Shown: one piece after another, positions 1 to 64,000 of the stretch
Layout: every line of letters starts with the position of its first letter
How positions within the stretch are numbered: position 1 is the stretch's first letter
Assembly (NCBI GenBank): GCA_963815195.1
Contig: CAWFGE010000020.1
Coordinates: 288,001 to 352,000, forward strand
Direction: 5' to 3'
DNA length: 64,000 bases
Origin: an uncultured Planctomycetaceae bacterium
GTDB taxonomy: Bacteria; Planctomycetota; Planctomycetia; Planctomycetales; Planctomycetaceae
Notes under the pieces: generated by a model
What the model saw: only the letters and a program-made list of their open reading frames with translations
Told to the model about the DNA's origin: nothing
The model's database searches: none
Program-made: the position numbers and the translations under genes

Positions 1-134
1 CCCTGGCCTCGGCGTTTGTGCTCAGCGAACGGCATCCGGCCAAGGATCTGAAAATTCTCCGCCGGGCTTGTGAGAACGTCAGCTTCGGCCGCACCCGGGC
101 ATCGGCGGACGAGAACCGCGTGCGGGCCGAGACA

Positions 135-1698
135 GTGTCTGGCCGTTTTCTATGGCGCGAACTGGGTAGAGTGTGTAAAGTAGGCAATCCTGTCGTCCGC
201 GATGTGCGGGGGCGAGTTGATTTCACTTCCAGAGGAGGGATTGCGATGCAGGAACCCCGAGTTGCCAAAGAGGTTTATATCGAGTCAATGCGGTCGGAGC
301 TTGAGGGCTTGTTGGGCGAAGTGATGGAGGCCGTGAATGCGGCGCCGGGCGGTCGCGTGATTGCCGACAGTGAGGAGCAAGTGCGGCAGTTGATGCACGA
401 GTTTCGCCGCCGGGCTTACGAGCGGGCCGTGCAGATGCGAGCGGACTCAGCCGAGTCCGCTTTTCCCCCCTCCGGAGAACGAAGCGACGGGAACACCCAT
501 GCGCAACAAAGGTCGCCAGAAGCACACCGTGATGACGGTCAACGGGCGGGTTAAGCTTCGCCGGATTCGCTGGCAACCAGCCGGCGGCGGCAGCGTGACG
601 CCGCTGGATGAGTGGTTGGACGAAGCCTGCCAGCAGTTCACGCAAGGCGTCGTCGAATTGGCCTGCCGATTGAACCGTTGCGAAAGCAGTTTTCTGGAAC
701 TGTCCGTGACCCTGAAGCGTGCGGCGGGGCTTTCGATCGGCAAGGAAACGCTCCGGCAATTGATCGAAGCCGAAGGCCAAACGGTCTTGGAACAAACGCG
801 TCGCAACGAACTGAGGCCCGACTGGGAGGCGTCGGATTGCCAAACCCCTGAGGGCGAAACTCGCGTGTATTTCGGTTGTGACGGCGTGAAGGTTCCCGTG
901 ATCACGGAGACGGAAAAGAAGCAGCGGCGGGCTCAGGTCGTCGAGAAACGGAAAGAACGCAAATCCGAGGGCCGCTCTCTCAATCCGTTGGAACGATTGA
1001 AGCCGGGCGCCGACGGCCCGTACAAGGAATTTCGTCTGGTGCAGTTTTATTCGGAAGACCAGGAAAACCGCTGGATCAGCGTCAGCCGGGGCGACCATGA
1101 AGTGGTCGGGCGGGTGATGCGCCGGGACGCCTCGCGGATTCAGTTGGATCAGGCGGACGCTTCGATCGGGATTTATGACGGGGCCGTGTGGATCGATCGC
1201 CAAGCGGAGAAACAAGGCCTGCGGTTGACCGCCCGCGGACTCGACTTCTGGCATCTTCGGGATTACGCGCAAAAGACGCGGCGGTCGCTTTACGGAGACG
1301 ACGAAGCCGGCAAAAGCTGGCTGGACGAATTGATGCACACCTTCAAGCATGAAGGTTACGAAACAGCGTGGGATCAGCTCACGACCCAGCGGGCCCAACT
1401 GGAAAACGAAACGAAAAAGCAAGCCCTGGATGGACTCTTGCACTACATGGCCGAACGCAGCCATCTGATTAAATACCCCGAGTTCCGCGCCAACGGGTGG
1501 CAAATCGGCAGCGGTCCAACCGAAGCCCAATGCCGCACGACCACCAGCCGCATCAAAGGCAAAGGCCGCCGCTGGGATCCCGACAACGCCCTGGCCGTAA
1601 TGGCCTTGGAAGCCCTCCACCAAAGCCACGCCTGGGACTCTCACTGGAACCTCAATTGACCAACCAACTTAACCCCGCCAGAATTTCCGGCCACACAC
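135..1698 (+). mobile_element. Insertion sequence, ISKra4-like (IS256/Mutator-related DDE), apparently complete
   Basis: Terminal IRs GTGTCTGGCCG (135-145) and CGGCCACACAC (1688-1698) match at 10/11. A 9-bp direct repeat GCCGAGACA flanks it at 126-134 and 1699-1707. It encloses a two-ORF transposase. Confidence 0.9.
246..1659 (+). CDS. ISKra4-like transposase in two frames (orfA from 246; orfB 499-1659), joined at a TTTTCCCCCC run (461-470)
   Basis: orfB has GCDG, YDGAVWI, LDFWH and IGSGPTEA motifs typical of ISKra4/UPF0236 transposases. orfA reads ...AFPP at the slippery run. Confidence 0.85.
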
Positions 1699-1868
1699 GC
1701 CGAGACATTCCCACGCCGGGCCGCTTGTAAATCTCGGCGGGGTTGCTAACTTTGTAGAAATTTGCGCGCCGCCGCGGCTTCCGACTGTGCATTTGTTGCG
1801 ATCACGGTCTGTCTACACTCGGCGGCGGTTCCTGGTTTCGATCAAAGTAAAGCGAAAAGCATCCCGCC

Positions 1869-5226
<3,358 letters not shown>

Positions 5227-5405
5227 CCAATCAAAGGCGAGCGTTGGGCGTTAGCCCAATGATTTCGCCGAATGGCAAGTTACTCGCTCCTTCACGTCAG
5301 CTTTCGTTGCTTTGGGGCGTGGGCATCGGCTAGGATGTTTTTCAGTCCAACCCGGTGTTCTCAATCTCTTCTGGTCTTCAATTCAATCTCAACGTGGTCG
5401 ATCCT

Positions 5406-8400
5406 ATGCGATGTTGCGCTCTGCGATGTGCGGTTTTGGCAATCGGTTTTTTTGTGGCATTCTGCTCTGAGAGCTTTTCCGCGGAAATTCCGGAAAACCC
5501 GCTCGCCGAGGGATTGTCGCCCCAGCAAGCCGCGAAAGCGATGACGGTGCCCGAGGGGTTCCGCGTCAAACTCGCGGCGGGCGAGCCGCAGGTGCATCAG
5601 CCGATCGCTTTTGCGATCGACCGCAAAGGCCGACTGTGGGTGGCCGAGGCTTACACCTATCCGAATCGCGCTGCGGGCGGCGACGGGCGGGATAAGATCA
5701 TCATTCTCGAAGACACCACCGGCGACGGCGTGCTCGACTCGCGGAAAGTCTTTTGCGAAGGGCTCAATCTCGTCAGCGGACTGGAAGTCGGCTTCGGCGG
5801 CGTGTGGGTCGGGGCGGCTCCGTATTTGCTGTTCATCCCCGACCGCGACGGCGACGACCATCCCGATTCACCGCCCGAAAACTGGCAGGCTCCCTCGTCC
5901 GTGCAGTTTCCGAAGGATGTCCCGCCGGGGGCTGACGTGCTGTTGGACGGCTTCGGCTGGCACGACACGCATGAGACTTTGAACTCTTTCATCTGGGGGC
6001 CGGACGGTTGGCTGTATGGCTGTCATGGCGTGTTTACGCACTCCAAAGTCGGAAAGCCCGGCACGCCCGATGAAAAGCGCGAACCCCTCAATGCCGGGGT
6101 CTGGCGGTATCATCCGGTCCGGCATGAGTTTGAAGTTTTCGCCTGGGGGACCAGCAATCCCTGGGGCGTCGATTTCAACGACCGCGGCCAGGCGTTTGTC
6201 ACAGCCTGCGTGATTCCGCATCTGTATCACATCATTCCCGGCGCGAGATACCAGCGGCAGGCCGGGCAGCATTTTAATCCTTATGTCTATGATGACATCA
6301 AAACCATCGCGGACCATCGGCATTACGTGGGGAACATCCGCGACCACGCCTGGTGGGGCCACGAACCGCAGGCCGCGACCGATACGCTTAAAGCCGGCGG
6401 CGGCCATGCTCACGCGGGCTGTATGATTTACCTGGGCGATAATTGGCCCGCCGGAATATCGCAACAAAATCTATATGAACAACATCCACGGCAACCGCGT
6501 GAACTGCGATGTGCCCGAACAAAAAGGCTCCGGCTACGTCGGCCATCACGGGAAGGATTTACTCGTCGCCAACGACCGCTGGTTCCGGGGCATCAACCTG
6601 AAGACCGCACCGGATGGTTCGGTGTATCTCATCGACTGGTACGACAAAAACGCCTGCCACCGCACCAACCCCGAAATCTGGGACCGCACCAACGGGCGGA
6701 TTTATAACATTGCCTATGTGAAAGACGGGGAACCGAAATCGGCGAAAGTCAATTTGGATCAGCTTTCGAGTCGGGAGTTGATGGAACTCCACAAGCATCC
6801 GAACGAATGGCAGGTCCGGATGGCCCGTAAGATTTTGCAGGAACGGGCGGCCAAAGGGGCATTCGAACGGCAACACCAAGGACTCGCAGCGGAAGTCACG
6901 AACTTAGGACCCGTTAACGATGTTCCCCGCCGACTTCGGGCGCTGTGGACGCTGCATGCGATGGGCGGGCTAACTGCCGTTGATCGAGTGCGGCTTCTTG
7001 CTTCATCCGCAGAAGAACTCCGCGGTTGGGCGGTCCGTTTGGAAGCCGAAGACCGGAGGCTCGGTTCAAATGAGCGTGAACGTTTCAATTGGATACTGCG
7101 TCTTCACGGGTTGGCAAGCGGTGACTCGCCGGTCGTGCGGTTGGAAGTCGCGGCGGCGCTGCAGCGGTTGCCGCTGGCTGACCGTTGGGACGTGGCGGAA
7201 GCCTTGCTGTCGCATGCGGAGGATGCCCAGGATCACAATTTGCCGCTGATGATCTGGTACGCGGTCGAACCCTTGGTCGAAGCGGATCCCGCCAAAGCGA
7301 TGGATTTGGCGAAGTCGTCCAAAATTCCGCTGGTGGCGCGGTACATCATCCGCCGGGCCGCTGCGGACAACAAACTCCTGCCGCAGGCGGTCGCTTTGCT
7401 CAATGAATCGAAAGACGCAGACACGCAGTTGCTCGTATTGGAAGAAATGCTGGCCGCGTTCGAGGGCCGGGTGAACGTGCCCATGCCGGCGTCCTGGAAA
7501 CCCGCGTATGAGACTTTGAGCCAAAGCAAGAACGCCGCGATCCAAGACAAGGCGGATCAGGTCGCCGTGGCATTGGGCGATCGGCGGATTTTTCCCCGCC
7601 TGCGGGAGCAACTCACCGACAAATCGGCCAACCTGAAAACTCGCCAGCGGGCGCTGGAGATTCTCGTTCAAGGCCGGGACAAAAACGCGGTGTCGGCGTT
7701 TCAAGCGGTGCTCGATCAAAAGCCACTCCGCGGCCCGGCGATTCGGGCATTGGCCGGCTTTGACGATCCCCAAACCCCCGCCGCGATCTTAAAGCAATAC
7801 AAAAACTTCGATGCAGACGCCAAGGGTGATGCGGTTTCGACGCTCACCTCCCGGCCGCAGTATGCGATGGCGTTGTTCTCGGCGATGGAAGCCGGCACCG
7901 TGCCCCGCACCGATTTGCACGCCTATCACATCCGGCAGCTTTTGCGATTCGAGAACAAAAACCTCGACAAAAAAATTCGCGCGGTGTGGGGCGAGTTTCG
8001 CGAAACCTCCGCGGACAAGAAACAGCAAATCGAAAACCTGAAATCCCAACTCACCGCCGCCGCGCTAGAACGCGCCGACGCCAGCCACGGGAGGCTCTTG
8101 TTCACGAAGACCTGCGCAAACTGCCATACGCTGTTCGGCGAAGGCGGCAAGGTGGGGCCGGACATCACGGGCTCGAACCGGGCGAATTTGGATTACATCC
8201 TGGGCAACGTCGTCGATCCCAGCGCGGTATTGGGGAAAGATTACCGCATGACCGTCTTGGCTCTCGCCGACGGGCGGGTGATTTCCGGACTGATCCAGAA
8301 AGAAACCGATTCCGCCGTCACCGTCCGCACGTTGAACGACACCGTCGTCGTGCCGCTCGCCGACATCGAAGCCCGCAAACTCTCCGAACTCTCGATGATG

Positions 8401-8967
8401 CCGGAGAAATTGCTCGATCAGTTCAGCCAAACGGATGTCCGGGATTTAATTGCCTATCTGCAAAGCCCGCAGCAGGTCGCGCTCAAGGGGCCGAGCGCTC
8501 CGATCGACCCCAAAACCGGCCGCGTTCCCGGCGCGTTGGAAGCGGAATCGCTCAAGATCGTGGGCAAGACCGGCGGCCAGGCGAAGAGCCAGAACATGTC
8601 GCCTTTCTCCAAAGATCGTTGGAGCGGGAACGACCATCTGTGGTGGACCGGAGCGAACCCCGGCGACCGTTTGGAACTGGAAATCCCCGTCAAAACCGCC
8701 GGGACTTACACTGTCGAAATCGTGCTGACCCGCGCCCGCGATTATGGCATCGTGCAGTTGGCTTTGGACAAACAAAACCTCGGCGGCCCGCTGGACTGTT
8801 TTAGTTCTCCCGATGTCATCACCACGGGCGTGTTGACGTTCGACAATCTCGAACTCGCCGCGGGCAACCACCGCCTGAAACTCGAAATCCTCGGTGCCAA
8901 TCCGAAAGCCGTGAAAAGCTACATGGCCGGCATCGATTACATCCGCCTCGTTTCCAAACAGCAATAA
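5406..8967 (+). CDS. PVC-type heme-binding CxxCH protein / membrane-bound dehydrogenase domain (frameshift near 6452)
   Basis: Signal peptide, 'PEGFRVKLAAGEPQVHQPIAFAID' propeller start, HEAT-like repeats, CANCH heme motif, C-terminal beta-sandwich. Split over ORFs 5355-6707 and 6475-8967. Confidence 0.85.
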
Positions 8968-9004
8968 ACGAAAGCCACCCGCAAGATGGCGGCGTGCGGC
9001 GATT

Positions 9005-10357
9005 CTACGCCTCATTCACTCCCGGTTGCGGCCAGTTGTTTGCGCGGATGCGGGTTTCGATTTGTTTGAGGACTTCGTAATCGCTTTTGTAGGGCGATTC
9101 GAAGGCCGGGCGGAGGGGGATGGCGACGTCGTCCATGCGATACACGGTGCCGGGCACGTTGATGCCGTAGGTCGCGGTCGTGAAAGCGACGGCGGCGACT
9201 TTGGCGGTCTCGCTGAGCTTGGGGTCAAGCACCACGGAGGGGATTTTCGCGAGATGCTCGCGGGCCGGCTGGCTGAAGTTGGACATGGGATCGGAGGCGA
9301 CGATCAGCGCGGCATCCGCTTCGCCGCGGGCCAACAAATCCGACGTGGTGAACTCGCCGGGATTGAATCGCGGATAACCTCGCCCCAGGTTCACGCCGAA
9401 TGGGTAGCCCGTGGACCAGGAGACCACGTTGTCGGCTCCGGTGACGTTGCCGTGGCCCCGCATCGGCTTGGCGACAAAGCGGGTGTAGCGGTTCATATCG
9501 CGGGCCAACGCGAGCACGGCTTCGCTGTTGATGTGCTTGCCGCGGGTCATCGTCAAGCCCATGCCAAACAGGATCGCCCCGAACTTGGCCTTTTTCATGC
9601 GGACCACAACGTCTTCGAGCGTTTCCAGCGGAATGCCGGTTTTTTGCTCGATGGAGGGATCGATCTCGACGCCCTTCGCCAGCCCCCGCATTGCCCAGGC
9701 GAGTTCAAAATCGGAGCGGGGTTTGATTTGCAAGAAGATGTCGGCCGCTTTGGCGCTTTTGGTTTTGCGAACGTCGATCAACACGGCGGTGCGGTCTTTG
9801 CGGCCGTTCGGGAGGAACTCGCCTTTGGGCATCAGGCTGTATTTGGTGAAGTGGCGGGGATGGCTTTCCGCCGGGTTCCCGCCCCAGAAGATCAGAAAGT
9901 CGGCCCGGTTCTTGATCTCGCCCAAAGAGCACGTCACCTCGCCCACGCCCTGAAACGCCATGCCTGAAGGCCCGTGGCACACGGACGTCGTGGTATCCAC
10001 GTTGCCGCCGATCCAATCCGAAATCGCCACCGCGACCCGCTGGGCTTCGCAGGTGGTGTCCGAGAGGCCGTATGTCACCGGGTATTTCGCATTGAGTAGA
10101 ATCTCGGCGGCTTTGTCGAAGGCGTCTTCGTAACTCGCCGGCTCTCCGTAGATCGTGGCTTCGGGGCGGTCTTCGATGTGATGATTGAAAAACCATGCCT
10201 TCCCTAACACGCAGGCGTTCTTGGCTTTGGTGATGCGATTTCCCTCCACGGTGAGTTCCATGTCATCGCACACGCAGCCGCAGAATGTGCAGGTCGCGTC
10301 CTGGATAATTTTCAGATCGGGGATCGTCTCGGCAACGGGTTGCTCGGCAATACTCAT
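9005..10357 (-). CDS. fwdB: Formylmethanofuran dehydrogenase subunit B (FwdB/FhcB family)
   Basis: CTFCGCVCDD Fe-S motif, SVCHGPS, WGGNPAESHPRH, MRGHGNVTG, GTVYRMD. Confidence 0.92.
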   Translation of the reverse strand: MSIAEQPVAETIPDLKIIQDATCTFCGCVCDDMELTVEGNRITKAKNACVLGKAWFFNHHIEDRPEATIYGEPASYEDAFDKAAEILLNAKYPVTYGLSDTTCEAQRVAVAISDWIGGNVDTTTSVCHGPSGMAFQGVGEVTCSLGEIKNRADFLIFWGGNPAESHPRHFTKYSLMPKGEFLPNGRKDRTAVLIDVRKTKSAKAADIFLQIKPRSDFELAWAMRGLAKGVEIDPSIEQKTGIPLETLEDVVVRMKKAKFGAILFGMGLTMTRGKHINSEAVLALARDMNRYTRFVAKPMRGHGNVTGADNVVSWSTGYPFGVNLGRGYPRFNPGEFTTSDLLARGEADAALIVASDPMSNFSQPAREHLAKIPSVVLDPKLSETAKVAAVAFTTATYGINVPGTVYRMDDVAIPLRPAFESPYKSDYEVLKQIETRIRANNWPQPGVNEA

Positions 10358-10414
10358 GGTGTTCCTGAAGGAGCAAAGGCCACAGAGGCCGCATAGGTGC
10401 AAAGGGATTAACAA

Positions 10415-10998
10415 TTAAATGACGCCGGCTAATGGAATCTCCAATCCCGGCAGCAAAGGGGCGTTGTAGGAATCTTCCGGTCCCAAAAAGGTCTCGGCAT
10501 CGTTTCCATTTTCGAGCCCTAATACTAACACACGATGCTCGAAGCGGTCCACGATGACGTATCCCCGCACGCCGATCCGCTCGTACTCAGTCCGCTTTTC
10601 TTCGTAATCCCGTCGGCGGTTGGCTGGACCGGGACTGACCGTCTCGAAAACCAAATCCGGGACGCGTTCGGGAATCGGCGACGGAGTCTGATCGGATTTC
10701 AAATAGACGGCCATATCCGGGAAGCGCTCCGCGTCCCCGTCGATCATCACCCAAGATTCTTGGTAGACGTGGTCCAAATTGTCAGGGTGCGAAAGCCGGT
10801 AAGCGCCCAGATAATCGCGAAAGGGTTCCGTTGTCGAGTGATGGCCTTCTCCCGCGGGTGTCATCAGCACGAACCTCCCGCCTGCGCCTCGAACTTCCAC
10901 GGCTCCTGGAAATCGGCATCGGCGAATTCCTCATGGGTGATCTCCATCCCGTCATCGTCTGGGGTGAGGGTGAGTTTGGAAGGGTGGGATTGGCTCAT
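10415..10998 (-). CDS. Uma2 family (DUF820) endonuclease-like protein (frameshift near 10885)
   Basis: PDMAVY, VPDLVFETVSP, KRTEYERIGVRGYVIVD and PLLPGLEI motifs. The N-terminus MSQSHPSK is in an adjacent frame. Confidence 0.85.
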
Positions 10999-11336
10999 TG
11001 TTGTCTCTCCACGAAAACGTCGAGGCCTTTGCTGTCGGGCATGCCGCTGCCGTGGGTTTCCCCGCCCATCAATCGGCTGGAGATGTCGCCGTAGCTGATA
11101 AACAAGAGGCCCGGCGGGCATTCGCCTTTGTCGGCCTGGCAGGGCACGACGACCTCGGCGAACCGGTTCCACATGCGGACGCGGTCGCCTTCCCCGATGC
11201 CCAGTCGCTCCATGTCCTCGGCATTCATCCGCAGGGTGTTGATTTCTTCTTTGTAGGCATCGGTGTATTTGCCTTCGTTCAGCGAAGTCCCCTGCCGGCT
11301 CGTGCGGCCGGGGATGAGAATAAATGGTTCGGGCAT
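10995..11336 (-). CDS. fwdD: Formylmethanofuran dehydrogenase subunit D-like (molybdopterin dinucleotide-binding domain)
   Basis: LIPGRTSRQG ... MNAEDMERLGI ... THGSGMPDSKG; lies upstream of fwdB. Confidence 0.85.
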   Translation of the reverse strand: MPEPFILIPGRTSRQGTSLNEGKYTDAYKEEINTLRMNAEDMERLGIGEGDRVRMWNRFAEVVVPCQADKGECPPGLLFISYGDISSRLMGGETHGSGMPDSKGLDVFVERQQ

Positions 11337-11431
11337 GCGGTTTTTTATCCGATTGGCAAAAAAACAATTGATCTCTTTTAATTGTCGCGGCAGATGCGGG
11401 GCCGGTCAATTGGCGTTCAAAATCGAGCGTT

Positions 11432-12400
11432 CTAAGTCCCGGCCGCGTCGCGGCAGGTTTGATCGAGCAGCAGTTGCATTTCCCGCCATTGGATTTGCCG
11501 GGCGATTTGGGTGAGGCCGGGATTCCCGCTGCGGCCACATTCCTGGCAGAAATCCACAAAGGCGAAAGGATCCCAATGGAAACCGAGAGATAATTTCTGC
11601 CGGGCTCTTTCCGCGATCGTTGTGTCGGCTTGGGAAAGAATGGCGTCCGCGGCGTTTCTCAACAGTTCAAAAATCGGATGCGCACCGACCCGGCGGAACC
11701 AGTATTTCGAGTTGGAATAATCCGGCTCCCGCCGGTGCATGATCGCGTGCCAATAATCCCCAGCCCGGTTTCGCCCCCTTCCTTCCACGCTCTGCGACAA
11801 CTCGTGGCTCGCATCCAGGTAATCGTGGATTTGAAAGAGCCCCGCTTTGAGGGCGACGGCATCGGCGGGCGAACTTACCGTCAGCACGTCCTCGGCCGAA
11901 AATTTTTCGAGATGCGACTTCAACCAGTCCCACGACCGCCCCGGCGGGTTCGGGGCCAATGCGGGAAGATTCGAGTCGGCCGATTCCGCCCACGCGAGGT
12001 TGTCTTCCGTCCATAAACCAATGGCTCGAATCCGGCCGGAACTTTTCGAAAGCGCGAATGATCCAATCCCAAACCGGATCGGAGACATCGGCGAAGCCGA
12101 GGTCTTTCGCCGCCGAGGCCCGGCAAATGATCGTCCAGACTCGCCGTGCCAGATTTTCTCGCAAGGCCGCCAAGCGCAGAGGCCCGTGTCGCCAGGCTGA
12201 GAACGTGTCATTAGAAATCGGAGGAAAAAGGAGCATAAAATCGGTGTCCGGGTCCGATTTCAACAGGTCGACCGACTGTTCAAATTCCGCATTGGAAACC
12301 GGTCGCGTTTTATCGGCGATCGCGAGAAAGTCTGACGCGGTGCCGTCCAGGCATCGGTTCCATTCCGCCGCCGAGACCTCGGGCAATGGCAATTTCAAGG
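11432..12400 (-). CDS. Conserved hypothetical protein (frameshift near 12015; start uncertain)
   Basis: C-terminal part has SHELSQ...YWHAIMHRREPDYSNSKYWF, a conserved-looking helical motif. The N-terminal part is in ORF 11667-12512. Confidence 0.6.
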
Positions 12401-12841
12401 GAAAGTGACGGACCGAACGGTGTGTGGGAGAATTCCCGGATGCTTCGAGGGCACTGCAAATGATAAAATCGAGAGAATCGATCACGATGAGATCTTCCAC
12501 ATATGGGAACAAAGGTGCAGAATTGAGGATGGGTCCGCCGTTTGCTTGGCTGGGCGAGGCGGCGATGCTGGTTTTCTGTACGCCAGGCCGCCAAAGCGAT
12601 TCTGGGGAATGTTTTTCCGGAGAGCCCTTGGCGAACCGTGGAAATCACCATATTCTATTAGGTTGCAAAACTCCAGGTTTGCTGGACGTTGCAGTCTGTG
12701 AAATGGGATTTCTGGTCTGCGAATTTGAAGGATTGACGCCTTCCGCAGCCGCATCGTGAGGGAAAGAGCGGAGCGAGCGTTCGATACCATTCTCGGCCCG
12801 GCGTATCGAATCTCCCGGCGCATCTTTCGGTGGAATGCGGT

Positions 12842-14167
12842 ATGAATGAAGTGTTGCCCCATTACGACGTCAACTCCACGACGTGGTTTTACCTGTCGCT
12901 GTTGTTGATCGTCGCCATCTATTTCCGCTTCACGAGGTTCTGGTCGCTCAGAAACCTCGATTTGGCGCTGCTGTTGGCGTTTTCGCCGGCGCTCCTGTTT
13001 TTGGAATCCGATCCCACGGTGGGGAACACCTGGTTGTTCGCGGCGTCGGGGGTGCTCTTGCTGCGGCTGTTTTGCGACGGGTTGTTTGTCCGCCGGCCGC
13101 GGATGGAGCAAAACCTCAATTCGCCCGGCCTCGCGTTTTTGGGGATCTGTGCGATCATCTTTCTCGCGATGCGCGTCGCCACCGAACCCCTTCCCGTTTC
13201 CACGTTGAACACCGTCAAGCGGAGCGAGAATCTGCGAAACCGGGTGGACGCCTCGGACGAGAAAGCCGAAGCCGGCCCGACGACGGTGTTGATCGGGGCC
13301 CCGGTGGGAGCGATTTCGGAAGCGGTCGTCGTCGACGAAGGCGTCTTGCACGCGGCGATCGTCACGGCCCGCGTGATGGCCGTGCTCTCGCACCTGGCGA
13401 TCGTATTGGCCCTGTTCGTGTTGGGCTACAAACTCTTCGGCGATCCCCACGCGGGGCTGGCGATGGGCTTACTGCATTTGCTGCTCCCTTGCACGTTCTA
13501 TCAAGCGAGCGAAGTCATCCACGTCTTGCCCTCGGCGCTTATCTTGTGGGCCATTGTCGCCTGGCGGCGGCCGATGATCTCCGGGGGACTGCTGGGGCTG
13601 GCGTGCGGGACACTGTTCTTCCCCGTGTTTTTGCTTCCACTCTGGGCGGCGTTTTACGGCAAGCGGAATGCACTGAAATTTGTGGGGGCGCTCGCGTTGG
13701 TCGGCTGCGTCTTATTGGGAAGCTTGGTTTTGACCTCGGCCGACACCGGGTCGTTCACCCGCCAAGTGCTGGGCACGATCGATTGGAGCGTGCTCTCGTT
13801 CCGCTCCCACGAAGCTGGCGGATTTTGGAGCGACGAAAACGCAGCCGTGCGGCTGCCCGTGTGCGCGGCGTTCTTCGTCGCCTTGATCTTCATGTCGATC
13901 TGGCCCCGCAAGAAATCCCTGGAATACCTGATCTCCGCGTCCACGGCGATCATCGTGGCCACGCAGTTCTGGTATCCCCAGCAAGGCGGCGTGTATTTGC
14001 TGTGGTACTTGCCGTTGATGCTGGTCGTCGTGTTTCGACCCCGTCTGCCGATGTCCGCCCCGAACGAGCCGAGAAAACCCGAGACGCCCGCCGCCAACTC
14101 GCCGGCGAAAAGCTCTCCGCCCACACTCGTCGGCTCAGCCTCAACCAGCCGGGCCCTGTTCCGCTAA
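12842..14167 (+). CDS. Polytopic membrane protein, possibly GT-C-fold glycosyltransferase-like
   Basis: Many hydrophobic helices; YLLWYLPL motif near the C-terminus; low-complexity tail. Confidence 0.6.
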   Translation: MNEVLPHYDVNSTTWFYLSLLLIVAIYFRFTRFWSLRNLDLALLLAFSPALLFLESDPTVGNTWLFAASGVLLLRLFCDGLFVRRPRMEQNLNSPGLAFLGICAIIFLAMRVATEPLPVSTLNTVKRSENLRNRVDASDEKAEAGPTTVLIGAPVGAISEAVVVDEGVLHAAIVTARVMAVLSHLAIVLALFVLGYKLFGDPHAGLAMGLLHLLLPCTFYQASEVIHVLPSALILWAIVAWRRPMISGGLLGLACGTLFFPVFLLPLWAAFYGKRNALKFVGALALVGCVLLGSLVLTSADTGSFTRQVLGTIDWSVLSFRSHEAGGFWSDENAAVRLPVCAAFFVALIFMSIWPRKKSLEYLISASTAIIVATQFWYPQQGGVYLLWYLPLMLVVVFRPRLPMSAPNEPRKPETPAANSPAKSSPPTLVGSASTSRALFR

Positions 14168-14177
14168 AGAACGCCGG

Positions 14178-14666
14178 TTAACGCGAGACCACGCTGACGT
14201 CGCCGCTGCGCTCAAGGTAGGCGGCTTTGACATCGTCCAGGTTCATTGTTCCGCCGTTCAAGCGAAGGCATTCCATCAGGTCGCGCTCGGTCAGGTTGGA
14301 TTTCTTGAGGTCCTCTTCAAGAATCTTGCCATCTTCCACGAGCCGGACTTCCGTGCCTTTGATGAGATCGGCGATCGCCTGGCTGTGCTGGGCCAGCTTT
14401 CCCAGGACGCGGTGCAACACCACCAGCACCGCGGTGACGGCGAGCGTGGGAAAGAAGCTCGCGTTGGCCGTCAGCGCCCGGCTGAGGGTCGAGCCCAGAA
14501 TCACGCCGAGAACAATGTCGAAGCTGGTCGTCTTCCCGAAAATCCGCCGGCCCCCAAACCGGACCAGCACGAGCGTATAAACGAAGATCAAGATGCCCCG
14601 GCAGACCATCTGCCACCAGAGTATGCTTTCCGCACTCGTGCCGATGAGTTGGTGAAACGTGTTCAA
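14178..14666 (-). CDS. DUF421/YetF family membrane protein
   Basis: GKTTSFDIVLGVILGS and AYLERSGDVSVV motifs; TTG start after a GAGGAAAG RBS. Confidence 0.85.
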   Translation of the reverse strand: MNTFHQLIGTSAESILWWQMVCRGILIFVYTLVLVRFGGRRIFGKTTSFDIVLGVILGSTLSRALTANASFFPTLAVTAVLVVLHRVLGKLAQHSQAIADLIKGTEVRLVEDGKILEEDLKKSNLTERDLMECLRLNGGTMNLDDVKAAYLERSGDVSVVSR

Positions 14667-14842
14667 GGCTCGCTTTCCTCCCCGAAAAAGGCCTGTGTTA
14701 CGATACCTGCTGAAATGCGTTTTGTCGGCGGAATGGAGAATCGTATCGACATGGTTTCTAAGTGTTTTCAAATGAAAGGCAGCACAACCCCGGCAAGGCG
14801 CCGGCGGTTGTGCTGCTTGAATGGCCAAAAGTGAAGCGAAAA

Positions 14843-15354
14843 CTACGCCTGGGCGGCCTTGGCGTTGACCGATTGCTCCGCGATTTCCGTCAGCTTATGG
14901 TCGGCTCCGCCTTCCTCGTTGAGGGTTTCCTGGAGCAACTCGGCCGCTTCGGTCAATCCCAGGCGCTGCGAAAGTTGCGGGCTGCCCCGTAGCCGGCCAT
15001 TTCATAGTGTTCCACGCGCTGGGCCGCGGCAATGATCGCCGCGTCTTTGACGTCCGCGTCGCCTTTGGCTTTGATCACTTCTTCCCCTTCGGAGATCAGG
15101 CCTTTCATCGCTTCGCAGGTCTTCGATTTCGCATCTTTGTTGATGAGCGAAAACACGCGTTCGAGCCGATCGATGTGGTTCTCGGTTTCCTGGAGATGGT
15201 GCTGGAAGGCCTGCTTCAGTTTGGAGCATTCGGCGGCCTCGGCCATCTTGGGAAGGGCTTTGGTCAGCCTTTGCTCCGCATCGTAGAGGTCCTGCAGCTC
15301 ATCGTAGAACAAGTCTTCGAGGTTGCGGAATTCGGTGCTGGTAAAAAGTGCCAT
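14843..15354 (-). CDS. Ferritin-like DUF892 / YciF family stress protein (frameshift near 14970)
   Basis: ELQDLYDAEQRL, CEAMKGLISEG and AQRVEHYEMAGYG. The tail LLQETLNEEGGADHKLT continues in an adjacent frame to the stop at 14843. Confidence 0.9.
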
Positions 15355-15598
15355 GGTCTTTACTCCTTAAAAACAAAATCACAAACCATCGGACAGATTC
15401 GGGGAACAAGGCGGCGTCGCCCGGTTTCCCATTTACGAATTTCGCTTCTTTAGTTTGGGGTCCTCTGCTCCCCACAGGTTCATTTTATGACCTGAGGAAA
15501 CCGGCGGTATCGGCGCACGGGGCGAAATCGGCGTGGGAATTTTGCCGGTGCTTCGTGAGAGTCCTTTCCGGCGCGCGTTCGGCAAAACCGGCCGGCGA

Positions 15599-16486
15599 TC
15601 AACCGGCCCGTGTGCTGCCGCCGAGCAGCGTCGTCACTTCGCCCGTGACGTAACGCGAATCGGCGTCCGACGCGAAATACACGTAAAGCGGGGCAATTTC
15701 TTCCGGCTGCGCGGGGCGGCCGTAAGGCGTTTTCCCGCCGAAGTTCTCGATCTCTTCGTCCGAACGCTCCGCGGGGTTCAAAGGCGTCCACACCGGTCCC
15801 GGGGCCACGCAGTTCACGCGAATGCCGCGGTCGGCCAGATTCTGGGCGAGCGATTTGGTGAAGGCGTGAATCGCCCCCTTCGTCGCCGAGTAATCCAGCA
15901 GTTTCGCGCTACCTTCCAAGCCCGTGATCGAGCCGGTGTTGATGATGCAACTCCCCTCGTTCATGTGAGGCAGGGCGGCTTTGATCATGCGGAAGTAGCC
16001 GTAGATGTTGGTCTTGAACGTGTGGTCCCACTGCGCTTCGCTCAGATCCTCGATGCCGTCCTGGTGCTTCTGATAGGCGGCATTGTTGACCAGGATGTCC
16101 AACTGGCCGAACTCGTCGAGCGCGGCTTGGACGGCCGAGCGGCTGAAGTCGGGATCACAAAGATCGCCTTGGATCAGTTGGACTCGGTTGCCGTCGGATT
16201 CGGGCTCGGCGAGTTCGTTGATCGCCTCGAGCGTCTGCTCGGCGTCGGATTGCTCTTCTTCGAGATGGGTGATCGCGACTTTGGCTCCCTCGCGGGCGAA
16301 GAGCACGGCCACGGCGCGGCCGATGCCCGAATCCCCGCCGGTGATCAAGGCAACTTTGCCCCCGAGCTTCCCGGCCGCCCGATAGTCCGCGGCCCGGTAT
16401 TGCAGCTGTGGATGCATCTTGGACTCTTGGCCCGGCTGCTCGAGACCTTGTGGAGGAAAGGGAGGCGTGGGTTTTTTCGTAGACAT
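15599..16486 (-). CDS. SDR family oxidoreductase (general stress protein, YghA/YhxC-like)
   Basis: TGGDSGIGRAVA, NNAA and YSATK motifs; Pro/Gln-rich N-terminal extension. Confidence 0.92.
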   Translation of the reverse strand: MSTKKPTPPFPPQGLEQPGQESKMHPQLQYRAADYRAAGKLGGKVALITGGDSGIGRAVAVLFAREGAKVAITHLEEEQSDAEQTLEAINELAEPESDGNRVQLIQGDLCDPDFSRSAVQAALDEFGQLDILVNNAAYQKHQDGIEDLSEAQWDHTFKTNIYGYFRMIKAALPHMNEGSCIINTGSITGLEGSAKLLDYSATKGAIHAFTKSLAQNLADRGIRVNCVAPGPVWTPLNPAERSDEEIENFGGKTPYGRPAQPEEIAPLYVYFASDADSRYVTGEVTTLLGGSTRAG

Positions 16487-17329
16487 GGCTGAGGGTCTCT
16501 CCTTGTGTGAAACGTTGGCAGGCGGTTATCGGCTGCACGGGCCACAAAAGTGGGCATGCCCCGTGCCGAAGTTCGCGAAGCCGGCCAGCCGCTGCCAATT
16601 TCAGAAGAATCCCCGCCCGCTGCTCCCAAATCATCGGAGGATGAACCAAACGGAGGACCGTGCGAGCGGTCAATTGGTTTGGAATCAACACCGGATCATA
16701 AGAAATCTTCAGGCACACACCCTCTGCGTTCCCCGGCATTGGATCGTCTCGGCGATAAAACGGTGAACTGTCATCGTGCGGCTTGCCCTCTCATCGTTCT
16801 GGATAAGCGCCAGCAATTCCGCCCGGGTGTATTCCCCCGCCGAGAGTTCGTTAAACCCCCGTTGCTTTTTTGCTTTCGTTCCAATGCGGATTCGGGAAAA
16901 AGCCGGATACAGAAAATCTCAGAAACGCATAAAAGTAAACAAAAACTCCCAGGCAACGATATTTCCCCTTGGAAACAATTAAGGAAGGGACCCGAATGCA
17001 AAAACTTTTTCCAATCGATGGAAATCTTCCCGACGTATCTTGCACAAGCTTCCTAAACTGTGTACCCTAACTCCATTATCACCCGCAACCTGTTTTGATG
17101 GCAGGTTTGAAACCCTTTTTTTGTGGTTTCTGGCAATGCTGCTCGGTTGGTTGCTCACCGCTTGAGCAATCTTTATTTCCGCGAAGACCCCACCTCCGTG
17201 TTGATGGTGAAGGTCTCTATGTGCCCATAACAGGCATACCCGATTCTGCCCCACGGCCATCTTTGCGCTCTCCGTGCGCAAACCTGACCCTTTTGTCTCT
17301 CAATTCACTCACTTAGGACGAGGTTGACC

Positions 17330-20300
17330 ATGATTCGTCGCAAGAGCAATGTCCTCACCGCCGGGCTTCGAGAAGGGCGGTTTGCTAATATGAGCCGTCG
17401 TCTGTTTCGATCGGGCCTGTCTCGCCGATCCAAAAGCCGATGGGGAATTTCGGCGGAAATTGATCGTTTGGAGGAAAGAACCCTGCTGACCGCCAATCCC
17501 CTTGCGGGCCAGTTTATGGTGAGGGAGACCAATGCGTTCGAAGGCTCGAACCCGTCGGTCGCGGTGCAGGAATCGACGGGCGATTTTGTCGTGGCCTGGG
17601 CCAGCTTTGAACAACCCGGAGGCGATACAAGCGGACTGGGGATTTATGTCCAACTCTTCAATGCGGACGGAACCGCCAAGACGGATCCGCTTCTCGTCAA
17701 TTCATTCACTCAAGGGGATCAGGATTCTCCGACTGTCGCCATCGATGCGAACGGGAATTTCGTCGTCGCCTGGGAAAGCCTGGGGCAGGACGGCAGCGGG
17801 TATGGAGTTTATGCGGAACAATTCACCGTGGAGACCGTGGCCGATGTGACGACCGCTACGGGAGGCGGGGAATTTCGGGTCAATACCGAGACCACGGACG
17901 ACCAGGAAGCGCCCGCCATCGGCATGGACCTGGCGGGGAATTTTGTCATCGCCTGGCAAAGCTTCGGGCAGGACGGCGACGGGTACGGCATTTATGCTCA
18001 ACAATACATGGCCGACGGCAGCGCAATCGGCGGTGAATTTCAAGTCAACACTGTGAACACAGACGGCGATCAGACAAACCCCACCGTGGCCGTTGCCAAA
18101 TCGACCATGAATGCGAATTTTGTCATCGCCTGGCAAGGCCAAGCGGCCGCGGCGCCCGGCGAAGTGGAAACGAGCGTGGAGATTTACGCCCACCTTTATG
18201 GTGACAACAATTCGACGCGGACCGATATCCGGGATGAATTCCTGGTCAATACCATCACGGACAAGGACCAGATCAATCCCGCGGTCTGCGATGGATGCGA
18301 ATGGAGACGTTGTGATCGCCTGGGAAACGGGCGGACAAACGGGCAGCGGTTCGGATATCAAAGCCCAACAGTTTAACGCGGCAGGAACGGCCGATCCCGC
18401 CGGGGAATTTCTCGTCAATGAGACGCCGGCCGAGGGACAACGCAATCCCGCCGTGGGCATGGATGATTCGGGGAATTTTCTGGTGACCTGGCAGAGCTCG
18501 CATCAGGACGGGTTTAGCTGGGGAATCTACGGCCGCGAATATGCCGCCAATGGGAATACCATCGAACACGAATTCCTCGTCAATACGCGGGTGCAAGGAC
18601 CGCAGACGAACCCCGCCGTGGGCGTCAACAGCCAAGGCAACGCCGTGGTGGTCTGGCTCGGATTGGATGCTAACCACACGCCGGCCGTTCAAGCGCAGCG
18701 GTATCAGTTGCCGATGGTGAATCCCAACTTCACCGTGGGCGGGGAAATCGTGCTCGCCAATTACGTCGCGCTGGAAGAAGCCCCGCCCTCGGCGGCCATG
18801 AATGCGAGGCGGGAATTTGTTGTCGTGTGGGAGAGCTACGAAGACACCGGCGATTACAGCGGACTGGGGATCTTCGGGCGGCGCTTCGATCGCGAGGGCA
18901 ATCCGCTGGGCGATGCGTTTCTCGTCAACACCACCACGCTCAACAACCAGAGCCATCCCGACGTGGCCAGCGACACCCAGGGAAACTTCGTCGTGGTCTG
19001 GGAAGCGGACGACCAGGATGGCAGCGGCCACGGGATTTTCGCCCAGCTCTACGATTCCGCCGGCAACAAGATCGGCGGGGAGTTTCAGGTCAACACAACG
19101 ACCGCGGGCGATCAGGGATTTCCGTCGGTGGCGATGCAAGCCAACGGGGATTTTGTCGTGGCCTGGCAGGGACCGGACGCCGACGGCAACGGGATCTTTG
19201 CCCGGCGGTTTCAGGCCGACGGCACGCCCGTCGACTCGCTCGAATTTCCCGTGAACTCCCAGACGGCCCTCGATCAGTTCTCGCCGGACGTGGCGATCAA
19301 TGAGAAGGGCCAGTTTGTGATCGCCTGGGTCAGCGACCATTTGGCGGTCACAAACCCGGAACTGATGGATAGCGAGAAAAGCATCTTCGTGCAGTGGTTC
19401 GACTCGGACGGCAGTTCCACGGGCGAGGAAGTTTTGGTGCACAGCCTCAACCCGGCCTACGATGCCCAAGAAGCTCCCGCGGTGGCCATCAACGAAAACG
19501 GCGACTTCACGGTGGTCTTCCAAAGCATCAACCAGGATGGCAATTCCTGGGGCGTGTTCGCGCGGCAGTTCCTCGCGGATAAAACCCCCGTGCAGCCGAT
19601 GGAGTTTCAGGTGAATGAAACCACCCAAGGCCCGCAGCGCTTTCCGGCAATTGTGATGGATCAGGTGGGGAATTTCGTCATCAGTTGGCAAAGCAACCAT
19701 CAGGATGAGAGCAGTTGGGCCATTTTCAATCGTGCGTATTCTCGCGCTGGCGTGCCTCTCACGGGAGAGATGCAAGTCAATACCTACGGAAAAGGACCGC
19801 AGGTTCTCCCCGCGATGGCGGGCACGCCGGAAGGAGGCTATGGAATCTTCTGGCTCGGCCAAGGCACGGACCAGACCGAAGGCGTCCAAGGTCGGCTTTA
19901 CGTCACGCCGCGAATCTGGGCGGCGTCGGTCCACGGCCAGGGACAACCGCCAACGGTCGCTGTCTATGAAGGGCAATCCGATCAAGAGAAATTCACCATC
20001 GATGCCTATCCCAATTATTTGGGGAGCGTTCGCATCGCGTTGGGCGACGTGAATGCCGACGGCACGCCGGACATTATCACCGCCCCGGGACCGGGCGGCG
20101 GCCCTCACATTCATGTCTTCGATGGAGTCACAGGCGAGCAATTGCCCGGCCTCGTCGGCAGTTTTATGGCCTATGACCTTCAGTGGAGAGGCGGCGTGTA
20201 CGTGGCGTCCGCCGATCTTGATGGCGACGGGTTCGATGACATCATCACCGGTGCCGACGCCGGCGGCGGCCCCGACGTCCGCGTCTTCAGCGGCCAGGAC

Positions 20301-21446
20301 GGGCACTTGATGTACGACCTATACGCCTACGATCCGAATTGGAGCGGCGGAGTCCGCGTGGCGGCGGGCGATGTGAACGACGATGGAACGCCCGAAATTA
20401 TCACGGCACCGGGTCCCGGCGGCGGGCCGAACGTCCGGGTTTTTGACGGCAAAAATCCCATCGCCAACGGGGCCGCGAATATGCTGCCCGGAGCCATCGG
20501 CAACTATTACGCTTACGATTCGGCGTGGACCGGAGGCGTGAATATCTCCGCCGGCGAATTCGATGGGCTCCCAGGCGTCGATGTGGTGACCTCGGCCGGA
20601 GCCACCGGCGGCCCGCACGTTCGCGTCGCGGAGGCCGAGAGTTTCAACGGTTTCAATTATGTCGTCGATTTCATGGCCTATGACTCAGACTACCGGGGCG
20701 GGGTGAGCGTCGCGACAACCGACTACAATGGCGACGGAACCCCCGACATTCTCACCGGACAACTTGAGGGGCCGGACGCGGAAGTGCGCATCTTCGATGG
20801 AACGACCCTGCCGGGCGGCACCTACTCGGATATCTTCCCGCCGCTCGTCAGCTTCACCCCCTCCTTCCCCGGCGGGGCGTTTGTGACCGGCAACTTGGGC
20901 GAGGGCATCGGCCTGGGCTCTCCGCTGCGGGCCGCGGATGCTCCCGCACCGTCCGGCGCCGACTCCGCTCCGCTCACGCAGGAGCAACTCGCAGAAACGG
21001 TTCAGGCGGCGATCGGTCAATGGCAGTCCCTGCCACTGAGTGCCCAACAACAAGCGGATTTGGCGAACGTTCAATTCTCCGTCCGCGATCTGCCCGGCGA
21101 TTTGTTGGGTTTGACCCGGCTTGGGCAGATCGTTCTCGACGTGAATGCCGCCGGTTTCGGCTGGTTTGTCGATCCCACACCCGAAATGAACACCGAGTTT
21201 GGGTTGATGATTGGAACAAGTTATCAATCCACGGATCCGATCATCTCGTCGGAGATGGATGTGCTCACGGTCGTCAACCACGAACTGGCGCACTTGCTCG
21301 GAGCGGAAGACCTCCAAGACGGAGCCGATTCCACGGGTCTGATGGCGCCGACCCTGACGGCGGGAACCCGGAAAATCGTGGACCGAAGCGTGCTCGATCA
21401 ACTTTTTTCCAGTTCCGACGTGGCTGAAGCTTTGTTAGCGAATTAG
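17330..21446 (+). CDS. Large secreted LEPR-XLL domain protein with tandem beta-repeats, FG-GAP-like repeats and a C-terminal HExxH motif (frameshift near 18288)
   Basis: IDRLEERTLL planctomycete motif; many 'EFxVN...Q..PxVAxDxxGxFVVxW' repeats; GDVNxDGTPDII repeats; HELAHLLG. Confidence 0.85.
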
Positions 21447-21494
21447 CACGGTCCTCATCGAGAAACGCGCCCTGCCAAAAATCCGAACAGTGCC

Positions 21495-21536
21495 CGCACC
21501 GCCGCGCATCCTATGCGCGCCCGGTGCGTTTTTTTT
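21495..21536 (+). terminator. Rho-independent terminator
   Basis: CGCACCG-CCGCGCAT / ATGCGCG-CC-CGGTGCG hairpin followed by T8, just after the CDS stop. Confidence 0.75.
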
Positions 21537-21760
21537 GCGCAGGCGAAAAAACCCGTCGCCCCCTTTCCCTTGGGACGAGATTCGGACACTCGACACTTGA
21601 ATCGGGGTTCTCGAACGATTAGCCTTTATTGATCTATCCAGCGACGGTTCCGGTTTTTTTGAAGTTTTTTGTCGGGAATTGTCTGATATCGCCTGGGAAA
21701 ATCGATCTTTCCGTTAATGTTCGTGGCAGAATGACCTATTTCACGGCGTCCTCAGCTTGA

Positions 21761-24283
21761 ATGCGGATCAGCAATATGGCCCACTCCGACAAATCGTCCG
21801 CTCGTGCAAATTCCAACAGATTTGCCGATCTGCTGAATTCCGGTACCGAGCCTGTTTCGCAGGCGCTGACGATGGTTTTCACCGATCTGGAGGGGTCCAC
21901 GTCGCTGAAGGAAGAGATGGGCGACGACCTCGCGTCGAGCTTGATCCGCCGGCATTGCGATTTGGTCAAGCGGATTTGTGAAACCGAGAAGGGCGAGATC
22001 GTCAACAACCCGGGCGACGGGTTCTTTTTGACGTTCGAGAAGCCGAGCCAGGCGGTGCGGTTTGCCCTCAGGATCCAATTCGCCCATTCTGAAGATACGG
22101 ATCTTCCCGGCGTGCGGATCGGGATTCATCACGGCGAGGTCAACGTGGCGGGCGGCCTCGGCGGGTATTTGGGAATCGAAGTCGACACCGCCGCCCGCAT
22201 CGAGCAGATCGCGCGGCCCGGCCAGATCCTGGTTTCGTCGTCGGCGTTCAAAAGCGCCAAGGCGCGCGTGCGGGACATCGAAAACGGAAAGCCCGTGCAT
22301 TGGAAATGGTACGGCGAATACCAGCTCAGGGGCGTGGAAGAGCCCATCGCTTTGGGCGAGGTGGGAATCGAAGGCATGTCTCCGTTTGCGCCGCCCCATT
22401 CGCACCCGTCCGTGACGGAAATCCCCATGGGCGGAGTCGATCGATTCATGCCCCACCGCGACCAGAATCCGCTGATTGCACAACGGTCGCAAATGGAGAA
22501 CGGCCGGCGGTCCAACTGGGTCTCGCTTGTGGGAAGCATGATTCTGCTGTTGGGGGCGGGCCTGGCTGCCGGATATTTCGCCGCACTCCATCAGGCCGAC
22601 GGCGATTATGGGCCCAAGATCGAATCGCTCTCGGAGCAGTTGAAGCAGACCAGCGATCAAAAGAAGCAATCCGACCTAAAGCTCGCCAAGCTCCAACAGA
22701 CGCTCGAGCCGCCCGAATTGAAAAGCTACCTCGCGCGAGTGATCCGCGAGCGGAAAGGTGCGTGGGCCGGCAAGTTCGAGCAGCTTTATGCCACCGGGAC
22801 GCTATTTATGCTCACGCCCAAAGCCACGCACAGCAAGCTGATGGGCGTTTACGGCCGGCTCCTGCGCTGGCGGCTCGACATCGACAAGCTCGACCAAAAG
22901 GACAAAGTCCTTTTATTACTCACCGGCTATTCCAACGAAGCGGAATCGCTGGGCCAGAACGAAAGCGTCGGCGAGTACATCAACTCGCGGATCGAACACC
23001 TCCTGTTCGATAAAGATCTCCTCACTTGCGATCTGGATTTGGACACGGCCCACGTCACGCAAAAGGGCATCCTCGTTCTCGGCGAGCCGGCCGCGGGCAA
23101 AAGCACGCTGCTGAAATACCTCGAACTCGAATCCGCCCGCTGGGCCCTGGGCGACGCCTCGGCCCTCGTTCCCGTCCGCGTCGAACTGGGCGAGTTGGAA
23201 AAAGGCAACCACGAGGAGTTGCTCAAGCGGATCGAAAACATCGCCCAAGCACCCGGGAGCGGCGAATCGGGAAAACTCGTGCTGCCGGCGTCGCACAAGT
23301 ATCTGCTCCTCATCGATGCCCTGGACGAGTCGCCCGATCCGCGGACGGCGGCGGCCGCCTGCATCAAACTCTCCCAGGACAAGCGCGTGGGGCGGATTAT
23401 CGTCACCTCGCGGATCATCAATTACGATGTGCTCTTGCAAGGCGGCGAATTCGACCTGACGGAACACGGATTTCGCACCTGCCTCTATTATGGGCAGTCG
23501 CTGGCGGCGGTCGAAAAGCGGATCCTCACCTCCCGGCAGTCGGCACAACGGCAGAACCTGCTCGGTCTGCTCGCCGATTCCGAGAAACGCCCCGTGTGGA
23601 TGCAGTTCTTCCGCATGCCCGCGAACTTCGATTTTGCCAGCGACTTTCTGCTCGACGACGACCTGACGAAACTCGAATCGCCGAACCGCTTCAGCGTGCT
23701 GGAAAGCTACCTGGGGAACCTGATGAGAAAACGCGACTGGCCGGGCGCCCGGCCGGCGCAGCAGGAACTGGACGACATGCTCGCGCGGGTCGCGGCCGAT
23801 GTCATTCAAACCCCCGCGCGGTCGTCGTTTGCCGATTTGCAAGTCCGCGAGGCAATGGAACGGGGCCAGAAGCACGCCATCAGCGACGAGGACTGGAAGC
23901 AAATCGAAAACCGCCTGAACTTCGCCACGAAAGTCGGCATCATCGAGAAGATCAAAGGCGGCTTCAAGTTTCGGCACGTGCAGTTTCTCGAATACTACGC
24001 CGCCCGTTCGGATTTGGACTGGGAGAAAGTCGATCCCGCCGACGTGAGCTGGCGGGAGGTGGTCCTATTCAAGTCGGCCATCGGCGACCCGGCCGCACGG
24101 GCGCTCGTGAAGCGAATCGTCGCCCTCGCCAAGCGGCCGGCTTCCCAAAGCCCCAACCGCCCGTCGCACGATTACGTCGTTCAGCTCGCCATTCAGTGCA
24201 TCGACAGCGGCCCGCTCCGCGACGATTCCGAATTCCTCCAGGACCGCAACGATCTGGCGAAGCTCACGCTTGCGCAAAACTAA
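21761..24283 (+). CDS. Class III nucleotide cyclase domain + hydrophobic helix + NACHT/STAND NTPase fusion
   Basis: VFTDLEGST, PGDGFF, RIGIHHGEV and VDTAARIE (cyclase); hydrophobic segment LVGSMILLLGAGLAAGYF; GEPAAGKST Walker A; LLIDALDE Walker B; FRHVQFLEYYAA. Confidence 0.85.
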   Translation: MRISNMAHSDKSSARANSNRFADLLNSGTEPVSQALTMVFTDLEGSTSLKEEMGDDLASSLIRRHCDLVKRICETEKGEIVNNPGDGFFLTFEKPSQAVRFALRIQFAHSEDTDLPGVRIGIHHGEVNVAGGLGGYLGIEVDTAARIEQIARPGQILVSSSAFKSAKARVRDIENGKPVHWKWYGEYQLRGVEEPIALGEVGIEGMSPFAPPHSHPSVTEIPMGGVDRFMPHRDQNPLIAQRSQMENGRRSNWVSLVGSMILLLGAGLAAGYFAALHQADGDYGPKIESLSEQLKQTSDQKKQSDLKLAKLQQTLEPPELKSYLARVIRERKGAWAGKFEQLYATGTLFMLTPKATHSKLMGVYGRLLRWRLDIDKLDQKDKVLLLLTGYSNEAESLGQNESVGEYINSRIEHLLFDKDLLTCDLDLDTAHVTQKGILVLGEPAAGKSTLLKYLELESARWALGDASALVPVRVELGELEKGNHEELLKRIENIAQAPGSGESGKLVLPASHKYLLLIDALDESPDPRTAAAACIKLSQDKRVGRIIVTSRIINYDVLLQGGEFDLTEHGFRTCLYYGQSLAAVEKRILTSRQSAQRQNLLGLLADSEKRPVWMQFFRMPANFDFASDFLLDDDLTKLESPNRFSVLESYLGNLMRKRDWPGARPAQQELDDMLARVAADVIQTPARSSFADLQVREAMERGQKHAISDEDWKQIENRLNFATKVGIIEKIKGGFKFRHVQFLEYYAARSDLDWEKVDPADVSWREVVLFKSAIGDPAARALVKRIVALAKRPASQSPNRPSHDYVVQLAIQCIDSGPLRDDSEFLQDRNDLAKLTLAQN

Positions 24284-24437
24284 ACCCCGGCATCCGCAAG
24301 TTTGTCGTGAGGTTCCGTGCGAGTTTCCAGGGCCGGCGCCGCCATTGAAAAGACGCGAGCGCGCTATCGCAATCAACGGCCGAAGACGTCGGGTCGCTGG
24401 TTATCTTCTTGGCCGTTTTGCGGTACAATTCCGAGCC

Positions 24438-25448
24438 ATGACCTTCGACCAACACAAAGCCGGTGAGCCCTCTGCCATGACGTTTGCCATCGAGTTTGAC
24501 TTCAACGAAATGCGGGAGCAGACGGTTTCCTTGGGAGACGTGCCCAGCCAGGCCCCGGCGGGATTTTATTATTGGATCGATCTGGAAAGCGAGCCGAAGT
24601 CCGCCGTGGTCGGAGTCCTCGAGCGGATGGGGCTCGATGCTTTTACGATCGATGCGGTTTACGACGATGACGGCCCGCCGCGGTTCAACGTGTTTCAATC
24701 TTGCCTGCAATTCACGTTGCGGGAAGCCCGGCTGGTGAGGGGGGAGTTTGTCACGATCCCGGTGCAGATCATTCTGGGGCCGCACTTCATGCTCACTCTG
24801 CACCAGGGGGCTGTCGAGTTCCTGTCGGACATGAAGCGGACCTACCGCGAGGACTTTCGCGCGCACAGCCGGTCCCACGGGTTTTTGCTGTTCGAACTCG
24901 CCGACCATTTGACGCACATCTACCGATTGACGCTGACGATGATCAGCGACATGATCGAAGGCATCGAGACGCAGCTCCTGGGCGAAGCCGAGGACGAGAT
25001 TTTCCGCGATGTGTCGGATTTGATCCGCTGGCTGCTCGATTTTCGGAAAGTCATCGTCTCGTCGCGCGAGACGGTGCACGAGCTGGCGACGCGGAAGTCG
25101 CCTTTCATCAGCGAGACCACGCAGCCGTTTCTGGAAAAGAAAGGCGTGCTGCTCGAACGCCTGAGCGCCGACGTGACCACCGAGCGGGAAGTGCTCTCGG
25201 AAAGCCTGAACCTCTACATGGGCATCGTGAGCTACCGTACGAATCAGGTGGTGACGAAGCTTACCATGGTAAGCATGATCTTTCTGCCGTTGAGCTTTCT
25301 CGTCGGGTTGTACGGGATGAATTTCGGCGCGGCGGAGACCACCATGCCGGAGCTCAGTTGGAGGTACGGCTATGTATTTTTCTGGTGCATCGTCACGCTC
25401 ATCGTGGGGTTGCTTTTATACTGGATGAAACGCAACAAGTGGCTGTGA
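24438..25448 (+). CDS. CorA family magnesium transporter
   Basis: YWIDL near the N-terminus; FLPLSFLVGLYGMNF signature; two C-terminal TM helices. Confidence 0.92.
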   Translation: MTFDQHKAGEPSAMTFAIEFDFNEMREQTVSLGDVPSQAPAGFYYWIDLESEPKSAVVGVLERMGLDAFTIDAVYDDDGPPRFNVFQSCLQFTLREARLVRGEFVTIPVQIILGPHFMLTLHQGAVEFLSDMKRTYREDFRAHSRSHGFLLFELADHLTHIYRLTLTMISDMIEGIETQLLGEAEDEIFRDVSDLIRWLLDFRKVIVSSRETVHELATRKSPFISETTQPFLEKKGVLLERLSADVTTEREVLSESLNLYMGIVSYRTNQVVTKLTMVSMIFLPLSFLVGLYGMNFGAAETTMPELSWRYGYVFFWCIVTLIVGLLLYWMKRNKWL

Positions 25449-25480
25449 GTCGCGACGACCACGCGCGCCGTTCTCAGAGG

Positions 25481-25615
25481 GAACCGGGGCTAGCGCCCTG
25501 CGGCTAATGAAAAATTAGCCGGAACGCGCTGCGCGTCCGGTTTCGAGAGCGCACGCGAAAATCATGCGAACCGGGGCTAGCGCCCTGCGGCTAATGAAGT
25601 ATCAGCCGGAACGTG
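25481..25615. repeat. Tandem REP-like palindromic units (GAACCGGGGCTAGCGCCCTGCGGCTAATGAA x2 with inverted partner units)
   Basis: Identical 31-mers at 25481-25511 and 25568-25598; related copies near 26916, 27342-27409 and 46486-46567. Confidence 0.85.
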
Positions 25616-25814
25616 CGCTTTGTGATGCCAACCCCCACGCACGAAATCCGAAATCCAGTCGTTCCCAGATACGAACAAAGGGCCGAAGGCCCGGCTCTAT
25701 GTAAGCCCAGGGCGAAGCCCTGGGAACCGGGAACGAAAAATGCAAAAGCCCCACCCGGGCGGCCCTAAACCGGACATTGGAATTTGTGTCGGATTTCGAA
25801 TCTTCCCCCGGCGA

Positions 25815-26840
25815 TCACTGAGCTTTGCGTTTGATGTTGAAGTCGCCCGCGATGTTTCGCCACATCGAGTGCACGTGGTTGGCGTCGTTCTGGGTGTTGT
25901 TGTATTCGATGATGAACGTCTCGCCCTGCACGCGATAGTAATGCCGCTCGTTGCGTTCGCTGCTGCCCCACCACGCGAAATAGGTGTTGTCCAAGCCGGA
26001 GCGGTTGATGCGGTCCCGGCGTTCGGCTTCCACGTCGGCGGGCATGTTTTTGAGGTATTCCGAAAGGAGTTCGCGGAGCAGCTTCTTCTGGTCGCTGCTC
26101 ATTTTGGAGACGGGCAAGCCGACGGCTTGGGTGACGACCGGCTGGGCTTCGCCGCCGCCCCGCAGGTCGTCGGGGGCCTCTTTACTTTGCCAGGCGAGCT
26201 TTTGCTGCTCTTCGCTACAGAGCTTAAGGATTTGCCGGGCGAGATCTTCTTCGGTGCCCAAAACGCGGATCGACCGGCCGGGGCCCGCGTCGATGAACGC
26301 GGGATTGGCTCCGAAGAACTCCGGCGTGCTGGAGACGACCTTCCCGTCCGTGATCGTATAATTCAATGAGATGTGATGCCCTTCCACCCGCCAGCCCCAG
26401 GTGCCGGCGTTCGCAGGCTCGCCGAAGATGCTGAGATAGTATTTTTGCGGATCGCGTTTCTCCCGCCGTTCTTCGCGGTTGCCTTCTTCCAGGAGGTAGA
26501 GCACTTCTTCCAGGCTCATAATGTCCAGGGCCTGATCGTACCCCGCTTCGGAAAGGCCGGTGGCAATCAAGGTCTTGGCGCGTTTCTTGTCGGCATCGGA
26601 AAGATCCTTGAGCGGAAGCCCTTTGCGTTCGCGGGGAATGAAGTGCCAGTTCAAGCGTTCTTTGTCGCCATAGGCGAAGGTGGCTTGCTGGTTTTGCTTT
26701 TCGGGAAGTTGCTCGAGGAAGGCCTGGGCTGCTTTGGCCATTTTTGTGCCCGAGGGCGTTTCCTGATTCTGCCGGGCGGCCAACAGCGCCCCCATCGTGA
26801 TCACCACCACAGCCGCCAGTCCCAATTTTTTTCCGTGCAT
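25815..26840 (-). CDS. DUF3500 domain secreted protein
   Basis: Signal peptide; WHFIPRERKGL, WGWRVEGHHISLN and ANHVHSMWR motifs. Confidence 0.85.
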   Translation of the reverse strand: MHGKKLGLAAVVVITMGALLAARQNQETPSGTKMAKAAQAFLEQLPEKQNQQATFAYGDKERLNWHFIPRERKGLPLKDLSDADKKRAKTLIATGLSEAGYDQALDIMSLEEVLYLLEEGNREERREKRDPQKYYLSIFGEPANAGTWGWRVEGHHISLNYTITDGKVVSSTPEFFGANPAFIDAGPGRSIRVLGTEEDLARQILKLCSEEQQKLAWQSKEAPDDLRGGGEAQPVVTQAVGLPVSKMSSDQKKLLRELLSEYLKNMPADVEAERRDRINRSGLDNTYFAWWGSSERNERHYYRVQGETFIIEYNNTQNDANHVHSMWRNIAGDFNIKRKAQ

Positions 26841-26959
26841 CTCGGGTTCCTTTATCTCAGATAATCAATAGAGGTTGTTTTAGTCGAGGAATGATCCCGT
26901 CTTACCTTTCATCAAAACCGGCGGCTAGCGCCTACCGCTCTGATTCGAGAATTCGGCCG

Positions 26960-27307
26960 CTAGCCCGGCGGCCAACCGAGCGGGCGGCCACCCAGTACGT
27001 GAATGTGCAAATGATCGACGCTCTGCCCGCCGTCGGGACCGCAGTTGAGAACGGTGCGATAACCGTTCGAGAGCCCTTCCTGCTCGGCCACGTTGCGGGC
27101 GACAATCAGCAAATGTCCCAAGAGGGCCGCATCGCTTTCCTGGGCTTCGGCGAGGTTGACGATTTCATTTTTGGGAATGATCAAAACGTGCGTGGGCGCC
27201 TGCGGATTGACGTCCCGGATCGCGAGGCATTTGTCATCCTCGAACACAATATTGGCGGGGATTTCCTTGTCGATGATTTTTTTGAAGATCGTCTTCTCGC
27301 CGGACAT
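26960..27307 (-). CDS. Histidine triad (HIT) nucleotide-binding protein
   Basis: [24 protein letters not shown] triad, [10 protein letters not shown]. Confidence 0.95.
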
Positions 27308-27341
27308 TTCGCCTCCGGGGATCCTGTTGCAATGTTTTTTC

Positions 27342-27409
27342 ATCAGCCGGCACGCGTTCGCGTCCAGTTGTTTCGATCGATGAACCGGGGCTAGCGCCCA
27401 GCGGCTAAT
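27342..27409. repeat. REP-like doublet of the same family as 25481-25615
   Basis: ATCAGCCGGCACGCGTTCGCGTCCAGTT followed by GAACCGGGGCTAGCGCCCAGCGGCTAAT. Confidence 0.8.
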
Positions 27410-27462
27410 TTACTGCGACAACGATTTCGCGTATCTTACAGGAAAGGTCTGCGGTTCCCAAG

Positions 27463-28227
27463 TCAGCCGCCCAAGGGCCGGAGCAGCACACCCACCACGT
27501 AGGCCAGGATCGCGGCTCCGCCACCGATGAACAGCGTTTCCAAGCCGGCCCGCCACCAGCTTGCAGCGACGTGCCGGGACTTCATCGCCCCGATGCCGAA
27601 AAACGCGAAAGCTGTCAACACCGAACTGCTCGCGAACAAAACTTGCTGCGGCTGCGCGGACCAGACGGGGATGATAAACGGCAACAACGGCAACAGCCCC
27701 ACCGCCACGAACGCGAAAAACGTCACCAGGGCGGCTTTCATCGGCGAAGGCGTCACCCCGGACAGCCCCCATTCCTCGCGGAGCATGGTTTCCACCCAGA
27801 GCTTGCGGTCGCTGATGATGACCTCCGTCACGCGATCGAGCAGTTCCCCCTCGAAGCCTTTCTGGTGAAAGATTTCGCGGATTTCGCGGGCTTCGCCAGC
27901 GGGAACGCGATCGATGTGGCGTTCTTCAATCCGCCGCGCCCGCTTGCGAAGCTCCAGATCGGACTTGGTGCCCAGGTAATTGCTGACCGCCATGCTGAAC
28001 CCGTCCGCCACCAGATTGCAGAAGCCCAGAATCACGACAACGACGCTGGAAAGCTCCGCGCCCACGGCTCCCGCGACCACGGCGAAAGTTGTGACGCAGC
28101 CGTCGATCGCCCCGTACACAAAATCCCGCACGAAGTTTTGCACCGGCGCCGTCGAGAGCCGATCCGCCACCGCTTCCGCCGTGTGCTCGGATTCGAGCGC
28201 TACCAGATCGGGTTCGGAGTCGGACAT
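27463..28227 (-). CDS. VIT1/CCC1 family Fe/Mn transporter
   Basis: RDFVYGAIDGCVTTFAVVAG and NLVADGFSMAVSNYL motifs. Confidence 0.93.
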   Translation of the reverse strand: MSDSEPDLVALESEHTAEAVADRLSTAPVQNFVRDFVYGAIDGCVTTFAVVAGAVGAELSSVVVVILGFCNLVADGFSMAVSNYLGTKSDLELRKRARRIEERHIDRVPAGEAREIREIFHQKGFEGELLDRVTEVIISDRKLWVETMLREEWGLSGVTPSPMKAALVTFFAFVAVGLLPLLPFIIPVWSAQPQQVLFASSSVLTAFAFFGIGAMKSRHVAASWWRAGLETLFIGGGAAILAYVVGVLLRPLGG

Positions 28228-28312
28228 GATTCAGCCCAAAATGGCGAAGAGCCAAGAGCCAATCCAAGATGCGTTCCGGCTCTTGGCTCTCCGCTCTTGG
28301 TTCTCCGCTTTT

Positions 28313-29965
28313 CTACAAGGTCGGGATCACTTCGTGCTCATCGATGTACCAGTCGCCGACCGGGTAGTTGCGGAAGCGGATTGTGTAGTTTTCCTCGAAC
28401 CAGTTTTGAATGTCGGGCACGGCGTCTTCATCGTAACGCGGGGCGACGTGCAGCAGTTTGCCGTCCACCGGCGACCGGATTTCGCCGTCTTCGACCACGA
28501 CTTCGCCCGCCCGCAGCACATAGCGGGGGATCGAGAACATCTTTTGATAGTCGCGGTCCTTTTGATAAATCGTGATGTCCGCATCGGCCCCCGGCCCCAG
28601 ATGGCCTTTGTGTTTTAAGCCCAACATCCGCGCGGGGGCGGCACGGGTGATGATCGCGATTTCGTTCAGCGTATATTCGCGGTCCAAGTCGGCAAGAGTG
28701 CACCGCTCGCGGACTTTCGCGGGCACCCGGCTGAGCATTTCCTCCCGGCGACTGCGGTCCATCAACAGGGCGATGATTTCGGGATAGGCCAGAAACGAGC
28801 TGCCGTTGGGATGGTCGGTGCTCATCGCGATCCGCCAGGGATCCTGCATCAAAAGATACCACTCCAACCCGATCGCCCATTGGAGGGCATGCACCAGGGA
28901 CTTGTTTTTGTAAGTGATGGGGACGATGCCGCAGCCGGTTTCCATTTCGGTGTCGCCGCTGAACCACTTCCGGCCCATGACCTTGTGCAGAAAATATCCC
29001 AAGGGCCCGTCGCCGGTCATTGAAACCGTGTCGCCGAACATCACTTGCCCGACATCCACGGTGAGGTTCGGTTGGGAGTGGAGGTACTCGACGAGCGCCG
29101 GGACTTCGGAGCGGAACGTGGATTGATCGTCCGCATCGCCGCCGTAGCTGTGGAATTGGATGTGCGTGATGTGCCCCCGCCGGCCTTCGAGAGCCTTCAT
29201 GGTTTCCAAGGTCGTCCGCCAGTTGCCGGGGATGCCCAGGTTGTTGCAGTGAATGTGTACAGGGTGCGGCAAGCCCAACTCGCCCGCCGCCTGCGCGACG
29301 CCGGTGATGATCTGCCGGGGCGTGACGTCAAAATGCTGCACGTGATCGTCCAGCCCGTGGGCGTTGCCGCCGCCGGATTTCCAGACTTCGACGCCGCCCG
29401 GATTCACAAGTTTGCACGCATAACCCTTGGCGGCATTTAAGAGCCACGCGACGTAATTGCGGAGCCGTTCCGGTTCGTTCGCGTGGAGTTGTTTCATCAC
29501 GTAGTGATTGTTGCCCATCAAGACATAAAAGCCTTTGTCGATGATGGGCGTATCGTGCAGTTCTTCGTGGGCGTGCCGGGCCATGAGCGGCGGAATGGCG
29601 GCATCGAAGGCGGTGGTGTAACCGAGCCCGGCATACAAATAGCCGGTCGCGAAGGTGCTGGGCACGCTGCCGCCGGTGCCCGATCGCGTGAGAGCCGTTC
29701 GCATGACCGGTTTGGCGATGCGTTTTTCGTCCGGCATCATTTTGCGGGCGGTGTTGACCTTGGGGCCGGCGATGTGGCAGTGCATGTCCACGCCGCCGGG
29801 CATGACGATCATCCCCGTCGCATCGATCGTCTTGTCGGGGCGGACGGCGGGATCTTCGGGGTCCGCGACGATGCGGCCGTCCTCGATCCATACATCCCGA
29901 ATTTTTCCGTCGATTCCATGCAGGGGGTCATAAACGATCCCCGATTTCACGCACAAAAGGCTCAT
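28313..29965 (-). CDS. fwdA: Formylmethanofuran dehydrogenase / formyltransferase-hydrolase subunit A (amidohydrolase)
   Basis: PGGVDMHCHIAGPKVN, KLVNPGG, HIHCNNLG, HIQFHSYG and STDHPNG motifs. Confidence 0.95.
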   Translation of the reverse strand: MSLLCVKSGIVYDPLHGIDGKIRDVWIEDGRIVADPEDPAVRPDKTIDATGMIVMPGGVDMHCHIAGPKVNTARKMMPDEKRIAKPVMRTALTRSGTGGSVPSTFATGYLYAGLGYTTAFDAAIPPLMARHAHEELHDTPIIDKGFYVLMGNNHYVMKQLHANEPERLRNYVAWLLNAAKGYACKLVNPGGVEVWKSGGGNAHGLDDHVQHFDVTPRQIITGVAQAAGELGLPHPVHIHCNNLGIPGNWRTTLETMKALEGRRGHITHIQFHSYGGDADDQSTFRSEVPALVEYLHSQPNLTVDVGQVMFGDTVSMTGDGPLGYFLHKVMGRKWFSGDTEMETGCGIVPITYKNKSLVHALQWAIGLEWYLLMQDPWRIAMSTDHPNGSSFLAYPEIIALLMDRSRREEMLSRVPAKVRERCTLADLDREYTLNEIAIITRAAPARMLGLKHKGHLGPGADADITIYQKDRDYQKMFSIPRYVLRAGEVVVEDGEIRSPVDGKLLHVAPRYDEDAVPDIQNWFEENYTIRFRNYPVGDWYIDEHEVIPTL

Positions 29966-30080
29966 CAGTCGGCTCGTCTTGGAGTGGTTCAATCGTTTTC
30001 CGTCAGTCTAATGAACCCGGCGGAGAAAGAGAAACCCACTCCATTTCGACAGCCTTCGATAAGCGGAATCCCCTTGGCGT

Positions 30081-30278
30081 TCAACGGGCTTTGAGACGGA
30101 ACGTTTTGGGTTCGGGTGAGGAGATGAGCACGGGGCCGTCTGGGGAATGGATCGGCTCGCCGGGGCCATCATCCAGGCGGAAGTGGACTTCCGAACCCTC
30201 GATGTCGATCACCGTCACGGTGCGATCGCCGATCACCAAAACATCACCCACGGACAGTTCCACTGTGATTTCCGGCAC
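30081..30278 (-). CDS. Small CsrA-fold-like protein
   Basis: VGDVLVIGDRTVTVIDIEGSEVHFRL resembles the CsrA beta-strand pattern; GTG start after GGAGAA. Confidence 0.45.
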   Translation of the reverse strand: MPEITVELSVGDVLVIGDRTVTVIDIEGSEVHFRLDDGPGEPIHSPDGPVLISSPEPKTFRLKAR

Positions 30279-30592
30279 GGGAATTCTCCAAGCAGTGCGA
30301 AAAAATCCAGGCAATGTGCGGCCCGTGGTGTCACGGTCGGCTCCCAGCCAAATGCCGCGCGGCCCGGTGGCGGGGCGGGGTTATAGCATGTGACGAAAAT
30401 TGAGGCAAAGTGGATTCCGAGATTTCCCGAGCTTTTCGGATTTAACGCCAATCGCCATAATCTTCTGGGGCCGATCCGCGCGACTTTGAGTTCGGATTCG
30501 AAGCGGTTTGGTCCCTGGGAATGATCAGCCGGCTTACGCCGGCCGCTCGCCTTGGCATCAGAAAAATCCAAAACCAGCGGAAGGGAATCCCG

Positions 30593-31561
30593 ATGCAGCC
30601 GTTGACCTTTGCTCCCATCCTCAAACGCATCCGCTGGGGCGGCCGCCGGCTGGGAACGCTCCTGGGCAAACCGCTCGGCCCCGAAGCCGACTATGCGGAA
30701 AGCTGGGAAATCGCCGATCACGGGGACGATCAAAGCCTCGTCGCCGCTGGAGCATTCGCCGGTTGGCCGCTCAACAAACTGGTGGAGGAATGCGGAGAGG
30801 AACTCTTCGGCCATCATGCCGGGCGGAGGCAGTTTCCCCTCTTGATCAAGTTTCTGGACGCGAACGATCGGCTCTCGCTGCAGGTCCATCCCAATGATGT
30901 CCAGGCCAAAGAATTCGACGCGAACGAAAACGGAAAAACCGAAGCCTGGGTGATTGTCCACGCGGATCCGGGCAGCCGATTGTACGCGGGGCTGAAAGCC
31001 GGGGTGGACCGCGAAACCCTGCGGAAGCATCTCAACGAAAACCACCTGGACGAGTGCCTGCACGGTTTCGAAGTCTCGGCGGGCGACTGCGTATTCCTCC
31101 CCGCGGGCACGGTGCACGCGATCGGCGCGGGCATCGTGCTTGCGGAAATCCAGCAGTCGAGCAATATCACGTTTCGCCTCTCCGATTGGGGCCGACTGGG
31201 AACGGACGGCAAACCGCGCCCGTTACACATCAAGGAAGCCCTGTCCTGCATCGATTTCGAGCGAGGCCCCGTTTCACCCGTCATTCCCCAAAAACTTTAC
31301 ACCCGCACGGAAGAACTCGTCCGCTGCGACTACTTCGTCATGCACCGCCACCAAAGTGCCGAGCCGTTTTCGCTCCCCGTCGAGGACCGGTTCCATGTGC
31401 TGATGATGCTCGGCGGAGCCGCGGATTTGAGGACTGGAGGATTTTTGCGGGCGGTCGATTTGGGGCAGACCGTGTTAATCCCCGCGCATGGGGCGGATGT
31501 GGAAATCATTCCCCGCGGCGATTCGGGTGCGATCGTATTGGACGCTTTTTTGCCGGATTGA
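30593..31561 (+). CDS. Type I phosphomannose isomerase (cupin)
   Basis: WGGRRL, ESWEI, FPLLIKFLDA, LSLQVHP, GKTEAW, GTVHAIG and EIQQSS motifs. Confidence 0.93.
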   Translation: MQPLTFAPILKRIRWGGRRLGTLLGKPLGPEADYAESWEIADHGDDQSLVAAGAFAGWPLNKLVEECGEELFGHHAGRRQFPLLIKFLDANDRLSLQVHPNDVQAKEFDANENGKTEAWVIVHADPGSRLYAGLKAGVDRETLRKHLNENHLDECLHGFEVSAGDCVFLPAGTVHAIGAGIVLAEIQQSSNITFRLSDWGRLGTDGKPRPLHIKEALSCIDFERGPVSPVIPQKLYTRTEELVRCDYFVMHRHQSAEPFSLPVEDRFHVLMMLGGAADLRTGGFLRAVDLGQTVLIPAHGADVEIIPRGDSGAIVLDAFLPD

Positions 31562-31592
31562 CAACTTGCGGACGAAAAATCCACAAAAAACA

Positions 31593-31624
31593 AAAGCCGC
31601 AAACCTATTGAGGTTTACGGCTTT
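31593..31624. terminator. Hairpin between the convergent PMI gene and tRNA-Asp (likely terminator)
   Basis: AAAGCCGCAAACCT / AGGTTTACGGCTTT; the A-run on its left gives a U-tract on the minus strand. Confidence 0.7.
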
Positions 31625-31631
31625 CGTTTAG

Positions 31632-31705
<74 letters not shown>

Positions 31706-31716
31706 TTTCTCGCGAA

Positions 31717-31744
31717 ATTCTAACCTGGATTATCGGCCCGTCAA
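31717..31744 (-). promoter_or_regulatory. Putative sigma70 promoter for tRNA-Asp
   Basis: TTGACG-N16-TAGAAT on the minus strand, just upstream of the tRNA. Confidence 0.6.
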
Positions 31745-31849
31745 GTCGGCGGGTCTCTGCTTTCTCGACATTTTCCCACACTTCGCGGCGGATGGGCTTC
31801 TGGGCGTGGGGTGTGGGACGGTTAGGCTCTGTCCCGTGAATCCCTCATT

Positions 31850-31905
31850 AGCCCGAAGCGCGAGCGAGGGACCCGGAATAAAATCCCTCGCTGACGCTTC
31901 GGGCT
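31850..31905. repeat. REP-like inverted repeat pair
   Basis: AGCCCGAAGCGCGAGCGAGGGA / TCCCTCGCTGACGCTTCGGGCT. Confidence 0.75.
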
Positions 31906-31925
31906 GTTTCAGACGGGCGGGGTGG

Positions 31926-32858
31926 TCAAAACCAGATGCCGGCCCCGGCCATCGGGCCGTTGAAGTGGAGATCGCCGAGACGGTAGGAATCGTAGCCGAC
32001 ATACAGTTCGAACCGGAGAAGCTGGAAACCGAAGGTGCCGCGGTAATGCAGCAACTTGTCCCCGCTGATCTTGCCCCAATCGACCTCCGCGGAGACCAGG
32101 AATGGGCGTTTCAAAAACAGGTCGGCTCCGTAGGTCAGGTTGTAGCCCAGGTCGAAGTCTTTATCGTAAAACCACGCGGCTCCGAGGCCGCCGCGCATGG
32201 CGATGTATTGGGACCCCAGGCTGTAGACGAAGTTGGCATCGCCTGTCCAGAAGTCGCCCAGCGCTTGCGGGCGGGGGCGTTTATCCTGCCAGGAGTTCAC
32301 GCTGACGTCCACGCCGACGTGCCCGTTGAAACTCCACAAAAGCTGCCCGCGGATGCGTGTGAGATCGTCGAAGTCGTTTCCATACTCGCCCCGCAGCCGC
32401 CCGCGGGCCCCGAACAACGGCGGCGCACCTCCACGGACCAGCGTGACTCGATAATCCGCCGGGCCATCGCTAAAGGGCTGTGATTCCAGCCCGCCGTCGT
32501 CCGCGCGGACGACGATCGGCTCGACCAGGCGGAGCGGTGGCTCGGGTTCTTTCGTTTTGATGAGCGACTCGATTTTGCCCAAAAATCTCCAGCGATGAGC
32601 TTTGGGAGGCACAAGCGATACCGAGGCCGGGTCGATCGGTTCAAACATCGACCAGCGTTCGGACAGGAACTTTGGCCAGCCCCAGTACATCCGCGTTTCG
32701 ACGGCCGGGAATTCTTTCGACCACAGCGATTCCGCGGAAAACGGATCACTCTGAGGCGGATCGGCGTGGACGGCGGCCGCGGCCCATAGCGCGACGGCCA
32801 TCCACAAGCACAAAATTCGCCGCCACGCTGACCGGCGGAGGGAGTCACACAACGGCAT
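31926..32858 (-). CDS. Hypothetical exported protein, probable outer-membrane beta-barrel
   Basis: Signal peptide; alternating amphipathic strands; C-terminal aromatic GAGIWF. Confidence 0.6.
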   Translation of the reverse strand: MPLCDSLRRSAWRRILCLWMAVALWAAAAVHADPPQSDPFSAESLWSKEFPAVETRMYWGWPKFLSERWSMFEPIDPASVSLVPPKAHRWRFLGKIESLIKTKEPEPPLRLVEPIVVRADDGGLESQPFSDGPADYRVTLVRGGAPPLFGARGRLRGEYGNDFDDLTRIRGQLLWSFNGHVGVDVSVNSWQDKRPRPQALGDFWTGDANFVYSLGSQYIAMRGGLGAAWFYDKDFDLGYNLTYGADLFLKRPFLVSAEVDWGKISGDKLLHYRGTFGFQLLRFELYVGYDSYRLGDLHFNGPMAGAGIWF

Positions 32859-33336
32859 CGGTTGGGTGCCCTTCGGAGTTCTGAAGAGATATTAAGAAAG
32901 AAGCGAGTTTCGAAATCCAGCGCGGCTGGATCGGCGAGGAATTGGAGACGGTTTCGATGGATGAGAGAAGCGGAGAGGGCGGGAATGTATTTCAGATAGC
33001 AGCGGAGTGTCAATGGCGGGTCGAGAGCGGCGATTTGTAATTCCTACAATTCCGGGTCTCGTTTTGTCATTTTCCACGCCCGGCCACGCATGCGGTGCGA
33101 ACTCGATCGAATCCGGTATGGGGCGAATTCCCTGAAAATCCCGCTTGTTTCGGGGCAAAGGCACGGCGGGATCGGGATTCTCCGGCGTTCCTGGTCAGAA
33201 ATGGCATGGCATCTGCTTGGTTTTCGGCGGGGGCCAGGGAGATCCCCTTGCCGATGCGGTCCTCGCAACCGATAATGAAATTCCGCGGGATGGCTTTTCC
33301 ATCTCTGTTGAATCCTCAGTTGTCGGAGCGAAGAGC

Positions 33337-33726
33337 GTGGCGAGGGGTGGCCGCAAGGATCTGGACGATCTCTTCCAAAACTTCACTGAATCCGGATTGC
33401 TGATTCTGGGACTGGTGTTGGTGGTCGCGCTTGGGATTTGGGTCATTTCACGGATTCGATCCCGTTTGGCCGATGATGAGGGTTCTCAGGCGGGCGATCA
33501 CCGATTGTTGTCGCAATTGGCAGATCTGCACGAGCAAGGTGACCTGACGGAAGAAGAATACCGATCCATCAAAGGTCGGTTGGTAGAATGTATCGACGAC
33601 TCTATGCCCGCCAAGGGGGAGACTCCTCCCAGCCTCCACGCTTCCCAAACCGCCAAATCGAAGGATGCGGCCGAATGGGAAACCGGAGGGGAGGAATCCA
33701 AACCGCGGGACGCATCGGGCGGTTGA
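33337..33726 (+). CDS. Small membrane protein with a SHOCT-like motif (start uncertain)
   Basis: One TM helix, then LADLHEQGDLTEEEYRSIKGRL. Confidence 0.6.
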   Translation: MARGGRKDLDDLFQNFTESGLLILGLVLVVALGIWVISRIRSRLADDEGSQAGDHRLLSQLADLHEQGDLTEEEYRSIKGRLVECIDDSMPAKGETPPSLHASQTAKSKDAAEWETGGEESKPRDASGG

Positions 33727-33898
33727 GCGCATCCATGCCGGCATTCAACTCGTCCGCGTCCGTTTCCGTGCCAGGCGCAGTCCGTTGGCGGGGAGTCAGC
33801 AGCAGTGAGGCCGTGGATTTAGGGTTTGCAGGGATGCGAACAAGGAACGGAGAGGACTTTTATTCCCCTGGCACAATCGGCAACGATGAAGGAAACGC

Positions 33899-35176
33899 AT
33901 GCCCTCCAATAACGACTTCAATCCCGGGAAACGCGGCTCAGGCAAAAAGAACGCCAACTGTTCCTTTTGCCGCAAAAGCTACCGAGAGGTCGGCCCGCTG
34001 GTCGAAGGACCAGACGACGTTTACATCTGCGGCGAATGCATCGAACTCTGCCAGTCCATCCTGGACCAGGAACGCAGACGCCGCGGACCGGCCAAACAAC
34101 TCTTCACCCAAGTCCCCACTCCGCGGGAAATCGTCACCCATCTCAACGACTACGTCATCGGCCAGGAGCACACCAAGAAAGTGCTCGCGGTCGCCGTCCA
34201 CAACCACTACAAACGCTTGATGCTCCGCGAAGATTCCAGCAGCGACGTGGAGATCGAAAAGTCCAACATCCTGTTTATCGGACCCACCGGCTGCGGGAAA
34301 ACCCTGCTGGCCCGCACATTGGCCCGGTATCTTCAGGTCCCGTTTGCCATCGGCGACGCCACGACGCTCACCGAAGCCGGCTACGTCGGCGAGGATGTGG
34401 AAAACCTGCTTTTGAAGCTCCTTCACGCCGCGGACTTCGACATCGAATCCGCCCAGCGCGGGATCTTGTTCATCGATGAAATCGACAAGATCGGCAAGAC
34501 CAGCCAGAACGTCTCGATCACCCGCGACGTGTCCGGCGAAGGCGTGCAGCAGGCCCTTCTGAAAATGCTCGAAGGCACCGTCGCCAACGTCCCGCCCCAA
34601 GGCGGCCGCAAGCATCCCGAGCAGCAATACATCCAGATCGACACGACCAACATCCTGTTCATCTGCGGCGGCACGTTTGTGGGCCTCGAAGACATTATCG
34701 CCAAACGGCTGGGCAAGAAGACGATCGGCTTCGGGCCGTCGGTCGGCGATTCGATGGCCGCCCGCGACCGCGAATTGCTTTCCCAAGCCGCGGTCGACGA
34801 TGTCCTCGAGTTCGGGTTGATTCCCGAACTCGTCGGCCGGCTGCCGGTGATCAGCGCCCTCACGCAGCTTTCCGTGGAGGATCTCGTTCGCATCCTGACG
34901 GAACCGAAGAACTCCCTCGTTCGGCAATATCAGAAATTCTTCGAGATGGAAGGGGCCGAACTGGACTTCACCGAAGGGGCCCTCCGGGAAATCGCCGAAA
35001 TCGCCAAACGCAAAGAAACCGGTGCCCGCGGCCTCCGCAGCGTGGTCGAAGAGACCATGTTCGAATTGATGTACGAACTCCCCGAGCAGGAAGCCGGCCG
35101 GAAATATGTGCTCACCCGCGAAATGATTCGCGGCGAGGAATCCATCTTCCCCAAGGGCGACTCCGCCGCCGCGTAG
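33899..35176 (+). CDS. clpX: ATP-dependent Clp protease ATP-binding subunit ClpX
   Basis: CSFC...CGEC zinc finger, [27 protein letters not shown] loop, GARGLR. Confidence 0.98.
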
Positions 35177-35203
35177 TGCCTTCCTCGTTCGATTCCCTAT
35201 AAT

Positions 35204-35254
35204 AACCAGGACACGAAGTCGCCAAAGGCTTCGTGTCCTGGTTTTTGTTTTTTT
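35204..35254 (+). terminator. Rho-independent terminator after clpX
   Basis: AACCAGGACACGAAG / CTTCGTGTCCTGGTT stem followed by a long T-tract. Confidence 0.75.
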
Positions 35255-35271
35255 CTCCATCGGGAAGCAGG

Positions 35272-38200
35272 ATGAGTCTGAAGAATTCGCCGAGCGAATT
35301 GTTGTCGGAATCCGTGCCGGAAGAGGACGCCCTGGCGCTCTTGCGGTCGGTGAATTTTGAGCGGCCGGAAGAGGCGCTCGGGCGGCTGCGGGGAATGCCT
35401 CAAGATGCCGCCGGCTTGAAGGCGCTCGGGGAATCCCTGCCCATGCTGCTGCATGCGCTGTCCGGCGCGGCCACGCCCGACGGCTCGCTGGTCAACTTCG
35501 AGCGGTTCGTGCAATGCGTCGAGGACCGCAACGGCCTGTTCCGATATCTGGCGGCCTATCCGCGGGCGGTCGAGATCTTGATCAAGCTGTTCGTGGGCAG
35601 CCAGTTTTTGACGGAAATCCTCCTGCGGAATCCGGAATATCTCGCCAAGCTCACCAACCACAAACGGCTCGCGGAATTCAAAAGCCGGGATCAGTTTTAC
35701 AGCGAAGCCCAAGCCGCCGCCGCGGAGTTCGCGGACATGCCCGACAAGCTGGACGCCCTCCGCCGCTGCCAGCATTGGGAACTCCTCCGCATCGGAGCCT
35801 GCGACGCGTTTGGGCTGTTGGATTTGAAGTCGGTCACCGTGCAGTTGTCGCTGCTCACCGACAGCATCGTGCAGGCGTGCCTGGCCTTGATGGCCGGCGA
35901 CCTCGAACTTTCGCTCGACGGATTTGTCGTGCTGGCGTTCGGGAAGCTGGGCGGGGAAGAACTCAATTACAGCTCCGACATCGATCTGGTGTTTCTCGCC
36001 GGCAGCGACGCCACCCGCTATTGGCCCTTAGGCCAGAAGCTGATCAAAGCCCTCACCGAAGCGACCGGCGAAGGGTTTTTGTACCGCGTGGACATGAGGC
36101 TTAGGCCGTGGGGCAAATCGGGGGCCCTCGTGAATACCGTCGATTCCCATTTGCAGTACCTGCAAAAGCACGGCCGGCATTGGGAAATGCAAGCCCTCCT
36201 CAAAGCCCGGCCGATCGCGGGGAACCTCGCCGTGGGCCGGGAGTTTCTGCTGCGCGTGCGGCCGTTGATGTTCGGCACGCCGATCGAGGAACTCCGCCAG
36301 AGTGTTCGCGGCATGAAGGACCGCATCGAAGCCGAGCTCAAAAAACAAGGCCGGAAATGGGGCGAGGTCAAAGCCGGCACCGGTTCGATTCGGGACGTGG
36401 AATTCACCACGCAGTTTCTCCAGCTCGCGCACGGCGGAAAGCATCCCGAAGTCCTCAGCTTCAACACCTTGGACGGCCTCGTGCGGCTTGCGGACTTTGG
36501 ATTCATCCAGGCCGATGAATACCGCCAACTGACCAGCGGCTATGTCTTTTTGCGGACGGTCGAGCATGCGTTGCAGCTCATGCACCACAAACAGACGCAT
36601 TCGCTCCCGGAAAGCCAGCGCGAATTGGCCTACCTGGCCCGCAGGCTGGATTATCCCAACGCGAAAGAGTTCTTGCTGCATTACGAACGCCACTGCACCG
36701 CGATCCGCCGGGTTTACGAACGCTACATCGGCGGTGTGGACCGCCCGCCCGAAAGCGAACTCCGGGCCCCGTCCGATCAACTGCTGAGCCACTTGGAGCA
36801 CATGGAGCCTTCGTATGTCGAGACCTTCTCAGAGAACGAAATCGCCCAGCATGCGAAAATGCTGGGTCGGCTTTCCCCGGACAACCTCATCGAAATCCAA
36901 GCCGAGGCGCTGAGCGACAAACTCTGGAAAGTCACGCTCGCGGGCTACGACTTGCCCGGCGACTTGTCCATGATCTGCGGCCTGTTTTTTGTGTATGGGT
37001 TTAATATCGTCGGCGGGAACGTCTTCACCGAAGAATCCTTCGTGGGCTCCGCCCACGCCCGGCGCCGGGCCGCGGGGGAATCAAACCTCAAAGGCGGTTT
37101 GTGAACGTGTTCTCGGTTCGGCCGCCGCTCGATCTCGTGTTGGACAAGGTCTGGCAGCGGTACCACGGCGACCTGGTGGAATTGCTCCACTTGATCGCCC
37201 AAGGCGAGCAGCGCAAAGCCCAGGGCAAGCTGGCCAAACGCATGGCCGTCGGACTGCGGTCGATCCCCAGTCCGCCGCCCGTGCTGTTTCCCGTCGATAT
37301 CGAAATCGACAACGACAGCTCCGAGAATTACACCGTGATGCACATCCGCGGCACGGACACCATCGGCTTTCTGTATGAGTTATCCAACGCCCTCAACCTC
37401 GCGGAAATCGACATCGCCCGCGTCATCATCAGTCTCGGTCGGGGACAGCGTGTTCGATACGCTGTACGTCACCGATCAGAACAAGCTCAAGATCACCGAT
37501 GAGAGCCGGCTCAAAGAACTCCGGGCGGCGGTCGTGCTCATCAAACACTTCACCCATTTGCTGCCCGGCTCTCCCAACCCCGAGACGGCACTACTCCAGT
37601 TTCGCGAGCTTTTGGAAGAGCTGTTCAAGCGCGAAAACTGGTACGAAGAGTTGTCTTCGCTCAACCGCTTCGACGTGCTCGACGCCCTGGCCCGTTTGCT
37701 CGGCGTGAGCACGTTTTTGTGGGAGGATTTTTTGCGGCTGCAGCACGAGAATCTGTTTCCCGTGGTCACCGACACCGAAGCCTTGGCCCACCGCAAACCC
37801 AAAGCCGACCTGGAACGGGAACTCGGCGCGCTTTTGGAAAAGGCCGGGGATTTCGACGCCCGCACCGCCGAGCTCAACGCCTTCAAGGACCGCGAAATGT
37901 TCCGCACCGACATGCGGCACATCATGGGCTACATCGGCGGGTTCGGGGAGTTCTCGGAAGAACTGGCGGACGTCGCTGACGCCGTCGTCGCCGGAGCCAC
38001 GCAGATTTGCAGCGTCGAATTGCAGAAACGCTTCGGTGTGCCGCGGTTGGAGAGCGGCGGCATCGCCCCCTTGTCCATTTGCGCCTTGGGCAAATGCGGC
38101 GGGCGGGAATTGGGATACGCTTCGGACATCGAATTGATGTTCCTTTACGAAGACGCCGGCTGGACCGACGGGGCAGAGTCCATCACCGTGGCGGAGTATT

Positions 38201-38925
38201 ATCAGCGGCTGGTGGAGCTGTTTCGGCAGACCATCAAAGCCCGGCAGGAGGGGATTTTTCAGGTGGACTTAAGGCTCAGACCCTACGGGCGGGCCGGGAG
38301 CCTGGCCGTCTCGCTCGATGCGTTCCAGCAATACTTCGGACCCGACGGAGCCGCCTGGCCTTACGAACGCCAGGCCCTCGTCAAGCTTCGCCCCGTCGCG
38401 GGCGATCGCAACTTCGGCGAACGGATCACCGCGATCCGCGATCAACTCATTTACACCGGCGAACCGTTCGACGTGGCCGCGATGCGCGGCATGCGGGAAA
38501 AGCAAGTCCTGCAACTCGTCAAAGCCGAGACGATCAACGCCAAGCTCAGCCCCGGCGGACTCGTGGACTGCGAATACCTCGTGCAAGGCCTGCAAATTAC
38601 GCACGGCCACCGCCATCCCGGCTTGAGAACCACGAATACTCTCAAAGCCCTCTCCGCGCTCGCGGACTTGGGAATCATTTCCGCCGTCGATTACGCCGAG
38701 CTTCGCGAAGCCTACATTTTTCTGAGGCGGCTGATCGACGGCCTCCGCATGGTCCGCGGGCACGCCAAAGACCTCACCGTCCCCCCGCCCGACAGCGAGG
38801 AGTTCGAATTCCTGGCCCGGAGGCTCGGCTACGGCAACGACGCCGCCCGCCTCAAACGCAACCTCGACCGCTCCACCGAATGCGTCCGCGAACTCAGCCT
38901 CCTCCTGGAACCCGCCGCCCCATAA
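35272..38925 (+). CDS. glnE: Glutamine synthetase adenylyltransferase GlnE-like, with central ACT-like domains (frameshifts near 37090 and 37435)
   Basis: Two nucleotidyltransferase motifs: GKLGGEELNYSSDIDL with VDMRLRPWG, and GKCGGRELGYASDIEL with VDLRLRPYG. Confidence 0.88.
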
Positions 38926-39103
38926 CAGCCGGAAACAGGAATCATAACCCACCCCGCATCTGTTCCCGGGTCGCGGAACGCAGCGGCCGTTCAAAGGGTG
39001 GGCAATACTCTTTACAAGTCGCAACGTTTCGATATATTGTAATAATGTCATCGATCGTCGAGACCCCAATTCGCCATCATCATCGAGCCACTGAGGATCA
39101 ACC

Positions 39104-39661
39104 ATGAAGCAGAATTATCGCCTGGGAGTTTTTGTCGCCTGTTTGGTTGCCGTTGTGATGGCCGCGGCCGCAAAGCCGAAATCCGACGACTCGGAATCGC
39201 CCCGGATCGAAGGGCACGGCCGGGTGACGCCGTTTCCCGATGCCCCGGAGCAACCCCGCGACGGCTCGAAGTTTGTCGTCGATCTCACCGCGGGCGGACC
39301 CCCCAAAGAACTCAGCAAAGGTCTGGACAAGGTCGCCCGGTTTGTGAACATCTACAGCCAGGCGGGAAAAAAGCCGGCCCGCGCCCGAATCAGCGTGGTG
39401 CTCCACGGCGATGCCACGAACTTGGCTTTGAACGATGCCGCTTACGCCGCCGCATTTCAAACCGAGGCCAATCCGAATTTGCCCTTGCTGCGGGAACTCC
39501 AGAAAGCCGGCGTCGAGTTTGTGGTGTGCGGCCAGGCGCTCACGCTCAAGGGTTATCAGCCCAAGCAAGCGGCTGAGGAAGTCCAAGTGGCCGTGTCCGG
39601 CTTGACGGCTCTCGTCAATCGCCAGGAGGACGGCTACGCCTATGTCCCGCTGACGAAGTAG
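39104..39661 (+). CDS. Exported DsrE family protein
   Basis: Signal peptide; VVLHGDA, NPNLPLLRELQKAGVEFVVCGQAL, QEDGYAY. Confidence 0.85.
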   Translation: MKQNYRLGVFVACLVAVVMAAAAKPKSDDSESPRIEGHGRVTPFPDAPEQPRDGSKFVVDLTAGGPPKELSKGLDKVARFVNIYSQAGKKPARARISVVLHGDATNLALNDAAYAAAFQTEANPNLPLLRELQKAGVEFVVCGQALTLKGYQPKQAAEEVQVAVSGLTALVNRQEDGYAYVPLTK

Positions 39662-39789
39662 CCTCGACCATCGGGACCCGGAGGCGACGGCATCGGCGCT
39701 CACATCACGGGGGGCAGTTTGTCGATTCAGCGGTTTCTGGATTCGACGCCATTCGCGACAAACTGACCCGCAAATTCGGCTTCAATGCA

Positions 39790-40688
39790 CTATTCGATGA
39801 TTTTGTTGATCGAGTATTCCACGATGCCCCGCGCGCCCGCGGCTTTGAGTTTGGGGATAATCGTGCGGACGAAGGACTCCGCCACGATCGCCGTGACATC
39901 CACCCAATCCGGATCGGACAGCGACGACACCGTAGGCGATTGAAGCGCGGGCAGTTGACCCAAAACTTCCTGCAGATTGTCCCGGCGGACGTTCATCATC
40001 AGCCCGACTTTGCCCTCCGCGGCGAGGCAGGATTCCAGCATGAGCGCGATGTTGTCCAGCTTTTCGCGAATCCAGGGGTCTTCGTAGGATTTTCTGTTGG
40101 CGATGAAGCGGGTCGTGCTTTGGATGACCTCGGCCACGATCCGCAGGTTGTTCGCCCGCAGCGAATTTCCGGTCTCGGTGACTTCCACGATCGCATCGGC
40201 CAATCGCGGCGGCTTGACTTCGGTCGCGCCCAGGAAAACTCCACCTTCGCGGTGACGCCGTGCTTTTCGAGGAAGCGCTTCGTAAGGCCCACGGCTTCCG
40301 TGGCGATCCGTTTTCCTTCCAGATCCTTCACGGTCTTCACTGGGGAATCTTCCGGCACGCAGAGCACCCACCGCACCGGGCGGCGGCTGACTTTCGAGAA
40401 CACCAGCTCGCAAATCTCATAAACGTCGGCTTCGGTTTCCAAGACCCAATCGTGCCCCGTGATCCCGGCATCCAAAATGCCTTCCTCGACGTACCGGGCC
40501 ATCTCCTGGGCGCGGATCAACAGGCATTCGATGTCCTCATCGTCGATGTCGGGATAATACGAGCGCGAGGAGAATTTGATCTTGTAACCCGCCCGGCGAA
40601 AAAGCTCCGCGGTCGCGTCCTGCAAGCTTCCCGCAGGAATCCCGAGCTTCAGCCGACGCTTAGTTTCTGTGGTTTCGGTGTCCGACAT
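39790..40688 (-). CDS. hisG: ATP phosphoribosyltransferase, long form (frameshift near 40230)
   Basis: [44 protein letters not shown]-terminal regulatory domain (PALQSPTVS). Confidence 0.95.
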
Positions 40689-40703
40689 TGTGCTTTCTTA
40701 ACC

Positions 40704-40770
40704 AGTAGGGTGGGCACCGCCCACCAATGCAAAGCCAATTTGAAATCTGGTGGGCGGTGCCCACCCTACT
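40704..40770. repeat. GTAG-type REP doublet (REPIN-like)
   Basis: Perfect 23-bp inverted repeat AGTAGGGTGGGCACCGCCCACCA (40704-40726 / 40748-40770). Confidence 0.85.
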
Positions 40771-40843
40771 TTTACTTCGTTTCTGTGGTTTCGGTGTCCG
40801 ACATGGTTTCTCTTAGAAATTGCAGGTCCCAGATTCTTCGTTA

Positions 40844-41164
40844 TTAATCTTCGTCGGTATAGGAACCTTCGATGGAGTGCTTCTCGTCCGCGAGATTTTC
40901 AAGAAACTCCTGTCGGATCCTGGCGATAATCCAGCGCTCCGACCAATCATGGCTCTGATGTAAACCGTTGGCGACGTGACGAGCCAAATCAGCGAGCAGA
41001 TGCCCCCAGACCTCGGGTTCCTTTCTTCCATCGTCTTCCGAATCTTGCCGCAGGCCGCCCAACAATATTGAGACATGGAGTTCCCCATGGGCGAGCCAAA
41101 CGCGGATCATCTCCGTGGCATCGTCATCTCCCGCAATCTCCGGTGGCTTATCGAGTTCGTGCAT
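40844..41164 (-). CDS. DUF5076-like small protein
   Basis: EMIRVWLA and WGHLLADLARHVAN motifs. Confidence 0.7.
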   Translation of the reverse strand: MHELDKPPEIAGDDDATEMIRVWLAHGELHVSILLGGLRQDSEDDGRKEPEVWGHLLADLARHVANGLHQSHDWSERWIIARIRQEFLENLADEKHSIEGSYTDED

Positions 41165-41172
41165 GCTGATCG

Positions 41173-41574
41173 TTACTTCTTGTTATAAACCGCCTTGGGA
41201 TCGAACACGCGTTCGCCGATGACGCTGATTTCCTTCGTCGCGGGGTCGATCTGGCGGAAGAAGCAGCTTTTGTAGCCTTCGTGGCAGGCGGCACCGCCGA
41301 CTTGCTCGACTTGGATCAACACCGTATCGCGGTCGCAGTCGAAATAAATGGCTTTGACGTTTTGGACGTTGCCGCTCTCTTCGCCTTTCCGCCAGAGCTT
41401 GTTTCGGCTGCGGCTATAGTAGCAGACTCTGCCCGTCTTGAGCGTTTCGTTCCAGGCTTCGCGGTTCATATACGCCAGCATCAATACGTCCCCGTTGCCG
41501 GCATCCTGGGCGATCACGGGAATCAGCGGCGACTTCTCAAAATCCGGCTCGTTTGCTTGCTCAGTCACAATCAA
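41173..41574 (-). CDS. hisI: Phosphoribosyl-AMP cyclohydrolase
   Basis: [29 protein letters not shown] and [10 protein letters not shown] motifs. Confidence 0.97.
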
Positions 41575-41809
41575 AATCCTCGGTTGTTTTATCGCTGTTT
41601 CAATGCAATTCTTCGCGTCTTGGTGGTAAAGACGTTTTCGGGCATTCTCACTTCCCCCATTCGGCCCGTTCGCCTAGTATCTGCGCTATTGACGGAACTT
41701 GCAAGCACCCCTCGCCGGGGCTTTTTCCTGTTTTTTGAGATGCAGCCCGGCGAGCGCGGCGAATTTCAATCGAAAACTGAGAACCCGAACCGAAAGGAGT
41801 TTTTCTTCG

Positions 41810-42421
41810 ATGGCCGAACAAAAAGCAACCAACGTCACCTGGCACGAGCACCATGTTTCCAAGGCGGAACGTGAAAAACTCAACGGGCACCCGGGCAGCG
41901 TGCTGTGGTTCACGGGGTTGTCCGGCTGCGGCAAAAGCACCGTCGCCAACACCGTCGACCACATTTTGTACTCCCAAGGCAAACGCAGCTTCGTCCTCGA
42001 CGGCGACAATGTCCGCATGGGCCTGAACAAAAATCTGGGCTTCTCGCCGGAAGACCGGACCGAAAATATCCGCCGCATCGGCGAAGTCGCCAAGCTGTTC
42101 GCGAGTGCGGGGATCATCACGAGCACGGCGTTCATTTCCCCCTACAAAGCCGACCGCGACCTGGTCCGCGAACTTCTTCAGCCGGGCGAGTTCATTGAAA
42201 TCTACGTGAAGGCGTCGCTGGAAACCTGCGAAGCCCGCGATCCCAAGGGCCTTTATAAAAAAGCCCGCGCCGGGGAAATCAAAGGTTTTACGGGCATCGA
42301 CGCCCCCTACGAAGCCCCCGAAAGCCCGGAATTGGTCCTGGACTCCGACAGCAAAGGCATCGACGAACTGGCCCAGGAAGTCGTGGCGTACCTGGAAAGC
42401 CACAAACGGCTTTCGCTGTGA
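41810..42421 (+). CDS. cysC: Adenylyl-sulfate kinase
   Basis: [54 protein letters not shown] upstream. Confidence 0.97.
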
Positions 42422-42436
42422 GTCGTTTCGGCCAAC

Positions 42437-43783
42437 TCACCATTCGATCCGCTCGAACAATCGCATCAACTTGGCTCCGCGACTGGGGTTGATCGCGGCT
42501 TGATAGGCGATCAATCCTTGCAAATGGGCTTGAAAGTGCGCGCGGCCGGAGCGGTTTTGTCTCTTGGGGCCGTGCCGAATGCAGTTGAACAGAATCGCCC
42601 GCAGGCGGTCGTAATCATCCCGGCGGAGGTTGGGCCGCTGATTGAGCACGAGGCCACAGGCTTCCTGCCGAGCGGCTTGGCTCATCACGCGGGTCTTTCG
42701 GTGGCGGATTTCAAACCCTTCATTGAGCACGATGGCGCAAACCGAAATGCGAAAGCGTCCCAGGCTCCGCCGAAAATCGCGGCCGCCGGAAAACACCAGA
42801 TCGTCGGCATATCGCGTGTAGTTCGCGCCGGCTTTGCGGGCCAATCCGCTGAGCCGGCAGTCCAAACGGTAAGCCGCGAGGTTGGCGAGCGTGGGCGAGG
42901 TCGGTGCTCCCTGAGGCAAGTGTGGATTGCCGTATTGTTCCGCCAACCGGCGGTACGGATCGAGATCCAGTGAGTCGTTCAGTTCCTCAACGATTTCGGA
43001 AGGGACCGAGTTCGTGCAAAGTCCGGTCAACAACTCGGCGACCGCTTCGGGATAACCGGTCCAGCGAAACAGCGAGCGAACGCGGGCCCTGTGAATCGAA
43101 GGAAAGAAATGCCGCAGGTCCAAATGCAGCACAACCTGCTGCCCGGCGTGCGGCTCGACATAAGTCAAAACCGAACGGCCGCTGCGAAACGCGTGCGCTG
43201 CTTCGTGGGCGGGGATGCGGCCGACGATTTCTTTGAGGATGCGGCGCTGGATGTTTTTTAAGAGCGGCTTGGGTTCTTCGATCAAGCGGTATCCGGGGCC
43301 GCGTTTGGGCAGCCAGCGGTAACGGTAATGCCTGAGTTTTTCATTTGGCCGAAAGCGCTCGCGCCCGAAGCAATCCGCCAGCCAATCCAGGCGGGAAGGA
43401 CTGACCGACAACCAATCCGCCAAATCGCCGGGCGTGACCAACTCCGGCAGGTTCCAACCGGCGGGAAGACCTCGGCCGGGAATCATCTGCGGCCGAGGAA
43501 CGGCCAAGGTATCGATTTCGAGCCCATCGTTGAGTTCGAGTTCGCAAATTTTCTCCCACAAGATTGGATCGTGATTCAGGAAATCCACAAGCAGTCGCTG
43601 GGGGGGCGGCAAGGCATTGGCATCAAAGCGAGCCAGGATTCTTCGCGCGAAGGGTGCGATCCACCGGGCCCTGGGATCGGGCTGCAATGCTTTCTTGAGC
43701 CGATCGATCAACGCGTCGATCGTCCACGGACCGGACAAAATCACGATTGCCAGCCGGCGACTGAAAACCTTGCGATGCGTCAT
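42437..43783 (-). CDS. Retron-type reverse transcriptase with N-terminal extension (448 aa)
   Basis: RLIEEPK, HEAAHAF, LDLRHFFPSI, LPQGAPTSPTLAN and YTRYADDLVFSG motifs; region-Y-like QEACGLVLN. Confidence 0.92.
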   Translation of the reverse strand: MTHRKVFSRRLAIVILSGPWTIDALIDRLKKALQPDPRARWIAPFARRILARFDANALPPPQRLLVDFLNHDPILWEKICELELNDGLEIDTLAVPRPQMIPGRGLPAGWNLPELVTPGDLADWLSVSPSRLDWLADCFGRERFRPNEKLRHYRYRWLPKRGPGYRLIEEPKPLLKNIQRRILKEIVGRIPAHEAAHAFRSGRSVLTYVEPHAGQQVVLHLDLRHFFPSIHRARVRSLFRWTGYPEAVAELLTGLCTNSVPSEIVEELNDSLDLDPYRRLAEQYGNPHLPQGAPTSPTLANLAAYRLDCRLSGLARKAGANYTRYADDLVFSGGRDFRRSLGRFRISVCAIVLNEGFEIRHRKTRVMSQAARQEACGLVLNQRPNLRRDDYDRLRAILFNCIRHGPKRQNRSGRAHFQAHLQGLIAYQAAINPSRGAKLMRLFERIEW

Positions 43784-43800
43784 TGGGGAATTGGCGAAAA

Positions 43801-43974
43801 AAAACGGGCGGCACGTCCCACCTGGTCTGGTCACGCGTGAATTATGCTCCACAACGTGGAGGGGCATTCACGCCACGGAACGGTTCGGTTGGAAACAATC
43901 CCCGGGGTTGCCCCGGAGAGGAAAACTTCACCCGCAGGCAAAATCTTCCCACTTGAGACGTGCCGCCCGGTTTT
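43801..43974 (-). ncRNA. Putative retron msr-msd ncRNA
   Basis: 13-bp perfect IR CGGGCGGCACGTC (43805-43817 / 43957-43969); two msr-like hairpins (43920-43949, 43899-43919); msd-like hairpin (43835-43873); lies directly 5' of the RT. Confidence 0.8.
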
Positions 43975-43975
43975 G

Positions 43976-44004
43976 AATCTACGTCCACGATCGCAGCTTG
44001 TCAA
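43976..44004 (-). promoter_or_regulatory. Putative sigma70 promoter of the retron
   Basis: Minus strand TTGACA (44004-43999), N17, TAGATT (43981-43976). This puts the start site at the first IR arm. Confidence 0.75.
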
Positions 44005-44286
44005 TTTGCGCGATCGAAAGGTCGATTTGAGTCCTCACGGCCGGCGGGCACGCAAAAAGGCTGACTCTGTGGATTGTGCCACCAAGAAGGATTCTTTGGG
44101 CCAAAGGCCAAATCGCTTTCAGAAAACTCCGCCCCGGCCATGATGGACGCCGAGAATAAGTTATCGTACATTCCATTGCGGGTGAATCGGCGCTCGGCAT
44201 CCGTCCGAAAAGAAAGAAGAGCGGACCGCCGCCGGGCGATTTCCACCCCTCGAAGTCAAACGACACAACTCCCTGAACAGGCCAAT

Positions 44287-46473
44287 ATGCCTCCGGTTCA
44301 TCTTGCGATACTTTGGCATCAGCATCAGCCCTATTATCCCGACGATGTGAGCGGGGAAACCTTGATGCCCTGGGTTCGCCTGCACGGGACCAAAGACTAC
44401 TTCGGCATGGCCCGGCACCTTTTGGAAGTCCCGGAGTTCCGCTGCACGATCAACCTCGTGCCCAGCCTGCTCGTGCAGATTTTGAGATACACCGAACAGG
44501 GCGGCAGCGATCGGCATTTGGATTTGTCCCGCTTGCCCGCCGACAGCTTCACCGCTTCCGACCGGCGGGAACTGTTGTCGGCCGGTTTTATGGCCAACCC
44601 GGAAAGCATGATCCGACCGTATCCGCGGTATCAGGAACTTCTGCTCAAGCGCGGCGTCGATCCCGTGGAAAAAGCCGCCGCCCGCTTTTCCGAAGCGGAC
44701 CTCCGCGATCTTCAGTGCTGGAGCAATCTCACCTGGATTCATGAACTCGCTTTTGAAGACGATCCCGAACTCCGCGAGTTCCGCAAGAAAGGCAAAGGCT
44801 ACAGCGAAAGCGAAAAAGCCTGGCTTCTCGATCGGCAGATGGCGATTCTCCGGCAGGTGATTCCGCTCCACAAGAAGCTCGCGGAATCGGGGCAGGTGGA
44901 ACTCACGACCACGCCGTTTTATCATCCTATCCTGCCGCTCTTGTGGGACAAGACCTCGGCCCGGCAGGCCATGCCCGATTGCCCGCTGCCCCGGTACGTG
45001 GACCGCTACCCGGAAGATGCCCGCCGGCATCTGGGGCGGGGCGCGGCGTTTCACGAAAAGATTTTTGGGAAGCCGCCGCGGGGCCTGTGGCCTTCGGAAG
45101 GTTCAGTCTCACAGGACATCTTGGAGGCCATCACCGAAGTCGGCATCGAATGGATCGCCACCGATGAGGAAATCCTCGCCCACTCCACGGGCGGCCGGGT
45201 CGCGCGGGACGGGCAAGGCCACGCAACGCATCCCGAACTCTTGTATCGGCCCTGGAATGTCGAAGCCGGCACGAAGCCGTTGCAGATCGTGTTTCGCGAT
45301 CACGGTCTGAGCGATTTGATCGGCTTTCATTACCAGCGGAGCGAACCCCATCATGCGGTGCAGGACCTCATCGGCCGCGTGCTCGCCATCGGGCGGGCGG
45401 TCAGCGCCGAAGGCAGCCACCGGCCCGCCTTGGTGCCGATCATTCTGGACGGCGAGAACTGCTGGGAATACTACCCGGACGGCGGCGTGGATTTTCTCCG
45501 TCGGCTTTACCGCGACGCGGTCCGCAACGAACGCCTCCGCCCCGTGACGATCAGCGAGAGCCTCAAGGAGTTTCCCGCGACCGACACGATCGGCCGATTG
45601 TTCGCGGGCAGCTGGATTTCGCACAACTTCGCGATCTGGATCGGCCATCACGAAGACAACACCGCCTGGGATCTCCTGCACATGACCCGCGAGTTTTTGA
45701 AGGAAACCGCCGCCGCGGGCACGGCCGAGCCCGAGGCTTTGGAGAAAGCCCAGAACGAACTCGACATTGCCGAAGGCAGCGATTGGTTCTGGTGGTTCGG
45801 AGACGATCATTCGTCGGCCCAGGATGCGCTGTTCGATGAACTGTTTCGCCGGCATTTGAGCAACGTCTATCGGCTCTTGGGCAGCAATCCGCCCAACGCC
45901 CTTCGCCGGCCGATCACGCGGGCCGATCATCGGTTGCTCCACACGCAGCCAACGGGTTTGTTGCGGGTGAAGGTCACCGGGCGGGCCACGTATTTTGAAT
46001 GGATCAGCGCGGGGAAATACACGAGCGGCAGCGAGCGCGGCACGATGACGCTCGTCACCGAAGGATTGATCAAAGGGCTGCACTTCGGCTTCGACCCGGA
46101 GCGGCTGTTGATCCGGGCCGACACCAACGGCCGCGCGAAAGACGCGTTTCGCTCGGTGGACGAAGTGCGGGTGCGGTTCCAAGAGCCGGCCCAAACGGAG
46201 ATTCGCATCACCGGAGCGAACACCCGCCAGCCGGCCGCCGCACTGTTTCGCCAGCAGAAAGAAGTCAACAAAGCCAAGGTGGAAGCCGCGATCGACACGC
46301 TAGTCGAGATCGGCGTGTCGCGGGCCGATTTGAACGTCGACGTGGGGGACCGGGTTTCGTTCTTCGTGGATTGCCTGAGCAAAAACCGCAGCCTCGACCG
46401 GGCTCCCCAGGAAGGTTTGATCGAACTCACGGTCCCCTCGCCGGATTTTGAGTTGTTCATGTGGCAGGTGTGA
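44287..46473 (+). CDS. Glycoside hydrolase family 57 (amylopullulanase-like)
   Basis: [36 protein letters not shown] and AEGSDWFWW motifs. Confidence 0.92.
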
Positions 46474-46655
46474 GCGGAGGAATATATTAGCCGGCACGCG
46501 CTCGCGTCCGGTCCAGCGAACGTCAGAGAAAATGGCAGAAACCGGCGGCGAGCTAGCGCCCTGCGGGGAATTTTTGGGAAAGCCACCAAAACTCAGCCGG
46601 TGAGCGGAGAGCCAAGAGCCGGAAGCAAACAGAAGCAAGAGACGAAGAATAGGTT

Positions 46656-46867
46656 TTTACCGCGAAGCGGTTATATGCCAAAGCCCAGGGTCGCGCAGCG
46701 CACCCTGGGTTGGTGATGTTTCATCAGTTCAATACGCCGAAGGCGTTGCACAATCGGTTTGTATAACGCCTTCGGCATAAGGCAATGTATTGTGCATCCA
46801 TACCCAGGGTGGCGCGGCTGCGCCGCTGACCCTGGGCTTTGAAATGTAACGCCTTCGGCGTAAAGAC
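46656..46867. repeat. ~210-bp multi-hairpin palindromic element (MITE/REP-like), copy 1
   Basis: Nested ACGCCGAAGGCGT and CCCAGGG...CCCTGGG hairpins; inverted homolog at 55529-55739. Confidence 0.85.
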
Positions 46868-46915
46868 AGAAATACGCTTGACCGGGACGTACATTAAGAC
46901 ATGGCAAATTCACGC

Positions 46916-47917
46916 ATGCCGGATTTACGCAAAGATCCCATTGTGGGCCGATGGGTGATTATCGCGCCCGACCGGGCCAAACGCCCGGAGGACTTCAGCC
47001 AGCAGTTCCGCGAGACCGCCGGCCGCTACGACCCGTTCGCCGAAGGCCACGAAGAGGCGACGCCCCCCGAAATCCTGGCGTACCGCACCCACGGCTCGGA
47101 ACCCAACGGACCCGGCTGGCGGGTCCGCGTCGTGCCCAACAAATTCCCCGCCCTCCAGGTCGAAGGCGAACTGCACAAGCGCGGCGACGGGATTTATGAC
47201 ATGATGAACGGCATCGGGGCGCACGAAGTCATCATCGAATGCCCCCAGACCGAAACCAGTATGGCCCGGTTGTCCGTCGAGAATATCCGCGAAGTGTTTT
47301 GGGCCTACCGCGATCGGCTGGTGGACTTGAAACGCGACCACCGCCTGTTGCACGGGCTGATCTTCAAGAACAAAGGAGCCGCGGCGGGGGCGTCGCTCGC
47401 GCACAGCCATTCCCAGTTGATCGTCACCTCGGTGGTGCCGATCTCGATTCGCGAAGAGATGACGGGCGCGCTCGACTTCTACAACTACCGCGGCCGGTGC
47501 ATTTACGACGACATGATCCACCAGGAACTGCGGACGGCGAAGCGGGTGGTTTTGGAGACGGAGCAGTTCGTCGCCCTGTGCCCGTTCGCCAGCCGGGTGC
47601 CGTTCGAGATGTGGATCCTGCCCAAGCAGCATTCGAGCCATTACGAGAACATCGGCAAACAAAGCCTGGAGGAATTGGGCGGCGTGATGAAAACCGTGCT
47701 CACCAAGTTGGAACTGGCCCTTGATGATCCGCCGTACAACTATATGATTCACACGGCCCCGTTTGATGTCGCCGAGTTGCCGCACTACCATTGGCATATC
47801 GAAATCCTGCCCCGCCTGACCCGCGTGGCGGGGTTCGAATGGGGCAGCGGGTTTTACATCAACCCCGTCACCCCGGAAGACGCCGCCGACTTCCTCCGCG
47901 GCATGGAAGCGGAGTAA
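46916..47917 (+). CDS. galT: Galactose-1-phosphate uridylyltransferase family (GalT-like)
   Basis: [41 protein letters not shown] (HxHxQ), AGFEWGSG. Confidence 0.9.
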
Positions 47918-47925
47918 ACGAGGCA

Positions 47926-48042
47926 ACCACGAAGGCACGAAGGACAAGGGCCGAAACCCCGAAGGAATTGAAAGATAAAATTCTGCGTCAATTGCGCGCA
48001 TTTTCATGGGGCTTTCTCAGTCTATGTTCGTGCCTTCGTGGT
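47926..48042. repeat. 16-bp perfect inverted repeat in the intergenic region
   Basis: ACCACGAAGGCACGAA (47926-47941) / TTCGTGCCTTCGTGGT (48027-48042). Confidence 0.7.
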
Positions 48043-48259
48043 AAAATCTCTTCGGGGAATTCGTGTTCCCGGGACGGAACTTTAGGCGGTTTTTGAAGAT
48101 TGCGGGAAATTTGCGGATCAAATCATTCAGGCGGAAGGCGGTTGGGTTTGGATTTTGACAATTTCTGCCCGCGTTGGGAAAACTCCTGAGCGCTGCTTTC
48201 GCCATGCACCGAAAAAACACTGAGCCTTTATTTCATTCCGGAAGGAAAGGACGCTTTCC

Positions 48260-50452
48260 ATGAGCCAGATCCGTTTGGTTCTCGCCATTCACAATCACCA
48301 GCCCATCGGGAATTTCGAAAGCGTTTGCGAGCAATCCTTCCGCGACAGTTACGGGCCGTTTCTGGACGTGCTCGAAGACTATCCGGAGCTGCCGATTTCG
48401 CTGCACACGTCGGGGAGCCTGTTGGAATGGCTCGCGGTGGCGCATCCGGAATATATCGACCGGGTGCGGATGTTCGTCGAGCGCGGGCAGGTGGAGATTC
48501 TGGGCGGGCCGTTTTACGAGCCGATCTTGTCTTCGATTCCCCGCCGAGACCGCGTGGGGCAGATCGTGGCCTATTCCCGCTATTTGAAGCAAATGTTCGG
48601 AGCGGACGTTCGCGGGATGTGGGTGCCGGAACGCGTTTGGGAGCAGGCGTTTGCCTCCGACATCGCCCGCGCGGGCATCGAATACACAATTCTGGACGAC
48701 TACCACTTCCGCGGTGCGGGTCTCTCGTCCGATCAGCTTTGGAGCTATTACCTGACCGAAGATGAAGGCCGGCTTTTAAAGGTCTTCCCCGGCAGCGAAC
48801 GGCTGCGATATACGATCCCCTTCGAGGACCCGCAGGCGACGATCGACTACCTCCGCGAACTCGCGTACAAACACCCCAACTCGGTGTGCACGTTCGGCGA
48901 TGATGGCGAGAAATTCGGCACGTGGCCCAACACGAAAAAACACGTTTACGAAGATGGCTGGCTGCGGCGGTTTTTTGATGCTCTCCGGGCCAACGGGGAT
49001 TGGCTGAAAGTCGCCACGCTTTCGGAAGCCGTCGATCAAGTCGCTCCCGCGGGCGAGATTTATATTCCCGATTGCAGCTACCGCGAAATGAACGAATGGG
49101 CTTTGCCCACGGGCCGGCAGATCGAACTCAAATCGCTGCAAATCAAGAAGAAAGACGATCCCGATTGGACCGCGATCCGCAGTTTCATCCACGGCGGCTA
49201 CTGGCGGAATTTCCGCGTGAAATATCCGGAAGCCCACGAAATGTACGCCCGGATGCTGGGCATTAGCGAACGGCTGGAGTCGCTGACCAAAAACGGTTCC
49301 ATAACCAATGACGAAGCCGAGCCGCTCAACCAGGCCCGGACGGAACTCTACCGCGCCCAGTGCAATTGTTCGTACTGGCACGGAGCCTTTGGCGGGTTGT
49401 ATTTGCCGCACTTGCGAAACGCCGTGTATCGGCATTTGATCGCCGCCGACACGCTGCTCGAACAAGCGACCGGGCGGAGCGGATCCTGGCTGGAAATCAC
49501 CGCCGACGATTTCGACCGCGATGCCCGCAAGGAAGTCCGGCTGGCGAGCGACCGGTTCGCGGCGTGGCTGGCTCCCGCGCGGGGCGGACATCTCTACGAA
49601 CTCGATGTGCGATCCGCCCGGCACAATCTGCTCGCGACATTAAACCGCCGGCCCGAGCCTTATCATGAAGTCGTCCTCAAAGCCGGCCAGCAAAGGGACA
49701 ACGGCGAGCACCATGGGGATGGCGTCGCGAGCATTCACGACATGGTCCACTTCAAACAGCCCGACCTCGATAAGAAAATCGCCTACGACAACTGGCCGCG
49801 GAAGAGTCTGATCGATCACTTCCTGCAGCCGGGGTTGAGCCTCGAAGAGTTTCTGCAAAACCGCGGCGACGTTGGCGATTTTGTCCACGGAGTCTATGAA
49901 GCCACGCTCCGCCGCTCCGACAACCGGGTGGAAGCGGTGTTGGCCCGGCAAGGGAATGTGGGACCGTATTCGGTCAAGCTTTCCAAAACCGTGGCCTTGG
50001 GTGCCGAGAACCCCGGCCGCTTGGAAGTCGTGTATCGCCTTGAAAACCTGCCGCTGGATGTGCCGATCCACTTTGCGGTCGAGTTCAACTTCGCCGGCCT
50101 GCCCGCGGGCGCTCCGGATCGATATTATTACGATGCGAACCGCCAGCAACTCGGCCAGTTGGAGACGATTCAGTCTCTGCCCGAATCGCAAACGATCGGT
50201 TTGATGGATGAATGGCTCGGCATCGATGCGTCGCTCGATCTTTCACAGCCGGCGGAGATCTGGACGTTTCCGATCCAGACCATCAGCCAATCCGAAGGCG
50301 GGTTCGAGTTGGTGCATCAAAGCTCGGCGGTGGTTCCACATTGGCAGTTCACGGCCGACCCGTCCGGCCGCTGGGGCGTGCGGATTTCGCTGAATGTCGA
50401 CACCTCCAAAGCCCAGATTCGCCAACTCCACGAAGCCGCCGTGATGAGCTGA
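48260..50452 (+). CDS. GH57 alpha-amylase / 4-alpha-glucanotransferase
   Basis: HNHQPIGNF, GGPFYEPIL, WVPERVWE, GDDGEKFG, QCNCSYWHGAFGGLYLPHLR. Confidence 0.92.
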   Translation: MSQIRLVLAIHNHQPIGNFESVCEQSFRDSYGPFLDVLEDYPELPISLHTSGSLLEWLAVAHPEYIDRVRMFVERGQVEILGGPFYEPILSSIPRRDRVGQIVAYSRYLKQMFGADVRGMWVPERVWEQAFASDIARAGIEYTILDDYHFRGAGLSSDQLWSYYLTEDEGRLLKVFPGSERLRYTIPFEDPQATIDYLRELAYKHPNSVCTFGDDGEKFGTWPNTKKHVYEDGWLRRFFDALRANGDWLKVATLSEAVDQVAPAGEIYIPDCSYREMNEWALPTGRQIELKSLQIKKKDDPDWTAIRSFIHGGYWRNFRVKYPEAHEMYARMLGISERLESLTKNGSITNDEAEPLNQARTELYRAQCNCSYWHGAFGGLYLPHLRNAVYRHLIAADTLLEQATGRSGSWLEITADDFDRDARKEVRLASDRFAAWLAPARGGHLYELDVRSARHNLLATLNRRPEPYHEVVLKAGQQRDNGEHHGDGVASIHDMVHFKQPDLDKKIAYDNWPRKSLIDHFLQPGLSLEEFLQNRGDVGDFVHGVYEATLRRSDNRVEAVLARQGNVGPYSVKLSKTVALGAENPGRLEVVYRLENLPLDVPIHFAVEFNFAGLPAGAPDRYYYDANRQQLGQLETIQSLPESQTIGLMDEWLGIDASLDLSQPAEIWTFPIQTISQSEGGFELVHQSSAVVPHWQFTADPSGRWGVRISLNVDTSKAQIRQLHEAAVMS

Positions 50453-50537
50453 CGCGAGTCTTCCGCATCGGCGGCTTCCCAGCCCTCGCACGCTTTTGGA
50501 TCGTCAGACCGATCGAATCGGCGAACTCTCGCGAGGG

Positions 50538-51092
50538 TTACGGGCTGAAGGCTTTGTGGAGCCGTTCGAGGATGTCTTCTTCGAGCACGAAGTCCCGGCC
50601 TTGGGAAATCCAGCCCGGAGGCGTGATCTGGCCCGCAATCAGGTTCAGATCGCGCTCGAGCGGCGTGATGTCCTGGAACGTCGCGCCGCCGGGGGTGCCG
50701 CCCGACAGATCTTCCAGTTCCTTGTAGGCTTCGACGTTGATGAAGTAGCCGCCCTCCGCCGGCGTGATGTTCACAACGACCCGGCGGCGGATGGATTGCA
50801 GCGTGCTTTCCAGCCGTTGGTACGCCCCCACCGATTCCTTATGCCAAGGCTCCAATAGCCCCGAACCGGTTTTGTAGTCCGTTTCGATCACCCCGTCCAA
50901 ACGGTCTTCACGGCGGATGAAGAACGGATATTTGTGGAGCACATCGACCGTCCGCTCCCACACCGCGTTTTGGTTGTTCGACGCCACGAACAACGGTTGC
51001 CCGATCGGTCCCGGGGTGGCCTTGCGCAAATTGTGGCAGCCCCCGCACGCGAGCAGGCAGAATAAGATCAAGAGCAATCGGGAATGTCGCAT
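50538..51092 (-). CDS. Hypothetical lipoprotein
   Basis: Signal peptide with lipobox-like ACGGC; conserved-looking W, LEPW and GRD motifs. Confidence 0.7.
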   Translation of the reverse strand: MRHSRLLLILFCLLACGGCHNLRKATPGPIGQPLFVASNNQNAVWERTVDVLHKYPFFIRREDRLDGVIETDYKTGSGLLEPWHKESVGAYQRLESTLQSIRRRVVVNITPAEGGYFINVEAYKELEDLSGGTPGGATFQDITPLERDLNLIAGQITPPGWISQGRDFVLEEDILERLHKAFSP

Positions 51093-51379
51093 ACGTTCCC
51101 AACATTCGGCGGCGAGAGATCGGTGCAGACGGGCGTCGATCGGAAGAAGGGCAATTGAATTTCGAGGGAAAGTCGCGTAGTGTGCCAGCAACCGCCAAAG
51201 CCTGCAAGACCAGTTTTTTTCGGACCGAAAACCGGTCGGGCCGGGTAAGTCGTTTCACGAAAAATCGTGAGAGCCGCGGGTTCGTTGACACTTCCCGGCG
51301 GGGCGTTATCGTGGAATGAAGTCTCGCCCGCGTGCCGGCCCGAATTCCGGCTTTCGATTTCCCAGGAGAGCAAAAACCG

Positions 51380-54300
51380 ATGCAGATCCGTCCGATATTC
51401 TTGGCCCGTGGTGTTCTGGTTGTTTGTTCCCTGGGACTGCTCGGCGATTTTGCGTGTTCTGCCCCGGCGGCGGAACTCGATCACTCCGAACTTTTAACCT
51501 ACCAGGATGCGAACGGCGAAACGCGGCCCGTCAAATCGGCCAAGGACTGGGCCAAACGCCGGGAGCAAATCCTCGCCGGGATGCAAGAGGCGATGGGCAA
51601 GCTGCCCGACCGCAGCCATCTGCCGGCGTTCGACGCGAAGGTGCTCGCCCGGCAAACGGGCAACGGGTTTGAACGGCAGACGATTTCCTTCGTCGCCGAA
51701 AAAGGCGACCGCATCACCGCGTATTTGTACCTGCCGTTGTCGCGGAAAACCGACGACCGCCGGCCCGCGATGTTGGCGCTGCATCCCACGGGGCCGCAGG
51801 GGAAAGGCATCGTCGCCGGCGAAGGCCCGCTGGCCAACCGCGAGTACGGGCAAGAACTCGCCAAGCGCGGCTACGTCGTGATCTGCCCCGATTACCCGTC
51901 CTTCGGCGATGCCGCGGCTTACGATTTCAATGCTGACAACTACGAATCCGGCACCATGAAGGGCATCTTCAACCACATGCGCTGCGTGGACTATTTGATC
52001 TCCCGCGAGGAAGTCGATCCCGACCGCATCGGCGTCATCGGGCATTCGCTGGGCGGGCACAATGCGCTGTTTGTGGCGGCGTTCGACCCGCGGATCAAGG
52101 CGATCGTTTCCAGTTGCGGTTGGACGCCGTTCCACGATTACTACGGCGGCAAAATCGCCGGCTGGACCAGCGACCGCTACATGCCGCTCCTCAAAACGAA
52201 ATACAGCCTCGATCCCGACAAGGTCCCGTTCGATTTTTACGAAGTCGTGGCCGCGATGGCACCGCGGCCGTTCTTTTCCAATTCGCCGCTGCACGATTCC
52301 AACTTCGATGTGAACGGCGTCAAAAAGACCGAGCCCAAAGCCCGCGAGATTTATAAACTCTTAGGCGCCCCAGATAATCTTGTGTTCCGCTACCCGGATT
52401 GCGAGCACGATTTTCCCACGCCGGTGCGGAACGAAGTGTATGCCTTCCTCGATCGGCACTTCAAATTCTCCCCGGTGACTGGGAAGGACTTCAGTGCGGA
52501 GCTTCCGCGGATTCCGCCCCAATCGCCTAAGGACGCTCTCAGAACCTTCACCGTCTTGAAAGGTTTTCACATCGACCAGACCGCCGCCGAGCCGCTGGTG
52601 AACGATCCGGTGGCGATGGCCTTTGACGAAGACGGCCGCCTCTACGTCGTCGAGATGCGCGGGTATTCCGAGCAGGAGAACGACTTTTTGGGGCAGATTC
52701 GCGTCTTGGAAGACGCCGACGGCGATGGGCATTTCGACAAGAGCCATGTCTTCGCCGACAAACTTTCCTGGCCGACGGCGATTCTCTATTACGACGGCGG
52801 CGTGTTCGTGGCGGCTGCTCCGCATATTTACTATCTGAAAGACACCACCGGCGACGGCCAAGCCAACGAGCGGAAGGTCGTCTTCACCGGCTTCGGCCGC
52901 GGGAACGTGCAGGGGCTCTTGAACAGTTTTCGCTGGGGTCTGGACAACCGCATTCACGGGGCGACCAGCAGCTCCGGCGGCAACATCACCCGGCCCGATC
53001 AGCCCAAAGAACCCGCCGTCAATCTCCGCGGACGGGATTTCTCGTTCGATCCCAAGACCCTCGAAATGCGCCCCGAAAGCGGCGGGGCGCAGCACGGCAT
53101 GGACTTTGACCGTTGGGGCCATAAGTTCGTCTGCTCCAACAGCGACCACATCCAAGCCGTGATGATCGATGAACGCTACCTCGCCCGGAACCCCTACCTC
53201 GCCGTGCCCCGCTCGCGGATCAGCATCGCGGCGGACGGCCCGCAAGCCGAGGTCTATCGCAAAAGCCCCGTCGAGCCCTGGCGGCTCGTCCGCACCCGGC
53301 TCCGCGTCGCGGGTCTGGTGAAAGGTCCCGTCGAAGGCGGCGGACGCGCGGCGGGATACTTCACCGGCTCGACTGGCGTCACCATCTACCGCGGCAACGC
53401 CTGGCCGAAAGAGTATCAAGGTCAAGCCGTGATTGGCGACGTCGGCAGCAACATCATCCACCGCAAAGCCATCGAATGGCACGGCCTCGTTCCGATCGCC
53501 CGCCGGATCGATGAGAATCGCGAGTTCATCGCGTCCACGGACATCTGGTTCCGACCCGTGCAGTTCGCCAACGCTCCCGACGGGGCGCTGCACATTCTCG
53601 ACATGTACCGCGAAGTTATCGAACACCCCAAAAGCCTGCCACCGGAAATCAAAACACATCTCGATTTGACCAGCGGCCGCGACCGGGGCCGGCTGTATCG
53701 CATTCTGCCGGATGGATTCCAACAACCGAAACTCCGCAAACTCAGCACCCTGCCCACCGAGGAACTGGTCGCCGTTTTGGATCACCCCAACGCGTGGCAT
53801 CGGGAGACCGCAGCCCGGTTGCTCTACGAGCGCGGAGAACACACCGCCGTCCTGCCGCTCGCTGAACTCGTCAAGAAGGCCAAAACGCCAGAGGGCCGGA
53901 TGCACGCGCTGTATGTGCTCGCGGGATTAACTGCCCTCGACGAAGCGGAATTGCTGTTGGGATTGAATAACCAGCATCCCCAAGTCCGCCGGCATGCGGT
54001 GCGTTTGACGGAACAGGGCACGCTCAAATCGCCCGCCGTCCGCAAGAAGCTGTTGGAGATGGTCAGCGATCCCAATATCGAAGTGCGGTATCAACTCGCG
54101 CTGACCTTGGGTGATCTCCAATCCCCCCGGACCGCGGAGGCTCTCTCGAAATTGATCGTCCGGGACGTGGGCAGCCAGTGGATGGAGTGGGCGGTGTTGA
54201 GTTCCCTCAGCGAAAACGCGGGCGAGGTGTTTTCGCTGCTCGCCTCTGATGGGAAGTTCGCCAAGGACAAGCCGGGCCTGGCGTTTCTCCAGGAACTCGC

Positions 54301-55384
54301 CACGCTCATCGGCCGCAGTGGCCGGCAGGATGATGTGGCCCATGTGCTCAAATCCATCGAGCCGCTCTCGGCCCAATCGCAAACCACCGCAACCACCGTG
54401 GTGCAAAGCCTCGTGGCGGGGCTCTCCAAATCAAAATCCCAGTTGAAAGGATCCATCTCGACCGGGTCCAAAGCCGGCGAACTGATCGCCTCGCTGATCG
54501 AAAAGTCCCGCAAGCAGGCGAGCGATCCCAAAGCCCCCGCCGATGCCAGAGCCGAGGCGATCCGCACGCTGGCCTTGAGCGACTTCGCCAGCGAGAAAAC
54601 ACACCTCGTGCCTCTCCTGGATTACCGCCAACCGAAGACCGTGCAGTCGGCCGTGGTCTCGGCCCTCGGTCAATTCGCTGCTCCCCAAGTCGCCCCGGTG
54701 CTGCTTGCCCCGTGGTCGCGGTACAGCCCGGAACTTCGCAATCAGGCCCTGTCGGTGTTGCTCACCCGGCCCGCGTGGACGCTCGAACTTTTGGAAGCCG
54801 CGAAGAAAGGCACGATCCCGGCCACGCATCTGTCGCTCCCGCAACTCCGCCTCTTGGCCGACAGCCGGGATAACAAAGTGCAAAGTTTGGCGAAGGAGCT
54901 TTTGGAAGCCCGCAACGTGGGCCGGCGGAGCGATGTCGTCAAAAGCTATCAGAAATCGCTGGCACTTGCGGGCAACGTCGAAACCGGCCGGCAGTTGTTT
55001 AAGAAGAACTGCTCCGCATGCCATCGCGTGGAGAACTTCGGCCGGGAGATCGGCCCGAATCTGGCCGCGATGAAAAATCGAGGCCCCGAGACGATCCTGC
55101 TCAACGTGCTCGATCCCAACCGCGAACTCAACCCGGAGTTCACCGAATACATCGTCGCCACCGAGCAGGGTCAGGTGTTCTCCGGCTTGATCGCCGCCGA
55201 GACCGCCACGAGCATCACGCTGCGTCAAGGCGAGAACAAGGAAGACCGCGTGCTCCTTCGCGTGGACATCGAGGAAATGAAAAACTCCGGCCGGTCTTTG
55301 ATGCCCGAAGGCCTCGAAAAGACCATCGATCAACAAGCGATGGCCGACCTCATCGCGTATTTGACGTCGTTAAAAACGCCATGA
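51380..55384 (+). CDS. Alpha/beta hydrolase fused to a PVC-type heme-binding CxxCH dehydrogenase-like protein
   Basis: GHSLGG nucleophile elbow and EHDF; then 'AAEPLVNDPVAMAFDEDGRLYV' propeller, HEAT-like repeats and CSACH. Confidence 0.88.
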   Translation: MQIRPIFLARGVLVVCSLGLLGDFACSAPAAELDHSELLTYQDANGETRPVKSAKDWAKRREQILAGMQEAMGKLPDRSHLPAFDAKVLARQTGNGFERQTISFVAEKGDRITAYLYLPLSRKTDDRRPAMLALHPTGPQGKGIVAGEGPLANREYGQELAKRGYVVICPDYPSFGDAAAYDFNADNYESGTMKGIFNHMRCVDYLISREEVDPDRIGVIGHSLGGHNALFVAAFDPRIKAIVSSCGWTPFHDYYGGKIAGWTSDRYMPLLKTKYSLDPDKVPFDFYEVVAAMAPRPFFSNSPLHDSNFDVNGVKKTEPKAREIYKLLGAPDNLVFRYPDCEHDFPTPVRNEVYAFLDRHFKFSPVTGKDFSAELPRIPPQSPKDALRTFTVLKGFHIDQTAAEPLVNDPVAMAFDEDGRLYVVEMRGYSEQENDFLGQIRVLEDADGDGHFDKSHVFADKLSWPTAILYYDGGVFVAAAPHIYYLKDTTGDGQANERKVVFTGFGRGNVQGLLNSFRWGLDNRIHGATSSSGGNITRPDQPKEPAVNLRGRDFSFDPKTLEMRPESGGAQHGMDFDRWGHKFVCSNSDHIQAVMIDERYLARNPYLAVPRSRISIAADGPQAEVYRKSPVEPWRLVRTRLRVAGLVKGPVEGGGRAAGYFTGSTGVTIYRGNAWPKEYQGQAVIGDVGSNIIHRKAIEWHGLVPIARRIDENREFIASTDIWFRPVQFANAPDGALHILDMYREVIEHPKSLPPEIKTHLDLTSGRDRGRLYRILPDGFQQPKLRKLSTLPTEELVAVLDHPNAWHRETAARLLYERGEHTAVLPLAELVKKAKTPEGRMHALYVLAGLTALDEAELLLGLNNQHPQVRRHAVRLTEQGTLKSPAVRKKLLEMVSDPNIEVRYQLALTLGDLQSPRTAEALSKLIVRDVGSQWMEWAVLSSLSENAGEVFSLLASDGKFAKDKPGLAFLQELATLIGRSGRQDDVAHVLKSIEPLSAQSQTTATTVVQSLVAGLSKSKSQLKGSISTGSKAGELIASLIEKSRKQASDPKAPADARAEAIRTLALSDFASEKTHLVPLLDYRQPKTVQSAVVSALGQFAAPQVAPVLLAPWSRYSPELRNQALSVLLTRPAWTLELLEAAKKGTIPATHLSLPQLRLLADSRDNKVQSLAKELLEARNVGRRSDVVKSYQKSLALAGNVETGRQLFKKNCSACHRVENFGREIGPNLAAMKNRGPETILLNVLDPNRELNPEFTEYIVATEQGQVFSGLIAAETATSITLRQGENKEDRVLLRVDIEEMKNSGRSLMPEGLEKTIDQQAMADLIAYLTSLKTP

Positions 55385-55528
55385 TTGAGAAGAGGGGAAC
55401 CACGAATCAGACGAATAACACGAATAGTTTTTTAACTCGCGAATTTAGCTTGGAAGGCTTTGAACGGCAGCTCAATTCAACCCTTGGCCTACAACGTGAA
55501 ATCATCGATTTCGTTATCCATAGTTTTC

Positions 55529-55739
55529 GTCTTTACGCCGAAGGCGTTATATCTCAAAGCCCAGGGTCAGCGGCGCAGCCGCGCCACCCTGGGTTTCGAT
55601 GCAAAAATATAGCCATACGCCGAAGGCGTTATACAAAAGACTTGTATAACGCCTTCGGCGTAAGGAATACTTGGGAACCTGATCACCCAGAATGCGCTTC
55701 GCGATTCTGGGCTTTGTGATCTAACCGCTTCGCGGTAAA
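55529..55739. repeat. ~210-bp multi-hairpin palindromic element, copy 2 (inverted relative to 46656-46867)
   Basis: End-to-end similarity to the reverse complement of copy 1. Confidence 0.85.
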
Positions 55740-55806
55740 TACTTCGCGGTCGTACTCCTTTCTCCGTTCCTCGAAAGTTTGCGCCCATAATCACGAGAGG
55801 TGTGTT

Positions 55807-57167
55807 ATGCGATTGACGGTCTTGGCGTTTGCGGCGAGCGTATTTTTGGCTTTGCCGGTGGAGGGCGGTTGGCAGGCGGGGGTGGCGAAAGCCGTCATCA
55901 CGCCGGACAAACCGACGTGGATGTCGGGCTATGCGGGCCGGAATCATCCCGCCGAGGGGACGCTGCATGACCTGTGGGCCAAGGCGTTGGTCTTGGAAGA
56001 TGAAGCCGGCACCCGGGCCGTGCTGATAACCCTCGACCTCGTGGGCATCGATCGGCAGACTTCGCAAACGATTTGCAACGAGATCGAAACCCGCCACAAG
56101 CTGCCGCGGGCCGCGATTGCGATTTGCACGTCCCACACGCACACCGGCCCCGTGGTGGGCACCAACCTGATGTCGATGTACCGGGAGAAACTGGGCGACG
56201 AACAAAAAAAGTCAATTGTCGATTACACCAAGACGCTCACGCAAAAGGTCACGGGCGTCGTGGCCGAGGCGATGAAGAACCTGGCCCCGGCGGAGTTGGC
56301 CGCGGGCAGCGGGCGGGCGACGTTTGCCGTCAACCGCCGCAACAACCGCGAAGCCGATGTCCCCAAGCTTCGCGAAGCCGGCGATCTCAAAGGCCCGATC
56401 GATCATGCCGTGCCGGTGCTCACCGTCCGCGACGGCGGCGGAAAACTCAAAGCGATTGTGGCGGGCTATGCCTGCCATGCGACGGTGTTGTCGTTTTATC
56501 AATGGTCCGGCGACTGGCCCGGCTTTGCCCAGATCGAAATCGAAAAAGACCACCCCGGCGCAGTCGCTCTCTATTGGTGCGGCTGCGGAGCCGATCAGAA
56601 TCCGCTCCCCCGCCGAACCGTCGAGTTGGCCCAGAATTACGGCCGGCAACTCGCGGACGCGGTGAAAGAAGTCGTCGCCGGCAAGATGGCACCGATCGAA
56701 GGTAAGCTGCATCTAAAATACACCGAGATCGATCTGCCGCTCGCCAAGCTGCCCACCGCGGAGGAACTGCAAACAGACACCGAATCCAAAAACGAATACA
56801 TCGCCGCCCGCGCAAAATGCTTTTGGAGCAACTGGCCAAAACCGGCAAGTTGTCCGAGACCTATCCCTATCCGATCCAGCTTTGGGAACTTGGCGATGCG
56901 GTGGATTTTGCGATTTTGGGCGGCGAAGTCGTTGTGGATTATGCGATCCGCCTCAAGACCCTATGGCCCGAAAACAACCTCTGGGTATCGGGCTATGCCA
57001 ACGATGTAATGGCCTACATCCCCTCCCGCCGGGTTCTCAAAGAAGGCGGCTACGAAGGGGCGAGCTCCATGATCTACTACGGCCTCCCCACCGTCTGGTC
57101 CCCGGAAGTTGAAGACATGATCGTCCAGACGCTGTTGACGTTGAAACGACAGAAATCGCAGAAGTAA
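55807..57167 (+). CDS. Neutral/alkaline ceramidase-like exported hydrolase (frameshift near 56815)
   Basis: WQAGVAKAVITP, MSGYAGR, SHTHTGP, YACHAT and GYANDVMAYIPS...EGGYEG motifs. Confidence 0.82.
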
Positions 57168-57179
57168 CGCGAAGGAAAA

Positions 57180-57518
57180 ATGATGACCGAAGCCAAACCC
57201 ATTTCACCCGATGTGGGGACGCGGTTGTTGTTTGAGAACGACCGCGTTCGCGTGTGGGATCTGCGGTTGGAGCCGGGCGAGTCGATCCCGCTGCATCGGC
57301 ACGAGACCGATTATCTGTATGTCGTCATCGGCGACGGCGAGCTGCAAACGGTCTTCGCCGACGGTTCCCGCGATGAGCCGCGAAAAATGCAAGACGGCGA
57401 CGTGCGGTTCCGCAAGGTCGAAGGCGAAGCGGTTCACGAGGCCGTCAACGTCGGCAGCAAACCTTGGCGGAACATTGTGGTGGAACTGAAAGATCCTCGT
57501 CCTCAACAGGAGGCGTGA
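57180..57518 (+). CDS. Cupin domain protein
   Basis: LLFENDRVRVW, LHRHETDY, VHEAVNVG, IVVELK. Confidence 0.85.
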   Translation: MMTEAKPISPDVGTRLLFENDRVRVWDLRLEPGESIPLHRHETDYLYVVIGDGELQTVFADGSRDEPRKMQDGDVRFRKVEGEAVHEAVNVGSKPWRNIVVELKDPRPQQEA

Positions 57519-58666
57519 TGGCTGGCTCTCGGGAATTTGGTTTGCTGTTGATCGCGGGGTCGCATACGCATCAAGAGAATTATGCGCGGGCGTTTGGGGC
57601 GGATCCGCGCTGCCGATTGGTGGGATTGACCGATGAGGCGGAGATTTCGCCCCGGCGGAAGGAACTCAATCAGCGGTTGGCGCGGGAACTTGAGATCCCC
57701 TGGCTGCCGGATTTCGAGGAGGCGGTTTCGCGGAAGGATGTCGATCTGGTGAGCGTCTGCCCAGAACCGGAACGCCGGGCGGATTTGGCGGTTAGGTGTG
57801 CGAAGGCGGGGAAGCATCTTTACGTGGACAAGCCGCTCGCGACGAGTTCCCAAGCGGCCCGGCAAGTCGTGGAAGCGGTTCGGGACGCGAACGTTCACAG
57901 CCAGGTTTTCAGCCTGGTCCGCATGTCGATGGCTCAGCGGGCCAAGGCGATTTTGGAATCCGGGGAACTGGGCGATCTGTTGGGACTGCACTCTGAACTG
58001 TTGTTTGCCAAGGGCATCTCCGGGACGGCGGATTTGTCAAAGCCCCGCCGCGAAACAGCCGAGGCCGGGCGGTTCACGTTTCTGGATTCCAAGCGGGAAC
58101 TCTACTGCGTGGGCTGGTATCCGCTGATTCTGTTTGGGTGGTTGACGGGTTTCCGGTTCACGAGCGTGGCGGGAACGACGGCGAACTATTTCTTTGCCGA
58201 GCATCAGAAAAATGATGTCGAGGATTTCGCCTGCTTAATGCTCGGGATGGAACAGAACATCGAAGCCACGATCACCGTGGGCCGCAGCGGTTGGTCGAGC
58301 CATCCCACGCATGGCGTCCATCAACTGCATCTCGTGGGCACGAAAGGCTCCGTCACGTTGGATGCTTACGAGCCGCGCTTCGAAGTCTGGAGCGATGCCC
58401 CGCCTTGGACGCAGCCGGAAAAACCCCACCCCGAAGACCCGATGGGGTTCTGGTCGAGCACCCAAGCCGAGGGCGGCGTCCGGCCGAAGAAGAACTGGTT
58501 TCCGGTCGATCCTCTGGCGGTTGCCGACGCCGCGTGTTTTCTCGATTGCCTGGAACAAGACCGGGACAGCGATGTGCCCGTGTCCCGCGCAGCCCATGCG
58601 GTCGATGTGATCCTCGCCGGCTACCGCGCCGCCGCTACGGGGGAAACGATCGATTTGGAATCGTAA
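57518..58666 (+). CDS. Gfo/Idh/MocA family oxidoreductase
   Basis: VDLVSVC and AGKHLYVDKPLA motifs; start overlaps the cupin stop codon. Confidence 0.85.
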   Translation: MAGSREFGLLLIAGSHTHQENYARAFGADPRCRLVGLTDEAEISPRRKELNQRLARELEIPWLPDFEEAVSRKDVDLVSVCPEPERRADLAVRCAKAGKHLYVDKPLATSSQAARQVVEAVRDANVHSQVFSLVRMSMAQRAKAILESGELGDLLGLHSELLFAKGISGTADLSKPRRETAEAGRFTFLDSKRELYCVGWYPLILFGWLTGFRFTSVAGTTANYFFAEHQKNDVEDFACLMLGMEQNIEATITVGRSGWSSHPTHGVHQLHLVGTKGSVTLDAYEPRFEVWSDAPPWTQPEKPHPEDPMGFWSSTQAEGGVRPKKNWFPVDPLAVADAACFLDCLEQDRDSDVPVSRAAHAVDVILAGYRAAATGETIDLES

Positions 58667-58682
58667 TCCAAACGGCGGCGGT

Positions 58683-60215
58683 TCATCTTTGACCGAAGTT
58701 TTCGGCCGGGCTGGATTGGTTCCATTCAGGCGGAACGTTTCGTGCGGCCGGCTCCGAAGGCATTGAGCCTTGGCTTTGCGGTGGAACGGCGGGCGTCACT
58801 GGTCCTGGTTCAGAGAAGGGCGTGCCGGGGGGCGATTCTTGCCAAGTGGGGAACATGGCTCCCGGGCCGGCGGCCATGCCGATCTGGGCCGCCTTTTCGG
58901 CCGCCGACTGCGCGGCCGCCGTCTTCGCCCGATTCGGCACGTCGTGCGTAAAGCTGGCTTGCTCAATCCCGGACGGCGACGAGGCGGACGCCGAAACCGC
59001 CGGCGAAGTTTGCGGCCAGGCTTGGGGCAGCGTATTCCACTCGGGTGCCTCGGCTTTTTGGTTTCCGGCGTTCCATTCCGGCGGCTGCGGCTGTTGATCG
59101 AGCGTGTTCCACTCGGCGTTGATCACGGCCGACGGCGGGACTTGCGACGAGCGGTTCGCCGTCATGCCCGCCGGACGAGGTTGGGGATCCTGATTGCGAT
59201 CCGCCTGTCCCGCGGCGACGAAGGCATCGGTGATTTCCGCTTTGGGAAACGGACGCGGCACGACGCGGACTTCCGTTTCGGTAGGAGACTGTCGGGGATA
59301 ATTCGGCAAACCCGCCCGCGCGCCCGCGATCGACGCGGCCGATTCGGAGCGAAGGCTCGGTTCGCGGTGCCGGCGGTCGGTGAGGTTTTGCAAGCGGGTG
59401 AGTTCCATTTTCTCCTGGAGTGAGTCCAGGTTGTCGGGCGTCAACTGGGCGGTTTGTTTCCCCGTGTCCGCGGAAAGATTCGCCGGCCGGCGCGGTTGGC
59501 GAGCGAAATCGGCGGCGGAATCCGCTCCCCCGGGATCGTTCGGGAACAAACGAGCCAGCGTCGTTTGCGCCTGGCGGGGAGGCATCAGGTTCGACAAAAC
59601 CCGCTCGGCCCGGACGGGATCGGAAAGCAGCGACAAATTTTCCTCGACGTGCGGGTGCTTGGGATCGACATCGAGGGCCCGTTCGAGACAGAGTTGGCTT
59701 TCACGGGCCCGGCCTTGCAGAAAATACGAATAGCCCAAATCGTTGAGCAGGTCGGCATCGGTCGGTTTCCCGCGGAGGGCGATTCGGTAATGTTTCTCCG
59801 CGGCGGAATATTCGCCCGCCCGGTCCGCGAGAATCGCCAGGCGGTGATGGGCTTCCGGATGGTTGGGCTGTTCGGAAAGGACTTGCTCGTAAGCGTGTTT
59901 TGCCTCCAAAACGCGGCCGTGGGCGTCGGCATCATAACCGCGTTTAAGCAGCCGCTCGAGGGACGCGTCGGAACGCCGGGCCTGCTGCAATTCGTCCCCG
60001 TCGCGGCGGCCCGGTTCGGATCCGCGCAACGCGAAAGCTCCGTGGCCGTTTCCCAATCCGGCGGGATCGTCGTTCGAGAACGAAAACGGCGTCTCGAAGC
60101 TTTCCCGGCCGGTCCGCTCGCCGAATTGCTCGCGCCGGTTGAACAGCGGACTCTGGCATCCCCAAACGGGCAAGAGGCCGGCGAACAAACAGAATTGAAT
60201 CAAACGCACCATCAT
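58683..60215 (-). CDS. TPR-repeat lipoprotein with a long Pro/Gln/Ala-rich tail
   Basis: Lipobox-like VWGC; TPRs AHHRLAILAD and LLNDLGYSYFLQG. Confidence 0.75.
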   Translation of the reverse strand: MMVRLIQFCLFAGLLPVWGCQSPLFNRREQFGERTGRESFETPFSFSNDDPAGLGNGHGAFALRGSEPGRRDGDELQQARRSDASLERLLKRGYDADAHGRVLEAKHAYEQVLSEQPNHPEAHHRLAILADRAGEYSAAEKHYRIALRGKPTDADLLNDLGYSYFLQGRARESQLCLERALDVDPKHPHVEENLSLLSDPVRAERVLSNLMPPRQAQTTLARLFPNDPGGADSAADFARQPRRPANLSADTGKQTAQLTPDNLDSLQEKMELTRLQNLTDRRHREPSLRSESAASIAGARAGLPNYPRQSPTETEVRVVPRPFPKAEITDAFVAAGQADRNQDPQPRPAGMTANRSSQVPPSAVINAEWNTLDQQPQPPEWNAGNQKAEAPEWNTLPQAWPQTSPAVSASASSPSGIEQASFTHDVPNRAKTAAAQSAAEKAAQIGMAAGPGAMFPTWQESPPGTPFSEPGPVTPAVPPQSQGSMPSEPAARNVPPEWNQSSPAENFGQR

Positions 60216-60470
60216 GGCAAATCCGCCTTCCGCGCACCATGCCCATCGCCTCAGTGAAGCTGAAGCGCAACGGCACATGGGCACCATGCCGCCCGGTTTT
60301 CGTTCGTCCAAAGGCGAAGAAACAAAGCGGCAAAACGAGAATTGAGGAGTTATTTGGGTGAGAGATTGAGAAGAGCGGGGAAATCTAGCGGCGTTCGGCG
60401 ATTCTGTCGAGATGAGAATTCCCAACTTTTTTGAGCTTGCAGGAGGGGTTTTGTCCAGATCGGACGTTTC

Positions 60471-61650
60471 TCACTGTGCCTCGGCGACCATCAATTGGGT
60501 CCAGGGGCCTTGATTGACGTTGTAATAGATGCGCTTTCCGTCCGCGCTGAAGGCGGGGTGCGGATGGTTGTGCCGCCAGGTCTTGGCTCCCTGCGTGTTG
60601 TCAAAGACATCGAGCACGACGTATTCATCCTTGATCATCGAGCCGACCGCGATTGCCCAATGGCCGGGTTTTCCAAACGGGCGTTTCGTCACGTCCGCAT
60701 CGGTCACGAACACCCGACCGTCCGGCGATACCGAGGGGTGGTTGGAGATGCAGGACCGGGCGTGGCGGGTGGTGTTTCCCGTTTTAAGATCGATCGTGAT
60801 GTTGCCGATCTCAAACAGCGACTTTCCGCCCGGAGTCCAGGAAGGATGTCCCCACTTCTCGAATAGTCGAATCAGCTTGCCCTGTTCGAGATCGTAGACG
60901 ATCTTCCCCGCGCAGGCTGGCCGACTTGGAGCGAAAGTTGTTTCCGCCGCCGGGCCGCGAGAGTTTAAAGAAGACTTTTTTCTCGTCGGCGCTCAGGATG
61001 GGAAAGAAGATGGAGATGTCCTTGGTCCCGAATGTTTCCGCGATCCAATCGCCGTGCTCCCGCACCACGTCCTCGACTTTGACGGCGGTCTTGAGTTCGC
61101 CGGTGACGACATCGACCAGTTCCAGATCACGGTGCGGCCCCGGGTTCCAATGGCAGCCATAGATCGGGGCCAATTTCCCCGTCGGGGAGCCGAACCCCAG
61201 TTGCCGATCTTCCGCGAGAACCCGCTCCTCCCCGGTCGCAATATCCACTGCGATAACCGTCCATCGCCCGTCCCGGCAATCGTGGTACAGCACGATCTTG
61301 CCGCCGTTGCTCCACTGCTGGCAGGCCGCGCGGTGGGCATCTTCGGCGGTGATCTCGCGGGCGATGATCGTTTCCCGCCCGGTCGCGCGTTCCTGAATCC
61401 GAAGATCCCCTTTTTCGCCGTCGCGGGTCCCGGAGGTGTAATACAACACATATTTGCCGTCGGGACTTTCGGGGCTGGTGTTGAAATACGAATGGATGAC
61501 ATGCCGATCCCCCAAGTCCGCCACGGGATGAATCCGCGGCGATTTCCACCCCTGCAAAGCCGGGTCCGACTGGGCCCAGAGCGGCGAGAGAAAGAAGAAA
61601 CTCGCCACTAACGCCGCGGCGATCGGTTTGTGCAGGGCGGTTTTCTGCAT
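60471..61650 (-). CDS. Exported TolB-like / oligogalacturonate-lyase-like beta-propeller (frameshift near 60910)
   Basis: Signal peptide; HSYFNTSPESPDG; C-terminal HPHPAFSADGKRIYYN. Confidence 0.7.
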
Positions 61651-61739
61651 CGGAGCGGGTACCTTGTGCTGGAATTCGCGGAGGGTGGACATCGCGTGCC
61701 CATTGATTGCCATTTGCAGATTGGCGGGAAATGCCCGCT

Positions 61740-62264
61740 TCACTCTTCCTTCTTTTCAAAGCGATCCAGCCCCGCAAGGTGAGCCAAACGCCTTCCCAGT
61801 TCGTACACTTCCGCGCCACTTCCATCCGCCATGCTCCCAGTGTGCCGATAGACTTTGTGGTAACGGTCGTCTCGGTAGCCTTCGATGGACCAGCAGTCGC
61901 CATCCATCACCGGGCGTGCGGCGTCGCGGGTCGGCTGTTTCCAAAAACCGAATTCCACCCACGCACTCATCTGCTCCCATTGGAGATGCGTGAGGGGCCT
62001 CTCGAGCGTCTGGGCCGGTTCCCAATTTCCTCGCTCGTCCCATCCGAAGACATGGCTTTTAATCTCAGAGCGGTCGCGATAGTGATCAATGCGAACTGTG
62101 AGTTGTTCTCGAACGACGCCGCGTGCCTGCCAGTTCGCAACATAGGACTCGACAATCGCGGTCCGCCGTGCCAAGTTCCGGAACTCGCGAAGAGCCGTGT
62201 CGGCGCTCACGGCGTCGCATTCCTCCCTCCACTGCTTCAAAAGCTCGCGACGCGGATCACCCAT
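61740..62264 (-). CDS. Hypothetical protein
   Basis: 174-aa ORF with GFW and MDGDCWSIEG, co-oriented with its neighbours. Confidence 0.5.
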   Translation of the reverse strand: MGDPRRELLKQWREECDAVSADTALREFRNLARRTAIVESYVANWQARGVVREQLTVRIDHYRDRSEIKSHVFGWDERGNWEPAQTLERPLTHLQWEQMSAWVEFGFWKQPTRDAARPVMDGDCWSIEGYRDDRYHKVYRHTGSMADGSGAEVYELGRRLAHLAGLDRFEKKEE

Positions 62265-62341
62265 CGTCCCTTCCTCCCACTTTTTGGCGATTCGCAGAGT
62301 CCGCTGTGCAGAGCCTACGGAACTGTGCGGATCCTACGCGG

Positions 62342-62500
62342 TTACCCCTGGCGGTCCAGTTCGGCGAACAGCTCGCGAAGCGGCAGTGCGAAGCCCGGCA
62401 GCACCGAACCGCCGTCGAGCGTGTCGTTCTCGTTTAGGATACCATGATCATCGACATCGGTGTAGACGGTCACGGTCGGCGGGCATGCGGTGTTCGACGA
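62342..62500 (-). pseudogene. Uma2 family C-terminal remnant
   Basis: TVTVYT...LDGGSVLPGFALPLRELF is the typical Uma2 C-terminus; no N-terminal part is visible. Confidence 0.65.
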
Positions 62501-62843
62501 AGTCAGGCGACGTCTTCTCATCGCGATGGATGCCAAAAACAAAAGCCGAGCGTCGCAGTATTCTTTTGACGAGTTATGCTGTCAGGCCCTCTAGAATGCC
62601 ACGGATCCGCCGGACCCTTTCGATTCCTCGTCGCCGTTCTTTGTCGTGCCGGCTGCTTTCCGCTTGGCGCGGGCGGTCGGCATTACGGTCGAGACGATCG
62701 CGACCGTATTCGGTTCCTAAAAAACGGGCTTCTTGCTGTGGGGATGAAACCGCTCTGGCTCTGCGCAAGTTAACACTGGTGCAATCCCAGCATTGTATGC
62801 ATGATGGAGGTGCGTGACTTGATCCACAAACCAGCGAGCCGCC

Positions 62844-64000
62844 ATGCGACAAACCCTCGAAAGCCTTCGCAGATCCGCCCGGCTGGCGCTGATCGGTCTT
62901 CTTGTTCCCGGTCTGGCTGAAGCGGCCGATGCCGGGCAGAGTCTCGAAGCGTCGTTCAAAGCCCAGGTGCAGCCGTTCTTCAAAGAATACTGCGTGCATT
63001 GCCACAACGCGGACGATGCGACCTCCGGCGTGCGGGTCGATCATCTGAACCCGGCCCTCGAAGACCCGCAGATCAAGTTGTGGGAAGCCGTTCGCCGGCA
63101 ACTGGGCAAACACAACATGCCGCCCAAAGACGAGCTCCAGCCGTCCCAGGCGGACCGGCAGCGAATGCTCGACTGGATCGACGAGGCCTTGAAAACCGCC
63201 CGCGCGCGGCCGGTCCCCAAGAACGGCGGAGCGCGGCGGCTGACCGTTTCGCAGTACCGCAACACCCTCCGCGAGTTGTTGCTCCTGAAAGATGATCTGA
63301 CCGATGCCCTGCCGCCGGACGCGGTGTCGAAAGACGGCTTTGTGAACAACCGCGAAACGTTGGGGCTCTCGCCGCTGTTGTTGGAAGCCTATTTCGACAT
63401 CGCCGAGAAATCGCTCGATCGCTCGATCGTCGACCCGACGTCGAAGCCCAGGATTCAAAACTTCCGCGTCGAATTGGGGCGGGGCATCAATTCCGACCCG
63501 TGCCCCGACAACCTGATCCTGGGAGCGAACAGTTTGCTCTTGGAGAACGAGGACTTCACCGTCACGCAGTTGACGCCCGAAAAGCCGTTCGACTTCGAGC
63601 CGATGGCCATGCGGACGAAGTACCGCTTCATCGAGGGCTATCAGGGCAACGCGACCGTGCGCGGCTGGCGGGATTACGACAGCATCTACCACGCGGTCTT
63701 CGCCTGCATGCGGGGCGCCCGCGGCTATCCCAAGGGGGAGCCTTACGGCACGGTTCCCGAAGGGCTGCTGCTCCGGCCCGCGATTCCCAGTGCCGAGGTC
63801 TTCGGCGTCGACAGCACCTACGGACCGCAGGCGAATTTTAAAATCTCTCTCAGGGAACTTCCCGACGCCGGAAGTTTTCGTGTGACCGTCACCGCGGCAA
63901 AATACGACGACGGCTTGCTGCTCGATCCCGGCACGTCTTCGCAACCTGACGATGCGGCCGGCCGCGTGGTTTATCGCGATCCAAAAGACTCGCAAGCGGT
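62844..64000 (+). CDS. Planctomycete cytochrome c / DUF1587-DUF1592 family protein (partial, runs off the window)
   Basis: Manual translation from ATG 62844: signal peptide, [33 protein letters not shown]. Absent from the ORF track because it has no stop in the window. Confidence 0.85.

Follow-up and report, generated by a model that had tools for sequence, protein, structure and literature searches.

The window analyzed here, a 64,000-nt stretch of DNA, contains a minus-strand retron that is very probably an intact stand-alone member of reverse transcriptase (RT) clade 11 of Mestre et al., the 'outgroup' of PADLOC. The element consists of a promoter, an msr/msd RNA, and an RT gene; it is self-contained, spans ~1.57 kb, and leaves no room for a third gene. 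What looks odd about this locus is normal for the cataloged lineage, of which it is one more member, and the question of what effector-less retrons do dates from 2020. The analysis narrows that question—it defines the cassette limits, the promoter, the RNA structure, and the true start of the RT, and makes type XIII accessory genes unlikely as a partner in trans—and leaves one unexplained part, a 95-aa helical domain at the RT N terminus.

Cassette architecture and promoter

The RT gene ends at a stop codon at 42437–42439, separated by 15 bp from the stop codon of the convergent cysC gene, and a GH57 gene starting at 44287 runs divergently upstream; the coordinates bear out what a preliminary description of this DNA had said of both neighbors. 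The features are as follows.

41810–42421, plus strand: cysC, adenylyl-sulfate kinase (APS kinase), a neighbor outside the element
42437–43498, minus strand: retron RT core, residues 96–448 plus stop, with D222, YADD (325–328), region X YVEPH (208–212), and region Y ACG (375–377)
43499–43783, minus strand: N-terminal extension of the RT, residues 1–95, a five-helix bundle (structure model, dN/dS)
43800–43974, minus strand: msr/msd noncoding RNA, 175 nt (26-nt terminal inverted repeat, folding, covariation)
43806–43820, minus strand: 3′ arm (a1) of the closing stem (inverted repeat, folding)
43835–43873, minus strand: msd hairpin with internal loop, template of a predicted ~70-nt msDNA (~43822–43895, with probable ends)
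43900–43917, minus strand: msr stem-loop 2, lineage signature GGGG-NNA-CCCC, putative RT recognition element
43920–43949, minus strand: msr stem-loop 1, variable in sequence and conserved in pairing
43952, minus strand: predicted branching guanosine, just 3′ of the 5′ arm and opposite a G at 43821–43822 (analogy with known retrons)
43954–43968, minus strand: 5′ arm (a2) of the closing stem (inverted repeat, folding)
43976–44004, minus strand: predicted sigma-70-type promoter (TTGACA, 17 nt, TAGATT), immediately 5′ of the RNA
44287–46473, plus strand: GH57 glycoside hydrolase gene, divergent from the RT, a neighbor outside the element

A scan of the 2.1 kb from 42300 to 44400 returned a single promoter-like site with 10 of 12 matches (mean in shuffled sequences, 0.4). 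Because this predicted promoter (44004–43976) directly abuts the RNA, the transcript would have no space for any further ORF, in agreement with the preliminary description. Congener G001 keeps both promoter hexamers and their spacing: its DNA is 80.6% identical to 42437–44007, hexamers included, the similarity stops at 44007, and the cassette stands between different genes than here. In both G001 and G002, cysC has a different downstream neighbor and the DNA upstream of GH57 differs, and the G+C content of the cassette is close to that of the surrounding DNA. When five proteins of the locus were scanned with PADLOC, a strong match was obtained for the RT alone, cysC giving weak P-loop cross-matches and the other three proteins none, so the earlier remark that no defense genes adjoin the RT stands.

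The msr/msd RNA

The RNA 5′ of the RT is a real msr/msd, with a covarying structure, a1/a2 closure, two msr hairpins, and an msd hairpin. Its folding z-score is −7.4, none of 200 shuffled sequences folded equally well, and de novo folding recovered the same architecture 5′ of the RT in 13 of 14 genomic relatives examined. In a MAFFT alignment of ten sequences, two-sided changes were seen for 24 of 49 predicted pairs, among them 11 of the 17 pairs that close the element, and same-register pairing was present in 93% of cells as opposed to 34–47% with slid partners, the structure having been derived from the same alignment on which it was scored, which favors it. Conservation in the basal msd stem and internal loop goes beyond pairing, the sequence itself being retained across phyla, and G43952 is kept in at least 90% of alignment A4. 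Rfam holds no family for the 175-nt RNA.

An RNA model built from the ten-sequence alignment located the RNA 5′ of the RT in 88 of 100 sources, which were drawn from ~125 loci and include the ten training sequences. The twelve misses comprised five type XIII loci, three loci without upstream DNA, and L007, L020, L024, and L044. Among these sources, the model matched Burkholderia records at 65–68 bits, Dietzia at 44 bits, and Tsukamurella at 36 bits. The GGGG-NNA-CCCC motif of msr stem-loop 2, which is likely the RT recognition element, occurred upstream of 84 of the 88 extension-type loci with enough DNA and of 10 of 12 loci of a Planctomycetaceae sister lineage, as compared with 0 of 5 type XIII loci.

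Start codon and core motifs of the RT

The longest ORF, of 476 aa, begins at an ATG at 43867. We prefer the ATG at 43783, which falls 3′ of the RNA and yields a 448-aa RT, because the upstream ATG sits inside the 5′ arm of the msd hairpin. The ~140 extra N-terminal residues previously counted thus shrink to ~95, the longer count having started within the RNA. When Ec86 RT was superposed on our model, its residue 3 fell on residue 96, so that residues ~96–150 are, as modeled, an ordinary retron RT N terminus; at the other end, the protein stops with the thumb at residue 448, where Ec86 RT also ends in the alignment.

The catalytic aspartates are intact here (D222 and YADD) and in the top homologs (D222 in 120 of 120, YADD in 119 of 120). 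According to Mestre et al. (PMC7736814), the histidine is the most conserved residue of region X (NAxxH) and the glycine that of region Y (VTG). Here YVEPH replaces NAxxH, a change absent from the preliminary description, and ACG occupies the position of Ec86's VTG, as that description had reported; H212 and G377 are retained, and the remaining positions of both regions deviate, as they do in most of the lineage. Since only 11 of 120 top homologs keep VTG, its loss is normal for this group. The RT, which the preliminary description called atypical, is so only when set against E. coli retrons; within its own lineage, an N-terminal extension and a triplet other than VTG are usual.

Assignment to clade 11

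Searching PADLOC, we obtained 467 bits with the RT_outgroup profile (PDLC03740), which aligned over positions 7–407 of 407 to residues 7–448, extension included. The best typed profile, type XIII, reached 317 bits over residues 111–446 and thus fell 150 bits short. In an IQ-TREE analysis of 34 RT cores, a split with UFBoot 98 placed extension-type RTs and two Mycobacteriales RTs on one side and type XIII together with the Planctomycetaceae sister lineage on the other; type XIII was set apart at UFBoot 100, and inner nodes were weak.

Stand-alone (msr-msd)-RT cassettes were described by Mestre et al. (2020; PMC7736814) in clade 11, with Actinobacteria as hosts, and in a branch of clade 2; most hosts of stand-alone retrons had no homologs of known effectors, and the authors proposed an effector in trans or another function. 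A 2026 study (PMC13712802) distinguishes clade11-A and clade11-B, both lacking an accessory gene, lists RNA models named OutgroupA and OutgroupB (its Table 1), and places members also in Pseudomonadota, Acidobacteriota, and Planctomycetota; from this naming we infer that the RT_outgroup profile represents clade 11. The named relatives of the host are planctomycetes—beyond the clade 11 range of 2020 and within that of 2026. Khan et al. (bioRxiv 2024.01.25.577267) list at least 18 clade 11 retrons, none of them given a subtype, and describe RT-DNA output as intermediate in clades besides 2, 9, 10, 3, and 4, clade 11 included. The portions available of PMC12548924 and PMC12819146 add nothing further on clade 11, and across the parts of this literature examined no clade 11 retron has a demonstrated function. 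An undescribed type is accordingly not supported, clade 11 having been published as stand-alone in 2020. The extension, through which RT_outgroup aligns, is the ordinary N terminus of a described lineage, an outcome that the preliminary description had itself named as refuting; its suggestion of an effector in trans or a different role is the question already posed by Mestre et al.

The N-terminal extension

In the structure model (pLDDT 93, pTM 0.90), the extension forms five helices (residues 2–16, 22–33, 42–53, 62–70, and 73–86), and modeled alone it folds by itself with a pLDDT of 79. It was found in 115 of the 120 top homologs, and dN/dS between genomes G000 and G001 was 0.22 for the extension and 0.18 for the core, by which measure the extension is under purifying selection. 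Across 65 members its net charge has a median of +7, this copy being nearly neutral at +1; A12, G18, and W41 are the only residues conserved in at least 90%, and no invariant catalytic residue was seen among these members, the best polar positions being an arginine (0.86) and an aspartate (0.80). No Pfam family was common to the 65 members. The structure prediction and fold comparison proposed earlier for this region gave a five-helix bundle of no assigned family or fold, comparison with folds, enzymes, and toxins having produced no convincing match. A domain search of 301 genomes of the phylum, scoring 18 candidates per genome, returned seven matches, all seven fused to an RT as judged where context was complete.

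In the Planctomycetaceae sister lineage, which has the RNA family in common (28–50 bits) and RT_outgroup as its best match, the five-helix domain is absent, and the N termini carry an amphipathic helix and a low-complexity linker in most of 13 loci. The occurrence of other N termini on related RTs that share this RNA family argues that the N-terminal module is exchangeable, which would suit docking or localization better than toxicity. A docking or RNA/DNA-binding module accordingly fits the extension better than a toxin does, and the fused effector suggested earlier becomes the weakest of the three readings then offered.

Genomic neighborhoods and distribution

The neighborhood analysis of homologs called for in the preliminary description was carried out over 113 loci, where clustering of 2445 six-frame ORFs (at least 70 aa; flanks short at many loci) yielded no recurrent partner gene. 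Beside extension-type RTs, the commonest neighbor families reached at most ~4–5 of 95 loci and were housekeeping genes. The absence of an effector noted earlier is thus a trait of the lineage and not a local loss. We also chose one neighbor on either flank, judging by length and codon bias, and truncated each to 400 aa; PADLOC matched 4 of these 140 genes (an ABC ATPase, a permease, a methyltransferase-like protein, and one weak candidate), and no retron effector was among them. Of 73 downstream picks, 43 were convergent with the RT and 51 had a Pfam name, ilvC being commonest (three) and PIN, Uma2, and DUF433 occurring once each. Some relatives share neighbors (ilvC in 3–4 loci, dus, nadA).

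The RT lineage is present in 14 of 61 relatives; the extension was matched in 13 of these, the copy of G023 being cut at its 5′ end. Across the phylum, the extension domain occurs in 7 of 301 genomes. Phage records (n = 50,697) contained no relative with the extension, and a narrow search of viral contigs gave no confirmed match. Patchy presence and differing sites between congeners mean that a mobile or defense element would also fit.

The same genome holds a split type XIII retron, with SWIM_XIII and HEAT-ARM_XIII genes on C12 without an adjacent RT and a type XIII RT standing alone on C13. Among the 61 genomes, which as relatives are not independent, SWIM_XIII occurs in 12, each of which also has a type XIII-like RT, an identity profile-tested for the genome's own two RTs only. 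SWIM_XIII was found in 5 of the 14 genomes with the RT lineage studied here, and the query did not find it in the other nine, two of them single-contig assemblies. By this pattern, the type XIII accessory genes are not an obligatory partner, and a role for them in trans is unlikely.

A proposed mechanism and its alternatives

From the conserved promoter, one transcript would carry both the msr/msd and the RT. The RT would bind msr stem-loop 2, prime from the 2′-OH of G43952, and copy the msd into a branched msDNA of ~70 nt, a product expected from known retrons, with the RNA structure and catalytic residues shown here. The resulting RT–msr–msDNA particle would have no cis-encoded toxin to hold. 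The five-helix domain may be non-catalytic, binding the nucleic acid of the particle itself or docking the particle on a host protein or site encoded in trans, in which case the element would be a non-toxic sensor or modulator working through a host partner, and not a classic abortive infection system. The steps past msDNA synthesis are ones that we infer, and we hold the mechanism as a whole tentatively, at slightly less than an even chance. The near-neutral charge of this copy's extension, at odds with the family median, counts against it. A broader reading, speculative and on balance rather doubtful, is that clade 11 retrons form a working class without effectors, whose N-terminal module can be exchanged (here a five-helix bundle of unrecognized fold, in the Planctomycetaceae sister lineage an amphipathic helix that seeks membranes) and brings the RT–msDNA particle to a trans-encoded host target in a non-defense or non-suicidal role. 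If this is true, the same genus would offer a natural instance of trans action in its split type XIII retron.

The cassette might instead be a low-cost resident without host function that makes msDNA, is moved occasionally, and is kept by drift or by selection on the RT–RNA pairing. Its differing chromosomal sites in two congeners, with similarity ending at the promoter and the stop codon, its patchy presence (14 of 61; 7 of 301), and its unrelated housekeeping neighbors would suit such an element; purifying selection on the extension, at a level like that on the core, and the neighbors retained among some relatives (ilvC, dus, nadA) speak against it, as does the discussion in PMC7736814, which knows no means of self-mobility for retrons, and we regard it as unlikely. 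Another alternative is defense without an effector, in which the msDNA or RT particle traps or jams a phage protein that binds or processes DNA. The msDNAs of other retrons are contacted by phage proteins, and the conservation of the basal msd stem and internal loop across phyla would agree with such a role, but the lack of a defense-island context (PADLOC matches for 4 of 140 neighbors) and the phage and viral searches above make this distinctly unlikely.

The remaining alternatives supply the missing effector. If the N-terminal domain were a toxin silenced by msDNA, the retron would work with a single gene, as types I-C, XI, and XII do; the domain is conserved, folds alone, and where context is complete is seen only fused to RTs, and small helical toxins do not require a catalytic residue. 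This reading is nevertheless improbable: no polar residue is invariant, other N termini occur on related RTs of this RNA family, defense context is absent, and the fused effectors known so far are enzymes at the C terminus (PMC7736814, Table 1). Borrowing of the SWIM and HEAT/ARM proteins in trans is suggested by type XIII being the nearest typed profile and by the pair without an adjacent RT in this genome, but SWIM_XIII accompanies a type XIII-like RT in all 12 genomes that have it and is present in a minority of lineage genomes (5 of 14), and the unlinked pair has its own candidate partner in the lone RT on C13, so that such borrowing is very improbable. An ordinary tripartite retron that lost its effector here only is largely refuted and retains hardly any likelihood: PIN, Uma2, or DUF433 lie near single relatives (3 of 73 downstream picks), whereas no family of ORFs of at least 70 aa exceeds ~4–5 of 95 extension-type loci, those being housekeeping genes, and the published survey gives none for clade 11 (PMC7736814). 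The trans-acting sensor or modulator remains the account that we favor.

Comparison with known retrons

Retron-Eco1 (Ec86; type II-A3) differs from this element in having VTG, NAxxH, and an adjacent NDT effector and in lacking a 95-aa extension. Single-gene retrons with a C-terminal TOPRIM, DUF3800, protease, or TIR domain (types I-C, VII-A1, XI, and XII) were rejected, as the protein ends at the RT thumb. The Ec107-like branch of clade 2 is the other described effector-less lineage, but its RT is distant (191 bits) and short, without an extension.

Type XIII (clade 10: Mx162, Mx65, Sa163, Ne144) provides the nearest typed RT profile at 317 bits, and its members also have long N-terminal extensions and are often vertically inherited. 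Type XIII membership is nonetheless ruled out by profile (150 bits lower), tree (separation at UFBoot 100), a different RNA (0 of 5 type XIII loci matched by the RNA model), and the lack of linked SWIM, HEAT/ARM, or WGR genes; the type XIII profile leaves the extension unmatched, and the SWIM and HEAT/ARM accessory genes of that type do not adjoin this RT.

From clade 11 as first described, the present retron differs in its host, by its named relatives a planctomycete and not an actinobacterium, and the N termini of the Mycobacteriales RTs have no significant match to its extension. It is like clade 11 in its two-part architecture, in having no associated gene, in the whole-protein profile match that includes the extension, in an RNA model that reaches Mycobacteriales and Burkholderia records, and in the grouping of its RT with Mycobacteriales RTs.

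A sister RT lineage

The sister lineage, comprising the RTs of loci L014 and L017–L028 from Planctomycetaceae relatives, shares the RNA family of the window's retron; most of its RTs begin with an amphipathic helix in place of the five-helix extension, and the lineage has canonical-like VTG and NAxxH motifs. The genomic site of the sister lineage is stable, and the lineage looks vertically inherited. In seven loci the 3′ neighbor of the RT is a conserved gene that we take to be of membrane type, followed in two by a presumed mutL-like gene, and in five loci a gene lying 5′ of the RT presumably encodes an M50-like peptidase. The membrane-type gene may be a partner of the RT, or its position may reflect synteny alone.

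RT–cysC junction and other features of the window

A 6-bp inverted repeat (42417–42439) extends across the stop codons of both the RT gene and cysC, the convergent adenylyl-sulfate kinase gene; a scan found no terminator in this interval. Other features of the window are:

25679–25724 (−), Acido-Lenti-1 RNA, an Rfam match barely over threshold
31632–31705 (−), tRNA
35233–38925 (+), presumed glnE-like gene, apparently in two frames
39790–40688 (−), presumed hisG-like gene, apparently in two frames
46653–46864 and 55525–55739, dispersed repeat of ~200 bp

The two-frame splits appear to be frameshifts or assembly errors. The dispersed repeat shows partial inverted similarity, and the congener G001 also carries it.

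Type XIII retrons of the source genome

Two contigs of the source genome (G000) carry the parts of one type XIII retron, and a third holds a second RT of this type:

C13, 1180378–1182051 (−), type XIII RT with inverted-repeat RNA (L032)
C12, 1097005–1100451 (−), type XIII accessory pair (L135)
C23, 234474–247151, second type XIII RT and its SWIM gene

The RT on C23 seems to carry a frameshift, and ~10 kb of DNA that includes transposase-like ORFs lies between this RT and its SWIM gene. On C12, an intact SWIM_XIII (profile match, 610 bits) is paired with HEAT-ARM_XIII (424 bits) with no adjoining RT, and no accessory gene was found in the vicinity of the C13 RT. This split retron is a candidate natural in-trans retron. 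Among relatives, type XIII RT and accessory genes are likewise unlinked in G001 and G003, where SWIM is in two pieces, and linked in G026.

Follow-up and report, generated by a model that had tools for sequence, protein, structure and literature searches.

A compact stand-alone retron with its own promoter, template RNA and reverse transcriptase in a planctomycete genome

The element described here, a discrete promoter-ncRNA-reverse transcriptase (RT) module of 1.57 kb on the minus strand of the window (the whole stretch of 64,000 nucleotides of planctomycete DNA that was analysed), is an intact and compact retron carrying its own promoter, template RNA and RT (Table 1). The canonical msr-msd-ret layout that a sequence-only reading had proposed for it is borne out by a retron-type RT and by an msr-msd RNA that covaries over 79 loci. 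In our judgement the element is quite probably a stand-alone, self-contained retron that falls in RT clade 11 (the 'outgroup' lineage) and works by the msDNA route set out below.

Table 1. Features of the retron cassette, in window coordinates.
Feature	Position	Strand	Basis or remark
Whole cassette	42437..44007	minus	nucleotide-homology block common to the congener's retron; flanks unrelated
-35 hexamer TTGACA	43999..44004	minus	promoter scan; identical in congener
-10 hexamer TAGATT	43976..43981	minus	promoter scan; positionally conserved TAnnnT
a1, 5' closing-stem arm	43954..43969	minus	pairs with 43805-43820, 16 bp, 13 perfect Watson-Crick
Candidate branching G	43952	minus	unpaired AG past a1, one base beyond A.G mismatch
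msr hairpin 1	43919..43950	minus	14 bp including G-U pairs; sequence differs between lineages
msr hairpin 2	43899..43919	minus	UCUCCGGGG-CAA-CCCCGGGGA; most conserved element
msd hairpin	43835..43873	minus	GCGUGAAU..CUCCAC / GUGGAG..AUUCACGC; core of predicted RT-DNA template
Opposing G, 3' side of closing stem	43822	minus	adjoins expected cDNA start
a2, 3' closing-stem arm	43805..43820	minus	pairs with a1
U8 tract	43797..43804	minus	directly past a2
ret, 448-aa RT	42437..43783 (stop codon included)	minus	RVT_1 5.4e-19; RT_other 3.2e-148
N-terminal family-specific domain, ~residues 1-110	43454..43783	minus	predicted five-helix bundle
Catalytic YADD, residues 325-328	42800..42811	minus	Y325, D327 and D328 invariant

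Both sequence comparison and the predicted fold support the assignment of the RT to the retron type, and place it with retron enzymes rather than with group II intron, DGR or other non-retron RTs. Among the PADLOC models, RT_other aligned with residues 3-448 at 492.9 bits and RT_outgroup ('retron') reached 467 bits, ahead of RT_XIII, which came next with 316.7 bits and an alignment that begins at residue 111; the best 25 of the 57 PADLOC families matched are all retron RT models. The two other RTs encoded in the same genome provide an internal control, scoring 509 and 486 bits with RT_XIII vs. 366 and 316 with RT_other. Sequence matches in the PDB were exclusively to retron RTs down to an E-value of 6e-13, a group II RT appearing first at 7e-4, and with the AF2 model of the full RT (pLDDT 94.4) the top 17 Foldseek matches were retron RTs, the best of them those of Ec86, Eco2 and Eco7. 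The NCBIfam retron models match under their cut-off (178 vs. 235 bits for retron_St85_RT). Residues Y325, D327 and D328 of the catalytic motif are invariant in 131 sequences. The most conserved residues of the retron motifs are the H of NAxxH, located between RT2 and RT3, and the G of VTG, in RT7. Here region X (NATPH in Ec86) aligns with YVEPH, of which H212 alone is kept, and region Y (VTG in Ec86) aligns with ACG, or AAG in the family consensus; both H212 and G377 are invariant in the 131 homologues. The start codon at 43783 is favoured over an in-frame ATG at 43867, inside the msd, because homologues align from residue 1, and it lies 21 nt after a2, where about 20 had been estimated.

The N-terminal domain of the RT was modelled with a pLDDT of 83-96 within the full-length protein and, when modelled alone, as five helices with a pLDDT of 83. 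Identity among homologues is about 30% in this region, which is conserved over its full length. Comparison with 48,161 chains by VIA-align gave a best Z of 5.8 (the BabyBass soluble domain), at the level of helical-bundle noise, the rest of the matches being scattered helical proteins. No recognised fold, enzymatic or other, was assigned to the domain, and the best score of an Atlas feature search, 0.79, was under the lead level.

The minus-strand fold that the sequence-only reading had called for, computed on 43795-43975, has a minimum free energy of -92.9 kcal/mol (z -6.47), a value that none of 200 shuffles equalled. The plus strand of the same region folds less stably (-76.6 kcal/mol, z -3.61) and loses hairpin 1, which supports the earlier proposal that the G-U pairs of the two msr hairpins work only on the RT-sense strand. 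The inverted-repeat arm in a1 (core CGGGCGGCACGUC, 43969-43957) finds its 13-nt perfect complement at 43817-43805, and the further U-G, C-G and A-U pairs that had been described bring the stem to 16 bp in total. The candidate branching residue lies, as had been read, in an unpaired AG next to a1, and an A.G mismatch precedes it by one base. Of 79 aligned RNAs, 75 have a G at this position, and all have one at the opposing position, 43822. The long msd-like hairpin, with its CTCCAC/GTGGAG arms, is likewise in place at 43873-43835. An Rfam scan of 43000-44600, with E-values up to 10, returned chance-level matches and none on the ncRNA. A scan for terminator-like structures lists sites at 43823-43802, and we speculate that the U8 tract may act as a transcription attenuator between the ncRNA and ret; the congener carries UUUUCUUUU in its place, and the tract is not general among homologous loci.

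The same RNA accompanies the RT across homologues, as a covariance model of the kind suggested in the earlier reading makes clear. This model, R1, was trained on 39 upstream regions of RT homologues. Of 80 homologous loci from nine phyla, 78 have a match to its full length ahead of the RT; of the other two, one is truncated at a contig end and one has no upstream DNA. Of the 78 positive loci, 40 lay outside the training set, and the window's own genome has a single R1 match. The 39 aligned sequences have 85.8% of their cells paired across 44 pairs, and shifting the partners by 1-3 columns lowers this to 40-47%. Both sides have changed in a compensatory way in 38 of the 44 pairs, and none of 500 shuffles attained any of five covariation measures. 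The architecture of a1/a2, msr hairpins and msd stem recurs in 39 of 39 single-sequence folds, and a hairpin occupies the place of hairpin 1 in the minimum free energy folds of all 39 sequences listed. Pairing between a1 and a2 is conserved and covaries in the upstream regions of homologues, with changes on both sides at all 18 aligned pairs, and the msd hairpin, 100% identical in the congener, has compensatory changes at 12 of 13 pairs. Hairpin 2 contains eight of the ten invariant alignment columns; 95.4% of its cells are paired, and two of its pairs have undergone C-G/U-A and C-G/G-C exchanges. It is likely to be the site at which the RT recognises its RNA.

The promoter that had been read as TTGACA-N17-TAGATT is present on the minus strand at 44004-43976, with a spacer of 17 nt between the two hexamers. 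It is the single site found by the promoter scan (10 of 12 matches, vs. 0.1 sites expected in shuffles of 43600-44200), and the congener keeps the -35 hexamer unchanged, although its spacer departs from that of the window at 5 of 17 bases. Across homologous loci, TTGAC is found at the -35 offset of the window in 16 of 78, and in 64 of these 78 a TAnnnT hexamer begins 14 to 5 nt ahead of the match to the RNA model, whereas none of the offsets between -100 and -15, taken singly, has one in more than three loci.

From these elements we infer a route for msDNA synthesis. The sigma-70-type promoter would start transcription at about 43969 (+/- 2), the first base and 5' end of a1. Closure of a1 on a2 would present the two msr hairpins, the msd hairpin and the opposing G43952 and G43822 at the inner end of the stem. 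The RT, translated from the ATG at 43783 either by read-through past the U8 tract or from a separate low-level transcript, would bind the near-invariant hairpin 2. The 2'-OH of G43952 would presumably serve as primer, and copying of the RNA would begin immediately 5' of a2 (~43822-43823), pass along the msd hairpin and proceed towards hairpin 2. The product would be a branched msDNA of ~60-85 nt, remaining bound to the RT; an earlier estimate put the RT-DNA at roughly 70-80 nt, at about 43821-43895.

Any biological role that we assign to such a product is inferred, and we lean weakly towards a phage-sensing RT-msDNA particle whose output would pass through the N-terminal domain of the RT or through an unlinked partner. 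Retron types I-XIII are defined as tripartite, and here there is no linked effector gene and no recognised effector domain fused to the RT. The cassette sits between housekeeping genes, and the RT stop codon lies 15 nt from that of a convergent APS kinase gene; there is no room for a partner gene on either side. Clustering of the ORFs with a length of 100 aa or more at 81 loci, 2,571 in all, brought up no recurrent gene other than the RT itself and reading frames that overlap it; outside the RT footprint, no cluster was present in more than 5 of the 81 loci. Of the 75 downstream neighbours picked, two were dropped for coordinates off the locus, and the 73 scanned with Pfam are housekeeping genes of various kinds, in either orientation. 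A further 73 neighbours, upstream, were covered by the ORF clustering alone. The lack of an effector, of a defence-island context and of mobile-element genes argues against a role in defence, as does an RT tree that tracks host phyla, which is unusual for defence systems. It is possible, though we hold it only tentatively, that the promoter-ncRNA-RT module is a complete two-component system without a protein effector anywhere, in which the RT with its N-terminal helical domain and the msDNA would suffice, acting in defence via the cDNA or performing a conserved cellular task. Such an arrangement would account for a conservation confined to the module, for the near-invariance of hairpin 2 and of the two G residues over nine phyla, and for the agreement of the RT tree with host phyla.

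A related and somewhat less probable alternative is that the element is a domesticated retron with a cellular, non-defence function that has descended vertically within phyla, a possibility that the discussion of Mestre et al. 2020 (PMC7736814) raises for retrons of clade 11, whose phylogeny tracks the host. Support comes from the RT tree, which clusters by phylum: nine phylum labels require 10 changes (minimum 8), vs. a shuffled mean of 46.6, with none of 200 shuffles as low. The housekeeping neighbours would also fit, as would the absence of mobility genes. Comparison with the congener (G061:C13) points to strong purifying selection on the ncRNA: a blastn search with positions 34000-54000 of the window gave one match, 42437-44007, with 80.6% identity over 1595 columns, and within this block the ncRNA and promoter are 93% identical. 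The same comparison, however, speaks against a core function, for which such a lack of synteny even between congeners is not expected: the congener's retron lies in a different genomic context, nothing outside 42437-44007 matches, and the APS kinase and GH57 genes flank the RT in the window's own genome only. No target-site duplications or terminal repeats were seen by eye at the ends of the cassette. Presence is also patchy: full-length orthologues occur in ~14 of 61 genomes of the family and, within the genus, in two of four, those that lack a match being 90% and 85% complete. The Planctomycetota form at least three groups on the RT tree.

DRT2 and DRT9 are defence systems made of an RT and an ncRNA. 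By analogy with them, the RT with its N-terminal domain and the ncRNA could form the whole system, with regulated or runaway cDNA synthesis as its output in place of a protein toxin. This reading, which we regard as improbable, would account for the absence of a linked or conserved partner gene in the 81 loci, for a conserved unit that consists of exactly promoter, ncRNA and RT, and for the retention of a family-specific N-terminal domain over its full length; RT-ncRNA complexes of DRT2 and DRT9 do appear among the distant structural matches, at ranks 19, 27 and 32. Yet their similarity (TM 0.36-0.42) is far below that of retron RTs (0.83), and the RNA has the classical retron layout of a1/a2 and opposing Gs, unlike the known DRT layouts.

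It is much less probable still that the upstream structure is a mere cis-regulatory 5' leader, or an autoregulatory element to which the RT binds, and that no msDNA is made. The degenerate NAxxH and VTG motifs of the window RT and a U8 tract past the closing stem that could attenuate transcription would be compatible with it. However, the near-invariant opposing Gs (75/79 and 79/79) and a long hairpin of msd type are specific to msDNA priming and would not be needed in a leader, and the catalytic YADD is invariant. At one homologous locus (L047) the ncRNA and its -10 box are apparently inverted relative to the RT and nonetheless intact, so the RNA is not simply a leader. Moreover, in the clade-level results of Khan et al. 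(10.1101/2024.01.25.577267), for which every RT clade was sampled, near-absent RT-DNA is reported for clades 3 and 4 only. Finally, there is next to no chance that the RT is of a non-retron class (group II intron, DGR or Abi/UG), readings effectively refuted by the PADLOC, PDB sequence and Foldseek matches: a weak TIGR04416 group II RT/maturase match (7e-10, 38 bits vs. a cut-off of 300) and weak Drt2 and Drt3a matches stand against strong sequence and structure matches that are all to retron RTs, and the element has neither intron RNA domains nor template/variable repeats, nor any accessory genes.

A self-contained msDNA-producing retron remains the reading we prefer, and the locus offers a clean, minimal example of an effector-less retron, with sharp ends at 42437 and 44007. 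Its well-supported RNA structure, predicted primer G and conserved promoter make it a convenient test case for effector-less retrons, of which Mestre et al. 2020 (PMC7736814) ask in their text whether they have partners in trans or a different function. Its compactness could also suit use as a source of single-stranded DNA in the cell.

Among characterised retrons, Ec86 (Retron-Eco1, PDB 7v9u/7v9x) is structurally close to the window RT, with a TM of 0.83-0.85 on the target, an rmsd of 2.7-2.9 over ~336 columns and 25-26% identity. The two align at QGAPTSPxLAN, YADD and the G of VTG and share the priming layout, with a G adjoining a1/a2. They differ in that the RT of Ec86 has 320 aa, with NATPH and VTG where the window RT has YVEPH and ACG, whereas the latter has an extra N-terminal helical domain of ~110 residues and an insert of ~30 residues at 258-288; Ec86 also has a linked effector of NDT type, as given in Table 1 of Mestre et al. 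(PMC7736814), and the window element has none. The Ec107-like 'orphan' retrons, a branch of RT clade 2, are also effector-less, and the same question of unknown effectors in trans or another function is put for them in the text of Mestre et al. 2020 (PMC7736814). They belong, however, to another RT clade (RT_Ec107-like reaches only 190.9 bits on the window RT) and are described in the SPIRE survey (PMC13712802), where it deals with them, as mostly Bacillota and host-associated. Type XIII retrons (RT clade 10: Mx162, Mx65, Sa163 and Ne144) provide the best model for the window RT after RT_other and RT_outgroup, and the host genome encodes two such RTs. These score RT_XIII above RT_other, the reverse of the window RT; they have no R1-type RNA in this genome and do not share its N-terminal 110 residues, and the genes linked to the type in Table 1 of Mestre et al. 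(PMC7736814) encode a SWIM/DEDE protein and a HEAT/ARM protein.

The closest likeness is to the stand-alone (msr-msd)-RT cassettes of RT clade 11 described by Mestre et al. 2020 (PMC7736814). RT_other and RT_outgroup are the best full-length models for the window RT, and their equation with clade 11 follows from the shared name 'outgroup', used also for the clade-11 RNA models OutgroupA and OutgroupB of the SPIRE survey 2026 (PMC13712802), together with matching properties. The window element and these cassettes alike lack an associated gene, and in each the ncRNA lies upstream, closed by a1/a2 and made up of short msr hairpins together with a long msd stem, two opposing G residues being highlighted in the consensus structure according to the legend of Fig. 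2 of Mestre et al. 2020 (PMC7736814). The taxonomic spread overlaps as well, and the RT tree of the window family also tracks the host. Homologues occur in roughly 600 species, from phyla including Actinomycetota, Acidobacteriota, Pseudomonadota and Planctomycetota, with many planctomycetes, acidobacteria and verrucomicrobia. The clade-11 passages of Mestre et al. 2020 (PMC7736814) call the clade 'essentially restricted' to Actinobacteria, whereas the window member is a planctomycete; this difference is not decisive, and in the SPIRE survey 2026 (PMC13712802), as far as its figures for the low-confidence clade11-B candidates go, 86% of these are Planctomycetota. The element is therefore a member of an already catalogued lineage of lone retrons, clade 11, rather than a new kind of system.

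The sequence-only reading had placed on the minus strand a promoter, an msr/msd RNA closed by a1/a2 repeats and a reverse transcriptase (RT) gene, and every element that it listed was found there, the candidate primer G included. The locus is very probably a genuine, intact and stand-alone retron of clade 11, the 'outgroup' lineage of retron RTs, and the proposal that it is active and makes msDNA is a reasonable prediction from its sequence.

Coordinates of the retron features in the window
Feature	Coordinates	Strand	Detail
-35 box	44004-43999	-	TTGACA, 17-nt spacer
-10 box	43981-43976	-	TAGATT
a1	43969-43957	-	CGGGCGGCACGUC
Candidate primer G	43952	-	beyond a1/a2 stem, after A.G mismatch
Hairpin 1 (msr)	43950-43919	-	14 bp
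Hairpin 2 (msr)	43919-43899	-	inside closing stem
Long (msd) hairpin	43873-43835	-	inside closing stem
Complement of a1	43817-43805	-	perfect
U8 tract	43797-43804	-	directly 3' of a1/a2 stem
RT (ret)	43783-42437	-	ATG to stop, 448 aa

Pairing of a1 with its complement extends through U-G, C-G and A-U to 16 bp in all, and both msr hairpins and the long hairpin lie within this closing stem. Folding gives -92.9 kcal/mol (z -6.47) for the RT-sense strand, a value that none of 200 shuffles equals or betters; for the opposite strand it gives only -76.6 (z -3.61), without hairpin 1, as expected from the argument that the G-U pairs function on one strand only. The hexamers and spacer (strand read over 42300-44200) form the single promoter-like site in a consensus scan of 43600-44200, with 10 of 12 matches, where dinucleotide shuffles give 0.1. 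A TAnnnT box begins 14 to 5 nt ahead of the match to R1, our covariance model of the upstream RNA, in 64 of 78 loci and at hardly any other position, which argues for a promoter that belongs to the ncRNA itself and keeps its position across loci; transcription is predicted to begin with the initial base of a1. The U8 tract, which reads UUUUCUUUU in a congener, is not a family-wide feature; it might act as an attenuator of transcription running on into ret.

The RNA is conserved well beyond the window. An inverted-repeat search found, in most loci, arms of 8-18 nt, 120-160 nt apart and ending just 5' of the RT, with sequences that vary from lineage to lineage. The same four-part architecture was obtained in all 39 upstream regions of the alignment when folded one by one; the 44-pair consensus leaves 85.8% of cells paired, against 40-47% with partners slid, and 38 of the 44 pairs show changes on both sides, values that none of 500 shuffles reaches. 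R1, built from these regions, matches full-length in the window (123 bits) and in 78 of 80 loci, 40 of these 78 being outside its training set; the remaining pair of loci have no upstream DNA. The closing stem covaries among homologues. The window's own match is the only one in its genome, and eight of the ten invariant alignment columns fall within hairpin 2. One locus (L008) also carries a perfect 40-nt inverted repeat (4559-4598 and 4733-4772, 134 nt between arms) about 40 nt upstream of its retron ncRNA, unrelated in sequence to a1/a2.

A longer in-frame RT start at 43867, within the msd hairpin, finds no support in homologues, whose alignments begin at residue 1. The protein has a Pfam RVT_1 match and an intact YADD, invariant among homologues. 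Among PADLOC models RT_other scores best (3.2e-148, residues 3-448), ahead of RT_outgroup ('retron', 1.5e-140), and these two we equate with clade 11 on shared name and matching properties; RT_XIII (7e-95) and the remaining retron types come after them; NCBIfam retron models match, all below their cut-offs. Grouping with group II intron, DGR or DRT enzymes is very unlikely: every PDB sequence match down to 6e-13 is a retron RT, as are the top 17 Foldseek matches of the AlphaFold model (131 homologues, pLDDT 94.4), with the structural matches of those other classes far behind. Residues 1-110 are family-specific and form a confident five-helix bundle in the AlphaFold models; a structure search with them gave no assignable fold (best Z 5.8).

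RT homologues number in the thousands. A one-genome-per-species scan matched at least 599 stretches, 596 of those listed encoding an RT relative, and 80 loci from nine phyla were retained. Of 61 genomes in the taxonomic family of the window, 44 carry a relative at E 1e-80, with a full-length orthologue in only about 14; the matches in the rest start at residue 110 and belong to a sister subfamily (L060, L064, L068, L069 and L075 among its loci). This subfamily, common in the family, has a different N-terminus, falls on a branch of its own (support 100%) and has RNAs scoring lower on R1 (45-75 bits); it may match the second RNA family of clade 11. The window's genome has two more retron RTs, L082 (C13:1180387-1181349) and L083 (C23:234510-235454), 41-43% identical to the window RT over residues 110-445 and best matched by RT_XIII (509 and 486 bits). 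An orthologue in the family with an in-frame TAA (L094, G039:C119:56942-58252) is probably a pseudogene. The RT tree closely tracks host phyla (10 label changes against a minimum of 8 and a shuffled mean of 46.6); because related genomes share labels, this demonstrates clustering and is no proof of vertical descent.

The cassette behaves as a discrete module. In the congener G061 an RT 81% identical to that of the window adjoins tatC on another contig, and nucleotide homology coincides exactly with 42437-44007: it begins at the stop codon and ends three bases past the -35 box, between unrelated flanks; homology around APS kinase ends at 42419-42427 in G061 and G062. Promoter and ncRNA are 93% identical between window and G061, against 80.6% for the whole module, and the hexamers and msd hairpin are identical. 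The orthologue was not found in two other congeners (90% and 85% complete). In the pair L047 and L051, too, the cassette alone is common to both. The ncRNA and -10 box of L047 (4753-4954, a Solirubrobacterales MAG) are inverted relative to the RT, the sister L051 (4780-4982) having the usual order; this may reflect a1/a2 recombination or an assembly artefact and, if real, would mean that the RNA and ret may be transcribed independently of each other.

No partner gene recurs. In the window the RT stop lies 15 nt from that of a convergent APS kinase, and on the promoter side a GH57 gene runs divergently; neither was found beside the RT at other loci. When ORFs of 100 aa or more at 81 loci were clustered, nothing but the RT and ORFs that overlap it recurred, the next-largest cluster covering 5 loci, and nearest neighbours lie on both strands equally often. 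The 73 downstream neighbours scanned are mixed housekeeping genes (e.g., Dus, NAD synthase, KARI, QueA, sulfatases), with no integrases or known effector families among them. On the promoter side, two GH57 genes (44074-46473 and 48260-50452, plus strand), the second with amylase/4-alpha-glucanotransferase C-terminal domains, enclose a GalT/HIT-like gene in what looks like a glycan metabolism cluster (44074-50452); hisG, hisI and the APS kinase occupy the opposite flank. That promoter, RNA and RT constitute a complete two-component system seems rather unlikely to us; effectors acting in trans for orphan retrons are a question raised, and not settled, by Mestre et al. (PMC7736814). The role of effector-less retrons is a real biological question, on which sequence alone brings no advance.

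Mestre et al. (2020) split retron RTs into 11 clades and describe in clade 11 stand-alone (msr-msd)-RT cassettes whose RNAs fall into two or three consensus structures and whose taxonomy is restricted, suggesting possible domestication (PMC7736814). The 2026 SPIRE survey uses clade-11 profiles and the RNA models OutgroupA and OutgroupB, and lists the clade-11 groups without an accessory domain; clade11-A occurs in Pseudomonadota, Actinomycetota and Acidobacteriota, and the low-confidence clade11-B mostly in Planctomycetota (PMC13712802). Khan et al. sampled each RT clade for RT-DNA and, according to the preprint, saw it nearly absent in no clades other than 3 and 4 (10.1101/2024.01.25.577267). 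The retron kind is already known, and the window element is a further member. G43952 (G in 75 of 79 RNAs) and G43822 (79 of 79) correspond to the 'two opposing G residues' drawn for retron RNAs by Mestre et al., who also give the H of NAxxH and the G of VTG as the most conserved residues (PMC7736814). Compared with Ec86, whose structure aligns to the RT model with a TM of 0.83-0.85 on target, the window RT has YVEPH for NAxxH and ACG for VTG, keeping only that H and that G.
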